A model generated the notes under the pieces. It was not told the origin of the DNA and did no database searches. It saw only the letters and a list, made by a program, of their open reading frames with translations. A DNA stretch of 64,000 nt from an uncultured bacterium (GTDB taxonomy: Bacteria; Patescibacteriota; Dojkabacteria; SC72). Where the stretch lies: NCBI GenBank assembly GCA_903906305.1, contig CAIVJR010000007.1, positions 45,809 through 109,808 of the forward strand. Direction: 5' to 3'. Positions 1 to 64,000 of this stretch are shown here, piece after piece (position 1 is the first letter of the stretch; every line of letters begins with the position of its first letter). Both the position numbers and the translations under genes were made by a program.

Positions 1-155
1 CTAAAACAGGTCTATTAGCAGGTGGATACAAAACAATTGCAGATTTGAGAAATACAACTGCAACTGAGCTATTGAACTTACCTGGATTTGGAAACAAATC
101 ATTGAATGAAGTTATCGAACTTTTAAATCAGTACGGTGTTAATATTAAGAACTAA
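1..155 (+). CDS. rpoA: DNA-directed RNA polymerase alpha subunit, C-terminal domain (5' truncated by window edge)
   Basis: The reading frame ending at TAA 153-155 translates to ...LPGFGNKSLNEVIELLNQYGVNIKN, typical of the alpha-CTD. It sits directly upstream of rplQ, as in the conserved bacterial operon. Confidence 0.7.
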   Translation, partial: KTGLLAGGYKTIADLRNTTATELLNLPGFGNKSLNEVIELLNQYGVNIKN

Positions 156-160
156 AAAAC

Positions 161-682
161 ATGTACAAGGGTGTAAAGAAATCAAAATTAGGAAGAAAAG
201 CATCTAACAGAAAAGCATTGATGCAAAATCAATTAAGATCTTTGTTTGAAAGTGGTCATGTAGTAACTACATCTCCTAAGGCAAAAGTTCTTAAGAGCAA
301 TGCACAATCTTTAATAGCACTTGGTAAAAAGAAAAAGGGAGAACTTACATTAAGAAGAGAATTAGCAGTTACATTGAAAGAAGACGGTTTAGTAAAGAAA
401 TTTATTGAATACGTCGAAAAAGAAATTACCGGCGTCAGAAGTATAAAAATGGGATTTAGAGCTGGAGATAACGGAGAAGTAACAAAAGTTGAATTAATCG
501 GAATGGAAAAGAAGGTAAGAAAAGTTGTTAAGAAAGCTACTGAATCCGAAAAGAAAGAAGAAGTAAAAGTTGAGAATGCAGCTCCAAAGGCTAAAGTCTC
601 AAAGAGTATTTTAGATAAAGGAATAGATAAGAGTGCTACAGTTAAGAAAACTGGTAGAGCAACTTCTAGATCAGGACTTTAA
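161..682 (+). CDS. rplQ: 50S ribosomal protein L17 with a K/E-rich C-terminal extension
   Basis: The N-terminus (KSKLGRKASNRKALMQNQLRSLFESGHVVTT) matches L17. At 173 aa it is longer than the usual ~120 aa because of a low-complexity lysine/glutamate tail. Confidence 0.9.
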   Translation: MYKGVKKSKLGRKASNRKALMQNQLRSLFESGHVVTTSPKAKVLKSNAQSLIALGKKKKGELTLRRELAVTLKEDGLVKKFIEYVEKEITGVRSIKMGFRAGDNGEVTKVELIGMEKKVRKVVKKATESEKKEEVKVENAAPKAKVSKSILDKGIDKSATVKKTGRATSRSGL

Positions 683-702
683 TTAATTAGTGAAGAAATA
701 GA

Positions 703-1137
703 ATGAAATACAAGACAACTTGGACAAAAAAAGAAGATATCGAAAGAAAGTGGTATGTAGTTGATGTTAAAGATCAGATTCTTGGAAGAGCTACTACAAA
801 AATTGCATCACTTTTGATTGGAAAAGATAAAGTTGAAGCAGTTCCAAACTTTGATTGTGGTGACTATGTAATTGTAATCAATACCGATGACATCAAATTA
901 ACAAGAGAAAAAGAAACTAAGAAGATGTATTACAGACACTCTGGATTCCCAGGTGGACTTAAGGAAATAAGATTTGATGAACAGTTGAAATTAGATTCTA
1001 CAAAAATCATTAAAGATGCTGTAGTAACAATGCTTCCTCAGAACAAGCATAGAGCATTGAGAATGGCTAGATTGTTCATATATAAGGGTGCAGATCATAA
1101 ACAAAGTGGTCAAAAACCTATTGAGATTAAATTTTAA
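703..1137 (+). CDS. rplM: 50S ribosomal protein L13
   Basis: MKYKTTWTKKEDIERKWYVVDVKDQILGRATTKIASLLIGK... is the L13 signature. The rplM-rpsI arrangement is conserved. Confidence 0.9.
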   Translation: MKYKTTWTKKEDIERKWYVVDVKDQILGRATTKIASLLIGKDKVEAVPNFDCGDYVIVINTDDIKLTREKETKKMYYRHSGFPGGLKEIRFDEQLKLDSTKIIKDAVVTMLPQNKHRALRMARLFIYKGADHKQSGQKPIEIKF

Positions 1138-1148
1138 TTATATTAATA

Positions 1149-1541
1149 GTGGAGAAATATTTTGAAGGAATCGGAAGAAGAAAAACATCTACTGCAAGAG
1201 TAAGAATATATAAGGGTGATAAAGCATCTACTATTAATGGTGTTCCAGCAGTCGACTTTTTGAAAGATTATACTAAAACAGAACTCTATATCATCAGACC
1301 ATTAACAGTCTCAGGATTAGAAACTCAACATTACTTCACTGCTAAAGTAAGTGGTGGTGGTATCACTGGGCAAGCTGATGCAATCAGATTAGGTCTTTCT
1401 AGAGCAATCTGTGAGATGAATCCAGAAGCAAAACCAGCTCTAAGAAAAGAGAATCTTGTTACAAGAGATCCTAGAGAAGTTGAAAGAAAGAAATATCATC
1501 ACGTCAAAGCAAGAAAGAAACCTCAGTTCTCAAAGAGATAG
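1149..1541 (+). CDS. rpsI: 30S ribosomal protein S9 (GTG start)
   Basis: GRRKTSTARVRI...GGGITGQADAIRLGLSRA...KKYHHVKARKKPQFSKR is the S9 signature including the C-terminal basic tail. Confidence 0.9.
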   Translation: MEKYFEGIGRRKTSTARVRIYKGDKASTINGVPAVDFLKDYTKTELYIIRPLTVSGLETQHYFTAKVSGGGITGQADAIRLGLSRAICEMNPEAKPALRKENLVTRDPREVERKKYHHVKARKKPQFSKR

Positions 1542-1610
1542 TTCTTCTATTTGCCTTGGATTTTCAAATATCGTAGTATTTAACTGTATCTAAGTTAATA
1601 CCTCGCATAT

Positions 1611-2501
1611 ATGGAGAAAACCTCAAAGAAATTTTGGATATTAGTACTAGCAATACCTTTAACGGTTATTGGTATGTTTATTGGCTATCTAGTAATTACA
1701 TATGCAGATAGATATATTCAAACTAATTACGGAGTAAGCATAAAGGAAGCATCCGATGTCCCAGCCTATGACCCAACCTCAAGTAGCTACTACGGTGGTG
1801 TATACATGGATTCTGGTGCGGGCACATATATCCGAAACACAACCCAAGAAATCATAAAGACAGCCTCTATGAACATGGCTGCGGATGATATGGATAAAAC
1901 CTTAGCATCTGTAGAAGCTTTAGAAACAGAATATAATGCATCAACAACTAATCTTCAAGATTCAGGCAAAGGTGCCGACAGGTACATATATATGACCATA
2001 AAGGTTGAAGAGTCAAAGTTTGAAGATCTTTACAATGAACTTAAGGATCTTCCAGGAGAGTTTACATACTCATCAATTGGATCTAGCGACGTTACTGAAA
2101 GTGTCACCGATTTACAGAGTAGGTTAGCAAATCTCCAGAAACTAGAAACCCAGTTAAATGAAATTCTTAAATCCGCAAAAACTGTTGATGAAATTCTTTC
2201 AGTACAAAAGGAGCTTTCCACAACAAGAACAGATATCGAAGCAATACAAACTCAATTGAAGAATATAGATAATCAAACAAGCTATTCATATATCACTTTA
2301 ACCGTATCTCAGAGCTCAACAGGTACACAGCTTTCAGACAATGAATGGAGACCAGTTGGAATACTGAAAGAAGCCGGTAGAGATTTAGTAGGCTTTGCGA
2401 AATTCCTAGGAACAGGCTTAATCTATGTATTGGTATTTTCACCAGTAATCGCTGCAGTAGTTGTTCCTGTTGTATTAATACTTAAAAGAGCGAAAAAATA
2501 G
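1611..2501 (+). CDS. membrane-anchored coiled-coil protein (possibly DUF4349-like)
   Basis: It has an N-terminal TM helix, a central coiled-coil region rich in Q/L/E heptads, and a C-terminal TM helix. No catalytic motif was recognised. Confidence 0.5.
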   Translation: MEKTSKKFWILVLAIPLTVIGMFIGYLVITYADRYIQTNYGVSIKEASDVPAYDPTSSSYYGGVYMDSGAGTYIRNTTQEIIKTASMNMAADDMDKTLASVEALETEYNASTTNLQDSGKGADRYIYMTIKVEESKFEDLYNELKDLPGEFTYSSIGSSDVTESVTDLQSRLANLQKLETQLNEILKSAKTVDEILSVQKELSTTRTDIEAIQTQLKNIDNQTSYSYITLTVSQSSTGTQLSDNEWRPVGILKEAGRDLVGFAKFLGTGLIYVLVFSPVIAAVVVPVVLILKRAKK

Positions 2502-2510
2502 TATAATACA

Positions 2511-2817
2511 GGGCGCAAGTATTCCTAGATGATTGCTCTTGCTATTTTGGTGAGAGAGGAAAGTCCGGACTCTATGTCGGTCTCGAATATTTCGAGATAG
2601 GTGCCAGTGTGAGCTGGAAGGGAGTGATCTTTTGGTTAAAAGGGCAACAGAAAGTTATACCGCCTCGAAAGAGGTAAGGGTGAAATGGTGGTGTAAGAGA
2701 CCACCGGGTATTGTAGTAATACAATATTGCGAGGCAACCCCCACCTAGAGCAAGGTTAAAACCGCTTAGATAGATAATCATCATAAACAGAATTCGGCTT
2801 ATTGGGTGCTTGCGCAC
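2511..2817 (+). ncRNA. rnpB: RNase P RNA, bacterial type A, compact (~305 nt)
   Basis: It contains GAGGAAAGUCCGGACUC (P4 5' strand), AGGGCAACAGAAAG, GGUGAAAUGGUGGUGUAAGAGACCACC and ACAGAAUUCGGCUUA (P4 3' strand). The P1 helix pairs GCGCAAG (2513-2519) with CUUGCGC (2809-2815). Confidence 0.85.
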
Positions 2818-2840
2818 TTTCATACATACAAACAGGGGTA

Positions 2841-3815
2841 TTAGATATCTCTTCCAATTCCATTTAGGAATTCTCTTTCATTAGTTTTGTTTCTTCCTTC
2901 AATCTGGAACTCAAAAACCCTGAGGGATACAAGTGGGTCTCTAGTTGCGAATAACACCTTGCCATCATATGCAAATATCTCTCCTGGATCTTTCTCTGAA
3001 GGAATTTCTACTAGCTCTGCTCTAAAAATCTTCATAATCTTTCCTGATATATTCTTGTTTAAACTTGTAGAAAGCTTAGTCCAAGCAATTGGCCATGGAA
3101 TGAAAGCACGTACCATACGTTCAATCTCCTGTGGAGTCTTGTTCTGCCAATCAATCTCAGCATTCTCCTTAGAAATATCCTTTTGCCAACAATACGTAGC
3201 TTCTTCATCAATCTGCTTTCTTGCAGATATTCCATCATTAATCCATTGCTCTAAAACATCGCCTAAAATCTCTGCACTCTTCTTAACTAATCTCTGCCTT
3301 AAGGAAAGATTGGTATCTGTGTCTTTGATTTCTTCTTCGTAAATATCCAATACATCTCCTTCATCTAATCCATCGGACATAAGCATTATGGAAATGCCCG
3401 TAATTTTCTGACCATCCAATATCGCTTTTTGTATTGGGACTGCACCTCGATACTGTGGAAGGATTGAGAAGTGAACATTAATACATTTGTATATTGGATA
3501 TTCTAGAAATTCTTTTGGAATTATTTCTCCAAAAGCCTTACATACAACTAATTCAGGTTTGAATTTGTCTAAAGCTTTTTGATACAACTCAGGTTTCTTG
3601 TCTGTGTGGAATACAGGAATTCTATTTTCTACTGCATATTCCTTAACTTCTGATGGAGTAGAGATTTGTTTTCTTCCGACCAATTTGTCCGGTGTAGTTA
3701 TAACTCCTACGATATCAAATCGCTCATCTTCAAGAAGTGCTTTTAGCGTTGCAACAGATTCCCACCCCGTTCCGAGAAATAGTATTTTTACAGGTTCCTT
3801 TATTAAATCTCTCAT
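2841..3815 (-). CDS. fmt: methionyl-tRNA formyltransferase
   Basis: The N-terminal formyltransferase domain shows ILFLGTG...; the HFSILPQYRG and WPIAW motifs are present. Confidence 0.9.
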   Translation of the reverse strand: MRDLIKEPVKILFLGTGWESVATLKALLEDERFDIVGVITTPDKLVGRKQISTPSEVKEYAVENRIPVFHTDKKPELYQKALDKFKPELVVCKAFGEIIPKEFLEYPIYKCINVHFSILPQYRGAVPIQKAILDGQKITGISIMLMSDGLDEGDVLDIYEEEIKDTDTNLSLRQRLVKKSAEILGDVLEQWINDGISARKQIDEEATYCWQKDISKENAEIDWQNKTPQEIERMVRAFIPWPIAWTKLSTSLNKNISGKIMKIFRAELVEIPSEKDPGEIFAYDGKVLFATRDPLVSLRVFEFQIEGRNKTNEREFLNGIGRDI

Positions 3816-3861
3816 ATTGCTAATTTTAACTTAATCCATGAAAAATTGATATAATACGACC

Positions 3862-4887
3862 ATGAAAATGTCAGAATTCATATACAATTTACCAGAAGAG
3901 AAGATAGCTAAGTTTCCCCCAGAAGTAAGAGGTACCACAAACCTACTTGTTTTAGACAGAAAGGATGGAAGTTTAGATCACAAAAAGTATTTCAATATTC
4001 CAGAATATATACAACCTGGAGATGTAGTTGTACTTAACGAAACTAAGGTTGAGAAAAGAAGAACATTCTTTCTAACCGCAAATGAAAGAAAATTGGAAGT
4101 GCTTTTCCTGAATAGGATTGGAGATGGAAGATGGTATTGCCTCATAAAGGGATCGAGATATGTAAAGCCTGGAGATATCCTAAAAGGAGAGGAAGATGAA
4201 AATATTAAGATAAAGATAAGTGAAAGAAGTAATATGGGATTTTTGGTTGAACCAATGGCTGAAGAAGGAGAAAAGATTTTTGACAAGATTGGTCATACAC
4301 CAATTCCCCCATATATGAAAAGACCGGATACTAAAGAAGATTATGTAAGATACAATACGGTATTTGCACGTCTCCTGGGCTCCGTAGCGGCCCCTACAGC
4401 GAGTTTAAACCTCACAGATGAAATACTAGCCCAAATACAGCAAAAAGGGGCTAAAATCGTTAAGGTAGAGCTAAAAGTAGGTTGGGGGACATTTGCACCA
4501 ATTAGGGAGGAAAATATTGAAGAACATGACATTCATAAAGAGGAAATAGCGATATCAGTTGAATCAGCAGAGATAATTAATCAAGCAAAAAGAACAGGGA
4601 AGAAGGTGTGGGCATTTGGAACTACAGTAGCAAGGACATTGGAAACTGTAAGTAATGAAAAAGGATTAGTAGAAGAATATTCTGGAGAGACCCAGTTATA
4701 CATATACCCAGGATATACATGGAAATGTGTGGATCATTTAGTAACTAATTTCCACATGCCAGATTCAAGCCTCATATTATTAGTTTCCTCATTTGCTGGA
4801 ACTGAATTCATTAAGAGGGCATATCAAGAAGCATTGGATAATGGATATAAATTCCTTAGCTATGGTGATAGCATGTTAATAATCTAA
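3862..4887 (+). CDS. queA: S-adenosylmethionine:tRNA ribosyltransferase-isomerase
   Basis: The N-terminal YNLPEEKIAKFP and overall QueA layout are present. It is adjacent to tgt. Confidence 0.9.
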   Translation: MKMSEFIYNLPEEKIAKFPPEVRGTTNLLVLDRKDGSLDHKKYFNIPEYIQPGDVVVLNETKVEKRRTFFLTANERKLEVLFLNRIGDGRWYCLIKGSRYVKPGDILKGEEDENIKIKISERSNMGFLVEPMAEEGEKIFDKIGHTPIPPYMKRPDTKEDYVRYNTVFARLLGSVAAPTASLNLTDEILAQIQQKGAKIVKVELKVGWGTFAPIREENIEEHDIHKEEIAISVESAEIINQAKRTGKKVWAFGTTVARTLETVSNEKGLVEEYSGETQLYIYPGYTWKCVDHLVTNFHMPDSSLILLVSSFAGTEFIKRAYQEALDNGYKFLSYGDSMLII

Positions 4888-4889
4888 CT

Positions 4890-5924
4890 ATGAATATACA
4901 AGATTTTGGTAAAAAATATGTCTTTATGCCTGATGCCACTAGAGGAGCGGTTAGATTTTTGACGACTGAACAGTTAAAAGGAACTGGAACAACGGCGCTA
5001 GTTACAAATACTTTACATTTGTTAATGAATCCTGGCCCTAAAAGAATGCTGGAATTAGGTGGTATCAAGAAGCTCATGAACTGGGATGGTATTGTTTTAA
5101 CTGATTCTGGAGGATTCCAAGTATTTTCATTGATTCATTCTGGTAAATGGAAGGGTAAAGTACATGAGAATGGTGCTACATTTCATTCTCCATGGACGGG
5201 TGATGTGTATGAATTAACTCCAGAGAGTTCAATTGATATACAAATCAAAATAGGATCAGATATTTTAGTTACATTAGATGATTGTAGGGGTACTGATTTG
5301 AGTAGAGAGGATGCAGAACAATCGGTAGATAGGACAATTAAATGGGCAAAGAGGTGTAAAGATCATTTTGAAAATGTATATGGTGGTACTAAAGAGACAG
5401 GGAAACTTTTGAGTTGTGTTGTACAGGGTGCCAATTTCCCAGATTTAAGAAAGAAATGTGCAGAGGAATTAACGAAAATAGGATTTGATGGATACAACTT
5501 TGGAGGATTTGTAGTGGATAAGGATGGGGAGTTGGTGATTGATGAAATGAAAGCGGTTATAGATAATACTCCAAAGGATAAGTTTAAATATGCAATGGGA
5601 GTAGGTAAGCCTGAGGATATTCGAAGAGCTGCAAAGATTGGGTATACAGTTTTTGATACTGTACTTGTTACTAGAAATGCTAGACATGGGACTTTGTATT
5701 CTTCTGATATTGAAGATGAGGTTTTAAGGATTACCAATCAAGATTATTCTATTGATGAAAGACCTATTGATTCAAAATGTGATTGTTATACTTGCAAAAA
5801 CCATAGTAGGGCATATGTACATCAGATGTTAAAGGTTGGCGAAGCTACAGGTATGACTTTAGCTACAATACACAACTTGAGGTATTATCAAAGACTTATT
5901 GAGGACCTAAACGCAGGTCTCTAA
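4890..5924 (+). CDS. tgt: queuine tRNA-ribosyltransferase
   Basis: LTDSGGFQVFSL is present, and so is the zinc site CDCYTCKNHSRAY..H. Confidence 0.9.
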   Translation: MNIQDFGKKYVFMPDATRGAVRFLTTEQLKGTGTTALVTNTLHLLMNPGPKRMLELGGIKKLMNWDGIVLTDSGGFQVFSLIHSGKWKGKVHENGATFHSPWTGDVYELTPESSIDIQIKIGSDILVTLDDCRGTDLSREDAEQSVDRTIKWAKRCKDHFENVYGGTKETGKLLSCVVQGANFPDLRKKCAEELTKIGFDGYNFGGFVVDKDGELVIDEMKAVIDNTPKDKFKYAMGVGKPEDIRRAAKIGYTVFDTVLVTRNARHGTLYSSDIEDEVLRITNQDYSIDERPIDSKCDCYTCKNHSRAYVHQMLKVGEATGMTLATIHNLRYYQRLIEDLNAGL

Positions 5925-6140
5925 ACCTCTTCATTGAGGAATTCCCCTAAAAATGATATGATTAAAAGTCCTATGATTAAACACTTTTATACTATTGAAT
6001 GTATTTGTAATGATTATTAATTTTATGAAATCGATTTCTAATAAAATTAAAGAGAATAATTCATTAAAACGCAGCTATTCGGCTGTGTCTTTTCACAAAA
6101 GCGTTTAAGGGGACATATTAAATTTTAATTAGAGAGCATA

Positions 6141-7661
6141 ATGGAAGCATTAGCTATAATTGTTGCCATACTGGCAAGTGCTGGAGGCTCTTTCGCTGTA
6201 CTTAAATATGTATTTAAGTGGGTAAATGTAAATAAAATCCCAGAAGCAGAGATAGAAGCAGCCGCAAAGAAAATGATGAGTAAGAAGTTTGAAGAATCTG
6301 AACAGGAGCTTGCAGAACTTCGAGAGAGAGAAGAGAAAAGACTTAAGGATATGCGAAGAGAAAATACTGAGCATGAAGAAATTCTCATCGAGAGAGAAAA
6401 GACCTTAAACAAAAGATCAAAGATCTTAGATGACAAGAGTGAAGAATTAGAGACTAAGGATGGAGAATTAAAAGAAGCCATTAAAAGAACTGAAGAAACA
6501 AGAACTCAACTTAAAACTGAGTTAGAAAAGATATCAGGACTTTCAAGAGAAGAAGCTACTGAAAAATTTAAGAAAGAAATAGAAGAAGATCTTAAAGGAT
6601 TTGAAGCTCAGAAAATCAGACAAGCTGAAAAGAATATTGAAGCTGTGGCTGATGAAAAAGCACGACATATACTTGTTGATTCAATGCAGAGAGTTGCTAC
6701 AGACTATGTTGGTGAGACTACTACAAAGAGTATCAAGGTTGAAGATGAGAAAGTTAAAGGTAGAATTATCGGTAAAGAAGGTAGAAATATCAGGGCATTT
6801 GAACAGATAACAGGAGTTGATGTCATCGTTGATGAATCTCCAACATCCATAGGTTTGTCTTCATTTGATCCATTGAGAAGAGAAATAGCTTTTGTAGCTA
6901 TGACTAAACTCATAGGGGATGGAAGAATCCACCCAGGAGCTATTGAGGAATGTGTAAGAAAAGCAAAAAATGAGATTTCATTAGAAATTAAGAAAAATGG
7001 AGAAATCCTTGCTGAAGAAGCTGGATGGCCAGATATTGATCTTGGACTTTTGAAGTTAATTGGAAAGATGAAATATCGAACCAGTTATGGTCAGTCATTG
7101 ATGTCCCATACAATCGAAGTAATTAGATTGGGAGAAGTATTGGCTGCAGAAGTCGGTGCTGATGTATCTTTAGTGAAGAGAGCAGCATTGCTTCATGATG
7201 TTGGAAAAGTTTTGACTCACAAGGTTGATCTTCCTCACCACCATATCTCAGGACAGGTTGCTAGAAAGTATTTGCTAAGCGACAAGCTTGTAAATGCTAT
7301 CGAGTCACACCACTTAGATATTGAGCCTACATCTGTAGAAGCAGTTTTAGTCTATCTTGCTGATGCAATTTCTGGATCAAGACCAGGTGCAAGAAAAGAT
7401 AGCTACGAGCAGTATATACAGAGAATCGAAGGTATTGAGAATGCTGCAAAGGATGTAGCAGGTGACAAGATTGCTGACGTATTCGCAATCAGAGCTGGAA
7501 GAGAATTGAGAGTAATTGTTAAACCAATCATGGTTTCAGATGATGAAGCTAAGGTTATGGCAAAGCAAATAGCTCAAGCAATTGAGAAAACTCAAAGCTA
7601 TCCAGGCAATGTTGAAGTCACAGTTATTAGAGAAACAAGGGCAATTGAGGTAGCTAGATAA
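6141..7661 (+). CDS. rny: ribonuclease Y
   Basis: It has an N-terminal TM helix and coiled coil, a KH domain (KGRIIGKEGRNIRAFEQITGVDVIVDE) and an HD domain (LLHDVGK). Confidence 0.9.
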   Translation: MEALAIIVAILASAGGSFAVLKYVFKWVNVNKIPEAEIEAAAKKMMSKKFEESEQELAELREREEKRLKDMRRENTEHEEILIEREKTLNKRSKILDDKSEELETKDGELKEAIKRTEETRTQLKTELEKISGLSREEATEKFKKEIEEDLKGFEAQKIRQAEKNIEAVADEKARHILVDSMQRVATDYVGETTTKSIKVEDEKVKGRIIGKEGRNIRAFEQITGVDVIVDESPTSIGLSSFDPLRREIAFVAMTKLIGDGRIHPGAIEECVRKAKNEISLEIKKNGEILAEEAGWPDIDLGLLKLIGKMKYRTSYGQSLMSHTIEVIRLGEVLAAEVGADVSLVKRAALLHDVGKVLTHKVDLPHHHISGQVARKYLLSDKLVNAIESHHLDIEPTSVEAVLVYLADAISGSRPGARKDSYEQYIQRIEGIENAAKDVAGDKIADVFAIRAGRELRVIVKPIMVSDDEAKVMAKQIAQAIEKTQSYPGNVEVTVIRETRAIEVAR

Positions 7662-7686
7662 GTATCTTCTAGTAGTAATTGCTATA

Positions 7687-7717
7687 GGGGAAGCACAGTT
7701 ATATGCTTCCCCTTTTT
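7687..7717 (+). terminator. rho-independent terminator after rny
   Basis: GGGGAAGCA-CAGTTATA-TGCTTCCCC forms a hairpin followed by TTTTT. Confidence 0.5.
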
Positions 7718-8037
7718 GTTCTCCGTACCAATGTTCAACTGAATTTTCTCTAGATAATGAAACATACCGCCATATGTGTGAAAATGCCCGTATAATGGCA
7801 TAACTGGTAAAATTTTGTATTTTTTAATAATTTAGGTATACCTTTTATGTTTCAAATTTTGAATCATTAAGAAACCCTGTTATAACAAAGTTTTTGTACA
7901 TCTCCTCCTCGGTCCTGTAGTAAAGTAGATGCTTGACGATTAGCTTGATATAACCTATTTTTAAGTTGGATATGCACAGAGACCCTATTAATATTTGGCA
8001 TCTGGCATAGTATCTCTTAAGAAAGGAGGCCATCATT

Positions 8038-8307
8038 ATGTTGAAAAAAGATTTAGTAGATAAAATTGCATCTACAGGTTTAACAAAGAGACAAGCTGGT
8101 GATGCTTTGGACGCAGTCCTAGAAGCAATCTCAGGATCTCTAAAGAACGGTGAAGCTGTTCTTTTGACAGGATTCGGTAAATTTGAAGTTAGAACAAGAG
8201 CAGCAAGAACAGGAATCAACCCTAAGACTCTTGCAAAGATTCAATTACCTGAAACTAAGGTTCCAGCATTCAAACCTGGAAAGGCTTTGAAAGCTGCAGT
8301 AAAGTAA
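8038..8307 (+). CDS. hup: DNA-binding protein HU
   Basis: MLKKDLVDKIA...KRQAGDALDAV...GFGKFEVRTRAARTGINPKT is a canonical HU/IHF fold. A GGAGG ribosome-binding site lies 7 nt upstream. Confidence 0.9.
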   Translation: MLKKDLVDKIASTGLTKRQAGDALDAVLEAISGSLKNGEAVLLTGFGKFEVRTRAARTGINPKTLAKIQLPETKVPAFKPGKALKAAVK

Positions 8308-8344
8308 GTACCGCCGGTATTTATTTGCAGATAAGGTAGATGAA

Positions 8345-8373
8345 GGGGACCCAATAAAATGGGTCCTTTTTCT
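8345..8373 (+). terminator. rho-independent terminator after hup
   Basis: GGGACCCA-ATAAAA-TGGGTCC forms a hairpin followed by TTTTTCT. Confidence 0.55.
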
Positions 8374-8475
8374 ATTAAAACCCTTATCAAGCTACAAACT
8401 ATGTCTGATATATGAATTTCCTCTCGACTATTTAGTTTAAATACCTTAAACTGGATAAATATATAAACGCCCAAT

Positions 8476-9852
8476 ATGAAGAACTTCTTTATTCCAACTG
8501 AAAAGAATAAGTACAAACCATACCTCCTACGAAAAATAGCTTTAGTTGCATATTCACTTCTACTAATCTTTGTTAATAGCTTTGGTGGAATATTCGGTAT
8601 AGATCAAGCCCAGGCTAGTAACATTTCACCTAGTAATATCATTGAATTAACCAATCAGGAAAGAGCTGCTAACGGTTTGAACACATTAAAAGAAAACTCA
8701 GCCCTTGCTGCAGCCGCATTAGCAAAGGCAAATAACATGTTTGAAGTCCAATATTGGGATCATTTTGGTCCTAATGGAGAGACCCCATGGCAATTCATAC
8801 GTGCTGAAGAATATAACTATGTGTATGCAGGAGAGAACTTAGCAAAAGGGTTTCAAACCACTGAGGGTGTACATGAAGCATGGATGGCTAGCCCAACCCA
8901 CGCTGCAAATATCATGAGTGCAAATTACAAGGATATTGGAGTCGCTGTAGTCCAAGGAACGCTTCTTGGTAAGCAAACAACCCTAGTAGTCCAGATGTTC
9001 GGAAATCTTACTACAGAGGTCGCTAGTGCCACTACAGGGGGATCTAAGACTACTACTTCGGGTGGAACTGTCATAGGAACGGAACATGGGGATATAAAGA
9101 GCATAATGATTACATCTCCAGTACAATCGTCAATATCTACTGATCCTGGTATCAATGTAGCTGGTGAGGTCAAAAATGTTGATGGTCAGTACACAGTAGA
9201 GGTATATGATCAATCAAATGTGGTAGGCGAAACATCATCGAATACTAGTAACTGGGAATTTGATAAAGAGAGTGATTGGTCAGAAGGAACTCACGTATTA
9301 AAAGCACAGATCAAAGGAGAGGAAACAGTATCTCCAAATGTAACTTTCTCTGTTGATTCTACACCCCCAATGGTTGAGACAGCCTCAATATCTGTTAAAC
9401 AAAATGGTGAAAACTATGTTTTAAGCTTTAAAATAGATGAAACTTGGGTAGACCTTCGGGTTGTAAATGGAGCTACATCAATTCCTGTAACATCTGAAAA
9501 TAAAACAGAGATCATTTTAGAAATTTCTGTTAAAGGATTAGGAAACAAAGTAGTCATAATGGCAACTGATGCACAAGGAAACATATCCCAATTAGATATA
9601 ACGGAATATTTCCCAGATGAAGAGAGTAGTAAGGGTGCAAGTATAATATTGAGTTTGGTTAACGCAAACATTGGAGATCAGATAAGTATTGGCATTGTAG
9701 CTCTAATTTTTGTATTGTTGTGTATTGAAATTTTTGTATACTGGAAGAAAGGGAAATTAAAGGATATAACAGGGGATTTATTTACAGTTGGTACATGGTG
9801 GTTAATACTTACAATTGCAATATTTAATGGGTTTACTGGTTTAATTAATTAA
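8476..9852 (+). CDS. CAP/SCP (YkwD-like) domain protein with C-terminal transmembrane helices
   Basis: It has a signal-anchor. The CAP domain motifs are LTNQERAANGL, GENLA, HEAWMASPTHAANI and YKDIGVAV. Two TM helices sit at the C-terminal end. Confidence 0.7.
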   Translation: MKNFFIPTEKNKYKPYLLRKIALVAYSLLLIFVNSFGGIFGIDQAQASNISPSNIIELTNQERAANGLNTLKENSALAAAALAKANNMFEVQYWDHFGPNGETPWQFIRAEEYNYVYAGENLAKGFQTTEGVHEAWMASPTHAANIMSANYKDIGVAVVQGTLLGKQTTLVVQMFGNLTTEVASATTGGSKTTTSGGTVIGTEHGDIKSIMITSPVQSSISTDPGINVAGEVKNVDGQYTVEVYDQSNVVGETSSNTSNWEFDKESDWSEGTHVLKAQIKGEETVSPNVTFSVDSTPPMVETASISVKQNGENYVLSFKIDETWVDLRVVNGATSIPVTSENKTEIILEISVKGLGNKVVIMATDAQGNISQLDITEYFPDEESSKGASIILSLVNANIGDQISIGIVALIFVLLCIEIFVYWKKGKLKDITGDLFTVGTWWLILTIAIFNGFTGLIN

Positions 9853-9865
9853 AATTTACTGCCCA

Positions 9866-10663
9866 GTGAAAAAATACAGGTTAAAGGTACAAAACGATAT
9901 TATATATCTATTTATACTCCTCGCCATAACGGAGTTTTTTAACTATCTCGTCCTAAATACACGAGGCGTAGGATTAATGATAACAGCAGGATTAGGAATT
10001 CTTCTTCTTGAAACATGGTTCATACGAACATTTAGTCTCTACTCTGGCAAAAAGATATCAAAATACAGTGATGTACTTGTCAAAATATCACTCAAAGATC
10101 GATTCTTTAGCTATTTTGTTCTCCCACTGATATTTTACATATCCATTCTAGCGTTCTTGTATTTCAACCGTAATTTGCTACTTGGTCATGTAGTTCTTGG
10201 TATCTGTATGGTGCTTTTCCTCATACTTTTCTTGAATGTAAAGAGCTCACTAAACAAGATATATTCGGTTGCCAATGCAACACGAGCGATCTTTGACTTC
10301 ATTTGTATTACAATTCTGTATTTACTCACAAACATATTTGTAAGAGTAGGTTTCTCAATGGTCACTTTCTCACTAATCCTCTTTGGTACTGCATTTGTAT
10401 TATTACTTTTCTCATTAAAACTACACCGAAAACTGGGATTAATGGAGATATTTGTTTCTCTGCTAAGTTCCGTATTCATATCCTGTTTTACAATCATATT
10501 CTGGAGCACAAATATTTTTGTAATTCCCCTTGTCGCAGCTTTAGGTTTCTATCTAGTTATATCAATATGGAATATCCGATTCTCAGGTAAAATACATTTG
10601 GTTGATTACTTCTTACCAATTTTGTATGTGATTCTAGCTTTAATATTAATTCTTACAATTTAA
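9866..10663 (+). CDS. polytopic membrane protein, function unknown
   Basis: There are 7-8 predicted hydrophobic helices and no recognisable motif. Confidence 0.5.
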   Translation: MKKYRLKVQNDIIYLFILLAITEFFNYLVLNTRGVGLMITAGLGILLLETWFIRTFSLYSGKKISKYSDVLVKISLKDRFFSYFVLPLIFYISILAFLYFNRNLLLGHVVLGICMVLFLILFLNVKSSLNKIYSVANATRAIFDFICITILYLLTNIFVRVGFSMVTFSLILFGTAFVLLLFSLKLHRKLGLMEIFVSLLSSVFISCFTIIFWSTNIFVIPLVAALGFYLVISIWNIRFSGKIHLVDYFLPILYVILALILILTI

Positions 10664-11364
10664 TGCCTAAAAAGATTGTTGTTAAAATAGGGGGTTCGGT
10701 ACTTTACGATGGTAATTTAGATATTAATTTTTCGGTATTAAAGAAATTTAAGGATTGGTATATCCAGCATAAAGAGGAATATGAAAAGATTGTCATAGTA
10801 ACAGGTGGGGGTATGCTTTCAAGGGAGATACAGAGGAAAATGGAAGGTTCTGTAACTGAGAAGGAATACCAGCATAATATTGCTATGTCCATTACCCAAA
10901 CTAATGCAGCCATAATACAGGGGTATTTAGAAGATTTCGATTCATATATGCCAAGGAGACTTGGTGACGCATATGAATTCTTGAATGAGGAGAAGAATAG
11001 GACTCTAATTAGTGGAGGATTAAAAGTAGGATGGAGTACCGATATGGACGCTGCTATATTTGCAGATATGTTGGATGTAGATACGGTATACAAGGTTTCA
11101 GATATTGATCATGTATATGATGTAGATCCAAGTAATAACCCTAATGCTAAGCCATTTGACGATTTAACATGGGTTGAATACTCAGGGCTGTTCAACATCA
11201 CTGATGATGTTAATCATGAAGCTAACAAAAACATTCCAATTGATGTAACTTGTGCTAAATTCTGTCTTAAGAAGGGAATATCATTCTTCATATGTGGTGG
11301 AGATGCGTTAAAAGAAAAATCTACGGTAGAAGAGATTCTTCAAACAGGAACTTTGATACATTAA
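10663..11364 (+). CDS. pyrH: amino-acid-kinase family protein, probable archaeal-type UMP kinase
   Basis: KIGGSVL and IVTGGG are present, followed by a later SGG and VYDVDP. The 233-aa length fits archaeal-type UMP kinase. Confidence 0.55.
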   Translation: MPKKIVVKIGGSVLYDGNLDINFSVLKKFKDWYIQHKEEYEKIVIVTGGGMLSREIQRKMEGSVTEKEYQHNIAMSITQTNAAIIQGYLEDFDSYMPRRLGDAYEFLNEEKNRTLISGGLKVGWSTDMDAAIFADMLDVDTVYKVSDIDHVYDVDPSNNPNAKPFDDLTWVEYSGLFNITDDVNHEANKNIPIDVTCAKFCLKKGISFFICGGDALKEKSTVEEILQTGTLIH

Positions 11365-11819
11365 GCAATAGCTTCAATGGTATATTCCGTTGCACCCTTA
11401 GGAGTAGTAATTGTAACCTTTGAGTTCAATTTCTTTCCCATGATAGCTTGTCCAATTGGGGATAGGTGAGAAATTTTACCTTCTAATGGGTTAGCTTCTT
11501 CCTCTCCAGTGATTTCATACTTTACAGATTTTCCATTTTTCAATGTTACAGTGTCTCCAAGCCCAACTATACTCTTGTTCTTGTCTTTTGCCACTTTCGC
11601 AGTTCTAATTTTCTCCTTTAGCTCAAGGATTCTTTCTTCGTTTACATATTGATTTTCAAGAGCCATAGCATAGCCATCATTCTCTTTTAAATCTCCTTGA
11701 TTGCGCATTTCATTGATTGTATCCGCAATCTTTGCTCTAAGCTCAGTTTCTCTTTTGATGAGCTCATCTTTTAACTTTTTAAAACCGGACAGTGTTGTTT
11801 GGTATATGTTTTGTGTCAT
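11361..11819 (-). CDS. greA: transcription elongation factor GreA
   Basis: The N-terminal coiled coil has an acidic tip (GDLKENDGY) and there is a C-terminal FKBP-like domain. Length is 152 aa. Confidence 0.85.
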   Translation of the reverse strand: MTQNIYQTTLSGFKKLKDELIKRETELRAKIADTINEMRNQGDLKENDGYAMALENQYVNEERILELKEKIRTAKVAKDKNKSIVGLGDTVTLKNGKSVKYEITGEEEANPLEGKISHLSPIGQAIMGKKLNSKVTITTPKGATEYTIEAIA

Positions 11820-11924
11820 ATATCCCGGTATTTAATTTAGTAACGGAACATATTAATATTATGGGGGAAAGAAGTCAATAGATACAAAATATACCCAGTT
11901 TATGATAGAATTACAGCCAGAAAT

Positions 11925-11999
11925 GCCGCTATCGTCTAACGGTTAGGACATATGATTCTCAATCATACAACCGGGGTCCGATTCCCCGTAGCGGTACCA
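11925..11999 (+). tRNA. tRNA-Glu (anticodon CUC), CCA encoded
   Basis: I folded it by hand. The acceptor stem is GCCGCUA/UAGCGGU (G1-U72 wobble). The anticodon stem UAUGA/UCAUA encloses loop UUCUCAA, giving anticodon CUC. The T-stem is CGGGG/CCCCG with loop UCCGAUU (a C where U55 is normally found). The 3' end carries ACCA. Confidence 0.75.
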
Positions 12000-12023
12000 T
12001 ATAAATATTTTAATATTTCCTCA

Positions 12024-12659
12024 ATGGCAAAAGTCTTTAATATAACAACATCTAAGGATGAAAAGGTTATTGGATTTTACAACCAGGCAATGGAGGAATT
12101 ATGCGAATTCTATGATATTCAATGGAATGAAAATACACCTTTAGTTCATATTGTTCCAGATAGGAAGACGTTTGATGATTTATGGGGTGAAAAAACTGGA
12201 AATTGGGTTGTTGGGGATACAATGGGAACGAACAAAATCTTGTATATTCTCTCTCCAGATGCGTATGAAAAGGATAGTATTCATAAATATTCGGATAAAG
12301 AATATTTGGGATTAATAAAGCATGAATTGAGCCATCTATTTTGTCAGATATTGTTTGATAGCTTTGAGCCACTTTGGTTTACAGAAGGGATAGCAGTATA
12401 TACTTCAGGACAATTAGAAAGGTATGAAAGGCCAAAGAAATTTTCTAAATTTCTTGAATTCTTCGATACACTTGGAGATGAAGCATATAGCCAGGCAGGA
12501 TTTGCAGTTGAAATATTGATTAAGAAGATTGGAAAGAAAAAATTCTTAAAAGCATTAAAGGATATTAAAACTCCAGTTACGAAGGAATCATTTAAAGAAT
12601 TTTTTAAGAAAAATTTTGATATAGAATTAAGTTATAAATGGTTTAATGAAAATCTATGA
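12024..12659 (+). CDS. hypothetical protein with HExxH motif (possible zinc metalloprotease-like)
   Basis: The HELSHLF motif is present. I moved the start to the internal Met (MAKVFNITT) because the longer ORF start at 11952 overlaps the tRNA-Glu gene. Confidence 0.45.
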   Translation: MAKVFNITTSKDEKVIGFYNQAMEELCEFYDIQWNENTPLVHIVPDRKTFDDLWGEKTGNWVVGDTMGTNKILYILSPDAYEKDSIHKYSDKEYLGLIKHELSHLFCQILFDSFEPLWFTEGIAVYTSGQLERYERPKKFSKFLEFFDTLGDEAYSQAGFAVEILIKKIGKKKFLKALKDIKTPVTKESFKEFFKKNFDIELSYKWFNENL

Positions 12660-13312
12660 AATTCGATATCATAACAATCTTCCCTGAAATAATAGAAGAA
12701 TATATAAACAAAGGAATAGTAAACATAGCCAGAGAAAAAGGATTGGTAGAAATTAACGTACACAACCTAAGAGATTGGACAGAAGATAATCATAAAACAG
12801 TAGACGATACCCCATGTGGTGGCGGGCCAGGAATGGTATTAAAAGTAGAACCCATATACAGAGCAATACAGGATTTAAAAAAGGAAAATACCATAGTAGC
12901 TATAACTACTCCTAAGGGAGAGAAATTAGTACAAAGCAAATTAAAGAATTTTTCAACCAAATCAGACTTACACATGATTATCCTATGTGGAAGATATGAG
13001 GGATTTGATCAAAGAATCCATGACAATTTGGTAGACTATGAATTCTCAATCGGGGATTATGTCCTCTCGGGAGGAGAATTAGCATCCCTCGTATTGGTAG
13101 ATGGAATTACCAGATTGCTACCAGGAGTTTTGGGTAATGAAGAATCTCTTAATGAAGAATCATTTAATGATGGAGAAACCTTAGACTATCCTCAATATAC
13201 TAGACCAATAGAGTTTAATGGCTGGAAAGTGCCTGATGTCTTACTTTCTGGAAATCATGAAGAAATTAAAAAATGGAGAGCCTCTCAAAAGCCTCTAATA
13301 GGTAAGAATTAA
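12656..13312 (+). CDS. trmD: tRNA (guanine37-N1)-methyltransferase
   Basis: MKFDIITIFPE, CGGGPGMVL, LCGRYEGFDQR and SIGDYVLSGGEL are the TrmD SPOUT-fold signatures. Confidence 0.9.
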   Translation: MKFDIITIFPEIIEEYINKGIVNIAREKGLVEINVHNLRDWTEDNHKTVDDTPCGGGPGMVLKVEPIYRAIQDLKKENTIVAITTPKGEKLVQSKLKNFSTKSDLHMIILCGRYEGFDQRIHDNLVDYEFSIGDYVLSGGELASLVLVDGITRLLPGVLGNEESLNEESFNDGETLDYPQYTRPIEFNGWKVPDVLLSGNHEEIKKWRASQKPLIGKN

Positions 13313-13381
13313 GGCTATATTACATAATATTCTCATAGACTATATAATATACTATAGAGTTCTAAATTAAGAACAAAGAAA

Positions 13382-13846
13382 ATGAAAGAAAAAATACTCC
13401 TAACCAAGGAAAAGAAAGAAGCCTTAGAATTAGAATTAAAGAATTTAATTGAAGTTAAGAAACCTGAAATCTCTGCAGCTTTGGCATTAGCAAGGCAAAA
13501 TGATTTGAGTGATGACACGGATGATCTAAGCATTATGTTGGTAGAGAAGGAATCTTTTGAGGATAGGATCAAGGAATTAAAAGAACTTTTGGCAAATTCC
13601 AAGGTTATAGATAAAAAATTCTGTACTCCAAACAAAGTAAGTGTTGGTTCTGAAATCAAAGTTGAATTCAATGGAAAGAAACAGGATTTAAAACTTGTAA
13701 CTACATTGGAATCAGATCCACTAAAAGGATATATATCTGAAGGTTCTCCATTAGGTAAAGCTTTGTTAAAAGCTCAAGTAGGGAAGACCGTTGATTTCAA
13801 GGTAAAGGGAAGAAAATTTGAATACAAGATCTTAGAGATTTGCTAA
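13382..13846 (+). CDS. GreA/GreB-family paralogue (second Gre factor)
   Basis: It has a 154-aa coiled-coil N-terminus plus a C-terminal FKBP-like domain (GSPLGKALLKAQVGKTV). The coiled-coil tip (NDLSDDTDD) diverges from canonical DxxE. Confidence 0.6.
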   Translation: MKEKILLTKEKKEALELELKNLIEVKKPEISAALALARQNDLSDDTDDLSIMLVEKESFEDRIKELKELLANSKVIDKKFCTPNKVSVGSEIKVEFNGKKQDLKLVTTLESDPLKGYISEGSPLGKALLKAQVGKTVDFKVKGRKFEYKILEIC

Positions 13847-15115
13847 ATCTTCAATCTTAACTCTTTCTTGCTTCATTGTATCTCTGTCTCTAACTGTTAC
13901 AGTATTATCTTCTAGTGTTTGATAATCCACAGTTATACAGTATGGTGTACCAATTTCATCTTGGTATCGATATCTTTTCCCGATATTGCCTCTCGCATCC
14001 CATACAACCTTCTTGGTATCTGTAAGCTTCTCAAATATTTCTCTAGCCTTGTTAACAATTTCTTCTTTGTTAGAAACCAATGGGAATACCGCGGCTTTGT
14101 ATGCAGCTATCTCAGGATTAATCTTTAATACTGTCCTAATCTCACCATTCTCTAAAGTTTCTTCCTCATATGAGTCTAAAAGTAAGAACAAGAATGTTCT
14201 GTCCACACCACCTGAAGTTTCAACAATGTTTGGCATGTATTTTTCACCTGTTTGAGGATCGGTATATGACAAATCTTTCCCAGAGAATTTACTATGCTGT
14301 GTTAGATCGTAATCACCTCTCCAGTGTATACCTTCATTTTCAGCCCATCCCCATGGTGCTAGATATTCAACATCAAAAGCTTTCTTAGCATAGAAGACTA
14401 ATTTTTCTTTTGGATGTTCAAAGAATCTCAGATTCTCATGCTTTCGGTATAGCTTCTTGTAGAAGTTCATTCTTTCTTCCTTCCAATATTCAAATGATTT
14501 TTCCATATCGTTTGGATGAACGAAATACTGCATATCCCATTGCTCAAATTCTCTAGTTCTGAATGTAAACTTGTTCGGAGTGATTTCATTTCTAAATGCT
14601 TTTCCAATTTGTGCAATACCAAAAGGAATTTGTTGTCTTGTAGAATCAACAACATTTTTAAAATCAAGATATATGGTTTGGCAGGCTTCACCTCTGAGGT
14701 ATGCTGTTACTTTTTCTCCTTCAATTACACCGACTTCGGTTTTAAAAAGCATATTGTATGTTCTTGGTTCTGTGAATTCTGTTCCACCACACTTTGGACA
14801 TTTGCCATCTATATCTTCAGGTCTAAATCTTGCATGACATTTTTTACATTCAACAGCTTCATCCCCAAAACCTTTGATATGACCAGATGCCTCCCATACT
14901 TTTGGATGGGTGATAATGGTTCCATCAATACCAACAACATTCTCTCGTTTGTCTACCATGTTCTTCCACCAATATCTTTTGAGATTGTTCTTCATCTCTA
15001 CACCTACAGGACCATAATCATAGAATCCTCCTATACCACCATATATTTCAGAATTTTGAAATATAATACCTCTTCTTTTACTGAGGGATGTGACTTTTTG
15101 TAGAAGATCTTCCAT
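13832..15115 (-). CDS. glyQS: glycine--tRNA ligase (dimeric class II type)
   Basis: IFQNSEIYGGIGGFYDYGPVGVE and the class II motifs are present, as is the anticodon-binding region. Confidence 0.9.
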   Translation of the reverse strand: MEDLLQKVTSLSKRRGIIFQNSEIYGGIGGFYDYGPVGVEMKNNLKRYWWKNMVDKRENVVGIDGTIITHPKVWEASGHIKGFGDEAVECKKCHARFRPEDIDGKCPKCGGTEFTEPRTYNMLFKTEVGVIEGEKVTAYLRGEACQTIYLDFKNVVDSTRQQIPFGIAQIGKAFRNEITPNKFTFRTREFEQWDMQYFVHPNDMEKSFEYWKEERMNFYKKLYRKHENLRFFEHPKEKLVFYAKKAFDVEYLAPWGWAENEGIHWRGDYDLTQHSKFSGKDLSYTDPQTGEKYMPNIVETSGGVDRTFLFLLLDSYEEETLENGEIRTVLKINPEIAAYKAAVFPLVSNKEEIVNKAREIFEKLTDTKKVVWDARGNIGKRYRYQDEIGTPYCITVDYQTLEDNTVTVRDRDTMKQERVKIEDLANL

Positions 15116-15223
15116 AGGTCGAAAGATGAAATTAATATTCCTGATTATATCTTAAAATCTTGTGTAAGGACAGATTATTTATATGATATAATCCTACTAT
15201 CTTAAATTATATGATTCGTTCCC

Positions 15224-16768
15224 ATGGAGGATACACAAAGGAGTGACATGCTCGGACAAAGACAAGTAAGATTAGAGAAAATCGAAGCACTCAAGAAGTT
15301 AGGTGTGGAGATATATCCTGCGAAGTCATATAAACAATTTCACAATGGAGAAATATTAAACAATTTTGAAAAATATGAAGGGCAAGAAGTCTGTCTTGCG
15401 GGTAGAGTAGTAGCCTGGAGAGAGCATGGACAACTTTTGTTTGGAAATATAATGGATCAAACTGGAACCATCCAGATCATGGTTAGAGAAAGTGAGCTTG
15501 TTGAAGACCTTGCTAAGGGATATTTGGGATTTGATAAGTTGACGCTTTTGGATTTGGCAGATTTTGTTGAAGTCTATGGAATCATCGGCAAAACTAAAAC
15601 TGGTGAAATTTCGGTTATGGTTAAAAACATAAGGTTGCTTTCTAAAGCATTAAGACCAATTCCACGAAAATTGGAAAACAAAGAGCAGATATTTAGAAGA
15701 AGATATTTGGATTTGGTAGTAGATAGGGAAAGTTTTGAGATGTTTAAGAGGAAAGCTCAATTCTGGCAGGTACAGAGAGATCTTCTAAGAAGCGAAGGCT
15801 TTATAGAAGTTGAAGTTCCTGTAATGGAAGCTATAACTGGTGGAGCAGATGCTAGGCCATTTGTTACACATCATAATGCTTTAAATCAGGATTTCTTTTT
15901 AAGAATTTCTACGGAATTGTATCAAAAGAGGTTAATAGGTGGTGGATATGAAAAGATATATACATTAGGTCCTAACTTCAGAAATGAAGGTATGGATGAT
16001 GAACATCTTCCAGAATTCCAAGATATCGAATGGTATTGGGCATATGCCAATTACAGAGATAATATGGATTTAGTAAGAAGATTGTTCTTAGAGATTGCTA
16101 ACAAGGTATATGGTAGAACCAAGTTTACAACTAGAGGTCATACATTTGATTTAGCTGATGAATGGAAGGAATTAGACTATACAACAATAATCAAGGAAAG
16201 GTTTGATATTGATATCTTCAACGATTCAGATGAGAAGATGTTAAAGGTTATAGAGGACAACCATATTGAGATGGGTGGTGAAGTAAACAGAAATAGATTA
16301 ATTGATACGCTTTGGAAAGCTATTAGGGCTACAATATCTGGCCCTGCATTCTTAGTGAATCAACCAAAATTTGTTTCTCCTTTAGCAAAATCACATCAGG
16401 ATAATCCTGAATTAACAGAAAGATTCCAAGTAATAATTGCAGGGAGTGAATTGGGTAATGGATATTCTGAAATTAATGATCCTCAAGATCAATTAGATAG
16501 ATTCTTGGAACAACAGGCTTTAAGAGAGAGTGGGGATGATGAGGCTCAGATGTTAGATATTGATTTTGTTGAGATGTTGGAATATGGTATGCCACCTACG
16601 AGTGGTTATGGTCAAAGTGAGAGAATATTCTGGTTCTTAGAAGATGTTTCTGGTAGAGAAGGTATATTCTTCCCACCTATGAGGATAGAAGTAGAGAATA
16701 CGACTAAAGAAATATACAAGGACAAAGTCAAATTCAAGGAAACGGTTAAGAAAGAGGAGAAGAAATAA
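15224..16768 (+). CDS. lysS: lysine--tRNA ligase (class II)
   Basis: An N-terminal OB fold is followed by the class II core (FIEVEVPVM, GPNFRNEGMDDEHLPEF, GGSE). Confidence 0.9.
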   Translation: MEDTQRSDMLGQRQVRLEKIEALKKLGVEIYPAKSYKQFHNGEILNNFEKYEGQEVCLAGRVVAWREHGQLLFGNIMDQTGTIQIMVRESELVEDLAKGYLGFDKLTLLDLADFVEVYGIIGKTKTGEISVMVKNIRLLSKALRPIPRKLENKEQIFRRRYLDLVVDRESFEMFKRKAQFWQVQRDLLRSEGFIEVEVPVMEAITGGADARPFVTHHNALNQDFFLRISTELYQKRLIGGGYEKIYTLGPNFRNEGMDDEHLPEFQDIEWYWAYANYRDNMDLVRRLFLEIANKVYGRTKFTTRGHTFDLADEWKELDYTTIIKERFDIDIFNDSDEKMLKVIEDNHIEMGGEVNRNRLIDTLWKAIRATISGPAFLVNQPKFVSPLAKSHQDNPELTERFQVIIAGSELGNGYSEINDPQDQLDRFLEQQALRESGDDEAQMLDIDFVEMLEYGMPPTSGYGQSERIFWFLEDVSGREGIFFPPMRIEVENTTKEIYKDKVKFKETVKKEEKK

Positions 16769-16782
16769 TAGAAATTTGTTAA

Positions 16783-16847
16783 CCAATCCTTCTTCTCTTA
16801 TATTCTCACATATGAGTAATGCACATAGTGGCAAGAAGAAGGATTGG
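16783..16847. terminator. 13-bp inverted repeat hairpin between lysS and the minus-strand tRNA (possible bidirectional terminator)
   Basis: CCAATCCTTCTTC (16783-16795) and GAAGAAGGATTGG (16835-16847) enclose 39 nt. The hairpin sits between two convergent 3' ends. Confidence 0.35.
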
Positions 16848-16855
16848 ACTATATT

Positions 16856-16932
16856 TGGCTCCTCGTGCGTGGGTTCGAACCCGCGACCTAGTGATTACAA
16901 TCACCCGCTCTAACCAACTGAGCTAACGAGGA
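16856..16932 (-). tRNA. tRNA, anticodon region reads GUA (Tyr); class I, irregular anticodon arm and T-stem
   Basis: On the minus strand the acceptor stem is UCCUCGU/ACGAGGA and the D-arm is UAGCUCAGUUGGUUAGAGC. The T-loop is UUCGAAC. The 3' end carries G then CCA. The anticodon arm is only 16 nt (GGUGA-UUGUAA-UCACU). The T-stem needs a bulged A to pair. Confidence 0.65.
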
Positions 16933-17131
16933 ACAAAAAGTGGTGCATGTGTTATGGGATTGGGACCCTACCGTCTCGGTATCCAAGCGAGAGCGATGCT
17001 TCTTTCTAAGCTACACATTGCACCATAATATTGTGATATCTACCTGATTTAACGGACAAATCGCACTCTTATTGAGCTCAGTAGATATACTACAAAAATT
17101 TCAAAGAACAAATTTCATTAATAATAAAGAA

Positions 17132-17160
17132 ATTATAATATAACTATTTCTATCGGTCAA
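17132..17160 (-). promoter_or_regulatory. sigma70-like promoter on the minus strand (TTGACC-17 nt-TATAAT) upstream of the tRNA leader
   Basis: Reading the minus strand, TTGACC is the complement of 17155-17160 and TATAAT is the complement of 17132-17137. The spacer is exactly 17 nt. Confidence 0.45.
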
Positions 17161-17197
17161 TCTAAAACAATCTATATATTTCTGATATCATTAACAT

Positions 17198-17569
17198 ATG
17201 GAATCAATCAAAGACTTATTACAACAAATCAAACAAGGAGCAGAAGAGAAGGCTGATGAAACCAGTACTCCGCAGAATACACTCTTTGATACAAAGAAAT
17301 TAGCCACTAACCCTAACAAGCTGTTTGATAACAAACATAAGTACATATCTACTGAATATCAAATGTATGGACTTAGATTAGCAGGAAAACTAGATGACAA
17401 GAAACGAGCTACAATGTATATCAAATGGGCTAAGGAAAAACCAAGAGCAATACTAGAAATGGCATATAGCTTCTGTATAGACTATCCAAGTGCAAGAGAT
17501 AAAAGTAAGATATTTATGTGGAAAGTAAAAGAACTAGAAGATGAAAGAAAAAATAAACCAAAAGAGTAA
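17198..17569 (+). CDS. hypothetical protein
   Basis: A 123-aa ORF rich in K/E and carrying no motif I recognise. It overlaps the start of the next ORF. Confidence 0.4.
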   Translation: MESIKDLLQQIKQGAEEKADETSTPQNTLFDTKKLATNPNKLFDNKHKYISTEYQMYGLRLAGKLDDKKRATMYIKWAKEKPRAILEMAYSFCIDYPSARDKSKIFMWKVKELEDERKNKPKE

Positions 17570-18365
17570 TTTCAAAAATATTCTTAAGCGAATAACTAAG
17601 ATGTTTTTTGCGCAGGAATTTATGCACAAAGAACAGCTACTTGTTTGGATTATTGCGGATATTATTAAGATTGCGGGATTATGTTTTGTATGGGCTGCAT
17701 CTGCTCGAATGACGGGGAATATGGATCAAGGATATGTGATCACATACTACGTAATGATGATTTTAGTTGGCAAACTTATGCAAGATATTACTCCTGAAAA
17801 TGGGGTAAGACAGATTTTAAACGGAAAATTCTCCAACTCTCTTCTTAAACCTATGTCATATCTGACAGAATATTTGGGAAGTAATATGGGGTCGAATTTT
17901 TTTAGGCTAATAGTCTCAATCCCTGCTTTTGGATTAGGAATGTATATTACGAATAGACTTGGGTTTTGGATAGTGGATTTCAATCCATATTTGATACTGC
18001 TAGGGCTATTTGCTGTTGTACTAGGCTTTTTGATCAATTTCCTCTTAGGGAATATTTTTGCCATGTTGGCCTTTTACAACAAAAATATGGAAGGAATGAG
18101 AATCTTTTATAGTAATATTACAGCAACCTTTTCGGGAGAATACATACCCTTTGTGGCATTACCATTAGTGGCTTTGTTCACGGTACAGGTATTACCTTTC
18201 AGATATACACTTTCCTTTCCAATTGAAATTCTATTAGGAAGAATGACAAACTATGATATTGGTCTAGGATTTTTAATTGGAATTGTATGGCTAATTGCCT
18301 TGTATATCATCTATTCTATTTTCTTTAAGATATCCATAAAAAAATATGCAGCAGAAGGGATATAG
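17541..18365 (+). CDS. polytopic membrane protein, ABC-2-type permease-like
   Basis: It has about 6 TM helices. The size and paired arrangement match ABC-2 family permeases. No ATPase gene is adjacent. Confidence 0.4.
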   Translation: MKEKINQKSNFKNILKRITKMFFAQEFMHKEQLLVWIIADIIKIAGLCFVWAASARMTGNMDQGYVITYYVMMILVGKLMQDITPENGVRQILNGKFSNSLLKPMSYLTEYLGSNMGSNFFRLIVSIPAFGLGMYITNRLGFWIVDFNPYLILLGLFAVVLGFLINFLLGNIFAMLAFYNKNMEGMRIFYSNITATFSGEYIPFVALPLVALFTVQVLPFRYTLSFPIEILLGRMTNYDIGLGFLIGIVWLIALYIIYSIFFKISIKKYAAEGI

Positions 18366-19158
18366 GACAACAATATGGAGATATGCAAGAATATGGTTTT
18401 TGAACCTTAGAGCAAGTATCAAAAAAAGTAATACATACAAAGGAGAGATTGTGGTTCGTTTCCTAAGAACTATCTTTATCTTAGGTATACAGCTTCTTCT
18501 TCTAACTCTAGTTTTTGGAAATAGTGAGATTTACGTAGGTTGGACAAAAGCAGAAGCATATCTAGTAATGGGTATTTGGAATTTATTAAATTATTCAGGT
18601 TGGGCATTTTTTGGAATCAATCTTGAAAGATTAGAAAGCAGAGTATTAAGTGGTGAATTTGACTTCACCCTTCTAAAACCATTATCTTCCGCATGGTTTT
18701 CCTCCTTTTATGATTTCTCAACATATAGTGTTATTTCTTCCTTATCAGGTGTTGCATTGATTGCATACTATTTTGTATTAGAGTGGGGGACATTTACATG
18801 GGAAAGGATATTATTAGGATGTGGTGGTATTATCGTGGCTTTCGTCTTTTGGTATGCTTTCTATTTACTCTTGGCAAGTTTTACATTGGCTAATCCTAGA
18901 AATGGATTCTTGGCACTAGTGAAAGAGATATTGGGATTAGCAAAATATCCAGTAAATATTTATTCTAATTCTATACAGATGATATTTTTTACCATTCTAC
19001 CAATTGCTTTTGTTAGTACTGTTCCCGCTAGTTTAATTATTGGAAGGATGGGGGTATCATTTTTAATAATTGGAGCAGGATTAGCAATTCTTTTTGTTCG
19101 ATTTAGCTATTGGGTATGGAAACAGAATGTTAGGAAATATGTAAGTGCCGGAGGATAG
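18346..19158 (+). CDS. polytopic membrane protein, ABC-2-type permease-like (paralogue of the preceding gene)
   Basis: The topology and length match the preceding ORF, and its start overlaps it. Confidence 0.4.
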   Translation: MQQKGYRTTIWRYARIWFLNLRASIKKSNTYKGEIVVRFLRTIFILGIQLLLLTLVFGNSEIYVGWTKAEAYLVMGIWNLLNYSGWAFFGINLERLESRVLSGEFDFTLLKPLSSAWFSSFYDFSTYSVISSLSGVALIAYYFVLEWGTFTWERILLGCGGIIVAFVFWYAFYLLLASFTLANPRNGFLALVKEILGLAKYPVNIYSNSIQMIFFTILPIAFVSTVPASLIIGRMGVSFLIIGAGLAILFVRFSYWVWKQNVRKYVSAGG

Positions 19159-20199
19159 CTATTTAACTATCTTATGTACTGCATCTAATACTTTTTCTAA
19201 TGCTTCTTTTCCAGTTTGCGCATCAATGCGTGCTGCACTTGCATATGGATGTCCTCCTCCATTTAGTGATTGGGCTATTTTCCCAACCTCTTGATATCCT
19301 TTAGTGCTTCTAAATGAAACATACCATGAATTTTCATGACTAAAGTCTAGCCTTATAATGAATCCCCAATGTACTCCTTGTATATATCGGATATATCTAT
19401 CCCTTAAAAAGTTCTGCGCTTCATTAATTCCTTGCTTTGTTAAACCATCTTTTACAATTGTATCTTCGGATATATACATATATGCCATGTCGTCCACTAT
19501 TGTTAAAGATTTGAGATATGAAATAATAGCAGGGGTAGATTCTTTAGGAAATTTCCCCATCTTGTAGGCCATTTCTTCAAGCTCAACATCCATAACTTCT
19601 TTAGCATCAGCATATATTCTTAATGTATCGGGTGTGGTTGCATCATACATAAATCTTCCAGTATCAGCTACAATTCCATACTGTGTTAACTGAGCAATAG
19701 CTGGAGTTGGTTTAAAATTCTTTCCATAAATATCCTTAAAAGTTGCATATACCTGCTCAGCTGCAGAGCTTCTAAATTCATTTACAAGCAACCTATCTGG
19801 GTCTGGGACTGACTCTTTATGATGGTCTATGAATATCACGGGTACAGTAGTATCCATTAGTGTGTCTCTAGCAAAATCTAAACAAAGGGAAAGATTACTA
19901 GCATCAGTTACTATAATTAAATCTTCATCTCCACTTTTCAACTGTTCTACAACAGTAATTTCTGTCATACATGGGATATTAATGGTCGGAGTTTGCTTCG
20001 ATTTCATAATGACATGCTTCTGGGGATATCCCAATTCTATGAATTTCTTTACCATAATCATACTGCAGAAAGCATCCATATCTGGACCTCTGTGTGTTAG
20101 GACTAAAATATTCTTTGACTTTTCAATCAATTGTTTAAATTCTTTGTTGTACTGTAACATAATCTTGATAATACCAAGTTTGGAGAATATAATAAACAA
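19159..20199 (-). CDS. DHH/DHHA1 phosphoesterase (NrnA-like nanoRNase/pAp phosphatase)
   Basis: The DHH motifs (LTHRGPDMDAFCS, IIVTDASN, IFIDHH) and the DHHA1 motif GGGHPYASAARI are all present. Confidence 0.75.
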   Translation of the reverse strand: MFIIFSKLGIIKIMLQYNKEFKQLIEKSKNILVLTHRGPDMDAFCSMIMVKKFIELGYPQKHVIMKSKQTPTINIPCMTEITVVEQLKSGDEDLIIVTDASNLSLCLDFARDTLMDTTVPVIFIDHHKESVPDPDRLLVNEFRSSAAEQVYATFKDIYGKNFKPTPAIAQLTQYGIVADTGRFMYDATTPDTLRIYADAKEVMDVELEEMAYKMGKFPKESTPAIISYLKSLTIVDDMAYMYISEDTIVKDGLTKQGINEAQNFLRDRYIRYIQGVHWGFIIRLDFSHENSWYVSFRSTKGYQEVGKIAQSLNGGGHPYASAARIDAQTGKEALEKVLDAVHKIVK

Positions 20200-20254
20200 A
20201 GTCTTAAGGGAGATATTTCATAAATTCTTTGAATTAAATTAAGAAAACAGTTAG

Positions 20255-21523
20255 ATGATAGATATTAAAAAAATAGTAGAAGAGACAGAAATAGTAAAAC
20301 AAGGATTACTTAAGAGAATGGATGAAGACAAATTAGATCTTAATGGAATAATCGCCTTGTATGAGAAGCGAAAACAGATACAAACTCAATATGATACAAA
20401 AAGAGGTGAGCAGAATGGATTCAATGAACAGATGTCAAAAGTAGAGAAGGGAAGTGATGAATTCAAGAAACTCATAACAGATCTCAAGGCTAAAGCAGAG
20501 GAAGTTAAAGCATTGGAAGTTGAATTAAAGAATGCAGAAGCAGAATTAAAGGCGAAGATGGAAGTCTTGCCAAATATTCCTGAAGAGGATGTGGTAGCTG
20601 GAGGAAAAGAAAACAACGAGGTTATTAAAATGGTTGGAGAAAAACCAACATTTGATTTCCCAATTAAAGATCATGTTGAATTAGGTAAAGACCTTGGAAT
20701 GTTTGATTTCGAAACCGCATCCAAGGTATCTGGAACCAACTTCTCTATGTACCGAGCAATGGGTGCTAGATTGGAATGGGCTTTGATTAACTTCTTCATA
20801 TCTGAGCATAACAAGTCTGGATATGAGATGGTTATACCTCCTAATCTTGTTGTTGAACAATCTGCATATGCAGCAGGTCAATTACCAAAGTTCAAAGATG
20901 ATGTATATTGGGTACAAGATGGATTATGTTTAGTTCCAACTGCAGAAACAGTTTTGACAAATATCTACAGAGATGATCTTTTGGAAGAAAAAGATTTACC
21001 TAAGAAATTCTTTGCATACACCCCATGTTACAGAAGAGAAGCAGGTACATACCGAGCATCTGAAAAGGGATTAATTAGAGTACACCAATTTAACAAAGTA
21101 GAGATGTATCAATTTGTAGCAGAGGACAAATCAAAAGAAGCATTTGAGGAATTAGTAGCAAAAGCGGAGGACTTAGTTAAGAAATTAGGACTTCATTACA
21201 GAGTAGTTAAACTTGCAGCAGGAGACTGTTCCGCAGGAGCTGCTAGAACATATGATATTGAGGTGTATATGCCAGCTATGGATACCTACTACGAAGTAAG
21301 TTCTGTATCTAATGTTACTGACTATCAAGCTAGAAGAGGAAATATGAAATACAAACCAGCAGATGGTGGTAAACCAAAGTACATGCATACCTTAAATGGA
21401 TCTGGATTAGCTACAAGTAGATTGATGGTAGCATTAGTAGAAGCATACCAACAGAAAGATGGAAGCATTATTGTTCCTGAAGTACTTAGACCATTCATGG
21501 GTGTAGATAAAATAGAGATATAA
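20255..21523 (+). CDS. serS: serine--tRNA ligase
   Basis: An N-terminal coiled-coil arm is followed by the class II core (TPCYRREAG, GLIRVHQFNKVEMY). Confidence 0.9.
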   Translation: MIDIKKIVEETEIVKQGLLKRMDEDKLDLNGIIALYEKRKQIQTQYDTKRGEQNGFNEQMSKVEKGSDEFKKLITDLKAKAEEVKALEVELKNAEAELKAKMEVLPNIPEEDVVAGGKENNEVIKMVGEKPTFDFPIKDHVELGKDLGMFDFETASKVSGTNFSMYRAMGARLEWALINFFISEHNKSGYEMVIPPNLVVEQSAYAAGQLPKFKDDVYWVQDGLCLVPTAETVLTNIYRDDLLEEKDLPKKFFAYTPCYRREAGTYRASEKGLIRVHQFNKVEMYQFVAEDKSKEAFEELVAKAEDLVKKLGLHYRVVKLAAGDCSAGAARTYDIEVYMPAMDTYYEVSSVSNVTDYQARRGNMKYKPADGGKPKYMHTLNGSGLATSRLMVALVEAYQQKDGSIIVPEVLRPFMGVDKIEI

Positions 21524-21527
21524 TCGT

Positions 21528-22091
21528 ATGAATTTTTTCTTAGGCTTTTGTCCTGATGAAAAGGCTAATCACAAAATACGAAAGATAATAGGTGAGGTGG
21601 GGAAAGTATTTGATGGACTACAAATTCCTGTTAGATGGAGTGATCCAGCTTCTTACCACTTGTATATTCTCACCTTAGGGCATAGTCTTTCCTTCTTAAG
21701 ATTGTTTTGGCTTAAATACAAACTTAAAGGTTTTACAGTTAAGCCCTTTAAGGTAGTTTTCAATACTGTACATATAGGTATATCAAGGAAATACAAAGAA
21801 TTAATATATCTTGATCTTAAAGAGGGTGGGGAAGAGATGCGTGATATTTTATTTGAGCTTAGAAAACGCTTAACTATTAATGATCAGGGTAAGTTTATAC
21901 CTCATCTTGTATTGGGTAGGGTAAGTGAGGACTTGAGTAGCCAAGAATATACCAATATCTCTAAAGATCTATATCGAGTTGCCAAAGATTTGGATATTCA
22001 ACAGATTGAATTTGAAGTTACAGGATTGAAATTGATTAAGAATACTTCAACAGGTTTTCAGATTCTTTTAGAATTGAGTCAAAATCATTAG
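21528..22091 (+). CDS. hypothetical protein (weak resemblance to 2H phosphoesterase/LigT)
   Basis: Two H-x-hydrophobic segments (YHLYILTLG, PHLVLGRV) loosely recall the paired HxT/S motifs of LigT. The 3' end overlaps miaA by 56 bp. Confidence 0.35.
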   Translation: MNFFLGFCPDEKANHKIRKIIGEVGKVFDGLQIPVRWSDPASYHLYILTLGHSLSFLRLFWLKYKLKGFTVKPFKVVFNTVHIGISRKYKELIYLDLKEGGEEMRDILFELRKRLTINDQGKFIPHLVLGRVSEDLSSQEYTNISKDLYRVAKDLDIQQIEFEVTGLKLIKNTSTGFQILLELSQNH

Positions 22092-22917
22092 TCCATATTG
22101 CATCGGGATTTCTTCTAAACCATGTCCTTTGCCTTTTAATATAGTGCATAGTGTTGGCTATGATTTCATCTTTTACTTCCCCTATCGTTTTTTCATTTTC
22201 AAAATACCCATCAAATTCTCTGTATCCAATTGAGTTACATGCAGGATATTTATTTAATCCTTCTTTTCTTAGTATTTTGTTTTCTTCAATCAAACCATTT
22301 TCAATCATTTGATCTACACGTTTCTCAACTTTTTCTTTCAATATACCAGTAGGGAGATCAAGGACAAAATATTTACATGGAAAAGTAGGGGTAGTTGATT
22401 TCTTTTCTGGGAGGAAATTACCTCGTTCAATAATCCTTTGTAATCGTCTTGGGTTATTCTTGTCACTGTTGTTGAGTTGAGACAATACATCTTCTGGTAT
22501 CTGTTGTTGTAATTGTTGGACGGAGAAATTTTCGAAAGCCCCCCTACTCTGATTCTGTATTTTTTCAGACTCGACTAGATTGTAATTGTAAATGATTGAA
22601 TCAATATACAAACCAGTACCACCTACTAGTATGGGAGTTTGAGCTTCTGGGATGGTCTTAAGAAGTTCAAATACGTCTTGTTGGTATTCATAGATATTGT
22701 AGGAATCTTTTACGGAGACAGTACCATACAGAAAGTGTGGTACTTGTGCTAGCTGTTCTTCAGATGGTCTTGCTGTCCCAATATTCATCTCTTTGTAAAC
22801 CTGTCTAGAATCGGCATTTATGATGACTCCATTAATAGATTTGGCTAATCTAATAGCTATATCCGACTTACCAGTTCCGGTAGGTCCTGCAATTACAATG
22901 AGAGGTCTGAAGTTCAT
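22036..22917 (-). CDS. miaA: tRNA dimethylallyltransferase
   Basis: The P-loop IVIAGPTGTGKS is followed by SRQVYKEMNIGTA. Confidence 0.85.
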   Translation of the reverse strand: MNFRPLIVIAGPTGTGKSDIAIRLAKSINGVIINADSRQVYKEMNIGTARPSEEQLAQVPHFLYGTVSVKDSYNIYEYQQDVFELLKTIPEAQTPILVGGTGLYIDSIIYNYNLVESEKIQNQSRGAFENFSVQQLQQQIPEDVLSQLNNSDKNNPRRLQRIIERGNFLPEKKSTTPTFPCKYFVLDLPTGILKEKVEKRVDQMIENGLIEENKILRKEGLNKYPACNSIGYREFDGYFENEKTIGEVKDEIIANTMHYIKRQRTWFRRNPDAIWTNDFDSILKESENLLKYS

Positions 22918-22918
22918 A

Positions 22919-23428
22919 CTATTTTAAAAGCTTGAATACCAAAAAATAGTGAAGCCATATGGTAGCAAGTGAAAGGCCTAAGGAGAGCAATATTGGAAGT
23001 AATATTGAAGGTGTGAGTACTGCAAAAGCAGTAAAGAGAAGTATGCAAGAGATTGTTAATCTAAATGCATCATTAAATGCTTCGGCTTTAACCTTGGTCA
23101 TATCAAAATCTCTTTGTTTGTGGTTTTGCATATAGAAACCAGTCATGGTACCGATACAAAGAATGACAATGAAGAAAACAATGAAAGGAATGAGTTTAAA
23201 GGTATATGTAATATCTACTTTAAATACTAAGTTGGTTACAACTAACGTGATGAGTGTTAATACCCCAGCAATTGCTAATGAGTCAAAAGAGATATGGGCT
23301 AATTTCGCTTGTTTAGTAAATATCCATACAAAACCAGGTACGACGAGTAAGATTATGAATATTAGGATCAAGGTATTTACCTTCTCTAATATAGTCCAGT
23401 TGTTAAAAAGATTTATTATTATATCCAT
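22919..23428 (-). CDS. small polytopic membrane protein
   Basis: It has 4-5 TM helices and is tightly packed in an operon with the two upstream genes. Confidence 0.45.
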   Translation of the reverse strand: MDIIINLFNNWTILEKVNTLILIFIILLVVPGFVWIFTKQAKLAHISFDSLAIAGVLTLITLVVTNLVFKVDITYTFKLIPFIVFFIVILCIGTMTGFYMQNHKQRDFDMTKVKAEAFNDAFRLTISCILLFTAFAVLTPSILLPILLSLGLSLATIWLHYFLVFKLLK

Positions 23429-23430
23429 AG

Positions 23431-24639
23431 TTATATTTTCTTCACTTTATTAATATACCAAGCTGAAATAACCAAACAAAGTTTTGCTAATGCAGTGATA
23501 ATCAACATATCTTGTGCAATTATACTTACAAATCCATTCCCCAAGAATATTGTACTTGCAAGTACGATGAGCAAGAATAATTCTATGTAGAATACAGAAT
23601 CTTTTCCTTCTGCAATTATCCTAGTTACAGCTATTGCCAATATCGCTTCAATTGAGAGCAAGAATGGATCTACAGGGATTTGGAATATCTTTAAGGATGC
23701 TAGATATATTGAAATGGTAAGTGTAGTGGCTAAGAGAGATTTCAAAAGCACGTCAGGAGACGTTGTTTTTGAAATGAAAAGGTAAAGGTACAAGACAACC
23801 AACGCAACAAGAATTCCAAGGGTTATTTGTATGTAGTTTACGGTTGGAACGTTTACGGTCAAATCAGTCTGTGAATCTATTTTGAAATTTGTGCCTACTA
23901 CTCCCGAGTTGTACAAGAGACTCATTACCTTGAGTTGTTGTGCATCTTCCGTTGAAATCGGGATTGCAAATACCTTGCTTGTAGCATCAACTACATGTGG
24001 AGTTACAAATCCATCAATATCTACACCAATGGATTGGCCGTTGTATTGTAAGAGGAATTTATTAAACTTTACTTCTCCTGCTGGCCAGAGTTTGAATATC
24101 GCGAAATTCGCATATGTACCACTACTTGTTCTTAATTTGGTTATATATACATTTCTAAAATCACTTCTATCCCATTCGGTATTATCATAGTTTGTACCGA
24201 GCATATATGCATATGTGTTTTCAGAATCATCAAAATTTACATCACTCTTTCTGGTTACAACCTTAACATCAAATTTATTTGAGATTAACTCCTTAACCAA
24301 ATCCTTGTCTTTACTTGTTGTTACATTAATTCTAATTTTGTCATTATCTATATATGTTGATACTTCTTCAACTCCAAAACCTTTCAATCTTTTGTAGAAG
24401 ATATTTCTTAAATCATTAAGAGCTTTTGTCTCTGTATTTTCAGTAGAGACTATGAACTCTTGAGACCAATATGTATTGTCTTTGAGATTAAGATTGTAGT
24501 TGGTTTTGGAAACGTATTTCTCAGTAAGTGGAAGTGCGATGAATATGGAAGCAAGAAAAAGTGCTGTAACAACAATTATTAATATGTAGTTTAGTAGAGG
24601 CTTAACGTTAAAGTTAAACTTCAGTTTTAGTAACTTCAT
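23431..24639 (-). CDS. membrane protein with a large extracytoplasmic domain and a C-terminal helix bundle
   Basis: An N-terminal TM helix is followed by a roughly 230-aa soluble domain and about 5 C-terminal TM helices. The topology resembles SecF, but no motif supports that. Confidence 0.45.
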   Translation of the reverse strand: MKLLKLKFNFNVKPLLNYILIIVVTALFLASIFIALPLTEKYVSKTNYNLNLKDNTYWSQEFIVSTENTETKALNDLRNIFYKRLKGFGVEEVSTYIDNDKIRINVTTSKDKDLVKELISNKFDVKVVTRKSDVNFDDSENTYAYMLGTNYDNTEWDRSDFRNVYITKLRTSSGTYANFAIFKLWPAGEVKFNKFLLQYNGQSIGVDIDGFVTPHVVDATSKVFAIPISTEDAQQLKVMSLLYNSGVVGTNFKIDSQTDLTVNVPTVNYIQITLGILVALVVLYLYLFISKTTSPDVLLKSLLATTLTISIYLASLKIFQIPVDPFLLSIEAILAIAVTRIIAEGKDSVFYIELFLLIVLASTIFLGNGFVSIIAQDMLIITALAKLCLVISAWYINKVKKI

Positions 24640-24642
24640 TCC

Positions 24643-25215
24643 TTAAAGTAGGTCAGATATCTGTCCGAATATGACCATCTTATCCTTTTCTAAGATGTTC
24701 ATCAAGAATGGTTCTTTCTTTTTTCTAGCAAAGTCAAAATCTTCTTTAGTTATCGCACTAAATCGGATATCTCTTTTTTGCTCTTTTTCTAATTCACTCA
24801 TTGCTGTTGAGAGATCTCTAACTTTCATTGTACCAATGAAAAGAAAGTCTACATCAGTAGGATTCTCGTATTTGTTTTTAATGAAGCTCTCCGTTAATAC
24901 TAATAGCTGTATTCCTTCAATCTCTTCCGCAACTCTTAAAATTGCTTTTCCGATATTTGATTCTTTGTAGAACATAGATCGAAGCTCTGGAAGGATTGGA
25001 TACTTTCTGTTTAATTTGTACACCAATTTGTTTCCATCTTTCTTAGAAGTCAAAAGTCCTGCATCCAAGAGATTTAGTAATTCTCTTCTTACTGCATTTA
25101 TCTCCTCGTCTAAGATTCTAACTAACCCTCGAACGTGGAATGATGCATTCAAATCAAGCATATACTGCTCGAGAATTCTCACCCTCACTTTTGAGATAAA
25201 AAAGTTTTTTAGCAT
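24643..25215 (-). CDS. hypothetical protein with N-terminal winged-helix-like region
   Basis: The N-terminal 70 aa resemble a wHTH (VRVRILEQ..., LLDAGLL). It is the first gene of a three-gene minus-strand operon. Confidence 0.35.
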   Translation of the reverse strand: MLKNFFISKVRVRILEQYMLDLNASFHVRGLVRILDEEINAVRRELLNLLDAGLLTSKKDGNKLVYKLNRKYPILPELRSMFYKESNIGKAILRVAEEIEGIQLLVLTESFIKNKYENPTDVDFLFIGTMKVRDLSTAMSELEKEQKRDIRFSAITKEDFDFARKKKEPFLMNILEKDKMVIFGQISDLL

Positions 25216-25236
25216 AGTTCCCCAACCTGCTTAATA

Positions 25237-26520
25237 TTATTGCTCAATTATAGCAAATTTCCCGTCAGATGTACCAATCATCTCGACCCATATTCTTCCT
25301 CTATTAAATTCTATCTCTTTTCCCTCGCTATCATAGTATGTAGTTCTGTCCGTCCTTGAGGTCTTTTTCCATGTACCATATGTGATTTTACCATCCATAA
25401 GATAGGTGGATTTACCTTGGCCGATAGTGGTGATAATCAGGTGGCCTTTGTCATCTCCTGACTGAATCATGGATACTTCCTGTACTACAATATTCTTGGC
25501 ATATACCTGTGTGTTGGTCTCTTGATCAATATCTGCTTGTCCTCCAACCTTTCTTAAGTATGTATTAGTTGCTTGATCATATGTCCAAACTACATTGTAC
25601 AATCCACTGTTAATCAATCTCTCATGGAATATCAACTGTACTTGAGTCTTCTCTCCTCTTTTAGATATCTCTGCATCTGTTTTAAATTTCCAGCTTTCAA
25701 AGTTTTTAGGGAAGGTATCCCAATCCATCTTAGCAGCATATTCCCATGCGTATGTAAGCGAATTGTATTCATTGTGTGGAGCTACTCTTCTTCCGTCATT
25801 CCATCTCCATGCTCCAATCGTTGCAATATCTTTTATGCCGTAGCTATATACATTCCCGCATGCATTGGTTCGGGGATCATCTGAAGAAGCACATCCATCA
25901 CGTATGAGTAATGGGTCATATTCGCTTGCCCATTCCAAATAGTATTGGCGAAGACTTCTAACAGGGCCAACTTTCTCTGGAACTGTACTCCAATATATTG
26001 GCATTAACCTTGTAATTCCAGCCTCAGCATTAGCTTCAATTACCACGTCTGCACTATTTAAACCTGAAAGAGGACGTGCTTCTGAATGGTTGTTGGTCAT
26101 TACGGCAACAGGTCTTCTGGTTTTCATGATATCCATCTCTGACTTGGTAAATAGCATTCCATTTAATGGACTTACTTCCGTTTTTGGTTCTTGAGGTGTA
26201 GAGAGAAGTGAAAGTCCTCCCTTGAAAAGTGCGGATAGTGGATTGGAAGCAATGAAATCTTGATTAAACGAAAGTACGTTGTTTAATGGCTGGGGTTTAA
26301 CTCTGTATATTCCAAAGTAGTAAAAGCCTCCAATACCTACTAAACAAAGGAATGCCACAATTGGAAATATGAAATTTTTAAATTTGAGTTTCTTTTTCAT
26401 ATCGGAGAGTTTTACCTCTACTATTGGGGATTCGGGTGTGGTCTCAATTGGTGTTGGGGTTATATTGGTTTCTACAATTTCAGATTTTCCTGTATCAGAA
26501 ATATTGAACTCTTTAGTCAT
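25237..26520 (-). CDS. membrane-anchored protein, DUF3048 (YerB)-like
   Basis: An N-terminal TM helix is followed by RPVAVMTNNHSEARPLSGLNSADVVIEANAEAGITRL, which I recall as DUF3048-like. Confidence 0.4.
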   Translation of the reverse strand: MTKEFNISDTGKSEIVETNITPTPIETTPESPIVEVKLSDMKKKLKFKNFIFPIVAFLCLVGIGGFYYFGIYRVKPQPLNNVLSFNQDFIASNPLSALFKGGLSLLSTPQEPKTEVSPLNGMLFTKSEMDIMKTRRPVAVMTNNHSEARPLSGLNSADVVIEANAEAGITRLMPIYWSTVPEKVGPVRSLRQYYLEWASEYDPLLIRDGCASSDDPRTNACGNVYSYGIKDIATIGAWRWNDGRRVAPHNEYNSLTYAWEYAAKMDWDTFPKNFESWKFKTDAEISKRGEKTQVQLIFHERLINSGLYNVVWTYDQATNTYLRKVGGQADIDQETNTQVYAKNIVVQEVSMIQSGDDKGHLIITTIGQGKSTYLMDGKITYGTWKKTSRTDRTTYYDSEGKEIEFNRGRIWVEMIGTSDGKFAIIEQ

Positions 26521-26627
26521 GGCAGTTTTACTTAATATATATCCAATATACTAGCATATCGTTTTGTACATTTAAATCTATGGAAATATTGTGGTAGTAT
26601 ATATAAATAATATTTTAGGACAAAACT

Positions 26628-27653
26628 ATGATAAAGAAAATCATATGGTTCCTTGTATTACCCCTAATCATTGGAGTAAGCATTTACTTCATATTCTTCA
26701 ACAAGAAAGCTGCGACAAACAATACAGATAAAGGGAGTGATACTAATCAAACTCAAACGGATGATACAGATACAACCGATGAGGATGAAGATACCGATAC
26801 AGATACTACAAATAGTAATGAAGAAACAACAACGCCTCTAACGGGTTTCTCAACTGAGAGTCAAACTGAGGGTGTAGCTTCGCAATCCAAATTCACAATC
26901 GAGGATGTAACTAACACTGCTCGAACAGGATATCACGAATTTGTATTCTCACTTTCTTCTACAGGTACAGATGATCCATATGTGATTGCTACATACATGA
27001 GTGATCTTGGAGTTATACGGATTGATTTAAATCAGATTGAGAAGGATAACAGTGATATCGGATATCAAAAAGCTGTAGCAATTAACAAGGAGGGTATTTC
27101 TCAGTTGTACCATAATGTATCTTCTGACCAAACGGAGGAGATATATGATATTGGTGTAAGTAAGAGTACTGCTTTCAAGATTACTACTGCTAAGATGTCT
27201 GATGGATGGGATATCATAGTTGGTGTTCAATATCCTGGAGTAGTCTCTACTGAAAATTTAGATTTAGGTAGTAAAGAATTTGGTAAAACAGCTCAAGCCA
27301 TTATGGGCGTTGATGCTACTAAGGCTTCTACTCTATCCTCATATACATATGGTTCTACTTCTGGAGTATTCAAATTTGTATGGAATGTGAGTAGCTCTGA
27401 TACTAATCCAATTCCTTCTGTAAGTGCAGCATACAATGCAGAACATCATCTAGTTGTTACTTTTGGTAGTGTAAAAACAGACAAGGTATATCTTGCAGTT
27501 GATGGTATCGCATTACCTGGAAACTTGGCTATGCAAACAGAGAGAGCTGCTGAGAAGAGTATATATACCTTCTATGGTTTAACTGAAGATGTTAATTACA
27601 AATTGAGTGCAGGTTTAAGCCCCAACCAAGTAATAGTTGAGATACAGTTGTAA
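26628..27653 (+). CDS. secreted or anchored protein with D/T-rich low-complexity linker
   Basis: It has a signal-anchor and a DTDTTDEDEDTDTDTT linker. Confidence 0.5.
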   Translation: MIKKIIWFLVLPLIIGVSIYFIFFNKKAATNNTDKGSDTNQTQTDDTDTTDEDEDTDTDTTNSNEETTTPLTGFSTESQTEGVASQSKFTIEDVTNTARTGYHEFVFSLSSTGTDDPYVIATYMSDLGVIRIDLNQIEKDNSDIGYQKAVAINKEGISQLYHNVSSDQTEEIYDIGVSKSTAFKITTAKMSDGWDIIVGVQYPGVVSTENLDLGSKEFGKTAQAIMGVDATKASTLSSYTYGSTSGVFKFVWNVSSSDTNPIPSVSAAYNAEHHLVVTFGSVKTDKVYLAVDGIALPGNLAMQTERAAEKSIYTFYGLTEDVNYKLSAGLSPNQVIVEIQL

Positions 27654-28058
27654 ATGATTAAGAGTATAGTTTTTGATTTTAATGGAGTAATCTTTGACTC
27701 CAGTACGCATCATATAAATGAGGATGTGATTGAGTTGCTTAAAGACTTGTCTGAATCTGATTTCAGGTTACATCTTTTTTCCAATACATCTAAACAGGCT
27801 ATAAATATTCTTAATGCTAAGTATGATTTCTTAAAATATTTTAAGAATGTAATTCTTGTTGAAGATACAAGACTATCTAAACCCTCTGATGCCTCATTTG
27901 AAAATCTTCTTAAAGTAACAGGTGAGGTTGGAGAAGAGATGGCATATATAGATGATGGAAAGGATAATCTTAGGCAAGCTAAGAGATATGGAATGGTAGC
28001 TATTCCTTTTGTAGATGCAGATAGGCTAAGGATTAGCTTAGCTTCTTTAGATATTTAA
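27654..28058 (+). CDS. small HAD-superfamily hydrolase-like protein (motif I DxN variant)
   Basis: Motif I is FDFNGVI (Asn in place of the second Asp). Motif II is LFSNTS, motif III is K in LSKPS, and motif IV is DDGKDN. Confidence 0.5.
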   Translation: MIKSIVFDFNGVIFDSSTHHINEDVIELLKDLSESDFRLHLFSNTSKQAINILNAKYDFLKYFKNVILVEDTRLSKPSDASFENLLKVTGEVGEEMAYIDDGKDNLRQAKRYGMVAIPFVDADRLRISLASLDI

Positions 28059-28076
28059 ATTTTAAGATATATAAAT

Positions 28077-28658
28077 ATGATAACTAGAGAAAGATGTATG
28101 CAGTTAATAGACAAATATGTAACTACTCCATGGCTTAAACTTCATATGAAGGAAAGCGATATCATTATGCAAGCTGTAGCTAATAGGCTTGGTGAGCATG
28201 AGGAGAAATGGGGATTGGCTGGCTTACTTCATGATTTAGATTTTGACTATGTTGGTAAGGATCCCGCAAGGCATGTGGTTGAGTTTGATGATATTTTGAA
28301 GATGGAGAATCTTGAGGTTGGTAAGGATATAGACAAGGATGTATATCATGCGATCAAGGCTCATTACGAAGAGAACCCCGGGGTTCCTGAAAACCGAGAG
28401 AACAACTTGGACTATGCGTTATCTGCTTCTGAGAACTTATCTGGTTTTTTAGTGGCTTGTGCTTTGGTTATGCCAGATAAAAAGATTGCGAGTGTTACTT
28501 CTGATACGGTTTTAAGAAAGTTAAAAAAGAAAGAATTTGCTAAGGGTGTTAGAAGAGATTTGATACAAGATATTGAAAAAACGGGTATATCCTTAGAAGA
28601 ATTTATTGATATATCTTTAGATGCTATGAAGGCTAGGGCTAGTGAACTAGGGCTTTAA
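28077..28658 (+). CDS. HD-domain phosphohydrolase
   Basis: The LLHDLD motif is present with His/Asp spacing typical of HD metal ligands. Confidence 0.65.
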   Translation: MITRERCMQLIDKYVTTPWLKLHMKESDIIMQAVANRLGEHEEKWGLAGLLHDLDFDYVGKDPARHVVEFDDILKMENLEVGKDIDKDVYHAIKAHYEENPGVPENRENNLDYALSASENLSGFLVACALVMPDKKIASVTSDTVLRKLKKKEFAKGVRRDLIQDIEKTGISLEEFIDISLDAMKARASELGL

Positions 28659-28681
28659 GGGTGTAAAATATATACCATTAA

Positions 28682-28755
28682 CGGGGCGTAGTTCAGATGG
28701 CTAGAGCGCTTGCATGGGGTGCAAGAGGTCGCACGTTCAAGTCGTGTCGCCCCGA
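28682..28755 (+). tRNA. tRNA-Pro (anticodon GGG), CCA not encoded
   Basis: The acceptor stem is CGGGGCG/CGCCCCG. The anticodon stem CUUGC/GCAAG encloses loop AUGGGGU, giving GGG. The T-arm is GCACG-UUCAAGU-CGUGU. Confidence 0.8.
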
Positions 28756-28778
28756 TATTTATTTAACCAAAAATAACA

Positions 28779-29123
28779 ATGAAATTTACTCCAGATTCAG
28801 ATTGTATGATAGTGGTATATGTCCCTTGCGAGAGTTTAGAACAAGCTGAGCACATAGGGGAACAGATTATGAAAAAGAAGTTATGTGCATGTGTGAATAT
28901 ATACAAAGATATGCAACCAATGTTCTTCTGGCCTCCTAAAACAGGAAATATAGAGAAGGGTAAAGAAGTTGTATTGCTATTGAAGAGTGTTAAATCAAAA
29001 TATGACGATATGGAAAAAGAAATAACGAAGATACATAGCTATGATGTTCCTTGTATATTTGCCATTCCAGTAATGGCAGTAGCAGATGGTTACTGGGAGT
29101 GGCTAAATGGAGAGATGGAATAA
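28779..29123 (+). CDS. cutA: divalent-cation tolerance protein CutA
   Basis: It is 114 aa. SYDVPCIFAIPV and YWEWL match the CutA1 fold signatures. Confidence 0.75.
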   Translation: MKFTPDSDCMIVVYVPCESLEQAEHIGEQIMKKKLCACVNIYKDMQPMFFWPPKTGNIEKGKEVVLLLKSVKSKYDDMEKEITKIHSYDVPCIFAIPVMAVADGYWEWLNGEME

Positions 29124-29176
29124 TTCTTTTTGTTAATTTAAATTTCTGTTAGAATTAAACAAGGAGGATAAAATAT

Positions 29177-29368
29177 ATGAGTAAACAAATAAATCAAACA
29201 AAATCGGGAAAAATTCGTGAGAAAAGAAGTGATACTTTGGTAAGAACAATTGAAAGAAAATACAACGTTGATCTTCAAGCAAGATCAGACATGAAGCTGG
29301 GGAATCTTTTAAAGGAAAAGGGCCTTCCCTCCTTGTCTAAGCTTATAAAAGAAACAAGAAAAGATTAA
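29177..29368 (+). CDS. small basic protein (63 aa), unknown function
   Basis: A strong ribosome-binding site (AAGGAGGA) lies 8 nt upstream. Its stop codon overlaps the start of the next gene as TAATG. Confidence 0.45.
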   Translation: MSKQINQTKSGKIREKRSDTLVRTIERKYNVDLQARSDMKLGNLLKEKGLPSLSKLIKETRKD

Positions 29369-29886
29369 TGGATAGCGAAATCTTTGGTTTTGTCGAAGAT
29401 ACATCTTTAAAGAATCGAATGATTGCAACACTTGAGCATGTGATTTTTTTAACGACTTTGTTAAAAAGTAAGCAAAGGAAAAAAGCGCAGTCTTATATTT
29501 ATAAAGATTGTATAGTCTACATAGCTTCCTTAATTGAGTGTGTATTAAGATACAAGATTCTTAAAGGTTTTCCAGACGAAAAATTTCCTATTAAGGATAA
29601 AGATTTTAGGGACGTAAAAGAGATACATAGACTATCCCCGGAAGAAAGAATTGTCTGGGGAATAGAAAAAAACAAAGAAATTAAAATCACAGGTGGCACA
29701 GATTTTTGTAAATTAAACGAAATAGCGAAAGATAAACTTATAATTGATTCTTCTACATTTGAAAGTTGTGAGGAAATAAGGAAATGGCGTAATACCATCC
29801 ATATTGTTGATACGGAAGAAAAAGAAATTTTCAATGAAAAAGATTTGGAAAAAGCATCTAGTACTTTGCTAAATCTTTGTAGTTAG
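29368..29886 (+). CDS. hypothetical protein with C-terminal Rx4-6H (HEPN-like) motif
   Basis: The protein is helical. The C-terminus carries EEIRKWRNTIHIV (R-x6-H, with an RN dipeptide). Confidence 0.4.
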   Translation: MDSEIFGFVEDTSLKNRMIATLEHVIFLTTLLKSKQRKKAQSYIYKDCIVYIASLIECVLRYKILKGFPDEKFPIKDKDFRDVKEIHRLSPEERIVWGIEKNKEIKITGGTDFCKLNEIAKDKLIIDSSTFESCEEIRKWRNTIHIVDTEEKEIFNEKDLEKASSTLLNLCS

Positions 29887-29909
29887 TAATTTTATTTTTA
29901 TATATTAAA

Positions 29910-30686
29910 ATGGAAAAAAACAAAAAACGGTTACTCATAATCATAGGAATAATCCTCTCCCTCTGTATACTCATCCTTCCCATAATCCTCCTTGTAAGGG
30001 GAACATTCACTATCGTTAAAAACGTATCTTCAGGAAGTAGCAAAACCATAACCAATACAGAAGAAATAGAAAAGAAAGTAGAAGTATCTCAAAATATAGC
30101 CTGGATATCTGGTTTCAGTACAGAAGAAGTAAAAGATACAAAAGAATTAGCCCATGTAAAAATATGGGTAAATGCAAACCTCTTCCATATGGATGCAATA
30201 ACCAGTTACACAATAAAAAATATTAAGGTAGAAGGATACAAGAAAGGAAAAGTAGCAATTGTTAAACCAGGACATATCAGCAATACCCTCACTATGTACG
30301 ACTATGTATGGGGACCATATGATGGCGAAATGAAATCAGCAGAAATCAAAGACAGTGGAAAAACCTTAACCTTTGATGTAGTAGATGTAGCCCACTACTA
30401 TGACGAAGTCTCCAAAGTAGGAACCTCAATGCCAACATGGGGTATCTTCCTAAAGGAATTAGGTGAATACAATTACAGAAAAATAATGGACAATTCAGGA
30501 CTGTTTGATAGTGAGAAGATATTGGAATATGCAGATGTGCAACCCAATGATCTCAATATATCTTTCTCTTTTGATGTAGAGATGGTATTTGAAGATGGAA
30601 CTAAATGGGTAAAAAGATTCTCTGCAGAATTAGATGGTGCAAAGATAGTAGAAAACAACAGCTATATGGTCGATCTTAGTTACTAG
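29910..30686 (+). CDS. membrane-anchored hypothetical protein
   Basis: An N-terminal TM helix is followed by a roughly 220-aa soluble domain. It lies immediately upstream of RuBisCO. Confidence 0.5.
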   Translation: MEKNKKRLLIIIGIILSLCILILPIILLVRGTFTIVKNVSSGSSKTITNTEEIEKKVEVSQNIAWISGFSTEEVKDTKELAHVKIWVNANLFHMDAITSYTIKNIKVEGYKKGKVAIVKPGHISNTLTMYDYVWGPYDGEMKSAEIKDSGKTLTFDVVDVAHYYDEVSKVGTSMPTWGIFLKELGEYNYRKIMDNSGLFDSEKILEYADVQPNDLNISFSFDVEMVFEDGTKWVKRFSAELDGAKIVENNSYMVDLSY

Positions 30687-30743
30687 GTTAACAAATGCAT
30701 GGGAATATCGTATAGTTAATAACTAAACTGTACCCTGCCCAAA

Positions 30744-32150
30744 ATGCAAAAAGAATATATTCAGATAGGGAATCCTAATGTCTTTAATGGCCAATATATG
30801 TTGGCTGTATTTAGATTACAAGGAGAGGAAGGAATGACACTTGTAGATACAGCAAGTGAAGTCGCAGCTGAATCATCTACTGGATCATTTGTTAAGATAG
30901 GAACAGCAACTGCTTTTTCAGAAAGCTTAGATGCTTTGGTATATCGAATAGATGAGAAAAATAACCTCGTATGGATAGCATACCCATGGAGAATATTTGA
31001 TAGGGGTGGAAATGTTCAAAACATCATGACCTTCATTGCCGGAAATGTCTTTGGTATGGCAAGTGTAAAGGTGTGTAAAATCCTAGATGTATATTTCCCG
31101 CCACAAATGTTAGTACAGTACGATGGACCAGAATATACCATTGATGATATGAGAAAATATTTAAATATTCAGGAAAGACCAATATTTGGAAGTATCATTA
31201 AACCAAAGATTGGGTTAACCTCTTCGGAATATGCAGAACTCTGCTATGACTTCTGGTCAGGAGGTGGTGATTTTGTTAAAAATGACGAGCCACAAGCAGA
31301 CCAAGACTTTTGCCCATACGACAAGATGGTACAGGATGTAAGACATGCAATGGACAGAGTAGAACAGGAAACAGGTAAAACTAAAGTCCATTCCTTCAAT
31401 ATATCTTCCTCGGATTACGATACCATGATTAAGAAGGCCGACTATATCCAATCTATGATGAAACCAGGAAGCTATGCATTCTTAGTAGATGGTATAACCG
31501 CAGGGTGGATGGCAATACAAACCATTAGAAGAAAATATCCGAATGTATTCCTACACTTCCATAGAGCAGGACATGGAGCATTTACAAGAGATGAAAATCC
31601 AATAGGGTATACAGTTCCCGTATTAACTAAATTTGCTAGACTAGCAGGTGCTTCAGGTATTCATACTGGCACAGCAGGTATCGGAAAGATGGCTGGATCT
31701 CCAAAAGAGGATGTCATGGCTGCAAATCATTCATTAAGATTGTATTCAGAGGGTGATTACTTTAAGCAGATTTGGTCTGAGATTCCAGAGAAGGATGCTG
31801 ATTTACAATTAGCTATACAGAAAGAAGCTCAAGGTGAAGATTACAGCAACCTTGGATATTGGAGAATAACTAAGAAGATGTGCCCAATTATTTCTGGCGG
31901 TCTAAATCCATTACTTGTTGGAGAATTCATAGATACAGTAGGAACTCAAGATTTCATAACTACAATGGGAGCTGGTGTACACTCACATCCAATGGGAACA
32001 AAAGCTGGCGCAACTGCTGTACTACAAGCATATGAGGCATGGAAGCAGAAAATATCTTTGGAAGAATATGCTAAGGACAAGGAAGAACTAAGAGTGGCTA
32101 TAGATTTCTATACCAAGCACGAGGTTCCACATCCTGATAAACAGGTTTAA
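30744..32150 (+). CDS. rbcL: ribulose-1,5-bisphosphate carboxylase/oxygenase large subunit, form II/III
   Basis: It has the activation and active-site motifs GGGDFVKNDE, HFHRAGHG, GGLNP and MGAGVHSHP. At 468 aa it lacks a form I N-terminal extension, and no small-subunit gene is present. Confidence 0.9.
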   Translation: MQKEYIQIGNPNVFNGQYMLAVFRLQGEEGMTLVDTASEVAAESSTGSFVKIGTATAFSESLDALVYRIDEKNNLVWIAYPWRIFDRGGNVQNIMTFIAGNVFGMASVKVCKILDVYFPPQMLVQYDGPEYTIDDMRKYLNIQERPIFGSIIKPKIGLTSSEYAELCYDFWSGGGDFVKNDEPQADQDFCPYDKMVQDVRHAMDRVEQETGKTKVHSFNISSSDYDTMIKKADYIQSMMKPGSYAFLVDGITAGWMAIQTIRRKYPNVFLHFHRAGHGAFTRDENPIGYTVPVLTKFARLAGASGIHTGTAGIGKMAGSPKEDVMAANHSLRLYSEGDYFKQIWSEIPEKDADLQLAIQKEAQGEDYSNLGYWRITKKMCPIISGGLNPLLVGEFIDTVGTQDFITTMGAGVHSHPMGTKAGATAVLQAYEAWKQKISLEEYAKDKEELRVAIDFYTKHEVPHPDKQV

Positions 32151-33163
32151 TCAAAAAGTCCTGTAATGGATTTTCTTTGATTTACTCGGCTAATGGCTTC
32201 TGCGAAGTAACTGGCAATTGAGACCTCTTTAAACCATTTTGCAGATTTCATAAATTCTTTGGAATGATATGTACTATCTGTTCCAATCACTAAATCTAAA
32301 TATCCTTTGTCATATGCTTCTTGGAATCTTTCAAAAGCAGGTCCATTGAAAAGCGCGTGTGTACAAACAGCTATAACCTTTTTTGCTCCCATATTCTTTG
32401 TCTCTTCTAATGCTTTTACTAATGTTCCACCAGTACAGATCATATCATCAACAATATATACATCCTTTCCACTTACATCTCCTAGGATAGACATTTTGTC
32501 TACAGTATTTGCTTTGCAATAGTTTCGAGCTTTGTATGTAAATGCAATATCAGTTTTCAAGGTTTGGGCATAGTGATTAGCACGTTTTGCACCTCCTAAA
32601 TCGGTAGGCATGATGACGGTATTTTCTTTGTCTTCAATCATCTTCTTTAATACTGGAATCAATACATATCCTCCCATGAGATTATCTATCTTTGCCCGTC
32701 TAAAGAATCCTTGGATTGCCGAGTTGTGTAAATCTACAGTTACCACATGGTCTACACTTCCATCACCTTCTAGCTCGTATGCTATTCTAGCTGCAGTAAT
32801 CCCCTCTCTTCCTGATTGCTTATCCTGTCTTGCATATGGATATGATGGTAATACCGTGGTTATTCTCTCGGCATCACATCTTCTACACGCATCTACCATG
32901 GTATACAATGCTCTGAGATTTTCATCGGTACTTTTTCCTTCTGAATGGTTCTCACAATCTTGGATAATGAAGACGTCCTTGCCTCTAATACTTTCATTAA
33001 TTATCGTTTTTACTTCTGTACTGGCAAAATGCATCTCTTCTGAATCAATGAGATGTACCTCTTCACCATGCTTTTTCTTTAATTCCTTTTCTATTCTCTT
33101 CGCAAAACTTAATCCAGATGCACAGGCCAATATCGAGAGTGGAGCTTTGGGTGTAGGAGTCAT
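32147..33163 (-). CDS. prs: ribose-phosphate pyrophosphokinase (PRPP synthetase)
   Basis: KDVFIIQDC, PYARQDK, DLHNSAIQGFF and YIVDDMICTGGT are present. The 3' end is convergent with rbcL and overlaps it by 4 nt. Confidence 0.85.
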   Translation of the reverse strand: MTPTPKAPLSILACASGLSFAKRIEKELKKKHGEEVHLIDSEEMHFASTEVKTIINESIRGKDVFIIQDCENHSEGKSTDENLRALYTMVDACRRCDAERITTVLPSYPYARQDKQSGREGITAARIAYELEGDGSVDHVVTVDLHNSAIQGFFRRAKIDNLMGGYVLIPVLKKMIEDKENTVIMPTDLGGAKRANHYAQTLKTDIAFTYKARNYCKANTVDKMSILGDVSGKDVYIVDDMICTGGTLVKALEETKNMGAKKVIAVCTHALFNGPAFERFQEAYDKGYLDLVIGTDSTYHSKEFMKSAKWFKEVSIASYFAEAISRVNQRKSITGLFD

Positions 33164-33239
33164 AGAAAGGGTTTTTAATTTATTTCTATTTACAGTGTAT
33201 ATCCTAAGTAATATTCTGTAAAATGAATTAATAATTTAT

Positions 33240-33824
33240 ATGGAAAATATTATGTCAAAGACTTTAGAGAACTTAACAAAGGCATTTATTGGGGAGAGTC
33301 AAGCTAGAAACAGATATACCTTTTACTCTAGTATTGCTAGGAAAGAAGGATATATTCAGATATCACAAATATTTGAAATGACTGCTACTCAAGAGAAGGA
33401 ACATGCTAATTGGTTAATGAAGATGATTCAAACATTAAAAGAGGATGTTAATGGCCTCAAAGTTGAAGCTGAAGCAAACTTTACATTGGGTACTACACAA
33501 GAGAATCTTAAAGCTGCTATTGAAGGTGAGATGTATGAGAACAAGGAGATGTATCCTGAGTTTGCTAAGGTTGCTAGAGAAGAGGGATTTGAGGATATTG
33601 CTAAGAGATTGGAATCTATTGCTATTGCTGAGGGTCATCATGCTGAGAGATATTCTAAGCTTCATACTGTATTAACAGATGGTACGATATTTAAAAAAGA
33701 TACCGAGGTTATATGGATTTGTTCTGAGTGTGGTTATGTATCTGTAGGGAAGGAACCTCCTGTAGAATGTCCATCATGTGGCCATGCACAGGGTTTTTAC
33801 TATCTGATGAATGAGGAATATTAG
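33240..33824 (+). CDS. rbr: rubrerythrin
   Basis: A ferritin-like diiron domain (ExxH pairs) is followed by a C-terminal rubredoxin-like CSECG...CPSCG. Confidence 0.85.
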   Translation: MENIMSKTLENLTKAFIGESQARNRYTFYSSIARKEGYIQISQIFEMTATQEKEHANWLMKMIQTLKEDVNGLKVEAEANFTLGTTQENLKAAIEGEMYENKEMYPEFAKVAREEGFEDIAKRLESIAIAEGHHAERYSKLHTVLTDGTIFKKDTEVIWICSECGYVSVGKEPPVECPSCGHAQGFYYLMNEEY

Positions 33825-33928
33825 TATATTTCTATCTGTATTATACTAGAAATAATTTTTGTATACAATATTGACTCAAAATAGGGTTGGATGGTAATAT
33901 TTGCCTTATAACATAAGCCTTTTTAAGT

Positions 33929-35740
33929 ATGAAGAAAGAAAAGGATATTACGTTCGGGGAGTATATAAAAATTTCAAAGTGGGTGCTAAGTATAGGTTTC
34001 AAAATATCACCAAGTAGTGAAATTATTAGATTAGTAGGGCAAATTTTTAATAATCTGGGATTTTTGTTCAATACATATATAATTTCAAAGATAATTGATG
34101 CTTTAGTAAAAGAATCTACATCTACAGATGCTACGATACAAAAACTCTTGCCATATCTCGGAATTTTGTTAGTTGTTAATACAATATTTGTAATAATTGC
34201 GGAATTAAGAGGTTACGCTGACAGAAAGATGAATCAATTATCTTCGCCCTTTTATGAAAAAATGAAGTATGACAAAGTTCGTGAATTAGGACTGCAAACC
34301 TTAGAATTTCCGGATATCGCAAATTTAAAACAAAAAGTCGAGGAATGGTTAGGATTAATTGGGAACATTGATAGCTCAATTGTGAATATTATATCTTTCC
34401 TAATCAGAATCATTGTTTCAGGGGTTGTACTTTATAGTACTGTGCCTATATTGATTCCGATTGTTCTTTTAGCTTCTATTCTTTTTTATTTTAATAAACG
34501 AAAATATTTTAAAATGGAGTTTGATTGGATCAGAAGAGAAGATCACATCTCTGGTAGACGTAAACATTACAAAATATCGTCTGATCTATCAAATGTTAAT
34601 ACAATAGGTGAAATTTCAATAACTGGAGCCCACGATTATCTTGATGCTAAATTTCAAAAGTTTTTTGATTATTATGCCTGGGGATTTCTTAGGATAATTA
34701 AAAAAGAGTATATTGCGGATTTTTTGTTGACCTTATTGAGCAATTTCGTAACGATTTTAGGATATATCCAAGTTTTTGTTATATATTTAGCCAAATCGAT
34801 TACTATTGGTAATGTGACTTTCTATTTAGGTACCATAGATGGGTTCTATTCTGGTATTGAAAGGTTCTTCAGAGAATTTGTCATATATCGAGATAACATG
34901 CTAAAAGTTAAGGACGTATATGCTTTTTTTCAGTTAGAACCAAAAGTTAAGGATGGAGAATATGTACTTCCAAGATTGATTAACCCACCATCGATTGATG
35001 TAAAGAATATTTCTTTTCATTATCCTAATAATAAAATAAAGATATTGAAAGACTTTTCGTTAACAATTAAAGCCGGAGAAAAAATAGCAATTGTCGGGGA
35101 AAATGGCGCGGGGAAATCTACATTGGTGAAATTGTTAGCGCGTGTTTACGATCCTCAAAGCGGAGAAGTTTTGATTAATGAAAGAAATATAAAGGAGATA
35201 AAATTGGATGATTGGTATAAAAACTTGGGAGTACTTTTCCAAGATTTTAACTTCTATGGAGAGCTTGATGCTCAGGAAAATATATATATTGGAAAATCTG
35301 TTAAACCAATGGATCGGGATAGAGTAAAAGAAGCCTCTGTTAATGCGGATGCTTATGATTTCATTCAAAAGTACCCAAAGAAGTTTGAAACTGTAATGAG
35401 TGAGAGGTTTGAAGGAGGAATACAACCAAGTAAAGGGCAACAACAGAAGATAGCTATAGCTAGATTCTTCTACAGAGATGCTCCTGTTGCCATATTTGAT
35501 GAACCTACCTCCGCTATAGATGCAGAATCGGAATACAAGATTTTTAATAAGATATATAAATTCTTTGATAACAAAACTGTTATCATCATTTCCCATAGGT
35601 TCTCTACTGTAAGAAATGCAGACAGAATAGTTGTACTTGACCAAGGAAGAATTGTTGAAGAGGGATCTCATGCAGAGCTTCTAGCTATGGATGGGAAGTA
35701 TGCTCAAGCATTTAAAAAACAAGCCGAAGGATATTTGTAA
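33929..35740 (+). CDS. ABC exporter, fused permease/ATPase (MsbA-like)
   Basis: A 6-TM N-terminal domain is followed by Walker A GENGAGKST, signature-like SKGQQQ and Walker B IFDEPTSAID. Confidence 0.8.
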   Translation: MKKEKDITFGEYIKISKWVLSIGFKISPSSEIIRLVGQIFNNLGFLFNTYIISKIIDALVKESTSTDATIQKLLPYLGILLVVNTIFVIIAELRGYADRKMNQLSSPFYEKMKYDKVRELGLQTLEFPDIANLKQKVEEWLGLIGNIDSSIVNIISFLIRIIVSGVVLYSTVPILIPIVLLASILFYFNKRKYFKMEFDWIRREDHISGRRKHYKISSDLSNVNTIGEISITGAHDYLDAKFQKFFDYYAWGFLRIIKKEYIADFLLTLLSNFVTILGYIQVFVIYLAKSITIGNVTFYLGTIDGFYSGIERFFREFVIYRDNMLKVKDVYAFFQLEPKVKDGEYVLPRLINPPSIDVKNISFHYPNNKIKILKDFSLTIKAGEKIAIVGENGAGKSTLVKLLARVYDPQSGEVLINERNIKEIKLDDWYKNLGVLFQDFNFYGELDAQENIYIGKSVKPMDRDRVKEASVNADAYDFIQKYPKKFETVMSERFEGGIQPSKGQQQKIAIARFFYRDAPVAIFDEPTSAIDAESEYKIFNKIYKFFDNKTVIIISHRFSTVRNADRIVVLDQGRIVEEGSHAELLAMDGKYAQAFKKQAEGYL

Positions 35741-35799
35741 TTGACCTATCGTTAGTTATCTGTGACAATATACCTATCTAATCTTTAAATATACCTGTA

Positions 35800-36006
35800 A
35801 TGAAAGTATCTATAGACAAGACTAAATGTGCAGTATGTGGATCATGTGTAGCTATATGTCCTGAAGTATTTGAAATGAGAGATGATGGGGTCGTTGATGT
35901 TAAACCTGAGTATCAGGGAGTAGATATTACAGATCCTCAGATACAAGAAAAGGTTAGACAAGCATTTGATGCATGTCCTGCTATGGCAATAGTTATAGAG
36001 GAATAA
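35800..36006 (+). CDS. ferredoxin (single 4Fe-4S type)
   Basis: The protein is 68 aa and has CAVCGSCVAICP plus a distal C (DACP). Confidence 0.7.
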   Translation: MKVSIDKTKCAVCGSCVAICPEVFEMRDDGVVDVKPEYQGVDITDPQIQEKVRQAFDACPAMAIVIEE

Positions 36007-36012
36007 AGAGGG

Positions 36013-36423
36013 ATGGATGATTGTATCTTCTGTAAAATTATAAAAGGAGAGATTCCTTGTTACAAACTCTACGAGAATGATTCTGTTATTGCTTGGTTAG
36101 ATATTCAACCTTTAAGTAAAGGTCATCTCTTAGTTGTTCCTAAAGCACATTACCAAGATATTCATGAGGCATCAGAAGAAACCTTATGCGAGGTTATGAA
36201 GGTAGCTAGAATAATGGCGAACAAGGTTAAAACCGAATTACATCCAGAAGCAATATTGATTAATCAGAATAACGGTGAGAAGGCAGGTCAAACTATTATG
36301 CATTACCATATGCATATCAAACCAATATATGAGGATACCCATTGTAACACTGAAGAAGGACATAGAACGGGTTTTCCAGACGAAGAGATGAAGAAGATAG
36401 AGGAGATCCTAAAAGTAAACTAA
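36013..36423 (+). CDS. HIT-family (histidine triad) nucleotide hydrolase
   Basis: The HYHMHI triad, the N-terminal CIFCKI and GHLLVVPK are present. Confidence 0.8.
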   Translation: MDDCIFCKIIKGEIPCYKLYENDSVIAWLDIQPLSKGHLLVVPKAHYQDIHEASEETLCEVMKVARIMANKVKTELHPEAILINQNNGEKAGQTIMHYHMHIKPIYEDTHCNTEEGHRTGFPDEEMKKIEEILKVN

Positions 36424-36797
36424 ACAGATTGATATAGTTTTTGTAACTTCTTATCAAATGTTACTAACTCAGACTTATTCTCTTTTGCTAAGAAAAGTAT
36501 TACAGAATCAATAGCTGTAAATGAATGGGATAAATTTTTAGTAAATTCGATATACCTTTTTAAGTTTGATTCATTTAGACTTGGTGTCTCATCTGCCATT
36601 TTTAGACTTGTCTTAACACTAAAATCACGAAATTCTTTATTCCTTGAAAAGCTCGTAAGCTCTGCAAATACTACTGTGGGAACAGTAATTATAGCGGATC
36701 CAAATTCAGTTGCTATTTCGTTTGCTGCGAAATAATTAGAATCTTTATTGTTTAAGAAAGCACTTAGGAAACTTGTATCAAGCAGATATGTCTTCAT
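36420..36797 (-). CDS. PIN-domain toxin (VapC-like)
   Basis: It has the N-terminal YLLDTSFL acidic motif and is 125 aa long. It overlaps the upstream partner by 4 nt. Confidence 0.65.
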   Translation of the reverse strand: MKTYLLDTSFLSAFLNNKDSNYFAANEIATEFGSAIITVPTVVFAELTSFSRNKEFRDFSVKTSLKMADETPSLNESNLKRYIEFTKNLSHSFTAIDSVILFLAKENKSELVTFDKKLQKLYQSV

Positions 36798-37075
36798 ATC
36801 TGTTCTCTCTGTCGCCTTATGAACCCAACACTATCTCTGTATGTTGGGGCAGACATAGAGTATTTCCCAAATCTTTCTATAAAGGAGGGGCGCTTCTGTA
36901 TTGATTTTGTAACTTGTTTCTTTTTTACTGTGTAATCCTTTAAACTAGTCAAAACCGCAATAGGTTCTTTATTTTTTTTGTATCCTAGATATACAATTCC
37001 TCCATCTTTAACAAAAGACAAGGCTTCAGAAGGTTTTTCGTAAAATTCAGTTGTATTGTAAGTTCGTTTTTTCAT
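36794..37075 (-). CDS. Phd/YefM-like antitoxin
   Basis: The 93-aa protein has N-terminal TTEFYEKPSEAL...EPIAVLTSLKDY (YefM fold pattern). It lies upstream of the PIN gene and overlaps it. Confidence 0.5.
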   Translation of the reverse strand: MKKRTYNTTEFYEKPSEALSFVKDGGIVYLGYKKNKEPIAVLTSLKDYTVKKKQVTKSIQKRPSFIERFGKYSMSAPTYRDSVGFIRRQREQI

Positions 37076-37152
37076 ACTAACAGTATTTTAGTAGTTTGTT
37101 TGTAGCAAATCAATGCGAATAGTGAGTAGAATAATGAATTTGTAATGAAAAA

Positions 37153-38001
37153 CTAGTCTATTCTGAAGAACTGTAATATCTGATCCATATATTCAGTATC
37201 CAAATCAAAGTGAGATTTTCCTTCCAATGTTACTAATGTAATATCTTTTCCTAAATTCTTCATATATGCTACAAAGTTTACGGAGTTTGAATACCCAATA
37301 TTTACATCCTTTGTACCATGCCATATTTGCATATCCACATCTGCCATCTTCTCAGCATCAGCCTTTGTCCATTCATATGTTCTTGTTGTTGGTGCTAGCA
37401 AGGCAATCTTTGCAATATTCTCAGGATATTTAACTGCAAAATGAGTAGTAGGCAAACCACCCATACTAAATCCAATTAAATATATTTTTCCACTAGTAGT
37501 GTAATGTGATTCGATCCATTGTTGAAGAAGTAGCATATCCGCAATGGAAGCTGCATTTCCCCAGTTTTCATCATGTTCATTAGAAGCGGCGAATATGAAG
37601 TTCTGTTCTCTAAAATATTTGCCATATCCTTGTAAGTCAATCATGAATGGGTCATACATATCAGAAATGACTCTTGTATTAGAGCCGTGGCTATACAAAA
37701 TTATTGAGGGAGGGTTAGTTGTATCTATACTTGTAGGAACAGATATATATGCTGTTTGTCCTTCAAACTCACGAACTATTTCGGCATACTTTGGACCTTC
37801 GGGCTCGTATTTGTCAGGATATGGATCTTCATTTTTTTCTTCTTCAGTAACAGGAAGATCTTCACTTTTTGTTTCTGTCTTAGGAGGATTTTTTTCTACC
37901 AATACCTGGTATGCAAGATATGCGGGGAAGGCTAAAAGGAGTAAGAAGACTATAAAGAGTACAATATCACTAATGTGTATTTTTTTCTTTGTATCTTCCA
38001 T
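37153..38001 (-). CDS. alpha/beta-hydrolase (esterase/lipase-like), membrane-anchored
   Basis: An N-terminal TM helix is present. The nucleophile elbow is GFSMGG (GxSxG), and downstream D and H are present. Confidence 0.65.
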   Translation of the reverse strand: MEDTKKKIHISDIVLFIVFLLLLAFPAYLAYQVLVEKNPPKTETKSEDLPVTEEEKNEDPYPDKYEPEGPKYAEIVREFEGQTAYISVPTSIDTTNPPSIILYSHGSNTRVISDMYDPFMIDLQGYGKYFREQNFIFAASNEHDENWGNAASIADMLLLQQWIESHYTTSGKIYLIGFSMGGLPTTHFAVKYPENIAKIALLAPTTRTYEWTKADAEKMADVDMQIWHGTKDVNIGYSNSVNFVAYMKNLGKDITLVTLEGKSHFDLDTEYMDQILQFFRID

Positions 38002-38066
38002 ACAATAATTATATGTATTTTCACCCTCCCTGTCTATGAGATGGTATAATATTAATTACTTAAATT

Positions 38067-38834
38067 TTGGGGCTTAATGAAATGACAGAAACAAAGAAAA
38101 GTGAGACCAAAGAGGTGGTCATAAACCTCGATACATTCGCAATTCCTTTAGCAATAATAATCGCAGGTGTAATAATTGCACTTGGTATATTTTTTGCAAA
38201 CAGGAATGCAGATACTAAAGGTTCTGCAAATACAAATGATACGACTAATACAGATACCACAGGGGATACCTACAAATCAGCTACTACTAAGATAGCTGAT
38301 GGTGCAGTGTTAGGAAATAGGGATAAGGCAAAGGTTGCGATAGTTATGTACAGCGACTATCAGTGTCCATACTGTCAGACTTTTGAGAAGGATACTTTGT
38401 CTGATATTGTAAGTAACTATGTTGATACCGATCAGGCTATATTTGTATTTAGAAACTACCCATTGAGCTTCCACGGTGATATTACATATACCTCTGCATA
38501 TGCAGGAGAGTGTGTGCTTGACCAATTAGGAAGTGAGAAGTTGAGAGAATTCCATAGCAAAACATATTTGGCTAAAGATATGACAGCAGTCAATACCGCG
38601 GCTCAGGAATTAGGTGTTGATATGACTAAGTACAATGCTTGTGTAACCAATCAAACATTCAAGGGTAGAGTAGACGCAGACTTTACAGCAGGACAAGCTG
38701 CAGGAGTCACAGGGACCCCAGGATTTGTTGTTGGTACATTGGATGGTGATGGCAATGTAACAGGTAAGCTCATCGAAGGAGCATATCCATTCGCATCATT
38801 CAAAGCAGTAATTGATGAGATGCTAGCTAAGTAA
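38067..38834 (+). CDS. DsbA-family thiol:disulfide oxidoreductase, membrane-anchored
   Basis: An N-terminal TM helix and the CPYC active site are present within a thioredoxin fold. Confidence 0.75.
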   Translation: MGLNEMTETKKSETKEVVINLDTFAIPLAIIIAGVIIALGIFFANRNADTKGSANTNDTTNTDTTGDTYKSATTKIADGAVLGNRDKAKVAIVMYSDYQCPYCQTFEKDTLSDIVSNYVDTDQAIFVFRNYPLSFHGDITYTSAYAGECVLDQLGSEKLREFHSKTYLAKDMTAVNTAAQELGVDMTKYNACVTNQTFKGRVDADFTAGQAAGVTGTPGFVVGTLDGDGNVTGKLIEGAYPFASFKAVIDEMLAK

Positions 38835-38843
38835 AACCCCCTT

Positions 38844-38869
38844 CCAGGACTGACCTAGGTCAGTCCTGG
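38844..38869. repeat. 26-nt perfect palindrome (left flank of the RAYT gene)
   Basis: The sequence CCAGGACTGACCTAGGTCAGTCCTGG is its own reverse complement. Confidence 0.7.
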
Positions 38870-38910
38870 GGTTCATTCAGATTTAATAACCCAGTGCTAC
38901 AATTGGGTTT

Positions 38911-39387
38911 ATGAATAAACTCCAGGTTATCAAACTGTATCGAAGTGAAAACTTTTACCATATATATAACCGAGGCAATAATAAGGCCTTGATTTCTCGT
39001 ACCAATAAAGATTACTTAGCCTTAAGAGGTTTGATGTATAGATTTTCCAAAGAGAATAAATTGTTAGTTGTAAGCTACTGCTTCATGCCAAACCATTTCC
39101 ATATGATTATTAAGCTTAGAGACGATTTAGAGGGTATATCCAAATTCATGCGGGCATACATGACCTCATATGTTATGTACTTCAACAGAAAATACCGAAG
39201 AGTGGGTCATTTATTTCAAGGTCCATTTCAGGCGAGGAGAATTGAAGACGATAGGGATTTGTATAAGGTTATAGAATACATAAAACGAAACCCAATTGAA
39301 GCAGGATTAATCTCGTCTAAAACAGGCCAGAAATATCGATGGTTATTTGTAAAAAGGACATTCGATAGGAGGGGAGGACTGACCTAG
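38911..39387 (+). CDS. REP-associated tyrosine transposase (RAYT, IS200/IS605 TnpA-like HUH Y1 enzyme)
   Basis: YHIYNRGNNKALISRTNKDY matches the RAYT N-terminus. The HUH motif is HFHMII, and the catalytic Tyr region is YIKRNPIEAGLI. Confidence 0.75.
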   Translation: MNKLQVIKLYRSENFYHIYNRGNNKALISRTNKDYLALRGLMYRFSKENKLLVVSYCFMPNHFHMIIKLRDDLEGISKFMRAYMTSYVMYFNRKYRRVGHLFQGPFQARRIEDDRDLYKVIEYIKRNPIEAGLISSKTGQKYRWLFVKRTFDRRGGLT

Positions 39388-39398
39388 GTCAGTCCTCC
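39373..39398. repeat. 26-nt perfect palindrome (right flank of the RAYT gene)
   Basis: The sequence GGAGGACTGACCTAGGTCAGTCCTCC has the same 22-nt core as the left copy. Confidence 0.7.
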
Positions 39399-39406
39399 TT
39401 AGGTCG

Positions 39407-40552
39407 TCATTTCTTTTTTCCTTTGTTCCAAGCTTCTAACTTCATCCTTACAAATGCTCCTACCGCTGTGGACATTAGGGTTACTGAGTAGAAGAATCCG
39501 ACGAATGGTACTAGTCCAACCAATACGGAGATTAATCGTCCGATTGCGAGGGACTTAAATGGTCTGTAACCTTCTGATTTAAGCAAGTGTAATATCTCTT
39601 GTCCAAATGCAGTTTCCACCCATAGCTGACCGAAGACGGTTAGGAACAGGATTAATCCGAATACAAAGAATGCTAATGGAAGACCTACTAATGAAATGCT
39701 TAACAAAAGTAAGGCTACTGGTGCAACTACTAAAATTCCAAATCCAATCAGCAAACTGAAGATAAAGTCTTTTGGACTTCCTGTGACTTTTGCCATAATC
39801 TTACCCGTTTTAACAGGTGCAGAAGCGATCATTACATACCCGACTAGACTTAAACTACAGAATGAAAATAGAGCTCCAAATAGTTTGTCTGTCCAGTTCG
39901 TGGTATATACCTTTGGAGTGTTCATATTAACCTCTTTATCAAAGATTACGCCTTGATCTTTTGCAATATTCTCAATCCTTGCAGAGTCATATATGTTTCC
40001 AGTTACTTTTTCTTCTTGTAAACTATATTTGCTTCCTAAAACAATTAAATCACCTTTGATTAATGTATCGATTGTTCCATCGCTTGTAATGAATCTTGCA
40101 TCATCACCAACTGAACCAGTTAGACTTGTTCTCATAGCTATATTTACATAGTCCATTTCAACATTACCACTGAAGGTTACGGTTGAACCAATAGTATATG
40201 CATTAGCTTTGATTATGCCTTGTACAGAAATGTCATTACCAACTGCAATGAGATTTCCATATGTATTTCCAGTGAATGTGATATTTGAACCTACTACATA
40301 TACATCTCCAGTTACTGTTCCAGTGATTTTTACATCTGTAGCAGCAACAAAGAGATCTCCTTGGACTAAACCATTGATCTCGGTGTAACTGTTAGTTATG
40401 TAAAGATCATCCGCGACGGTTTGATCTTGGTTTAAGGTGTAATCCTTAAAATGAAATTCTGCAGCATTAGCTGGTTTTGCAGCTACGATACCGATGAGTA
40501 CTGTTAGCAAAGGAATTGCTAGTATACTTAAGAGTCTTTTTGAAATGGACAT
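39407..40552 (-). CDS. secreted beta-helix-repeat protein with C-terminal TM helices (bactofilin-like repeats?)
   Basis: A signal peptide is followed by repeated (V/I)xGxVxGD(V/L) units, then 3-4 TM helices. Confidence 0.4.
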   Translation of the reverse strand: MSISKRLLSILAIPLLTVLIGIVAAKPANAAEFHFKDYTLNQDQTVADDLYITNSYTEINGLVQGDLFVAATDVKITGTVTGDVYVVGSNITFTGNTYGNLIAVGNDISVQGIIKANAYTIGSTVTFSGNVEMDYVNIAMRTSLTGSVGDDARFITSDGTIDTLIKGDLIVLGSKYSLQEEKVTGNIYDSARIENIAKDQGVIFDKEVNMNTPKVYTTNWTDKLFGALFSFCSLSLVGYVMIASAPVKTGKIMAKVTGSPKDFIFSLLIGFGILVVAPVALLLLSISLVGLPLAFFVFGLILFLTVFGQLWVETAFGQEILHLLKSEGYRPFKSLAIGRLISVLVGLVPFVGFFYSVTLMSTAVGAFVRMKLEAWNKGKKK

Positions 40553-40627
40553 TGTTTTTTTAATGATAATTTACTACATATATAGTAGCACAAATGGATA
40601 AGTGTCGATATAGTGAAAAAAACTTGG

Positions 40628-40656
40628 TTGAATGAATTCCCTCTGTAGTTTATACT
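40628..40656 (+). promoter_or_regulatory. sigma70-like promoter (TTGAAT-17 nt-TATACT) upstream of the glycan cluster
   Basis: TTGAAT is at 40628-40633 and TATACT at 40651-40656, with an exact 17-nt spacer, about 37 nt upstream of the ATG. Confidence 0.35.
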
Positions 40657-40692
40657 ATGTAGAAATACATTATTTAAAAGCAAGATATATCT

Positions 40693-41706
40693 ATGACAAA
40701 CGAATCAAGCATATTTAAAGATAAAGTACTATTAATTACTGGTGGAACAGGATCGTTCGGTAATAGGGTATTAAAAAGATTTTTAAATACAGATATCAAA
40801 GAAATCAGAATCCTTTCTAGAGATGAAAAGAAGCAGGATGATATGAGAAAGAAGTATGCAAATGACAAGATTAAATTTTTCATTGGTGATGTAAGAGATA
40901 TCAGTTCTGTAGATAACGTAATGAATGGGGTAGACTATGTCTTTCAGGCAGCAGCTTTAAAGCAAGTCCCTTCGTGTGAATTTTTCCCTCTTGAAGCTGT
41001 AAAGACAAATATTTTAGGAACGGATAATGTATTAACTTCCGCAATAAAGAATAAGGTAAAGAAAGTGATATGTTTAAGTACTGACAAAGCAGCATATCCA
41101 ATAAATGCAATGGGAATGAGTAAAGCATTAATGGAGAAAGTTGCAATTGCTAAGGCAAGAAGAGTTGATGAAGGAGGAACAGTAATCTGTGTTACAAGAT
41201 ATGGTAATGTAATGGGTTCAAGAGGTTCTGTAATCCCTCTTTTCTATGATTTAATCAGTAAAGATCAACCTTTAACAATCACAAATCCAGAAATGACTAG
41301 ATTCATGATGACATTAGATGATGCAGTTGAATTGGTATTATTTGCTTTCCAAAATGGTAACCCTGGAGATCTATTTATTCAAAAAGCCCCTGCAGCAACC
41401 ATTCAAACATTAGTAGAAGCAGTCTGTAAACATAAAGGAGTACCTGTAAATACTAAAGTAATTGGAACAAGGCATGGTGAGAAGGAATATGAGACTTTAG
41501 TAACAAAGGAAGAGATGCTAAGAGCAGAGGATATGGGTGACTATTTCAGAGTTGGAATGGATGAGAGAGATTTGAACTACGAAAAATACTTTGAAAAGGG
41601 TGAGACAAAGATAGAAAAGGTAGAGGAATATAATTCTAGAGATACTGAGAGATTAGATGTTGATGGAATGGTAAAACTCTTAATTAAAATGGGAGAGGTA
41701 GAATAA
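40693..41706 (+). CDS. UDP-GlcNAc 4,6-dehydratase/5-epimerase (CapE/FnlA/WbjB family)
   Basis: LLITGGTGSFGN, SRDEKKQDDMRKKY, AALKQVPSCEF and STDKAAYPINAMGMSKALMEK all match my memory of CapE/FnlA. Confidence 0.85.
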   Translation: MTNESSIFKDKVLLITGGTGSFGNRVLKRFLNTDIKEIRILSRDEKKQDDMRKKYANDKIKFFIGDVRDISSVDNVMNGVDYVFQAAALKQVPSCEFFPLEAVKTNILGTDNVLTSAIKNKVKKVICLSTDKAAYPINAMGMSKALMEKVAIAKARRVDEGGTVICVTRYGNVMGSRGSVIPLFYDLISKDQPLTITNPEMTRFMMTLDDAVELVLFAFQNGNPGDLFIQKAPAATIQTLVEAVCKHKGVPVNTKVIGTRHGEKEYETLVTKEEMLRAEDMGDYFRVGMDERDLNYEKYFEKGETKIEKVEEYNSRDTERLDVDGMVKLLIKMGEVE

Positions 41707-42566
41707 TGAAAATACTTTTACTTGGTGCGCAAGGAATGTTAGGACATGTTGTTAAAACATATTTTGAAGAACACGACTATGATGTAGTTTGCACAAACAG
41801 AGATGATAGAAAATCAGATCTATTCTGGGATGTTGTAGAGAACTTGCAAGATGTTGAAAAGATTATTGAAAAACAAAAACCAGCTGTAGTTATAAACTGT
41901 ACTGGGATTTTGAATAAGGTTGCAGAAGATAACAAATCATTAGCAGTGTTAATGAATAGCTATCTTCCTCACTATTTAGATGAGCTATCTGCAAAGTATA
42001 ACTACAAATTTGTTCATGTCAGTACCGATTGTGTTTTCAGTGGCGATAAAGGGGGCTATGATGAAACAAGTTTTAGAGATGCAAACAATTTCTATGGTCA
42101 ATCTAAAGCTTTGGGAGAAGTGATTAACGATAGAAGCGTAACTTTGAGAACTTCTATTGTGGGTCCTGATGTTAATCCAAATGGTATTGGTCTTTTTCAG
42201 TGGTTTATGAATCAAAAAGATACAGCAGGAGGATATACAAAAGTATTATGGACGGGTATTACAACCATCGAGTATGCGAAGGCAATGGAAGTTGCCATTA
42301 AGAATAACTTAGTGGGATTACATCATGTTGTTAATAATGAAGTTATCCCTAAACGTGATCTTTTAGAACTTTTCAAAAAATATTTTGATAAAGATATAAC
42401 TATTGAACCGAATGATACTGTTGAAAGTAAAAAAACAATCTTTAGAACTGATACGAGTTATGATTTTAAGGTTCCAAGCTATGACCAGATGGTTTCTGAG
42501 ATGAGAGATTGGGTAGTATCACATAAAGAAATGTATCCTGATTTAATTAGGGATATGAAAATTTAA
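41706..42566 (+). CDS. short-chain dehydrogenase/reductase, CapF/FnlB/WbjC-like (RmlD-like fold)
   Basis: The Rossmann start is MKILLLGAQGMLG. Its position between the CapE-like and WecB-like genes supports the call. Confidence 0.65.
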   Translation: MKILLLGAQGMLGHVVKTYFEEHDYDVVCTNRDDRKSDLFWDVVENLQDVEKIIEKQKPAVVINCTGILNKVAEDNKSLAVLMNSYLPHYLDELSAKYNYKFVHVSTDCVFSGDKGGYDETSFRDANNFYGQSKALGEVINDRSVTLRTSIVGPDVNPNGIGLFQWFMNQKDTAGGYTKVLWTGITTIEYAKAMEVAIKNNLVGLHHVVNNEVIPKRDLLELFKKYFDKDITIEPNDTVESKKTIFRTDTSYDFKVPSYDQMVSEMRDWVVSHKEMYPDLIRDMKI

Positions 42567-42584
42567 ATTGTTTCTTCAAGAATA

Positions 42585-43694
42585 ATGAAAGTAATGACAA
42601 TCGTTGGTACACGACCAGAAATTATTAAACTCTCATGTGTTATAGATGAGTTAGACAAATTTACAGATCATATTCTTGTTCATACAGGTCAGAATTATGA
42701 CTATGAATTAAACGAAATCTTCTTTGAGGGTATGGGTATTAGAAAGCCAGATATCTTTATGAATGCTGCCGGAGAGAATCCTGCAGAAACCATTGGTAAT
42801 GTTATCAAAATGTCGGATGAACTTTTTAAAGAACATAAGCCAGATGCATTGCTGATATATGGGGATACAAATTCATGTTTGTCAGTAATATCTGCAAAAA
42901 GAAACAAGATTCCTGTCTTCCATATGGAAGCCGGAAATAGATGTTTTGATCAAAGAGTTCCAGAAGAGATAAATAGAAAGATTGTAGATCACTTGAGTGA
43001 TATTAATATGCCTATTACTGAACATGCTAGGCGATATTTATTAGCTGAGGGTATTGCTCCGGAAACTATTATTAAAGTGGGTTCAAGTATGAAAGAGGTT
43101 TTAGAAAAAAATAAAGAAAGTATTGAAAAGAGCAAGGTATTGGAAGAATTAGGATTAGAGCCTAAAGAATATTTTGTGTTAAGTACCCATAGGGAAGAGA
43201 ATTTGGATAATCCAAAGAACTTGGAAGAGTTAGTGAATTCTATAAATGCAGTTGCCCAAAAATATGGTAAGCCTATTATATTCTCTACTCATCCTAGAAC
43301 TCAGAAGAAGATCGATGCAGGGGATATTGTATTTGATCCTTTAGTAAAGATAATGAAACCTCTTGGTTTTGCTGATTATATTACCTTACAAAAAAATTCT
43401 TTCTGTGTTATTTCTGATAGTGGTACTATTACAGAGGAATCTTCATTACTTGGATTCCCTGCTATTACTGTAAGACAGGCTCATGAGAGACCTGAGGGTA
43501 TGGATGAGGGAACAATCATAATGAGTGATTTGGATGCGGAGAGTGTTATAACTGCTATTGATGTTGTAACTACTGGAAACAAGCGAATGCACGTGGTTGA
43601 GGATTATAATACGGATGAATTAGCTACTAAGGTTGTAAGGATTATATTGAGTTACAAGGGATATATAAATAGAACAGTGTGGAAGAAGTATTAG
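42585..43694 (+). CDS. UDP-N-acetylhexosamine 2-epimerase (non-hydrolysing, WecB/CapG/FnlC family)
   Basis: IVGTRPEIIKL, HTGQNYD, DSGTITEES and a conserved H are present. Confidence 0.85.
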   Translation: MKVMTIVGTRPEIIKLSCVIDELDKFTDHILVHTGQNYDYELNEIFFEGMGIRKPDIFMNAAGENPAETIGNVIKMSDELFKEHKPDALLIYGDTNSCLSVISAKRNKIPVFHMEAGNRCFDQRVPEEINRKIVDHLSDINMPITEHARRYLLAEGIAPETIIKVGSSMKEVLEKNKESIEKSKVLEELGLEPKEYFVLSTHREENLDNPKNLEELVNSINAVAQKYGKPIIFSTHPRTQKKIDAGDIVFDPLVKIMKPLGFADYITLQKNSFCVISDSGTITEESSLLGFPAITVRQAHERPEGMDEGTIIMSDLDAESVITAIDVVTTGNKRMHVVEDYNTDELATKVVRIILSYKGYINRTVWKKY

Positions 43695-43704
43695 AAGTAT
43701 AAAA

Positions 43705-43923
43705 ATGAATAGCAAAGAAAAATATAATTATAGTAACAAAGAATCACAAAAACTTTTTGAAGAATTCACAATTCTCCTGGGAAAAATAACCTTGGATGCT
43801 GAAGAAAGGGGCAAGAAAATTTTATACTTAGAAAATGAGCTGGCAAAATACTCGAGCCTAAAATATATGTTGAAAATGATTTTTGCAAAAATAAAGAATA
43901 AGTTTGTGGTAAGTAAATCATGA
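43705..43923 (+). CDS. small hypothetical ORF (72 aa)
   Basis: Its reading frame abuts the next gene with a 4-nt overlap. I see no motif, so it may not be expressed. Confidence 0.25.
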   Translation: MNSKEKYNYSNKESQKLFEEFTILLGKITLDAEERGKKILYLENELAKYSSLKYMLKMIFAKIKNKFVVSKS

Positions 43924-45152
43924 AGATCCTATATGTAAATGATAATGATCTAATTGGTAGACGTTTCAATGGGCATGATTTACAGATTATGTTGAATAAG
44001 AAGAAGGGATATGAGGCTAAACAAGCTGTGATTGCAAAGCAAGGAACCGATCCTAACACAATAAGACTAATAAATACGGAAGGAGGATATTTCATTAGAA
44101 ATAAATGCCGAGAGATGGAGGAGAAATTGTCGATTCAATCTATGATATATCCTTTTGGAGAGTTGTTACGAGAACATCCTGCTTTCAAAGAGGCAGATAT
44201 TGTTCATTATCATCTTCTCTTTAATCACTTTATGTCTCTCTATTCTTTCAAACATTTAGCTCAGGAGAAACCTACTGTATGGACATTGCATGATCCATGG
44301 GCTTTAACAGGACATTGTGTGCATCCAATTGATTGTAAAGGATGGCTAACAGGTTGTCACAATTGTCCCCATCTTGATAGATATTCTCCATTGAAAGAAG
44401 ATAACTCACATGATATTTGGGAAATAAAAAAAGGAATATATAAAGATATAGATATAGATATTGTAGTAGCATCCCCATGGATGTTAGACCTTGTAAAGAG
44501 AAGTCCTTTGACTAAACATTTCAAACGAACTCACCTCATCCCCTTTGGAATAGACACAAACATTTTTAAGAAGAATATTAAGCATAAAGAATTAAGAAAA
44601 AAAATGAGTATTGATGAAAAATCTTTTGTTATAATGTTTAGGCAGGATGAGCAGGAATGGAAGGGTTTACCATATATCAAACAATTATTAGAGAAATTGG
44701 ACCAATCGTTAAATCTAACAATTTTAACCGTAGGGAACACAGGCTTATTAGATAAGTACAAAGACAAATTCCCAATTATCGAATATGAATGGTTAAACGA
44801 GCCAGAACAACTTGTAGAATTATATTCTGTTGCGAATTTGTTCTTAATGCCATCAATAGCTGAATCTTTTGGAATGATGGCAATTGAGGCGATGGGCTGC
44901 TCCCTACCTGTAGTCGTTTTCGAAGGAACGGCGCTTCCAAGTGTAACTTTTGCTCCTGAATGTGGCATTGCATTGGAAAAAGAAAATCCTGATGAATTTG
45001 TTGAAACAGTAACAAGGTTAGTCAAATCATCGGATGAATGTAAAAGAAGAGGAGATACAGGGAGAAAACTTGTAGAAGAGAATTATAATATAGAGTTGTA
45101 TAATCAAAGAATGATGAAATTGTATGACGAAATATCTGCCAGAATAAAATAA
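43920..45152 (+). CDS. glycosyltransferase, GT-B fold (GT4-like)
   Basis: The C-terminal E-x7-E region is AESFGMMAIEAMGCSLPVV. Confidence 0.75.
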   Translation: MKILYVNDNDLIGRRFNGHDLQIMLNKKKGYEAKQAVIAKQGTDPNTIRLINTEGGYFIRNKCREMEEKLSIQSMIYPFGELLREHPAFKEADIVHYHLLFNHFMSLYSFKHLAQEKPTVWTLHDPWALTGHCVHPIDCKGWLTGCHNCPHLDRYSPLKEDNSHDIWEIKKGIYKDIDIDIVVASPWMLDLVKRSPLTKHFKRTHLIPFGIDTNIFKKNIKHKELRKKMSIDEKSFVIMFRQDEQEWKGLPYIKQLLEKLDQSLNLTILTVGNTGLLDKYKDKFPIIEYEWLNEPEQLVELYSVANLFLMPSIAESFGMMAIEAMGCSLPVVVFEGTALPSVTFAPECGIALEKENPDEFVETVTRLVKSSDECKRRGDTGRKLVEENYNIELYNQRMMKLYDEISARIK

Positions 45153-45169
45153 TATTAATAAAAAGATAA

Positions 45170-46228
45170 ATGAAATCAGCAAAAAAGCGGATTGCGACAT
45201 TTAGTGAAGGAAATCTCAAGAATATCAAAATATATCTAACTGAAGAATACCAGGCAATTGCATATCCAAATGGTGATACAGATGTTCAGATGGTCAATGA
45301 TATCAAAAATAATCTCCCAAAGGGAAAAATAATATTTGATATTGGAACCTTTATAGGTGCCAGTTGTCTCGTCTTTGCGGAACTTGTTGGCAAAGATGGA
45401 AAAATTGTTGGTTTTGAGCCCAATCCTTTTAATAGAAAGAGAATAGCAGAGAACTTTACCTTGAATCCTGAACTCAAAAAAAGAATAACTGTCTCTCCAT
45501 TGGCGCTGTCAGATAAAGAAGGACAAATGACAATGACACTTAGTTCACAAATTGATAATGGATATAGCTCCACCTCTCGACTCAATCAAAGCCATCCAAC
45601 TCTTCATAATGATCAGCTCCCAAAAGGATTTGAAGAAGTTACTGTAGAAGTTACAACATTGGATAAATTTGTTGCTGAGAATAAAATAACACCTGATATT
45701 TTAAAGGTGGATATAGAAGGCGCAGAGTATGATTTCTTGCTTGGTGCAAAAAATACAATACAAAGATATAAACCAGTATTTTACATAGAATTACATTCAG
45801 AATTCTGTGCTGTAAGATGTGTAGAATTTCTTCATTCTATGCAATATGGGATTACAATATTGTATGAAGAAGAAGATAACCGAATAATGATTAAAGCCGA
45901 ATTTAATAAACAAACTGAAGCTATCTCAAACGACTTGGCAATTACAGCTCAAAGAAATCTTGATGCAAGTTTAAATATGATAAAAATTGCTGAGAAAGTT
46001 CTAAGTGATGAGGTTAAGAAGAATAAGGATTTGGAATCAAAGATTGAAACCCTTGGAAAAGAGATGGAAGATTTAAAAGCTCAAACTTTACCAATGAAAA
46101 AAGAGAACATTAACCTTAAAGAAGAAAATTATGCATTGAGAAATGCGCTTTCATCGTACGAGAATAGTAACAGTTGGAAAATAACAAAACCATTGCGTTC
46201 AATAAAGAATATATTACATAAAAAATAG
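45170..46228 (+). CDS. FkbM-family methyltransferase with C-terminal coiled coil
   Basis: FDIGTFIGASC is the FkbM SAM-binding motif. The last roughly 90 aa form strongly heptad-repeat coiled coil. Confidence 0.7.
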   Translation: MKSAKKRIATFSEGNLKNIKIYLTEEYQAIAYPNGDTDVQMVNDIKNNLPKGKIIFDIGTFIGASCLVFAELVGKDGKIVGFEPNPFNRKRIAENFTLNPELKKRITVSPLALSDKEGQMTMTLSSQIDNGYSSTSRLNQSHPTLHNDQLPKGFEEVTVEVTTLDKFVAENKITPDILKVDIEGAEYDFLLGAKNTIQRYKPVFYIELHSEFCAVRCVEFLHSMQYGITILYEEEDNRIMIKAEFNKQTEAISNDLAITAQRNLDASLNMIKIAEKVLSDEVKKNKDLESKIETLGKEMEDLKAQTLPMKKENINLKEENYALRNALSSYENSNSWKITKPLRSIKNILHKK

Positions 46229-46232
46229 AGAT

Positions 46233-64000: not shown

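Follow-up and report, generated by a model that had tools for sequence, protein, structure and literature searches.

What is transcribed from the minus strand between lysS and the gene that follows it in this Dojkabacteria genome, and does a hairpin placed directly ahead of a tRNA there stop the transcript or form part of it? The window, by which we mean the whole stretch of DNA analysed (64,000 nt, G+C ~35%), includes trmD, an RNase P RNA gene and several genes for aminoacyl-tRNA synthetases, and orthologous loci, denoted below by L numbers, are found in metagenome-assembled genomes (MAGs) of candidate division WS6/Dojkabacteria and of other Patescibacteria. The original prediction described a consensus promoter followed by a structured leader that ended in a hairpin and a U run immediately before a tRNA. 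It offered a separate small RNA, an attenuator of tRNA output or a very long processed leader as explanations, and proposed an Rfam scan and a search for conservation and covariation of the closing helix. All of these features map to the minus strand of one intergenic region, the sequence of which is identical over its 429 nt in the independent assembly L041; its oddities are thus not one-off assembly errors. The cassette found there is most likely a compact stable-RNA unit of ~345 nt, encoded on the minus strand between lysS and a 123-aa gene and consisting of the following elements:

16769-17197, between lysS and the 123-aa gene, both on the plus strand: intergenic region of 429 nt that holds the cassette
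17132-17160, minus strand: sigma-70-type promoter, TTGACC-17 nt-TATAAT
17088-17123, minus strand: small hairpin of the 5' leader in the minimum free energy (MFE) fold
17031-17095, minus strand: Y-shaped three-way junction, fold z=-3.0
16941-17025, minus strand: 85-nt non-decoding cloverleaf, a four-way junction in both the MFE and the centroid fold
17025-17013 paired with 16952-16941, minus strand: cloverleaf helix P1, 12 bp with A17018 bulged
17011-16998, minus strand: D-like arm of the cloverleaf, 4 bp with the 6-nt loop AGAAAG
16997-16970, minus strand: P3, the "anticodon" arm of the cloverleaf, 9 bp with one bulge and the 9-nt loop CUUGGAUAC at 16987-16979
16968-16956, minus strand: P4, the T-like arm of the cloverleaf, GGG UCCCAAU CCC, 3 bp with a 7-nt loop
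16933-16940, minus strand: 8-nt U-rich spacer CUUUUUGU between the ACCA of the cloverleaf and tRNA position +1
16856-16932, minus strand: aberrant Asn-like tRNA with encoded CCA, Rfam tRNA score 38.9 bits
16783-16847, minus strand: long 15-bp hairpin that closes the cassette, fold z=-5.6

The product of lysS is a class II LysRS (NCBIfam), and the 123-aa gene, to which no function is assigned, is followed by ABC-2 permease genes. A functional tie of the cassette to the adjoining synthetase is unlikely: the synthetase is specific for lysine, the tRNAs of the cassettes are never tRNA-Lys, and lysS occurs without a cassette. Since relatives of the latter kind exist, the adjacency of lysS is probably incidental.

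The promoter is present where it had been predicted, at the complement of 17132-17160, and agrees with the consensus at 11 of 12 positions. The match alone is not significant, because the AT-rich 64-kb window contains three sites with at most one mismatch, where 1.3 are expected by chance. Its credibility comes from the related genomes, in all cassettes of which the -35 sequence TTGACC, a spacer of 15-18 nt and the -10 box are kept. The promoter overlaps the divergent upstream region of the plus-strand 123-aa gene. Directly after the -10 box, the sequence YUGUUCWU is found in L002, L005, L016, L020, L031, L038 and others; the corresponding UGUUCUU motif lies at 17110-17104 in the small 5' hairpin of the window and is found again close to the 5' end in every cassette transcript. 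The expectation of a promoter-driven, structured leader ahead of the tRNA is likewise borne out, with a length of roughly 200 nt and conservation in related genomes, and the 198-nt leader folds with z=-2.4. Minus-strand open reading frames in the intergenic region do not exceed 32 aa, in agreement with the predicted absence of any notable one. The ordinary tRNA-Glu of the window has a leader of only ~13 nt. The promoter region of this tRNA-Glu(CUC) gene (11895-11925, plus strand, GATAGAATTACAGCC) has 15 nt identical to the -10/discriminator region of the L016 cassette, which suggests, at the level of sequence, that the two use one type of stable-RNA promoter.

Just upstream of the cloverleaf lies the Y-shaped junction, with the sequence UAUCUAC - UGA - GCUC AAUAA GAGU - GC - GAUUU GUCCGUU AAAUC - AG - GUAGAUA. 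It is closed by a 7-bp stem and contains a GCUC/GAGU arm and a hairpin of 5 bp with a 7-nt loop; by eye it can be read as a tRNA that lacks the T arm. L003, L004 and L012 all keep the closing stem unchanged. The inner hairpin covaries in L003, where an A-U pair becomes G.U and a U-A pair becomes C-G. The interior of the junction is partly deleted in L004 and in L012, and the inner hairpin is thus dispensable. L012 is a strain variant of the L003 species, and in it (4722-4905, plus strand) a 20-nt deletion removes most of the junction interior and leaves the cloverleaf untouched.

The closing helix of the 3' half of the leader had been predicted correctly: it is formed by GGUGCAAUGUG (17024-17014) and CACAUGCACC (16951-16942), leaving one A bulged at 17018, and the helix gains one U-A pair at each end to reach its full length of 12 bp. 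The hairpins expected inside it are there as well, three of them according to MFE folding. A 96-nt segment folds with z=-3.65 and the 85-nt element with z=-3.15, and folding of L003 and L004 on their own predicts these four helices too. Read in the manner of a tRNA, the element runs 5'-(UGGU)GCA(A)UGUG-UA-GCUU AGAAAG AAGC-A-[long arm]-A-GGG UCCCAAU CCC-AUA(A)-CACAUGC-A-CCA. Its tRNA landmarks are thus the acceptor-like stem, the U8-A9 connector, the D-like arm, a T-like loop (UNNNAAU) whose first position is U and whose fifth is A, and the 3' end ...CACAUGC-A-CCA, in which a discriminator A precedes an encoded CCA. CCA is also encoded by two of the three tRNAs of the window, tRNA-Glu and the Asn-like tRNA. 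The junction linkers of 1, 0, 1 and 3 nt are unlike those of tRNA. The supposed terminator hairpin is, on the predicted fold, best described as the closing stem of an 85-nt tRNA-shaped RNA.

The tRNA shape does not make the element a member of a known family. The Rfam scan returned nothing but the downstream tRNA, and no family fits the leader or the cloverleaf at E<=10; the tRNA model RF00005, with a gathering threshold of 29 bits, has no match to 17025-16941 even at that level. In 16780-17260, non-tRNA families (T-box, riboswitches, ribozymes, 6S, SRP, tmRNA and YrlA included) give no match at E<0.8, and the scan of eight related loci at E<=1 finds tRNA alone, from the downstream genes. ARAGORN with default settings does not call the cloverleaf as a tRNA, makes only inconsistent calls for it with relaxed thresholds (50-80%) and the intron and mitochondrial options, and finds no tmRNA. 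T-box and riboswitch identities were rejected for want of a model match and with a tRNA as the downstream gene, and a YrlA/Y RNA identity was rejected for the wrong order of arms and the missing Rfam match. By eye, the P3 loop shows only 4-5 nt matches to the downstream tRNA or the CCA end, and the idea of such pairing was dropped.

The departures from canonical tRNA are found in every arm. The acceptor can be read as GCA(A)UGUG/CACAUGC followed by A and CCA, with a U-A connector, but it contains a bulged A, and the helix runs on into the leader (UGGU:ACCA). The D-like loop AGAAAG lacks the G18G19 that in canonical tRNA pairs with psi55/C56 of the T loop. The T-like stem, of 3 bp, is joined to the acceptor by a linker of 3-4 nt, whereas a canonical T stem of 5 bp stacks directly; its loop keeps U1 and A5 and varies at positions 2-4 (UCCCAAU, UUAUAAU, UUCUAAU). 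In place of a 5-bp stem with a 7-nt anticodon loop that has U33 and a purine at 37 there is an arm of 9 bp with one bulge and a loop of 9 nt in the window, 11 nt in L003 and 12 nt in L004. An arm of this length, with a loop that varies in size between species, means that the cloverleaf cannot decode. Nor does the element fit an allo-tRNA of the 8/4 or 9/3 type: its acceptor helix measures 8 or 11-12 bp depending on the reading, the T stem 3 bp, and a variable arm is absent, with 1 nt between P3 and P4. We also built a covariance model, R1, from the cloverleaf of three orthologues. Its best non-self match is the tRNA-His-like gene of L017 with a modest score of 18.4 bits, the sole other match with E<0.1 (E=0.015 in a 176-kb search, 0.007 in an 82-kb search), and the alignment places the D arm, the T arm and the inner acceptor in register. 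Since the model picks out a real tRNA with its arms in register, the cloverleaf appears to be a remodelled, tRNA-derived element. Because it fails the testable defining features of tRNA, allo-tRNA and intrinsic terminator, we file it as a variant of the irregular tRNA-like genes, outside every named family.

The same leader is found in two other Dojkabacteria species, L003 (with the identical L012-L015) and L004. Both keep the cloverleaf, and the variation is concentrated in its loops. P1, P3 and P4 are invariant across the three species, while the three loops differ in sequence, and that of P3 in length too; one pair of the D-like arm reads U-A, U.G and C-G. Variable columns make up 5 of 56 paired but 14 of 31 unpaired positions (Fisher p=2e-4, three species), and 32 of 104 columns of the remaining leader are variable. 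P1 and the spacer are conserved at 100% although the tRNA behind them has been replaced: L003 and L004 carry an Ile(GAU)-like tRNA there and the window an Asn-like one. The covariation proposed as a check is represented by one compensatory pair in alignment A3, in which 96% of the cells are paired; shuffled alignments reach the observed score in 325 of 500 cases, and with three distinct sequences the comparison is underpowered. The data show purifying selection on the helical segments and do not prove the fold itself; since covariation is statistically nil, the conservation of the stems could come from a constraint at the sequence or DNA level. The search for further diversity in public data brought little: an exact pattern of the conserved T-like arm and junction has no match in IMG/VR and is present in four contigs of the JGI metagenomes, all from the L003 species.

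The tRNA behind the spacer is itself irregular. Its anticodon loop has 6 nt, UUGUAA, where the canonical Asn loop is UUGUUAA, and the 3' strand of its T stem contains an extra A, which the Rfam alignment displays as an insert together with a missing loop base. ARAGORN labels the gene 'tRNA-??? (gt)'. It is ~79% identical to phage tRNA-Asn genes, and in a BLAST search of the cassette against 50,697 phage records it is the only part to find a match, with none for the leader. The gene is identical in the second assembly, L041, and could be a pseudogene or a non-decoding tRNA. The long hairpin beyond it is, judging by its predicted fold, probably a terminator shared with the convergent lysS gene. 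An equivalent hairpin, CCAAyC...GrUUGG, stands at the end of all cassettes, in several of them followed by U5-6 on the minus strand.

Comparison of the locus among relatives places these elements in a wider frame. In distant relatives (L008-L010, L023-L028, L036, L037) the 123-aa gene directly follows lysS with a gap of 30-60 nt. Other relatives have a minus-strand unit inserted, with a length of 429-439 nt and a constant plan common to 13 of 13 cassettes: promoter, small 5' hairpin, closed structured domain, spacer of 3-9 nt, tRNA and hairpin. The structured domain measures 100-170 nt, and its sequences are unrelated between cassette types. The tRNAs are equally diverse: Thr GGU, Thr UGU, Arg UCG, Glu UUC, His GUG/AUG, Phe GAA, Leu-like AAG, Ile-like and Asn-like, with Rfam scores from 72 down to 27 bits; the Ile(GAU)-like tRNA of L003 and L004 has odd D and T loops. 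Entirely different cassettes occupy the locus in L016, L017 and L018, though their 123-aa protein is 93-98% identical to that of the window. BLAST of all cassettes against the 64-kb window finds no second copy, so the cassette is not a repeated mobile element there.

An exchange at small evolutionary distance is seen between L038/L040 and L039. Of the flanks, ~2.9 kb in all, one agrees at 2360 of 2360 nt and the other at 516 of 518 nt; promoter, leader and 3' part are shared as well, which leaves the tRNA module as the only difference. This module consists of a hairpin and a Leu(AAG)-like tRNA of class-I shape (116 nt) in the former and of a tRNA-Thr(GGU) (80 nt) in the latter (L038:1519-2000, L040:1497-1978 and L039:1555-2000, minus strand). 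The same sequencing project yielded L039 and L040. Near-clonal populations are therefore polymorphic at this locus, which is modular. We think it rather doubtful, though worth stating, that the locus is reserved for the expression of exchangeable modules, tRNAs and tRNA mimics, with the frame fixed and the payload swapped, and with the polymorphism kept by diversifying or frequency-dependent selection. Non-decoding or altered tRNAs could then serve, for example, as decoys or as resistant spares against the tRNA-targeting nucleases of phages, hosts or competitors, the cloverleaf being one such mimic.

Several further modules were observed in the related loci. In L017 (2192-2270) and L018 (2194-2269), both on the minus strand, a tRNA-His with the hallmark G-1:C73 pair and the anticodon AUG and GUG, respectively, is followed by a tRNA-like mini-helix (GCCUUUG UAGCUCAGCUA CUCUCAAAGGC). 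L016 and L020 have in common a module GGUGCCCCCCUCAC placed 3' of the cassette tRNA, while L031, L038 and L039 share a closed domain of ~75 nt after the tRNA (UUGGGUAAGGUGUAC...CCCAA). Second transcription units on the minus strand, each with its own promoter of the TTGACCTATAAT type, are present at L016:1626-2100, L006:5525-7135, L001:5540-6265 and L003:5543-5800. They begin with a weak tRNA-like 5' domain with the T arm UGGGUUCAAUUCCCA (Rfam tRNA score of 26.8 bits in L016), which in L016 and L006 is followed by ~300 nt of further RNA and a hairpin-U6 terminator. These four units have no match to an Rfam family and receive no tmRNA call.

The explanation that we hold to be somewhat better than an even chance is that one promoter drives a precursor of three tRNA-derived modules and a closing hairpin, which is processed to a tRNA-shaped, non-decoding RNA. 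From the anatomy we infer the following course of expression. The primary transcript would run from the promoter to the 16847-16783 hairpin and would carry, in order, the Y junction without a T arm, the 85-nt cloverleaf and the Asn-like tRNA with its broken anticodon loop. The closing helix of the cloverleaf would correspond to 7 bp with a discriminator A and an encoded CCA, the 5' leader sequence UGGU pairing with ACCA. RNase P would cut at the 5' end of the tRNA and perhaps at that of the cloverleaf too, and exonucleases would shorten the U-rich trailer until they reach the paired ACCA end. This would yield a stable RNA of ~80-85 nt, shaped like a tRNA but unable to decode, together with the aberrant tRNA. 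The RNase P RNA gene of the window (2515-2817, plus strand; class A, a compact 303 nt, 153.5 bits) is relevant here because it supplies the enzyme presumed to process the transcript. As the cloverleaf cannot decode, it may act as a non-translational tRNA mimic or as a scaffold for folding or processing. No part of the cassette can be essential, because many relatives lack it and L004 and L012 have lost parts of the leader.

The hairpin and U run had been taken for an intrinsic terminator. If the 12-bp helix and CUUUUU halted a fraction of the transcripts, a small RNA of ~190 nt would be released and tRNA output would be throttled, an outcome that we judge quite unlikely. The U run does follow the helix as described (CUUUUU at 16940-16935), the stem leading directly into 5 U in 8 nt. 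It is kept as U5-U6 in L003 and L004, L002 and L005 also show UAUUUUGUU after their closing helices, and hairpins with U5-6 are used by the lineage as terminators at the ends of several cassettes. However, a consensus terminator scan of 16000-18000 does not report the helix and U run. The pattern also departs from a compact G+C-rich hairpin with a loop of 3-8 nt: the U tract scores 5 of 8, and the "loop" is a branched domain of 61 nt with three hairpins. The closing helix is retained in L016, L017, L018 and L031 without a U run, and the downstream tRNA, lacking a promoter of its own, depends on read-through. An intrinsic terminator is thus not the best reading of what is an 85-nt four-way junction with tRNA landmarks, the helix of which ends in a 3' ACCA. 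The tRNA does come just after the U run, with a gap of two nucleotides, G16934 and U16933, rather than the single G first described; both ARAGORN and Rfam set tRNA +1 at 16932. The spacer ...ACCACUUUUUGUU is kept in the window, L003 and L004, UUUUGUU is found directly 5' of the tRNA in L003, L004, L002 and L005, ahead of different tRNAs, and the homology between the window and L004 stops exactly at the tRNA +1 boundary. Since the scan makes no call and other cassettes keep the closing helix often without the U run, we read the five U, on sequence grounds, as a spacer between genes and a leader for RNase P rather than a dedicated terminator, and the cloverleaf makes better sense as a tRNA-like gene placed in tandem with the tRNA. 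Of the three options offered originally, the separate RNA and the very long processed leader come closest; attenuation is possible but gained no support.

Two other explanations do away with a processed minus-strand RNA altogether. The cloverleaf and the Y junction might be evolutionary debris, functionless tRNA pseudogenes at a hot spot of tRNA recombination or integration. All three modules are indeed defective as tRNAs, L004 and L012 have internal deletions, the cassette is patchy among close relatives, sibling cassettes contain tRNA fragments such as the mini-helix of L017 and L018, and the acceptors of L016, L020 and L039 contain mismatches. Debris would hardly be expected to show substitutions that avoid helices or P1, P3 and P4 that stay invariant in three species while the surrounding leader varies, nor a consensus-grade promoter and a terminator hairpin kept in every cassette, nor a near-constant length despite unrelated content, and we regard this explanation as unlikely. 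Far less credible, to the point of being nearly negligible, is a function on the plus strand, as an element of the lysS 3' UTR or terminator or of the 5' UTR of the 123-aa gene. Both flanking genes lie on that strand, and it folds equally well (-32.1 kcal/mol, z=-3.15), so the assignment to the minus strand rests on the orientation of promoter and tRNA and on U.G pairs. The plus-strand MFE structure forms different helices, and two U.G pairs, the invariant one in P3 and that of the D-like arm of L003, would become A.C on this strand. The element also sits between a minus-strand promoter and a minus-strand tRNA, cassette-free relatives have just 30-60 nt between the two genes, and neither strand has an Rfam match. 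The processed tRNA-like precursor on the minus strand remains the reading that we prefer.

Our search of the literature for non-canonical tRNAs of CPR/Patescibacteria found nothing specific. The closest parallels to the cassette are the polycistrons of allo-tRNAs and irregular tRNA-like genes from soil bacteria, known from metagenomes (Mukai et al. 2017, PMC5389517; review PMC7609411). In allo-tRNAs the acceptor branch measures 12 bp (8/4 or 9/3), the variable arm is long and the anticodon loop has 7 nt; many of them are charged by SerRS (PMC5389517). Like the cassette, their polycistrons are of metagenomic origin and contain tandem, co-transcribed tRNA-shaped genes with a long acceptor, a T stem of 3-4 bp and diverse or shifting anticodons, some members being inactive in translation. 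The cloverleaf differs in lacking a variable arm, in its 9-bp arm with a loop of 9-12 nt and in the linkers between T stem and acceptor, and the cassette differs in occurring in CPR bacteria at one fixed, strain-variable locus. Other small stable RNAs with a tRNA-like fold that are not ordinary decoders are tRNA-Other of Bacillus cereus (Ataide et al. 2005, in PMC5389517) and YrlA (PMC4201824); both keep features of the T-loop and acceptor type, as the cloverleaf does. The cloverleaf has no sequence or Rfam match to either, and its order of arms is unlike that of YrlA, in which the stem of the 5' and 3' ends replaces the anticodon stem (PMC4201824).

In its layout the cassette resembles multi-tRNA operons cut by RNase P, with members arranged head to tail, a few U-rich nucleotides between them, encoded CCA, one promoter and one terminator; unlike in such operons, neither member is canonical, and the first is preceded by ~105 nt of extra structured leader, against the ~13 nt of the tRNA-Glu here. 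With supernumerary, horizontally spread tRNA arrays it has in common an accessory nature, a patchy presence in sister strains and the inclusion of some pseudogenes (PMC8421152, PMC4758250). A role of these arrays in stress or outside translation is suspected, and they comprise 20-43 genes on plasmids or mobile elements (PMC8421152, PMC4758250). By contrast, the cassette holds 1-3 modules at a fixed chromosomal site in a conserved frame of promoter and terminator. A Rho-independent terminator or attenuator shares with it the stable helix and the U run directly after, but here the helix closes a branched 85-nt domain instead of a short loop, and a gene dependent on read-through begins 8 nt further on.

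CPR genomes are tiny, and a maintained, strongly promoted cassette of non-decoding tRNA look-alikes is unexpected in them. A cloverleaf that is expressed and processed would be one more bacterial tRNA mimic, and the locus would exemplify a natural, modular exchange of tRNA-type genes between strains. Such exchange bears on how tRNA genes gain new anticodons and identities, and may bear on tRNA-centred conflicts with phages or toxins. If the cloverleaf is debris, the finding is simply a hot spot of tRNA genes. In either case gene callers miss the cloverleaf and label the neighbouring tRNA '???', and the tRNA inventories of such MAGs are distorted accordingly.

Two observations were made elsewhere in the window. 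RNA motifs of the DUF3800-IX class, the function of which is unassigned (PMC5737381), occur at 54375-54446 and 55151-55222 on the minus strand with scores of 58.6 and 56.3 bits; they flank a plus-strand ORF of 213 aa (54543-55184), and each is preceded by a -10-like box of its own. The GlyRS encoded at 13832-15115 on the minus strand carries a short insertion, at residues ~66-112, that matches the zinc-ribbon-like DUF7129 and segments of the archaeal PolII large subunit.

Follow-up and report, generated by a model that had tools for sequence, protein, structure and literature searches.

A HEPN-fold protein of an unnamed family and its small basic partner: a probable two-gene conflict module found mostly in Patescibacteria

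Introduction

HEPN RNases are central effectors of toxin–antitoxin, abortive-infection, CRISPR and restriction–modification (R-M)-linked defence. By definition, the HEPN domain is an up-down bundle of four helices in which helices 2 and 3 are often separated by an insert, and the motif Rx4-6H is located at the end of helix 3, with a polar residue right after the Arg (Anantharaman et al., 2013; PMC3710099). A conserved acidic residue is present in helix 2 near this motif, typically within Ex3[KR]. The endoRNase activity of the superfamily is metal-independent and relies on the His and Arg, and in HEPN domains that are not catalytic the R/H motif has typically been lost (PMC3710099). The eukaryotic HEPN proteins Las1, Ire1 and Swt1 process RNA (PMC3710099).

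Two-gene modules with a HEPN RNase as the toxin are already well known, and so are R-M-linked ones. In the case of type II modules, the antitoxin gene comes first as a rule. R-M operons that contain a HEPN RNase gene are familiar from PrrC, ApeA, DUF4145 and Ymh-paraMORC, and a function as a second line of defence has been proposed for such RNases or demonstrated. In the DUF4145 protein RAZR (PD-T7-4), R146 and H154 are experimentally required. RAZR carries a small N-terminal sensor domain on the DUF4145 HEPN domain; it is non-toxic alone, and is switched on by phage proteins. RnlA and LsoA, of ~350 aa, are composed of several domains, and in both cases the antitoxin gene is located downstream of the toxin gene.

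The window analysed here is the whole stretch of 64,000 nucleotides of contig CAIVJR010000007.1 from an uncultured bacterium of the Dojkabacteria (candidate division WS6, Patescibacteria). It contains two coupled genes encoding a 63-aa and a 172-aa protein, for which a first-pass annotation had suggested a toxin–antitoxin or abortive-infection-like pair with a HEPN-like member. We consider that the two genes probably form a self-contained conflict module of the toxin–antitoxin or abortive-infection kind, composed of a HEPN RNase and a regulatory partner (probability about 0.7). The new elements are the HEPN family, with its R-x3-H motif and beta-hairpin insert, the partner, and the reuse of the partner with TIR effectors.

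Organization of the locus

On the plus strand of the window, tRNA-Pro(GGG) (28682–28755, identified by ARAGORN) is followed by cutA (28779–29123; Pfam CutA1, E = 5.5e-27), the 63-aa gene (29177–29368) and the 172-aa gene (29368–29886). The tRNA was missed by the whole-window Rfam scan at the gathering threshold, which is a filter effect, and a local scan gave 53.8 bits. The Shine–Dalgarno sequence AAGGAGGA of the 63-aa gene (29161–29168, plus strand) is located 8 nt 5' of the ATG at 29177. The two genes are joined by the stop/start overlap TAATG (29364–29368, plus strand), within which the 172-aa ORF starts. The 63-aa protein is basic, with a pI of 10.3 and 17 Lys and Arg residues. On the 3' side of the pair, a gene for a 258-aa protein that has a hydrophobic segment at its N-terminus is present, together with a homologue of the RuBisCO large subunit and a gene resembling that of ribose-phosphate pyrophosphokinase. 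The first-pass annotation had described a tRNA and three small genes on the same strand, the TAATG overlap, a near-consensus ribosome-binding site, a basic 63-aa product, and a membrane-anchored protein ahead of RuBisCO, and this description holds throughout. A scan of the plus strand found neither promoters nor terminators.

The RuBisCO homologue and the pyrophosphokinase-like gene are convergent (30744–33163), and the arrangement is kept in the relative described below; it may be connected with a nucleoside-salvage use of RuBisCO in these organisms. A 13-nt inverted repeat with 92% complementarity is located between the Shine–Dalgarno region of the small gene (29155–29167) and its own 3' coding part (29328–29340). 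A functional role of this repeat was considered and rejected; the repeat is absent from the relative and is probably due to chance.

In a related genome (loci L001–L003), cutA, the 63-aa gene and the 172-aa gene are arranged in the same order with the same TAATG junction. The amino-acid identity between the window and the relative is 87% for the 63-aa protein and 74% for the 172-aa protein. According to the Nei–Gojobori analysis of the same two sequences, dN/dS is ~0.03 for the 63-aa gene, ~0.06 for the 172-aa gene, and 0.06 for both cutA and RuBisCO, these ratios being approximate owing to saturation at the synonymous sites (pS ~0.70). Both ORFs are genuine genes, and both are under purifying selection. 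Because the synonymous sites are saturated, what is constrained is the protein sequence and not an RNA element, and RNA-level conservation as the source of the small gene's conservation is ruled out. Near-identical small proteins are on record from WS6 MAGs, and at least three related WS6 genomes share the block of cutA and the two genes in synteny, with housekeeping genes around it.

The flanks of the block are different in L001. A 604-aa TPR gene (L001 5459–7273, minus strand) is inserted between tRNA-Pro and cutA, at the place equivalent to 28756–28778 of the window. A 591-aa ABC transporter gene (L001 8584–10359, plus strand) is present in place of the gene for the 258-aa membrane-anchored protein (29910–30686 of the window). 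The block itself is intact despite these indels. The comparison among relatives that had been proposed with the first-pass annotation is answered by these loci: the pair and its junction are kept, and the flanking genes differ.

The region had also been described as a mini-island adjacent to tRNA-Pro, and of this no sign was seen. The GC content of the pair (0.30–0.32) is unremarkable against 0.30–0.40 nearby, no tRNA-derived, att-like direct repeat was found at the locus, and no integrase is encoded among the neighbours of the pair. As the block is, in addition, syntenic in relatives, a tRNA-linked genomic island was rejected. A role of cutA as a third component was likewise rejected; cutA was not found among the immediate neighbours of the pair outside WS6, and adjoins it only in WS6 relatives. 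Because the block stays intact despite the indels and the adjacency of cutA is confined to WS6, the unit is the two-gene pair, and the tRNA and cutA are mere neighbours outside the module.

The 172-aa protein

The 172-aa protein showed no match to Pfam (none at E <= 1), NCBIfam, PADLOC or PHROGs, and no significant match to the PDB by single-sequence and profile searches. A word-indexed search returned only the protein itself and the relative of 74% identity. An exhaustive HMMER search, on the other hand, gave 205 representative clusters at E <= 1e-3, including 54 at E <= 1e-10, and the clusters listed are mostly 170–215 aa long. In an alignment of 60 members, the identity to the query is 21–37% except for the 74% relative, and the invariant columns are M1, E57, R141, N142 and H145. 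Apart from one weak match to HepT-like (PF01934; one of the 60 members, E = 0.009), DUF4145 (PF13643) is the only Pfam family touched at the sequence level. It is matched by three of the 60 members (best E = 1.3e-4), and one of 55 clusters was annotated with it beforehand; the other 57 members, the window protein included, show no match to the Pfam model. The HMM search against Pfam, which had been proposed for both window proteins, was thus negative for the two proteins themselves and gave a weak contact with DUF4145 through a few family members.

An AlphaFold2 model was calculated on the 60-member alignment, with a pLDDT of 94.7 and a pTM of 0.87. A model from a two-sequence alignment reached a pLDDT of only 61.7 and was left out of the fold search. 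The model comprises the helices 12–31, 38–67, 113–122 (short), 128–145 and 157–171, and a long beta-hairpin 72–106 (codons at 29581–29685, plus strand). The four-helix up-down bundle of HEPN domains is observed, and the hairpin is the insert between core helices 2 and 3. Foldseek matches of the model have probabilities of 0.96–0.99 with weak E-values (>= 0.04). A search of the viral folds in BFVD gave nothing significant. The invariant E57 (codon 29536–29538, plus strand) is located in helix 38–67, corresponding to the acidic residue of helix 2; the window protein has E57-x3-R61, and the +4 position is variable across the family. The polar residue right after the Arg corresponds to the invariant N142. 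The predicted catalytic motif R141-N142-T143-I144-H145 (codons at 29788–29802, plus strand; residues 135–147 are EEIRKWRNTIHIV) lies at the C-terminal end of helix 128–145, core helix 3, which is the position of Rx4-6H in HEPN domains, and its spacing is invariably R-x3-H. The geometry of the catalytic site was judged from the secondary-structure positions of the model. According to the model, the 172-aa protein has the HEPN fold, and its family is unnamed.

Among 101 non-identical pairs collected independently of the alignment, R-N-x-x-H is present in all 101, and E57 is invariant in the same pairs. R138, the Arg that gives Rx6H in the window protein, is present in only 68 of the 101. Therefore, the family motif is R-x3-H. 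No earlier report of an R-x3-H HEPN motif was found in the literature. The HEPN-like reading of the first-pass annotation is supported by the four-helix core and by the invariance of R141, N142, H145 and E57 in the 101 pairs, and two of its details need revision. The protein had been predicted to be helical, which is right for the core and misses the hairpin. The C-terminal Rx4-6H pattern with its RN dipeptide does occur, but the conserved motif is R141-N142-x-x-H145 together with E57.

DUF4145/RAZR and the window family share the HEPN fold and a non-canonical Arg–His spacing. The spacing is Rx7H (R146/H154) in RAZR and R-N-x2-H in the window family. Because RAZR, in the nearest family, is also non-canonical, the R-x3-H spacing is not a strong argument against catalysis. 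Unlike DUF4145, the window family has the beta-hairpin between helices 2 and 3. In comparison with HepT, the RX4HXY motif and the modified Tyr are absent from the window family; the window motif reads RNTIHIV, without HxY. Library scans showed no sequence similarity between the pair and RnlA-RnlB or LsoA-LsoB.

The HEPN ORF is broken into two parts in two MAGs with the label Peribacteria (L007 436–993 and L047 721–1141). A frameshift could explain this, as could a pseudogene or the use of an alternative genetic code.

The 63-aa partner

The small-protein family comprises 70 clusters of 52–81 aa. Its core is IRxKRSDTxVGTIEKKYGVDFGVRSDMKLGNxLKExGxPSLSKLLK, which corresponds to residues ~14–58 of the window protein. 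By single-sequence and profile searches, the 63-aa protein gave no significant match to Pfam, NCBIfam, PADLOC, PHROGs or the PDB; PDB matches to MBD4 and FADD (E ~0.6–0.8) were taken as chance. Family-wide scans with PADLOC and NCBIfam gave only scattered single-member matches. Within residues ~16–52, a possible tandem pair of units of ~19 residues is seen, KRxDTKVxTIEKKYGVD and VRSDMKLGNYLKxKGYP. The profile self-comparison peaks only at an offset of 19, and the score was reached by five of 1000 column shuffles. The core looks like an internal tandem duplication of a ~19-residue unit.

The small protein is much more conserved than the HEPN protein. The mean pairwise identity is 0.58 for the former and 0.30 for the latter (101 pairs). 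In most type II antitoxins the relation is the opposite, and such conservation is also unlike that of the fast-evolving sensors of phage proteins.

The partner differs from the known regulators of HEPN RNases. Both RAZR and the pair join a small module of ~65 aa with an RNase, and both are linked to R-M operons and TIR. The small module of RAZR is a fused zinc ribbon, whereas the window partner is a separate, Cys-free basic protein. In comparison with HepT-MntA (HEPN-MNT, DUF86, type II/VII), the 63-aa basic partner has no nucleotidyltransferase domain, so neutralization by AMPylation is impossible for the pair. The ABC or GHKL ATPase regulatory domain of the PrrC/RloC type is absent from the pair, and a small separate protein is present instead.

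Pairing and genomic contexts

Using the small-protein family as the starting point, a HEPN-family member was found directly downstream on the same strand in 59 of 80 reference-genome loci. The gaps between the paired genes range from -32 to +20 nt in these 59 loci, with a mode of -4. Using the HEPN family, the small gene was found immediately upstream in 57 of the 60 metagenome loci with room upstream. In one of the three unpaired loci (L092), the small gene is present with no callable start, and at least 58 of the 60 loci are paired. According to the counts in both directions, the HEPN gene is therefore almost always accompanied by the small gene, but not the other way round, as solo small genes exist. 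Where the identity between two small proteins is high, that between their HEPN proteins tends to be high too (Spearman 0.63 for the pairwise values), which is the behaviour expected of a jointly inherited unit. The generic layout of type II toxin–antitoxin modules is observed: two small, adjacent, co-directional and coupled genes, co-occurring in variable contexts.

The carriers are mostly Patescibacteria of many classes; the taxon labels of some MAGs ('Pseudomonadales', 'archaeon') may stem from binning errors. Pattern scans of 185,579 species representatives gave 134 matches, a minimum figure, and the pair recurs in more than a hundred genomes besides the present one. Two copies of the pair are present in one MAG (L047 and L049). 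Both proteins are named 'hypothetical protein' in all the database sources, and PADLOC has no model for the pair. As far as the literature was searched, the pair is not described; the searchable literature is incomplete, and an earlier description is possible.

R-M components are frequent next to the 59 genomic pairs, in raw counts ResIII (13), Methylase_S (5), EcoEI_R_C (5) and N6_N4_Mtase (4), and also MmeI. R-M genes are located in the 4-kb flanks of 14 of the 59 loci, a lower bound from single-query phmmer searches. In type I and type III R-M operons, the pair is placed between HsdS and HsdR in five loci (L036, L039, L042, L055 and L082), and between Mod and Res in three (L008, L018 and L022). 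Placement inside R-M operons, including that between hsdS and hsdR, is shared by some pairs with the HEPN genes of PrrC/RloC, ApeA and Ymh-paraMORC. MmeI-type enzymes (L021 and L063) and serine recombinases (L016 and L020) are encoded beside other pairs. Unlike in the case of PrrC/RloC, most pairs are located outside R-M operons, and about three quarters are outside recognizable defence neighbourhoods, in both cases the window's included. The window copy stands alone among housekeeping genes.

In three loci (L026, L043 and L048), a 703-aa Schlafen-type helicase with an S24 peptidase is encoded directly upstream of the pair. Proteins of ~700 aa of this kind, in which a Schlafen group 3 helicase domain is combined with an S24 peptidase at the C-terminus, are encoded at L026 1364–3472, L043 2140–3867, L048 1873–3894 and L017 1780–2388. 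Schlafen/S24 matches are also present in L032 and L038, and the protein also occurs near solo small genes. The Schlafen/S24 proteins may be a further defence partner.

The small protein also occurs in other company. One branch with an N-terminal DAPGMRGYRSRN extension is found alone or directly upstream of hsdM (L066, L069 and L083). In another form, which begins with the conserved core, the small domain is fused N-terminally to TIR of the ThsB type (PF08937, E = 9e-18). On a viral contig, the small protein precedes a Ymh-domain protein, which belongs to a different HEPN family. No match to the small protein was found among the INPHARED phages. The plasmid search with the small protein gave one match, to the conjugative plasmid pBBta01, and that with the HEPN protein gave none. 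On pBBta01, the small gene precedes a TIR gene, which is separate from it by 11 nt, and further TIR, caspase-family, Fic and ImmA/IrrE genes are found around the two. The R-M, TIR, Ymh and pBBta01 settings of the small protein are conflict-system contexts. As this domain is found ahead of TIR effectors or fused to them, and also ahead of another HEPN family, the small protein is considered to be a reusable control module.

Operons in which ThsB_TIR is followed by SLATT/DUF4231 and then by the fusion of the small domain with ThsB_TIR were observed in L085 (3140–4567) and L057 (2418–4576). L085 is an IMG/VR contig classed as viral.

Proposed mechanism and alternatives

We propose that the 172-aa protein would act as a metal-independent endoribonuclease, with a predicted active site composed of H145, R141/N142 and E57. 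It is probably dimeric, like other HEPN RNases. The small basic protein would be made first and in a fixed proportion through the TAATG coupling, and would bind to the RNase as a regulatory subunit, most likely keeping it inactive. Then a trigger, for example phage infection or loss of the partner, would free RNA cleavage, and growth arrest would result. The copies embedded in R-M operons would provide a second line of defence in the manner of PrrC, and the window copy would be a stand-alone, vertically inherited one. RNase activity and toxicity of the HEPN protein, and direct binding and the direction of regulation by its partner, are what we infer here. An inhibitory, antitoxin-like role of the partner is favoured, because the partner-first order fits the type II rule and the HEPN gene almost never occurs without the partner. 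The toxin–antitoxin or abortive-infection-like pair suggested at first pass is supported by the HEPN fold, the invariant residues, the pairing and the R-M and TIR contexts. Counting against the module are the R-x3-H spacing, which is outside Rx4-6H, the Foldseek E-values of 0.04 or more, the partner being more conserved than the RNase, the lack of defence neighbours for most pairs, the stable synteny among housekeeping genes in WS6, and the absence of a PADLOC model.

The direction of regulation might be the opposite. The small protein would then be a sensor, activator or targeting subunit, as in a split RAZR, and the HEPN protein alone would be inert. The N-terminal fusion of the small domain to ThsB-type TIR is a layout typical of sensor–effector proteins, the domain serves several effector types (two HEPN families and TIR), and stand-alone small genes exist. 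Also, RAZR of the nearest family is activated through its small N-terminal domain. However, the high conservation of the small protein is unexpected for a domain recognizing diverse, fast-evolving phage proteins, and its upstream position and tight coupling fit the antitoxin-first rule, so we regard this possibility as a minor one. The conservation fits neither a typical antitoxin nor a sensor of phage proteins, and might instead reflect a ligand that is itself conserved, for example a nucleic acid or a host machine. Far less probable is that the HEPN domain is non-catalytic, with a ligand-binding, RNA-binding or regulatory role as in MtlR or the nucleotidyltransferase HEPN domains, the pair being a regulator of transcription or RNA. 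The R/H motif is typically lost in such domains, whereas the Arg, Asn, His and the helix-2 Glu are kept in 100% of the 101 pairs here, and the unusual spacing has its counterpart in RAZR, an active RNase.

A housekeeping role in RNA processing is also considered, because the window copy stands alone among housekeeping genes. The HEPN protein would be an endonuclease for the maturation or turnover of rRNA, tRNA or mRNA in the reduced genomes of Patescibacteria, with the basic protein as an RNA-binding cofactor. The stable synteny in the WS6 genomes and dN/dS values close to those of RuBisCO and cutA would fit such a role, as would the very high conservation of the basic protein and the scarcity of obvious defence neighbours, and Las1, Ire1 and Swt1 are precedents for RNA processing by HEPN proteins. 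On the other hand, the distribution is patchy according to the pattern scans, themselves a lower bound, and the neighbourhoods differ by lineage, with repeated insertion in R-M operons and beside recombinases. The presence of two copies in one MAG, the occurrence of the small domain on a conjugative plasmid, and its association with TIR, by fusion or adjacency, in SLATT, caspase and Fic neighbourhoods are also against it. With these points taken together, a housekeeping role seems unlikely to us, and the conflict module remains the preferred reading.

The pair adds a HEPN family without a family-level match in Pfam, NCBIfam, PADLOC and PHROGs, with a shortened and strictly invariant R-N-x2-H, and a partner unlike the known HEPN regulators (not MNT, RnlB or an ATPase). 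Because the partner domain also accompanies TIR effectors, its function could reveal a regulatory logic common to unrelated immune effectors. Patescibacteria (CPR), in which the module is concentrated, have tiny genomes, and the experimentally tractable two-gene cassette of ~700 bp would be a practical entry to their conflict systems. More speculatively, the 63-aa protein might represent an unnamed, widely shared control mini-domain, basic and composed of two repeats, which gates at least three types of immune effector (this HEPN family, Ymh-type HEPN and ThsB-type TIR) as a separate subunit or an N-terminal fusion. It might work as a guard-type switch monitoring a conserved cellular component, and together with the R-x3-H HEPN protein it might be among the commonest dedicated defence modules of Patescibacteria. 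We hold this wider idea to be possible and rather doubtful as a whole. If it is true, the high conservation of the small protein would mean the monitoring of a nucleic acid or a host machine, not of a phage protein.

Other RNA features in the window

Further RNA features were detected in the window, apart from the pair. The RNase P RNA of bacterial class A (2515–2817, plus strand) is a shortened version, 303 nt long against a model of 367 positions, with a score of 153.5 bits. Two copies of the DUF3800-IX RNA motif (RF02968) are located ~780 nt apart on the minus strand (54375–54446 and 55151–55222), with 56–59 bits. A tRNA on the minus strand (16856–16932; Rfam tRNA, 38.9 bits) was reported by ARAGORN with a two-base 'anticodon' (gt) and no assigned identity. 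The anticodon loop of this tRNA may be unusual.

Follow-up and report, generated by a model that had tools for sequence, protein, structure and literature searches.

A 64-kb stretch of DNA (the window) from a tiny uncultured groundwater bacterium of the Dojkabacteria (WS6), in the Candidate Phyla Radiation (CPR), very probably encodes a competent form II/III RuBisCO that acts in nucleotide salvage and whose position beside prs, the gene for PRPP synthetase, marks a site of insertion or retention. The identity of the protein, its residues, its clade and its genomic setting were computed here, and the salvage role is taken from published work on the family.

Identity and active site of the RuBisCO

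The RuBisCO large-subunit gene, rbcL, occupies positions 30744-32150 on the plus strand and encodes 468 amino acids; its assignment draws on Pfam, the model NF010002, PDB matches, residue comparison and a neighbour-joining (NJ) tree. The earlier note had begun the feature at 29910, which is the start of an unrelated 258-aa hypothetical open reading frame (ORF). A Pfam scan recognized both RuBisCO domains in the rbcL product (PF00016, E = 6e-88; PF02788, E = 2e-27), and the protein scored 551 bits on NF010002, a form II-type NCBI equivalog model with a cut-off of 489. It fell below the cut-off of each form III, form I and RuBisCO-like-protein model, with 129 and 91 bits on MtnW and 164 bits on OiaX, for which the cut-off is 700. 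Among solved structures, it aligned end to end with the form II/III enzymes 9DYP (1058 bits), 8VGS (659) and 5MAC from Methanococcoides burtonii (645), compared with approximately 319 bits for form II, 223 for form III and 180-200 for form I. The best RuBisCO-like-protein structure was 1YKW, at 157 bits. Judged by these sequence comparisons, rbcL is a genuine, intact form II/III RuBisCO gene of the M. burtonii type.

We mapped the active site using validated reference sequences, including those of Rhodospirillum rubrum and spinach. The metal and carbamylation site consists of K179, D181 and E182 in the motif GGGDFVKNDE, corresponding to spinach K201, D203 and E204. The protein also keeps K153, K155, N101, H273, R274, H277, H307, K315, S384, G385, G386 and G409; in spinach numbering, E60, N123, K175, K177, H294, R295, H298, H327, K334, S379, G380, G381 and G403 are all retained. 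Every one of the 19 catalytic or substrate-binding positions checked was either conserved or carried a substitution usual for the clade, namely T65 to S and G404 to A, both of which occur in other form II/III enzymes. The earlier description of a 468-aa large subunit with four motifs (GGGDFVKNDE, containing K179, HFHRAGHG, GGLNP and MGAGVHSHP) was correct, as all four were found, and its statement that every residue needed for carboxylation is present is borne out by the alignment. The enzyme is thus predicted to be catalytically competent. Searchable literature yielded no activity or kinetic data for this protein or for its 97%-identical orthologue.

At approximately residues 350-380, ahead of the S379-G381 P1-phosphate-binding loop, the protein carries an insertion of about 29 amino acids of the M. 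burtonii type, which measures about 30 residues in the alignment with R. rubrum and spinach. This region aligned with no gaps to 8VGS, and the match to 5MAC formed one continuous alignment over residues 2-457. Carboxylation has been demonstrated for the M. burtonii enzyme, in which the insertion acts as a small-subunit mimic and mediates (L2)5 assembly. Form II/III RuBisCOs with a 29-aa insert have been reported from WS6 (PMC5113843).

In the NJ tree, the form II/III enzymes were monophyletic (100/100 bootstraps), their sister group was form II, forms I and III branched separately, and the window RuBisCO nested in a Dojkabacteria subclade within them. This answers the phylogenetic check that had been proposed, with the qualification that the tree contained no form IV taxa, form IV being ruled out through scores and residues. 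Identity to the window protein was 61% for Methanolobus, 40% for R. rubrum, 36% for Thermococcus kodakarensis and 32% for spinach. The closest relative is the orthologue from WS6 bacterium GW2011_GWC2_36_7 (LBSF01000049; PDB 9DYP/9DYR), also of 468 aa and identical at 454 of the 468 positions (97%). The 14 substitutions, none of them catalytic, fall at positions 328, 330, 332, 363, 392 and 394, with another eight in the C-terminal tail. The sequence of 9DYP equals this RbcL at 467/467 positions, and the structure was deposited under the title 'ribulose-1,5-bisphosphate carboxylase'; a literature search did not locate the publication behind it. GW2011_GWC2_36_7 also has the same locus layout as the window (HAD-HD-tRNA-Pro-CutA-h63-h172-h258-rbcL|prs-rbr). 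The M. burtonii (PDB 5MAC) and Methanolobus orthologues belong to the same clade at approximately 61% identity. The M. burtonii type aligns ungapped through the insertion and has equal active-site residues, including G404A, but its host is an archaeal methanogen and its sequence diverges from the window RuBisCO by approximately 39%. R. rubrum form II (CbbM; PDB 5RUB/9RUB), from the sister clade at 40% identity, has identical catalytic residues and likewise no small subunit; unlike the window RuBisCO, it lacks the insertion of about 29 aa and works in a Calvin cycle with PRK.

Predicted role in nucleotide salvage

The literature on related genomes suggests a pathway in which a DeoA-like AMP phosphorylase would convert NMP and Pi to ribose-1,5-bisphosphate (R15P), an e2b2-type isomerase would convert R15P to RuBP, and RuBisCO would catalyse the last step of nucleotide/pentose-bisphosphate salvage, in which RuBP, CO2 and H2O give two molecules of 3-PGA. 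The 3-PGA would then enter lower glycolysis and yield ATP and acetate. The DeoA-like and e2b2-type partner genes are expected elsewhere in the genome: all RuBisCO-bearing CPR genomes examined carry deoA and e2b2 homologues (PMC5113843), and the Dojkabacteria conserve both AMP phosphorylase and RuBisCO (PMC7304191). A salvage role in a non-autotroph, as the earlier note proposed, is the accepted reading for such CPR enzymes. The Peregrinibacteria form II/III RuBisCO described in 2016 is a CPR enzyme of the AMP/nucleoside pathway, at approximately 61% identity to the window protein, whose pathway genes do not lie beside rbcL, although it lacks the 29-aa insertion (PMC5113843). T. kodakarensis form III (PDB 1GEH) has the same predicted role (nucleotide-derived RuBP to 3-PGA) and the same catalytic residues, but is only 36% identical, has no insertion and belongs to another clade; its partners are known experimentally, whereas none was seen in the window.

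Pfam scans of window ORFs of at least 110 aa, excluding obvious overlapping antisense ORFs, found no match in the 64 kb to a RuBisCO small subunit (PF00101), PRK (PF00485), a Glycos_transf_3/DeoA-type AMP phosphorylase, an IF-2B/e2b2-type R15P isomerase or APRT, and a tblastn search of the window with E. coli DeoA was also empty. There were no cbb genes in the window, and the neighbours of rbcL are housekeeping and accessory genes. The earlier observations that a small subunit, PRK and other Calvin-cycle genes are missing from the window, as are AMP phosphorylase and R15P isomerase, are thereby confirmed. As deoA and e2b2 are usually not adjacent to form II/III rbcL, their absence from the window is the norm (PMC6389311).

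Two other roles can be weighed against salvage. Calvin-Benson-type CO2 fixation, with PRK encoded elsewhere in the genome, would be in keeping with the match to the NCBI form II-type equivalog model and with the Peregrinibacteria form II/III enzyme, which has carboxylase activity, complements a RuBisCO-deletion strain and can sustain CO2-dependent growth of a Rhodobacter host (PMC5113843). Some CPR bacteria do have PRK homologues, but these have been reported only in Gottesmanbacteria and Peregrinibacteria, not in Dojkabacteria (PMC6389311), and the 64-kb window has neither PRK nor another Calvin-cycle gene. To regenerate RuBP, Dojkabacteria would moreover need three routes that they lack, gluconeogenesis, upper glycolysis and the pentose-phosphate pathway (PMC5113843), and we regard CO2 fixation of this kind as very unlikely. 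It is extremely improbable that the protein is instead a RuBisCO-like or non-carboxylating member of the family (a form IV-type enolase, isomerase or decarboxylase). Some WS6 'form III-like' proteins do lack catalytic residues and show no detectable activity (PMC5113843), but the window protein is form II/III rather than III-like and keeps every catalytic residue, its MtnW and OiaX scores are far under the cut-offs, the best such structure reaches 157 bits against 645-1058 for form II/III, and it clusters with the form II/III clade at 100/100. The earlier note had named form IV clustering, or loss of the carbamylated lysine and metal ligands, as grounds for abandoning its reading; the residues are intact and the scores speak against form IV. 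A role in nucleotide salvage remains the preferred reading.

Genomic setting of rbcL and prs

The gene lies at one edge of a variable accessory segment of 3.4 kb (28756-32146) that extends from the 3' end of a tRNA-Pro(GGG) gene (28682-28755, plus strand), its left boundary, to the 3' end of prs. The tRNA is conserved in L001-L004, L084, L086 and L094, and in L090 a distance of 2 nt separates it from the stop codon of prs. The genes of the segment all lie on the plus strand. A Pfam-identified CutA1-family gene (28779-29123) was found in L002 and L084 and was undetected in L001, L004 and L086. Two abutting hypothetical ORFs of 63 and 172 aa (29177-29886), with no family match, occur only in L002 and L084. 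The 258-aa hypothetical protein (29910-30686), which has a hydrophobic N terminus, no family match and no relationship to RuBisCO, is 56-86% identical to its relatives in L001-L004 and is replaced by other genes in L084 and L086. rbcL completes the segment. A sigma-70-like promoter match (TTAACA-17-TATAGT; 30688-30716, plus strand) that agrees with the consensus at 10 of 12 positions lies 28 nt upstream of the rbcL ATG; as the region has fewer promoter-like sites than shuffled sequence, this putative promoter is suggestive rather than proof. The contents of the segment differ among L001, L084 and L086, but in each of them rbcL is the gene next to prs. The rbcL|prs junction is the sole constant of this otherwise variable segment, which selection for adjacency would also give.

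The flanks belong to a conserved backbone in the order HAD, (HD), tRNA-Pro | prs, ferredoxin, HIT, hydrolase, DsbA. On the tRNA side, a HAD-family hydrolase identified by Pfam (27654-28058, plus strand) is collinear in L090, beside tRNA-Pro and prs. Between it and the tRNA lies a gene for a 193-aa HD-domain (HDIG-like) phosphohydrolase (28077-28658, plus strand), also present upstream of tRNA-Pro in L094 and without a general association with RuBisCO across the loci compared. Beyond prs, rubrerythrin (33240-33824) and an ABC ATPase/permease (33929-35740), both on the plus strand, make up a second segment (33240-35740) that is absent from L090, and the ABC gene is also missing from L004. The backbone genes for ferredoxin (35800-36006) and a HIT/HinT-like hydrolase (36013-36423) follow on the same strand. 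Pfam thus recovers the rubrerythrin, ferredoxin and HIT genes that the earlier note listed as flanking; the rubrerythrin gene is part of a second insertion, and ferredoxin and HIT are backbone genes that lie directly beside prs in L090, where there is no RuBisCO. L090 has the same 18-gene collinear backbone as the window, minus the tRNA-Pro-to-prs segment and the rubrerythrin and ABC genes, a state that may reflect either an insertion in the RuBisCO-bearing clade or a deletion in the L090 lineage. The segment shares with tRNA-associated islets its changing set of genes immediately 3' of a conserved tRNA and its absence from a collinear relative. The variable segment contains no integrase or recombinase, and no att-like direct repeat involves 28682-28755, so we describe it as a variable region and not as a demonstrable mobile island.

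The neighbouring prs gene (32147-33163, minus strand) encodes a 338-aa class I ribose-phosphate pyrophosphokinase and is a backbone housekeeping gene. Its product scored 289 bits on TIGR01251 (cut-off 113) and matched PF13793, PF14572 and PF00156, the Pribosyltran_N plus Pribosyltran/Pribosyl_synth architecture; the closest solved structures were E. coli and human Prs, at 178 bits. Across Dojkabacteria, identity to Prs homologues falls gradually from 97% to 53%, and prs is an ordinary, vertically inherited Dojkabacteria gene. As the earlier note stated, prs is convergent with the RuBisCO gene and overlaps it by 4 nt, the two stop codons sharing TTAA (32147-32150). The same overlap is found in L081-L087. 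Being convergent, rbcL and prs are not co-transcribed and do not form an operon. We found rbcL beside prs only in L001-L004 and L081-L087, in which RbcL identity is at least 83%. The arrangement occurred at none of the other 76 genome loci (76 of 80), including those of Dojkabacteria at 64-81% RbcL identity. In a sister clade at 80-81% identity, the gene instead lies inside nusA-infB-[rbcL]-rpsO-pnp, and the prs genes of other Dojkabacteria have unrelated gene contexts.

Could the two genes nevertheless form a functional pair? In that case Prs would convert R5P to PRPP, with release of AMP, and PRPP would feed RuBisCO, either through APRT (PRPP and adenine to AMP, then R15P and RuBP) or by way of R15P made directly from PRPP by dephosphorylation. 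R5P would be channelled into 3-PGA in a host that lacks the pentose-phosphate pathway, the overlap would be retained by selection, and transcriptional interference may couple expression. The 4-nt overlap is invariant in relatives with RbcL identity of at least 83% while the genes on the other side of rbcL are rearranged, the PRPP-to-AMP-to-R15P route is biochemically sound and has already been suggested for CPR bacteria (PMC5113843, section 17), and Dojkabacteria lack upper glycolysis as well as the pentose-phosphate pathway (PMC5113843). We nonetheless consider a functional pair unlikely. The genes are convergent and form no operon, the adjacency is missing from 76 of 80 genome loci even among Dojkabacteria at 64-81% RbcL identity, prs in other Dojkabacteria has unrelated contexts, in the collinear L090 it abuts tRNA-Pro without RuBisCO, and the window has no APRT gene. 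Non-enzymatic conversion of PRPP to R15P, an idea put forward for thermophiles, was considered unlikely at the temperatures of aquifers (PMC5113843), and a junction kept within a shallow clade would be expected from vertical inheritance alone as well. A more specific proposal, that the fixed junction was selected and that Prs, an unlinked APRT, AMP phosphorylase and RuBisCO form a route from imported R5P to 3-PGA, is quite improbable. If true, that route would take the place of the pentose-phosphate pathway and upper glycolysis that Dojkabacteria lack, and convergent overlapping transcription could balance PRPP for salvage against ribose burnt for energy.

With prs in the backbone and rbcL at the end of a segment of varying content, the adjacency points to a site of insertion or retention, not to a PRPP-RuBisCO module. 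The significance that the earlier note implied for the prs neighbour finds no support, since the arrangement is confined to a shallow clade, the genes are convergent and, of the two, only rbcL belongs to the variable segment. Most likely, the adjacency is an accident of the insertion or retention site, in line with the lateral transfer that has shaped the distribution of CPR RuBisCOs (PMC6389311).

What the locus adds

This type of enzyme was already known, in a 97%-identical version with a solved structure. Form II/III RuBisCO in Dojkabacteria, its salvage role, its scattered partners and a possible PRPP-to-AMP feed have all been published (Wrighton 2016; Jaffe 2019, 2020). The earlier note overestimated its novelty: the class, host phylum, pathway and PRPP idea were in print (PMC5113843), and the orthologue with a structure differs by 14 substitutions. 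As an enzyme discovery, the finding carries little weight, given the 2016-2020 publications and the deposited structure. What it provides is a small genomic addition, in that rbcL borders a backbone prs gene at one end of the variable segment that follows tRNA-Pro, and in the sister clade lies within nusA-infB-rpsO-pnp. These two settings show, at the level of single loci, the mobility for which Jaffe et al. argued on phylogenetic grounds, and they caution that gene adjacency in compact CPR genomes should not be read as function.

An intact form II/III RuBisCO gene convergent with prs

The product of rbcL (30744..32150, + strand) is 468 aa long and carries the two Pfam domains of the RuBisCO large subunit. 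The gene converges with prs (32147..33163, − strand), which encodes a 338-aa PRPP synthetase with Pribosyltran_N, Pribosyl_synth and Pribosyltran domains, a TIGR01251 score of 289 bits (cut-off 113) and, as closest solved structures, the class I Prs enzymes of E. coli and human. The TTAA at 32147-32150 is common to both stop codons, and together with the open reading frames and the Pfam and TIGR01251 matches it bears out the convergent pair with a 4-nt overlap described in the earlier note. Position 29910, which that note took as the start of the feature, is instead the start of an unrelated 258-aa hypothetical ORF. Beyond prs lie genes for rubrerythrin, then an ABC protein, a ferredoxin and a HIT hydrolase, and domain matches agree with the rubrerythrin, ferredoxin and HIT flanks reported before. 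A match to the promoter consensus (TTAACA-17-TATAGT, 30688-30716) makes it plausible that rbcL has a promoter of its own.

To classify the enzyme, we compared RbcL with family models and solved structures. It scored 551 bits against the form II-type equivalog NF010002 (NCBIfam; cut-off 489) and stayed under the NCBIfam cut-offs for form III, form I and RuBisCO-like proteins. Among PDB entries, 9DYP/9DYR scored highest (1058 bits), followed by 8VGS/9B6L (659 bits), and the M. burtonii form II/III enzyme 5MAC (645 bits). Scores then dropped to about 319 bits for form II enzymes, 223 bits for T. kodakarensis form III, about 180-200 bits for form I and 157 bits for one RuBisCO-like protein. In a neighbour-joining tree of 20 form II/III proteins, translated from the loci retrieved, and three references (spinach, R. 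rubrum and T. kodakarensis), form II/III was monophyletic in 100 of 100 bootstraps and sister to form II, with the window RbcL inside a Dojkabacteria subclade.

The same three reference sequences, each confirmed as a full-length match in the PDB, served as rulers for the active site. K179, D181 and E182 of RbcL correspond to spinach K201, D203 and E204, and K153, K155, N101, H273, R274, H277, H307, K315, S384, G385, G386 and G409 are conserved too. The sole differences at catalytic or substrate-binding positions, T65S and G404A, are both common to other form II/III sequences. An insertion of ~30 residues precedes the S379-G381 P1-phosphate-binding loop and matches that of M. burtonii RuBisCO in length and position. 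The residues, NCBIfam models, PDB scores and tree thus uphold the assignment to form II/III with complete catalytic motifs; the carbamylated lysine and metal ligands are present, and the scores and residues exclude form IV.

Pfam scans of window ORFs of at least 110 aa (obvious overlapping antisense ORFs excluded) found no RuBisCO small subunit, phosphoribulokinase, DeoA-type phosphorylase, IF-2B-type isomerase or adenine phosphoribosyltransferase, and E. coli DeoA had zero tblastn matches in the window, in line with the missing Calvin-cycle and AMP-pathway genes noted earlier. The original observation is confirmed: rbcL is an intact form II/III carboxylase gene in an anaerobe-like, non-autotroph setting.

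Other features of the window

Several further features were recorded. Bacterial class A RNase P RNA (2515-2817, +; 153 bits) is short at ~303 nt against a 367-position model. The ORF at 8476-9852 (+) encodes 458 aa with a CAP (cysteine-rich secretory protein/SCP) domain, and its product may be secreted or displayed on the surface of an episymbiont. Two GreA/GreB-family paralogues (11361-11819, −; 13382-13846, +) lie within 2.5 kb of each other and flank a peptidase-like gene and trmD. At 16856-16932 (−), ARAGORN reported a 2-base 'gt' anticodon and no tRNA assignment, and Rfam gave 38.9 bits; the anticodon arm reads GGUGA-UUGUAA-UCACU, with a loop of 6 nt rather than 7 (8 nt with the closing A-U pair open), and the 3' CCA is encoded. 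The locus may be a pseudogene or else encode an atypical tRNA, Thr(UGU)- or Tyr-like.

Beyond prs, a PIN-domain toxin gene with a short ORF upstream that may encode its antitoxin (36420-37075, −) sits between the HIT and hydrolase genes. L084 and L086, metagenome relatives with different genes 5' of rbcL, carry a homologous pair several kb further downstream on the opposite strand, so the module has moved. An IS200-like Y1 transposase gene (38911-39387, +) lies between DsbA and a 381-aa gene, the counterpart of one annotated DUF8173 in relatives. It is present, at 88% identity, in L001, one of the four closest genome loci, and absent at the same position in another of these (L004), in L084 and L086 and in L090, a collinear relative whose locus lacks RuBisCO, and is therefore a recent insertion. 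A cell-envelope glycan cluster of ~13.5 kb (40693-54222) encodes a CapD-like dehydratase, an RmlD-like reductase, a UDP-GlcNAc 2-epimerase, at least five glycosyltransferases (including a 782-aa GT2+GT4 fusion), an FkbM methyltransferase and an ABC-2 exporter pair. A DUF3800 gene (54543-55184, +) lies between two copies of the DUF3800-IX RNA motif (RF02968; 54375-54446 and 55151-55222, both −; 56 and 59 bits), a known, unexplained RNA-protein association that here occurs in a CPR genome.

Relatives of RbcL and breadth of the prs junction

A one-genome-per-species scan with RbcL returned 80 loci, the top match being a MAG contig (98% identity) and the second candidate division WS6 bacterium GW2011_GWC2_36_7 from the Rifle aquifer (97%). 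The latter's RbcL is identical to the PDB 9DYP sequence at 467 of 467 positions and differs from the window RbcL at 14, none catalytic and eight in the C-terminal tail. An identical window RbcL, with unchanged neighbours, occurs in several other metagenome assemblies. In the literature searched, we found no publication behind 9DYP/9DYR or 8VGS/9B6L and no kinetic data for the WS6 enzyme.

WS6/Dojkabacteria form II/III RuBisCOs, two with a 29-aa insertion, have been reported and assigned to the archaeal-type nucleoside/AMP pathway (Wrighton et al. 2016, PMC5113843). In that study, all RuBisCO-bearing CPR genomes examined had homologues of AMP phosphorylase and R15P isomerase and lacked phosphoribulokinase; PRPP via APRT was discussed as a possible pathway input, and the thermophile PRPP-to-R15P route was deemed unlikely at aquifer temperature. 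Later work found tight clustering of the three pathway genes to be typical of form III-c, not form II/III, and RuBisCO distribution to be shaped by lateral transfer (Jaffe et al. 2019, PMC6389311), and AMP phosphorylase and RuBisCO to be conserved in Dojkabacteria (Jaffe et al. 2020, PMC7304191). Because these papers cover the enzyme, host phylum, presumed pathway and PRPP idea, the form II/III RuBisCO feature is already known, and the prs adjacency is the sole potentially new element of the locus.

In tblastn searches with the window's neighbours, convergent prs lay beside rbcL in only 4 of the 80 genome loci, all closest relatives (RbcL at least 91% identical), and in none of the remaining 76, Dojkabacteria at 64-81% RbcL identity included. 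Metagenome contigs at 83-85% RbcL identity kept the rbcL-prs overlap and the block of rubrerythrin, ABC, ferredoxin, HIT, hydrolase and DsbA genes, with genes 5' of rbcL that differ from the window. At 80-81%, in a sister Dojkabacteria clade, rbcL instead lies within an otherwise classical nusA-infB-[rbcL]-rpsO-pnp arrangement, between infB and rpsO-pnp and adjoining polynucleotide phosphorylase (10001-11383 in L005 and L006, 10001-11425 in L088), a second, distinct insertion context in one phylum.

No neighbourhood was conserved across form II/III rbcL: clustering of neighbour ORFs from the 80 loci gave lineage-specific neighbours only (CysRS in DPANN; NusA, IF-2 and PNPase; MgsA; RelA/SpoT). 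A DeoA probe matched within 10 kb of rbcL in just 2 of 83 loci. In L020 (Woesearchaeota) the DeoA-family gene is ~9 kb downstream of rbcL; in L074 it lies at 3205-4158 (−), ~6 kb from rbcL (10001-11383), and that bacterium, with ORFs that break up when read in code 11, probably uses code 25 (SR1/Absconditabacteria-like).

Two candidate partners were rejected. The gene for a 193-aa HD-domain protein (28077-28658), beside tRNA-Pro, travels with rbcL in the window's clade, and three DPANN loci have homologues of 31-39% identity less than 10 kb from rbcL. From the HD side, 80 metagenome loci with HD homologues were fetched, 40 spanning 8 kb or more, and no form II/III or form III RuBisCO lay within 10 kb in any of them. 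HIT homologues lie close to rbcL in three loci (L025, L031 and L071), but ferredoxin-HIT is backbone in the collinear relative with no RuBisCO at the locus, and we therefore treat this co-occurrence as chance.

The tRNA-Pro segment and the role of Prs

That relative, L090, has a 69% identical Prs on a 424-kb contig and is collinear with the window over 18 backbone genes (h381, DsbA, hydrolase, HIT, ferredoxin, Prs, HAD, h341, DUF3048, three hypotheticals, MiaA, a LigT-like gene, SerRS, DHH and two ABC-2 permeases). Two window segments are missing from it: the rubrerythrin and ABC genes, and everything between HAD and prs except tRNA-Pro(GGG). In L090, 2 nt separate the end of this tRNA gene from the prs stop codon; the window and all its close relatives keep the same tRNA-Pro. 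In the window, the interval between the 3' ends of tRNA-Pro and prs (28756-32146, 3.4 kb) holds CutA, a 63-aa and 172-aa ORF pair, the 258-aa ORF and rbcL. Its counterpart in L084 holds a TPR protein, CutA, the same ORF pair, an ABC protein and rbcL, and in L086 an M28 peptidase-like gene, two hypotheticals and rbcL. Since this cargo differs, rbcL occupies the prs-side end of a variable stretch that begins after a tRNA gene. We found no integrase or att-like repeats bounding the segment, and thus call it a variable region rather than a demonstrable mobile island. Either it was gained by the rbcL-prs clade or it was lost in the L090 lineage.

Among proteins annotated as Dojkabacteria, identity to Prs declines smoothly from 97% to 53%, the pattern expected of a vertically inherited housekeeping gene, and in two more distant Dojkabacteria prs lies in unrelated contexts with RuBisCO absent within 10 kb. 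The adjacency is best explained by insertion-site history. A dedicated coupling of prs to RuBisCO gains no real support from gene order and is unlikely. The earlier note's interpretation is partly supported: its reading of a form II/III enzyme in a non-autotroph stands, but the functional meaning it implied for the prs neighbour is not supported, given 4 of 80 loci in a shallow clade, a collinear relative with no RuBisCO at the locus and vertical Prs. A Calvin-type role for RbcL, in a window that has no phosphoribulokinase, is very improbable, and a non-carboxylase role, set beside the conserved catalytic residues, marginally more so.

Judging from the family literature, RbcL would convert RuBP from nucleotide-derived ribose-1,5-bisphosphate to two 3-PGA, which would enter lower glycolysis, with a DeoA-like phosphorylase and an e2b2 isomerase presumably encoded elsewhere in the genome. 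Prs could feed this pathway indirectly, through AMP made from PRPP and adenine, as the literature has already proposed; most likely, it is an ordinary supply of PRPP for base salvage.

Follow-up and report, generated by a model that had tools for sequence, protein, structure and literature searches.

RAYT (TnpAREP) proteins are the classic case of transposase domestication in bacteria, and what the host gains from them is a long-open question. They have been studied so far where families of REP repeats reach hundreds of copies. The locus described here lies in a 64-kb stretch of DNA (the window) from the ultra-small genome of a member of the Dojkabacteria (WS6, Patescibacteria), where a short Y1 transposase-like gene is found between two copies of a palindrome. 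Is this an insertion sequence that can still move, a host signal that a transposase gene happens to adjoin, or a domesticated gene with hairpins of its own? We consider it likely that the last is the case, and that the locus is a minimal REPtron- or TIRtron-like unit in which a domesticated, single-copy class 2 Y1 HUH gene is flanked by cognate 22-nt hairpin palindromes. The features concerned are listed in Table 1.

Table 1 Features of the transposase unit and of the unoccupied glyS–lysS site, in window positions
Feature	Position	Strand	Remarks
lysS	15224..16729	+	borders class B site
glyS	15115..13835	-	borders class B site
Unoccupied class B site	15116..15223		108-nt spacer between divergent glyS and lysS
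Left 22-nt perfect palindrome, AGGACTGACCTAGGTCAGTCCT	38846..38867		within 26-nt palindrome 38844-38869
Promoter-like TTCAGA-16 nt-(TG)TACAAT	38876..38903	+	9/12 consensus matches plus TG
Class 2 Y1 (HUH) transposase-like gene, RAYT/TnpAREP/TIRYT type	38911..39387	+	158 aa
Right 22-nt palindrome, identical AGGACTGACCTAGGTCAGTCCT	39375..39396		within 26-nt palindrome 39373-39398

The protein has three sequence landmarks: FYHIYNRGNNKALISRTNKDY, NHFHMII and EYIKRNPIEAGLI. Its HUH motif is H62-F-H64, preceded by N61, and the catalytic residue, as assigned from motifs, is Y123 within YIKRNP. H62, H64 and Y123 are invariant among 41 homologues, as are N61, N127 and P128. Class 2 TnpAY1 proteins are characterised by a Y---NP tyrosine motif together with (N/D)H-u-H (Quentin et al. 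2018, PMC6006769); both are present here, as YIKRNP and NHFH, along with (F/W)Q. The window protein matches Pfam Y1_Tnp (PF01797) at 38.8 bits (gathering score 23), and its sole NCBIfam match is REP_Tyr_transpos (NF047646), at 56.6 bits, which does not reach the equivalog cutoff of 80 bits. All 41 homologues match the latter model. The NCBIfam transpos_IS200 model, by comparison, gave no match to the window protein at E ≤ 0.1 and weak matches in two of the 41 homologues.

Structural comparison leads in the same direction. The sole PDB sequence match is 4ER8, the E. coli TnpAREP protein, and this is also the best fold match (4ER8_A, E 1.5e-7, TM 0.72 over 167 columns, full length) to an AF2 model (pLDDT 91.7) consisting of the core and a short tail only; longer relatives, of 190-260 aa, carry extensions. 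IS608, ISDra2 and IS200 TnpA align with the model at TM ~0.53 over ~117 columns. An earlier note on this DNA had called the protein RAYT-type rather than IS200-type and proposed comparing it with both groups. Motifs, profile matches and modelled fold all place it on the REP_Tyr_transpos and 4ER8 side, supporting the view that it is TnpAREP/RAYT-like rather than canonical IS200, and the fixed locus described below agrees with this. It is encoded by the one Y1 gene in the window, and same-genome paralogues are just ~49% identical (P0014 compared with L005). PADLOC returned no matches for the transposase or its neighbours, and membership of a defence system was rejected on these grounds.

What of the palindromes? 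The earlier note had described identical 26-nt copies on either side of the gene. Both flanks do carry perfect 26-nt palindromes, the longest in the window, but identity is confined to the 22-nt core, the outer two pairs being CC..GG in one and GG..CC in the other. The 26-mers are 62% G+C, compared with 34.7% for the window as a whole, and even when three mismatches are allowed AGGACTGACCTAGGTCAGTCCT has two matches in the 64 kb, with 0.00 expected by chance. As single-stranded DNA, each copy is predicted to form, whichever strand is taken, a hairpin with 11 bp of stem and a 4-nt loop, at about -12 kcal/mol (z about -4). The unit is compact (551 bp) and tightly fitted between its neighbours: the left 22-mer begins 11 nt past the stop codon (38832-38834) of a dsbA-like gene, whilst the transposase stop TAG (39385-39387) forms the centre of the right palindrome, as had been reported, and the right 22-mer ends 10 nt short of the stop (39407-39409) of a convergent gene encoding a 381-aa DUF8173 protein.

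Identical ends had also been taken to favour a REP-RAYT-REP arrangement over an IS200/IS605 element. The arrangement itself stands; the argument is weak when used alone, because the left-end and right-end hairpins of IS608 are also near-identical. A better case against an IS200/IS605 element rests on motifs, synteny and copy number.

A terminator scan found none at either copy and no U-tract or T-run follows either, so that we rejected the idea that they are canonical intrinsic terminators. The earlier suggestion that the left copy could double as a terminator for the dsbA-like gene is plausible, but the U-tract is missing and the scan blank. The palindrome was also rejected as a promoter, containing only a 4-of-6 -35-like CTGACC at the wrong distance from nearby -10 boxes, and a phage origin was discarded on the strength of 0 matches to the palindrome among 2.9 million viral contigs. 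A promoter-like site does lie between the left palindrome and the transposase gene, starting 8 nt after the former and ending 7 nt before the ATG of the latter, a distance that suggests a leaderless or near-leaderless mRNA. Its -10 box starts 30 nt past the left copy, the same offset as that of the lysS -10 box in a related lineage (L002). Homologues at other loci show a TTCA(T)TCAGA-like stretch after their 5' hairpin.

The canonical 5' GT[AG]G foot of REP sequences is absent, the 5' flanks reading TTCC, GGGG, GGAA and CAGA. Most of the E. coli residues that contact GTAG (named in PMC6006769) are unconserved in the window protein when it is aligned with 4ER8, W94-Q95...E100-H101...R104 aligning to F-Q...A-R...E. 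Subclasses 2.6 and 3 likewise do without the foot and its reader. Lacking that foot, the unit comes nearest, among described kinds, to atypical REPtrons and to TIRtrons.

Further evidence comes from relatives of the host. The order dsbA-unit-DUF8173 is preserved in at least 10 distinct diverged lineages, down to 67% protein identity, and the transposase ORF is intact in all lineages compared. At dS of 0.5-2 the median omega of the transposase gene is 0.065, compared with 0.097 and 0.065 for its neighbours. The comparison shows that the gene has been inherited at one locus since the unit arrived there, under purifying selection equal in strength to that acting on the neighbours. The left 22-mer is invariant at 22/22 positions in all ten distinct orthologous units, amidst scrambled flanks, and in eight distinct units of the window clade both copies are 22/22, the right one including synonymous codon positions. 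In the L005/L007 clade the right copy is degenerate, with 2-3 mismatches, and its folding is lost, while purifying selection on the gene persists (omega 0.07); the selected function does not, therefore, need two intact flanking hairpins.

Empty-site alleles, which the earlier note had proposed looking for, were found in the more distant relatives L047, L048 and L049. The dsbA/DUF8173 spacer of such relatives holds nothing beyond an ordinary bidirectional terminator or, in L047, one related solo hairpin that is 12 and 9 nt from the two stops (11 and 10 nt in the window). Homologues of the transposase at three other loci have flanking hairpin-like repeats of their own, different from those in the window, followed by a TTCAGA -35-like box. 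The support for such lineage-specific hairpins varies: it is clear at P0014 and P0018 but weak at P0013, and at P0028 it fails to convince.

A REP family numbering tens to hundreds had been expected, and this was not borne out. The family amounts to about 2-3 pairs per genome, or ~4-6 copies when degenerate partners are counted, and exact 20-mer scans of whole collections gave 2-3 exact copies per genome in representative genomes. Every copy is paired (29 loci), at spacings of 529, 222, 185 or 77 nt, with single contigs carrying several pair classes. Beyond the window clade, every pair combines a perfect copy with a partner that has 2-4 mismatches and no longer folds. Gene-less pairs enclose mutually unrelated, non-coding DNA at fixed intergenic sites, their presence varying among lineages. 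All of the hairpin pairs occupy orthologous positions across the sampled lineages and thus give no sign of recent transposition. A palindrome limited to the two flanks of a gene found at varying loci had been named as evidence that would tell against a RAYT; instead, relatives share the locus and the palindrome occurs at other loci too. Matches to the 20-mer in Bacillus (L006) and in a GC-rich metagenome (L013) were dismissed as chance, their contexts being unrelated and ~0.5 chance matches being expected by arithmetic in 596 Gb.

The gene-less class B pair can be compared directly with its unoccupied site in the window. In four related lineages the same glyS-lysS spacer measures 356 nt and contains a pair 222 nt apart around ~200 nt of non-coding DNA, making the module a discrete indel relative to the window. 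Its presence or absence could reflect deletion rather than mobility; glyS of the window is equally distant from that of all the occupied lineages (88-89% nucleotide identity), a pattern that fits gain and loss alike, and no clean target duplication or precise junction was definable for class B. A six-frame hmmsearch of the class B, C and D interiors with the family profile found nothing (positive control 227 bits), and blastn and tblastx found nothing common to the gene-less interiors and the element, or to one interior and another. On this evidence we rejected the possibility that gene-less pairs are decayed transposase genes. The class B interior was also rejected as a structured RNA, having no match in Rfam and little covariation (RNAalifold covariation term +1.75, with only three compensated pairs, from four lineages). 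Its low folding energy arises from its two palindromes pairing with each other, which allows an entire pair to adopt a single long hairpin.

How does the unit compare with known systems? The reference REPtron is E. coli TnpAREP (the RAYT yafM; PDB 4ER8) with its flanking REP/BIME sequences (Nunvar 2010; Ton-Hoang 2012; Messing 2012, PMC3479197), equivalent to class 2 TnpAY1 in the scheme of Quentin et al. (2018, PMC6006769). The window unit resembles it in its Y1/HUH core, its Y---NP motif and its best structural match, in having the same hairpin on both sides of the gene with further extragenic copies as doublets, and in the evolution of the gene, which is single-copy, vertically inherited and housekeeping-like, the criterion used by Bertels (2017). 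It differs in lacking the 5' GT[AG]G guide and most of the GTAG-contact residues, in a hairpin that is a perfect 22-26-nt palindrome with no bulges, in the long doublet spacers (55-507 nt), in a protein score below the NCBIfam equivalog cutoff, and in numbers, a genome having about 2-3 doublets where tens to hundreds are usual; for the 16-mers flanking RAYTs a mean genome frequency of 41 has been given (Bertels 2017). The Patescibacteria are, in addition, a group unmentioned in Quentin et al. (2018).

TIRtrons are RAYT-like genes flanked by non-GTAG repeats, or TIRs, some of which are wholly self-complementary and some of which overlap the 3' end of the gene; the repeats are often low-copy, and many genomes have just a small TIR family or none (Di Nocera et al. 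2013, PMC3733652). The window gene is likewise RAYT-like and sits between non-GTAG repeats, and a perfect palindrome on both sides, which reads equally as a direct and as an inverted repeat, is a TIR by definition. The corresponding proteins, TIRYT, largely equate to subclass 2.1 of Quentin et al. (2018), for which NH[YF]H and FQ are listed, a C-terminal HTH-like domain is typical and the median length is 238 aa. The window protein has the subclass 2.1 combination of NH[YF]H with FQ but, at 158 aa, is core-only and without the C-terminal HTH-like domain, a comparison made by motif and length. Neither flanking copy in the window matches the GGGGWSAS motif common to many TIRs. As in REPINs (Bertels and Rainey 2011, PMC3116915), the palindromes are always paired and a pair can form one long hairpin. 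Unlike REPINs, they form just 3-4 pairs and not a population, their spacers are much longer (55-507 nt) and unrelated in sequence, one member of the pair is usually degenerate and no recent replication is seen.

The unit might instead be an insertion sequence of the IS200/IS605 type that is autonomous and can still transpose by peel-and-paste, with the gene-less pairs as its non-autonomous derivatives (PATE- or MITE-like). It has the compactness (551 bp) and the subterminal hairpins at both ends, and shares with the TnpA of these elements (class 1.1, PMC6006769) its small size and a HUH/Y1 fold common to IS608 and ISDra2; by analogy the chemistry, cleavage of single-stranded DNA beside a hairpin, is presumably also alike. 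The site is empty in more distant relatives, and gene-less pairs act as discrete indels. We nevertheless regard this reading as very improbable. There is one copy of the gene per window and contig, under purifying selection at the same locus in 10/10 lineages at dS up to ~2, with no tnpB adjoining it; the protein has Y---NP and not Y---Q, NHFH and not DH[VI]H, and no match to transpos_IS200, whilst TnpAREP is its best structural match. Deletion derivatives should keep some sequence of the parent, whereas the gene-less interiors share nothing with the element, and the palindrome is missing from the 2.9 million viral contigs. That the palindrome is primarily a host signal acting in duplex DNA or RNA (an operator, a promoter insulator or a 3'-end hairpin), to which the Y1 gene is incidentally adjacent or beside which it landed, is also improbable. 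The perfect dyad is conserved in sequence, loop included, as is typical of operators; strong extended -10 boxes (TGTGATATAAT), those of glyS, lysS and one further gene, are found 7-30 nt away from class B and D copies; the transposase and L002 lysS -10 boxes share their 30-nt offset; and the hairpins replace an ancestral bidirectional terminator at dsbA/DUF8173, where L047 has its solo hairpin. The right copy, however, lies between two convergent stops where there is no promoter, neither copy has a U-tract or a hit in the terminator scan, and the pair spacings (529, 222, 185 and 77 nt) show no helical phasing by arithmetic. Y1 homologues at three other loci, each with different repeats of its own, indicate that the repeat travels with the gene.

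A third alternative is that the Y1 protein was co-opted for a host function independent of hairpins, the palindromes being slowly decaying relics of a once-active REP or REPIN population. A relic would explain the partners outside the window clade, with their 2-4 mismatches and failure to fold, the constraint on the L005/L007 gene (omega 0.07) despite a decayed right copy, and the lack of detectable recent movement, all sites being orthologous. It sits poorly with the fact that one copy per pair is 22/22 invariant although synonymous sites are near saturation, and with the window clade, where both copies are kept invariant even at synonymous positions; relics would not be so preserved, and we find this reading doubtful.

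If the locus is instead a domesticated gene working with cognate hairpins, E. coli TnpAREP-REP and IS608/ISDra2 suggest how the two might interact. By analogy with these solved systems, the protein would recognise the hairpin when it is extruded from single-stranded DNA, and Y123 would cut and rejoin the adjacent strand whilst H62 and H64 hold a metal ion; such activity may give rise to hairpin doublets or preserve them, in the way suggested for REPINs. By binding the left hairpin, which abuts the -35 element of the transposase promoter, the protein could also control its own expression. The hairpins, standing where the dsbA/DUF8173 terminator formerly stood, probably also act as 3'-end structures of transcripts. 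Only about three doublets exist though the enzyme and one perfect hairpin per site are constrained, which argues that the selected function is not the upkeep of a large REP population. Tentatively, and with little confidence, we suggest that enzyme and hairpin form a host device operating at a few intergenic sites, namely the divergent glyS/lysS promoters and the convergent ends of dsbA and DUF8173. Possible roles for such a device would be hairpin-directed control of transcription, or of the processing of single-stranded DNA during replication. If this is true, the locus offers a minimal natural system in which to test directly what RAYTs do for their hosts.

The locus is a well-preserved further case of a domesticated RAYT-type transposase, unusual mainly for its few palindrome copies. 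It places the partnership of gene and hairpin in the Dojkabacteria (Patescibacteria) and presents the system at its minimum: the enzyme is core-only, at 158 aa, the palindrome is perfect over 22 nt, and its paired copies number no more than a handful. With natural empty and occupied alleles of both the gene-bearing unit and a gene-less pair, it is a compact setting for testing hairpin recognition without a GTAG guide and could reveal whether the hairpins serve neighbouring housekeeping genes. In annotating genomes of the candidate phyla radiation, it would be a mistake to list genes of this kind among active insertion sequences.

One further feature of the locus is that the transposase segment is mosaic, with informative sites dividing 17:20 within the unit and 167:32 in its flanks (Fisher p 2.7e-6). 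The switch points, at ~38901-38920 and 39290-39325, fall within the gene and not at the palindromes. Cassette exchange at the palindromes was rejected for this reason, and the mosaicism is ordinary homologous recombination.

The 158-aa HUH open reading frame described in the earlier note, with its motifs FYHIYNRGNNKALISRTNKDY, NHFHMII and EYIKRNPIEAGLI, was found between a DsbA/thioredoxin-like gene and a convergent gene for a 381-aa DUF8173 protein (see table), and both profile and structure searches bear out its assignment to the RAYT type (REP-associated tyrosine transposases) rather than the IS200 type. The protein exceeds the gathering score of 23 for Pfam Y1_Tnp (38.8 bits), and its sole NCBIfam match is to REP_Tyr_transpos, whose equivalog cutoff of 80 it does not reach (56.6 bits); the NCBIfam IS200 model does not match it. 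All 41 homologues match the REP-type model and two of them match the IS200 model, weakly. Invariant across the 41 are Y16, H17, R21, G22, N61, H62, H64, N92, G99, Y123, N127 and P128, which form an N-H-F-H HUH motif and a Y---NP tyrosine motif. Class 1 (IS200) enzymes carry the signatures DH[VI]H and Y---Q, and class 2 enzymes (TnpAREP and relatives) carry Y---NP (Quentin et al. 2018, PMC6006769); by these signatures the window protein is class 2, and comparison shows its catalytic set to be intact. A PDB sequence search returned only E. coli TnpAREP (4ER8, E 0.19), which is also the best match of the confident AlphaFold model (pLDDT 91.7), with a TM of 0.72 across the full length (E 1.5e-7), and the IS608, ISDra2 and IS200 transposases match a core of ~117 residues alone (TM ~0.53). 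There is no second Y1 gene in the window, and no defence-system model matched the transposase or its neighbours. A promoter-like site, TTCAGA-16-(TG)TACAAT, lies 8 nt past the left palindrome and stops 7 nt short of the ATG, a position that suggests a leaderless transcript and makes autoregulation possible.

Features of the transposase unit and of the rest of the window
Feature	Position	Strand	Remarks
RNase P RNA, bacterial class A	2515-2817	+	153.5 bits
glyS	15115..13835	-	
glyS-lysS spacer	15116-15223		108 nt, no palindromes
lysS	15224..16729	+	
tRNA-like gene	16856-16932	-	just past lysS; Rfam 38.9 bits
Overlapping small genes	36420-37075	-	93 aa then 125 aa
Left 22-nt palindrome	38846-38867		AGGACTGACCTAGGTCAGTCCT; starts 11 nt past DsbA/thioredoxin-like stop
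Y1/HUH transposase-like ORF	38911..39387	+	158 aa
Right 22-nt palindrome	39375-39396		AGGACTGACCTAGGTCAGTCCT; transposase stop codon TAG at exact centre
300-nt direct repeat	46231-46530, 48625-48924		73% identity, 2.4 kb apart
DUF3800-IX RNA motif	54375-54446, 55151-55222	-	58.6 and 56.3 bits (gathering 36.8), 776 nt apart

The flanking palindromes had been reported as identical 26-mers. Both copies do extend to perfect 26-nt palindromes, the longest in the window, but they differ in their outer two pairs, CC..GG for the left copy and GG..CC for the right one, and the correct wording is therefore an identical 22-nt core. Their placement is as the earlier note described it, the left copy directly behind the dsbA-like gene and the right copy containing the transposase stop codon. 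The right copy ends 10 nt short of the stop of the DUF8173 gene. The 26-mers are 62% G+C (window 34.7%), and in single-stranded form both copies are predicted to fold on either strand, giving an 11-bp stem closed by a 4-nt loop (~-12 kcal/mol, z ~-4). No further copy of the 22-mer exists in the 64-kb window with up to three mismatches (chance expectation 0.00). Canonical REPs have a 5' GT[AG]G foot, which these hairpins lack, their flanks being TTCC, GGGG, GGAA and CAGA.

Gene order (dsbA, palindrome, transposase, palindrome, DUF8173) is preserved in 10 distinct sequences, in which transposase identity falls to 67% and every orthologue is an intact 158-aa ORF ending GLT*. At synonymous divergences of ~0.5 to 2, the transposase has the same median pairwise dN/dS as DUF8173 (0.065) and dsbA has 0.097, so the transposase evolves like its housekeeping neighbours and at an unchanged location; comparison between lineages shows fixed-locus inheritance under purifying selection. 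RAYTs characteristically evolve in this way, at a single locus and like housekeeping genes, unlike insertion sequences (Bertels et al. 2017, PMC5581495), and on these measures it is the RAYT pattern that the window gene follows. The left 22-mer is identical in 10/10 lineages and both 22-mers are identical in the eight lineages of the window clade, where the directly adjoining bases are scrambled and the conserved right copy spans synonymous codon positions too. In the clade of loci L005 and L007 the right copy has 2-3 mismatches and no longer folds, and the transposase is constrained despite this (omega 0.07). On this comparative evidence, at least one flanking hairpin is under strong sequence constraint. 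The window gene is itself a recombinant of two lineages (region 38900-39330), its flanks grouping with loci L003/L008 and a tract at ~38920-39290 with L017/L021 (Fisher p 2.7e-6); cassette exchange at the palindromes is ruled out by switch points inside the gene. The MAG containing L003 (CAZSUV010000001.1) is titled 'uncultured Candidatus Saccharibacteria', a label that looks doubtful since its locus genes share 88-94% identity with the window and cluster with WS6/Dojkabacteria sequences.

Empty-site alleles, a check raised in the earlier note, were found in relatives (loci L047, L048 and L049). In these distant Dojkabacteria, with DUF8173 proteins 40-59% identical, dsbA and DUF8173 are directly convergent across a spacer of 43-65 nt that holds no transposase. 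The spacers of L048 and L049 contain ordinary bidirectional terminators, and that of L047 holds one related hairpin, GGGGTAGACCAAGGTCTGCCCC (-7.2 kcal/mol, z -3.3), which shares 14/22 positions with the window palindrome by manual count and lies 12 nt past the dsbA stop and 9 nt ahead of the DUF8173 stop. Comparison shows the transposase unit to be an insertion relative to such sites, the occupied site thus corresponding to an empty site in which the hairpin is present twice and encloses the gene. Possibly the gene came in beside a hairpin that was already there; alternatively, the solo L047 hairpin may have been left by recombination between two flanking copies.

An exact scan of 185,579 species representatives with the central 20-mer of the palindrome gave six loci, spread over three Patescibacteria/WS6 genomes, and one Bacillus locus of unrelated context; metagenomes yielded 22 loci, one an unrelated GC-rich match, and viral contigs none. 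Homologues of the neighbouring genes carry Dojkabacteria/WS6 labels. When up to four mismatches per copy were allowed, every copy at every locus proved to be one half of a pair, spaced 528-529 nt in the transposase unit, 222-223 nt between divergent glyS and lysS, and 185 or 77 nt in two further gene-less classes. The pairs thus form four recurrent classes. The family numbers ~4-6 copies per genome, not the tens to hundreds anticipated in the earlier note and typical of classical REPs, and fewer than the mean flanking 16-mer frequency of 41 for RAYTs (Bertels et al. 2017, PMC5581495). Pairs outside the window clade combine one perfect copy with one bearing 2-4 mismatches. Single contigs carry the transposase unit together with the glyS-lysS pair, and in four related lineages the glyS-lysS spacer is 356 nt long and holds the pair. 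In the window, the extended -10 boxes of the two genes (GATTATATCA and TGATATAATC) are mirror images of each other and lie only ~32 nt apart; in the related lineages the palindrome-bracketed module sits exactly between these boxes, replacing the sequence upstream of both. Shared sequence ends at the two outward-facing boxes, so the module is a discrete indel of ~250-270 bp. The window glyS is equidistant from all occupied lineages, so either gain or loss of the module would explain the difference. The interior of this gene-less pair has no Rfam match and no covariation support as a structured RNA. Comparison shows few paired copies, their presence varying between lineages.

Homologues ~45-52% identical occupy other fixed housekeeping sites: P0013 and P0014 between tsf and frr, P0028 beside an M50 peptidase gene and P0018 between a DUF4349 gene and fmt. 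One is a paralogue inside a WS6 genome that also holds an orthologue of the window unit. Each has its own type of hairpin-like sequence just upstream, with a TTCA(T)TCAGA-like stretch and then a -10 box behind it, and a related, usually degenerate copy at the opposite end. Judged by sequence, the flanking hairpin travels with the Y1 gene. Folding backs this clearly for the upstream copy of P0014 (z -3.6) and the downstream copy of P0018 (z -3.3), weakly for P0013 and not convincingly for P0028. At loci L037-L039 and L041 (3514-6280), a diversity-generating retroelement-like cassette (a 323-aa gene, bAvd and reverse transcriptase) comes after P0028, and related hairpin-like 22-mers at 2943 and 6292 bracket the whole 3.3-kb block; at L040 AntA/ANT and DNA polymerase A genes follow instead, so the downstream region is variable. 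Upstream of P0018, the L050 intergenic region contains an RNase P-like motif, GAGGAAAGTCCGG, spotted by eye.

The window unit shares its architecture and class 2 enzyme with the REPtron of E. coli TnpAREP, but most GTAG-reading residues of the latter are not conserved. Subclasses 2.6 and 3 are noted to have atypical hairpins that lack GTAG (Quentin et al. 2018, PMC6006769), a study in which Patescibacteria are not mentioned. TIRtrons are RAYT-like genes between inverted repeats other than GTAG-REPs, the repeats being often low-copy, some self-complementary and some overlapping the 3' end of the gene (Di Nocera et al. 2013, PMC3733652); the unit fits this description well, since perfect palindromes at its two ends also make a terminal inverted repeat. 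Subclass 2.1 (the TIRYT group, PMC6006769) has the same combination of NHFH with FQ but also a C-terminal HTH-like domain, which the window protein lacks. Taken together, the comparisons support a Y1 gene of RAYT/TIRYT-like type that has been domesticated and sits in a minimal REPtron/TIRtron arrangement, and with this the overall interpretation of the earlier note. The unit adds a member to a known type of domesticated gene from a poorly studied phylum; its perfect GTAG-less palindrome and family of few doublets are atypical and noteworthy, though both have precedents.

By analogy with solved TnpAREP-REP and IS608/ISDra2 complexes, the protein would recognise the hairpin extruded in single-stranded DNA, cleave and rejoin the strand via Y123, with H62/H64 holding a metal ion, and so create or maintain hairpin doublets; from their position, the hairpins could also serve as transcript-end structures replacing a lost terminator. 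That the gene is instead an active IS200-type element is very improbable, motifs, copy number, synteny and selection all being contrary. A palindrome acting as a host operator or terminator unconnected with the enzyme is possible but disfavoured: the right copy sits between two stop codons, neither copy is followed by a U-tract and other Y1 lineages have other hairpins. Somewhat less unlikely is a hairpin-independent host function with the hairpins as decaying relics, which the degenerate pair partners fit but the one letter-perfect conserved copy in each pair does not.

Elsewhere in the window, the two DUF3800-IX RNA motif copies account for the 71-nt direct repeat D3 of the repeat scan, and a class A RNase P RNA gene is present. 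ARAGORN reports the tRNA-like gene as tRNA-??? with a 2-nt anticodon call; an intron or an atypical anticodon loop is possible. The overlapping small genes lie two genes upstream of the transposase unit; their 125-aa product looks like a PIN-domain (VapC-type) toxin, and the equivalent gene pair at L047 has a Pfam PIN match. The 300-nt direct repeat, in a polysaccharide/glycosyltransferase region, probably reflects paralogous genes.
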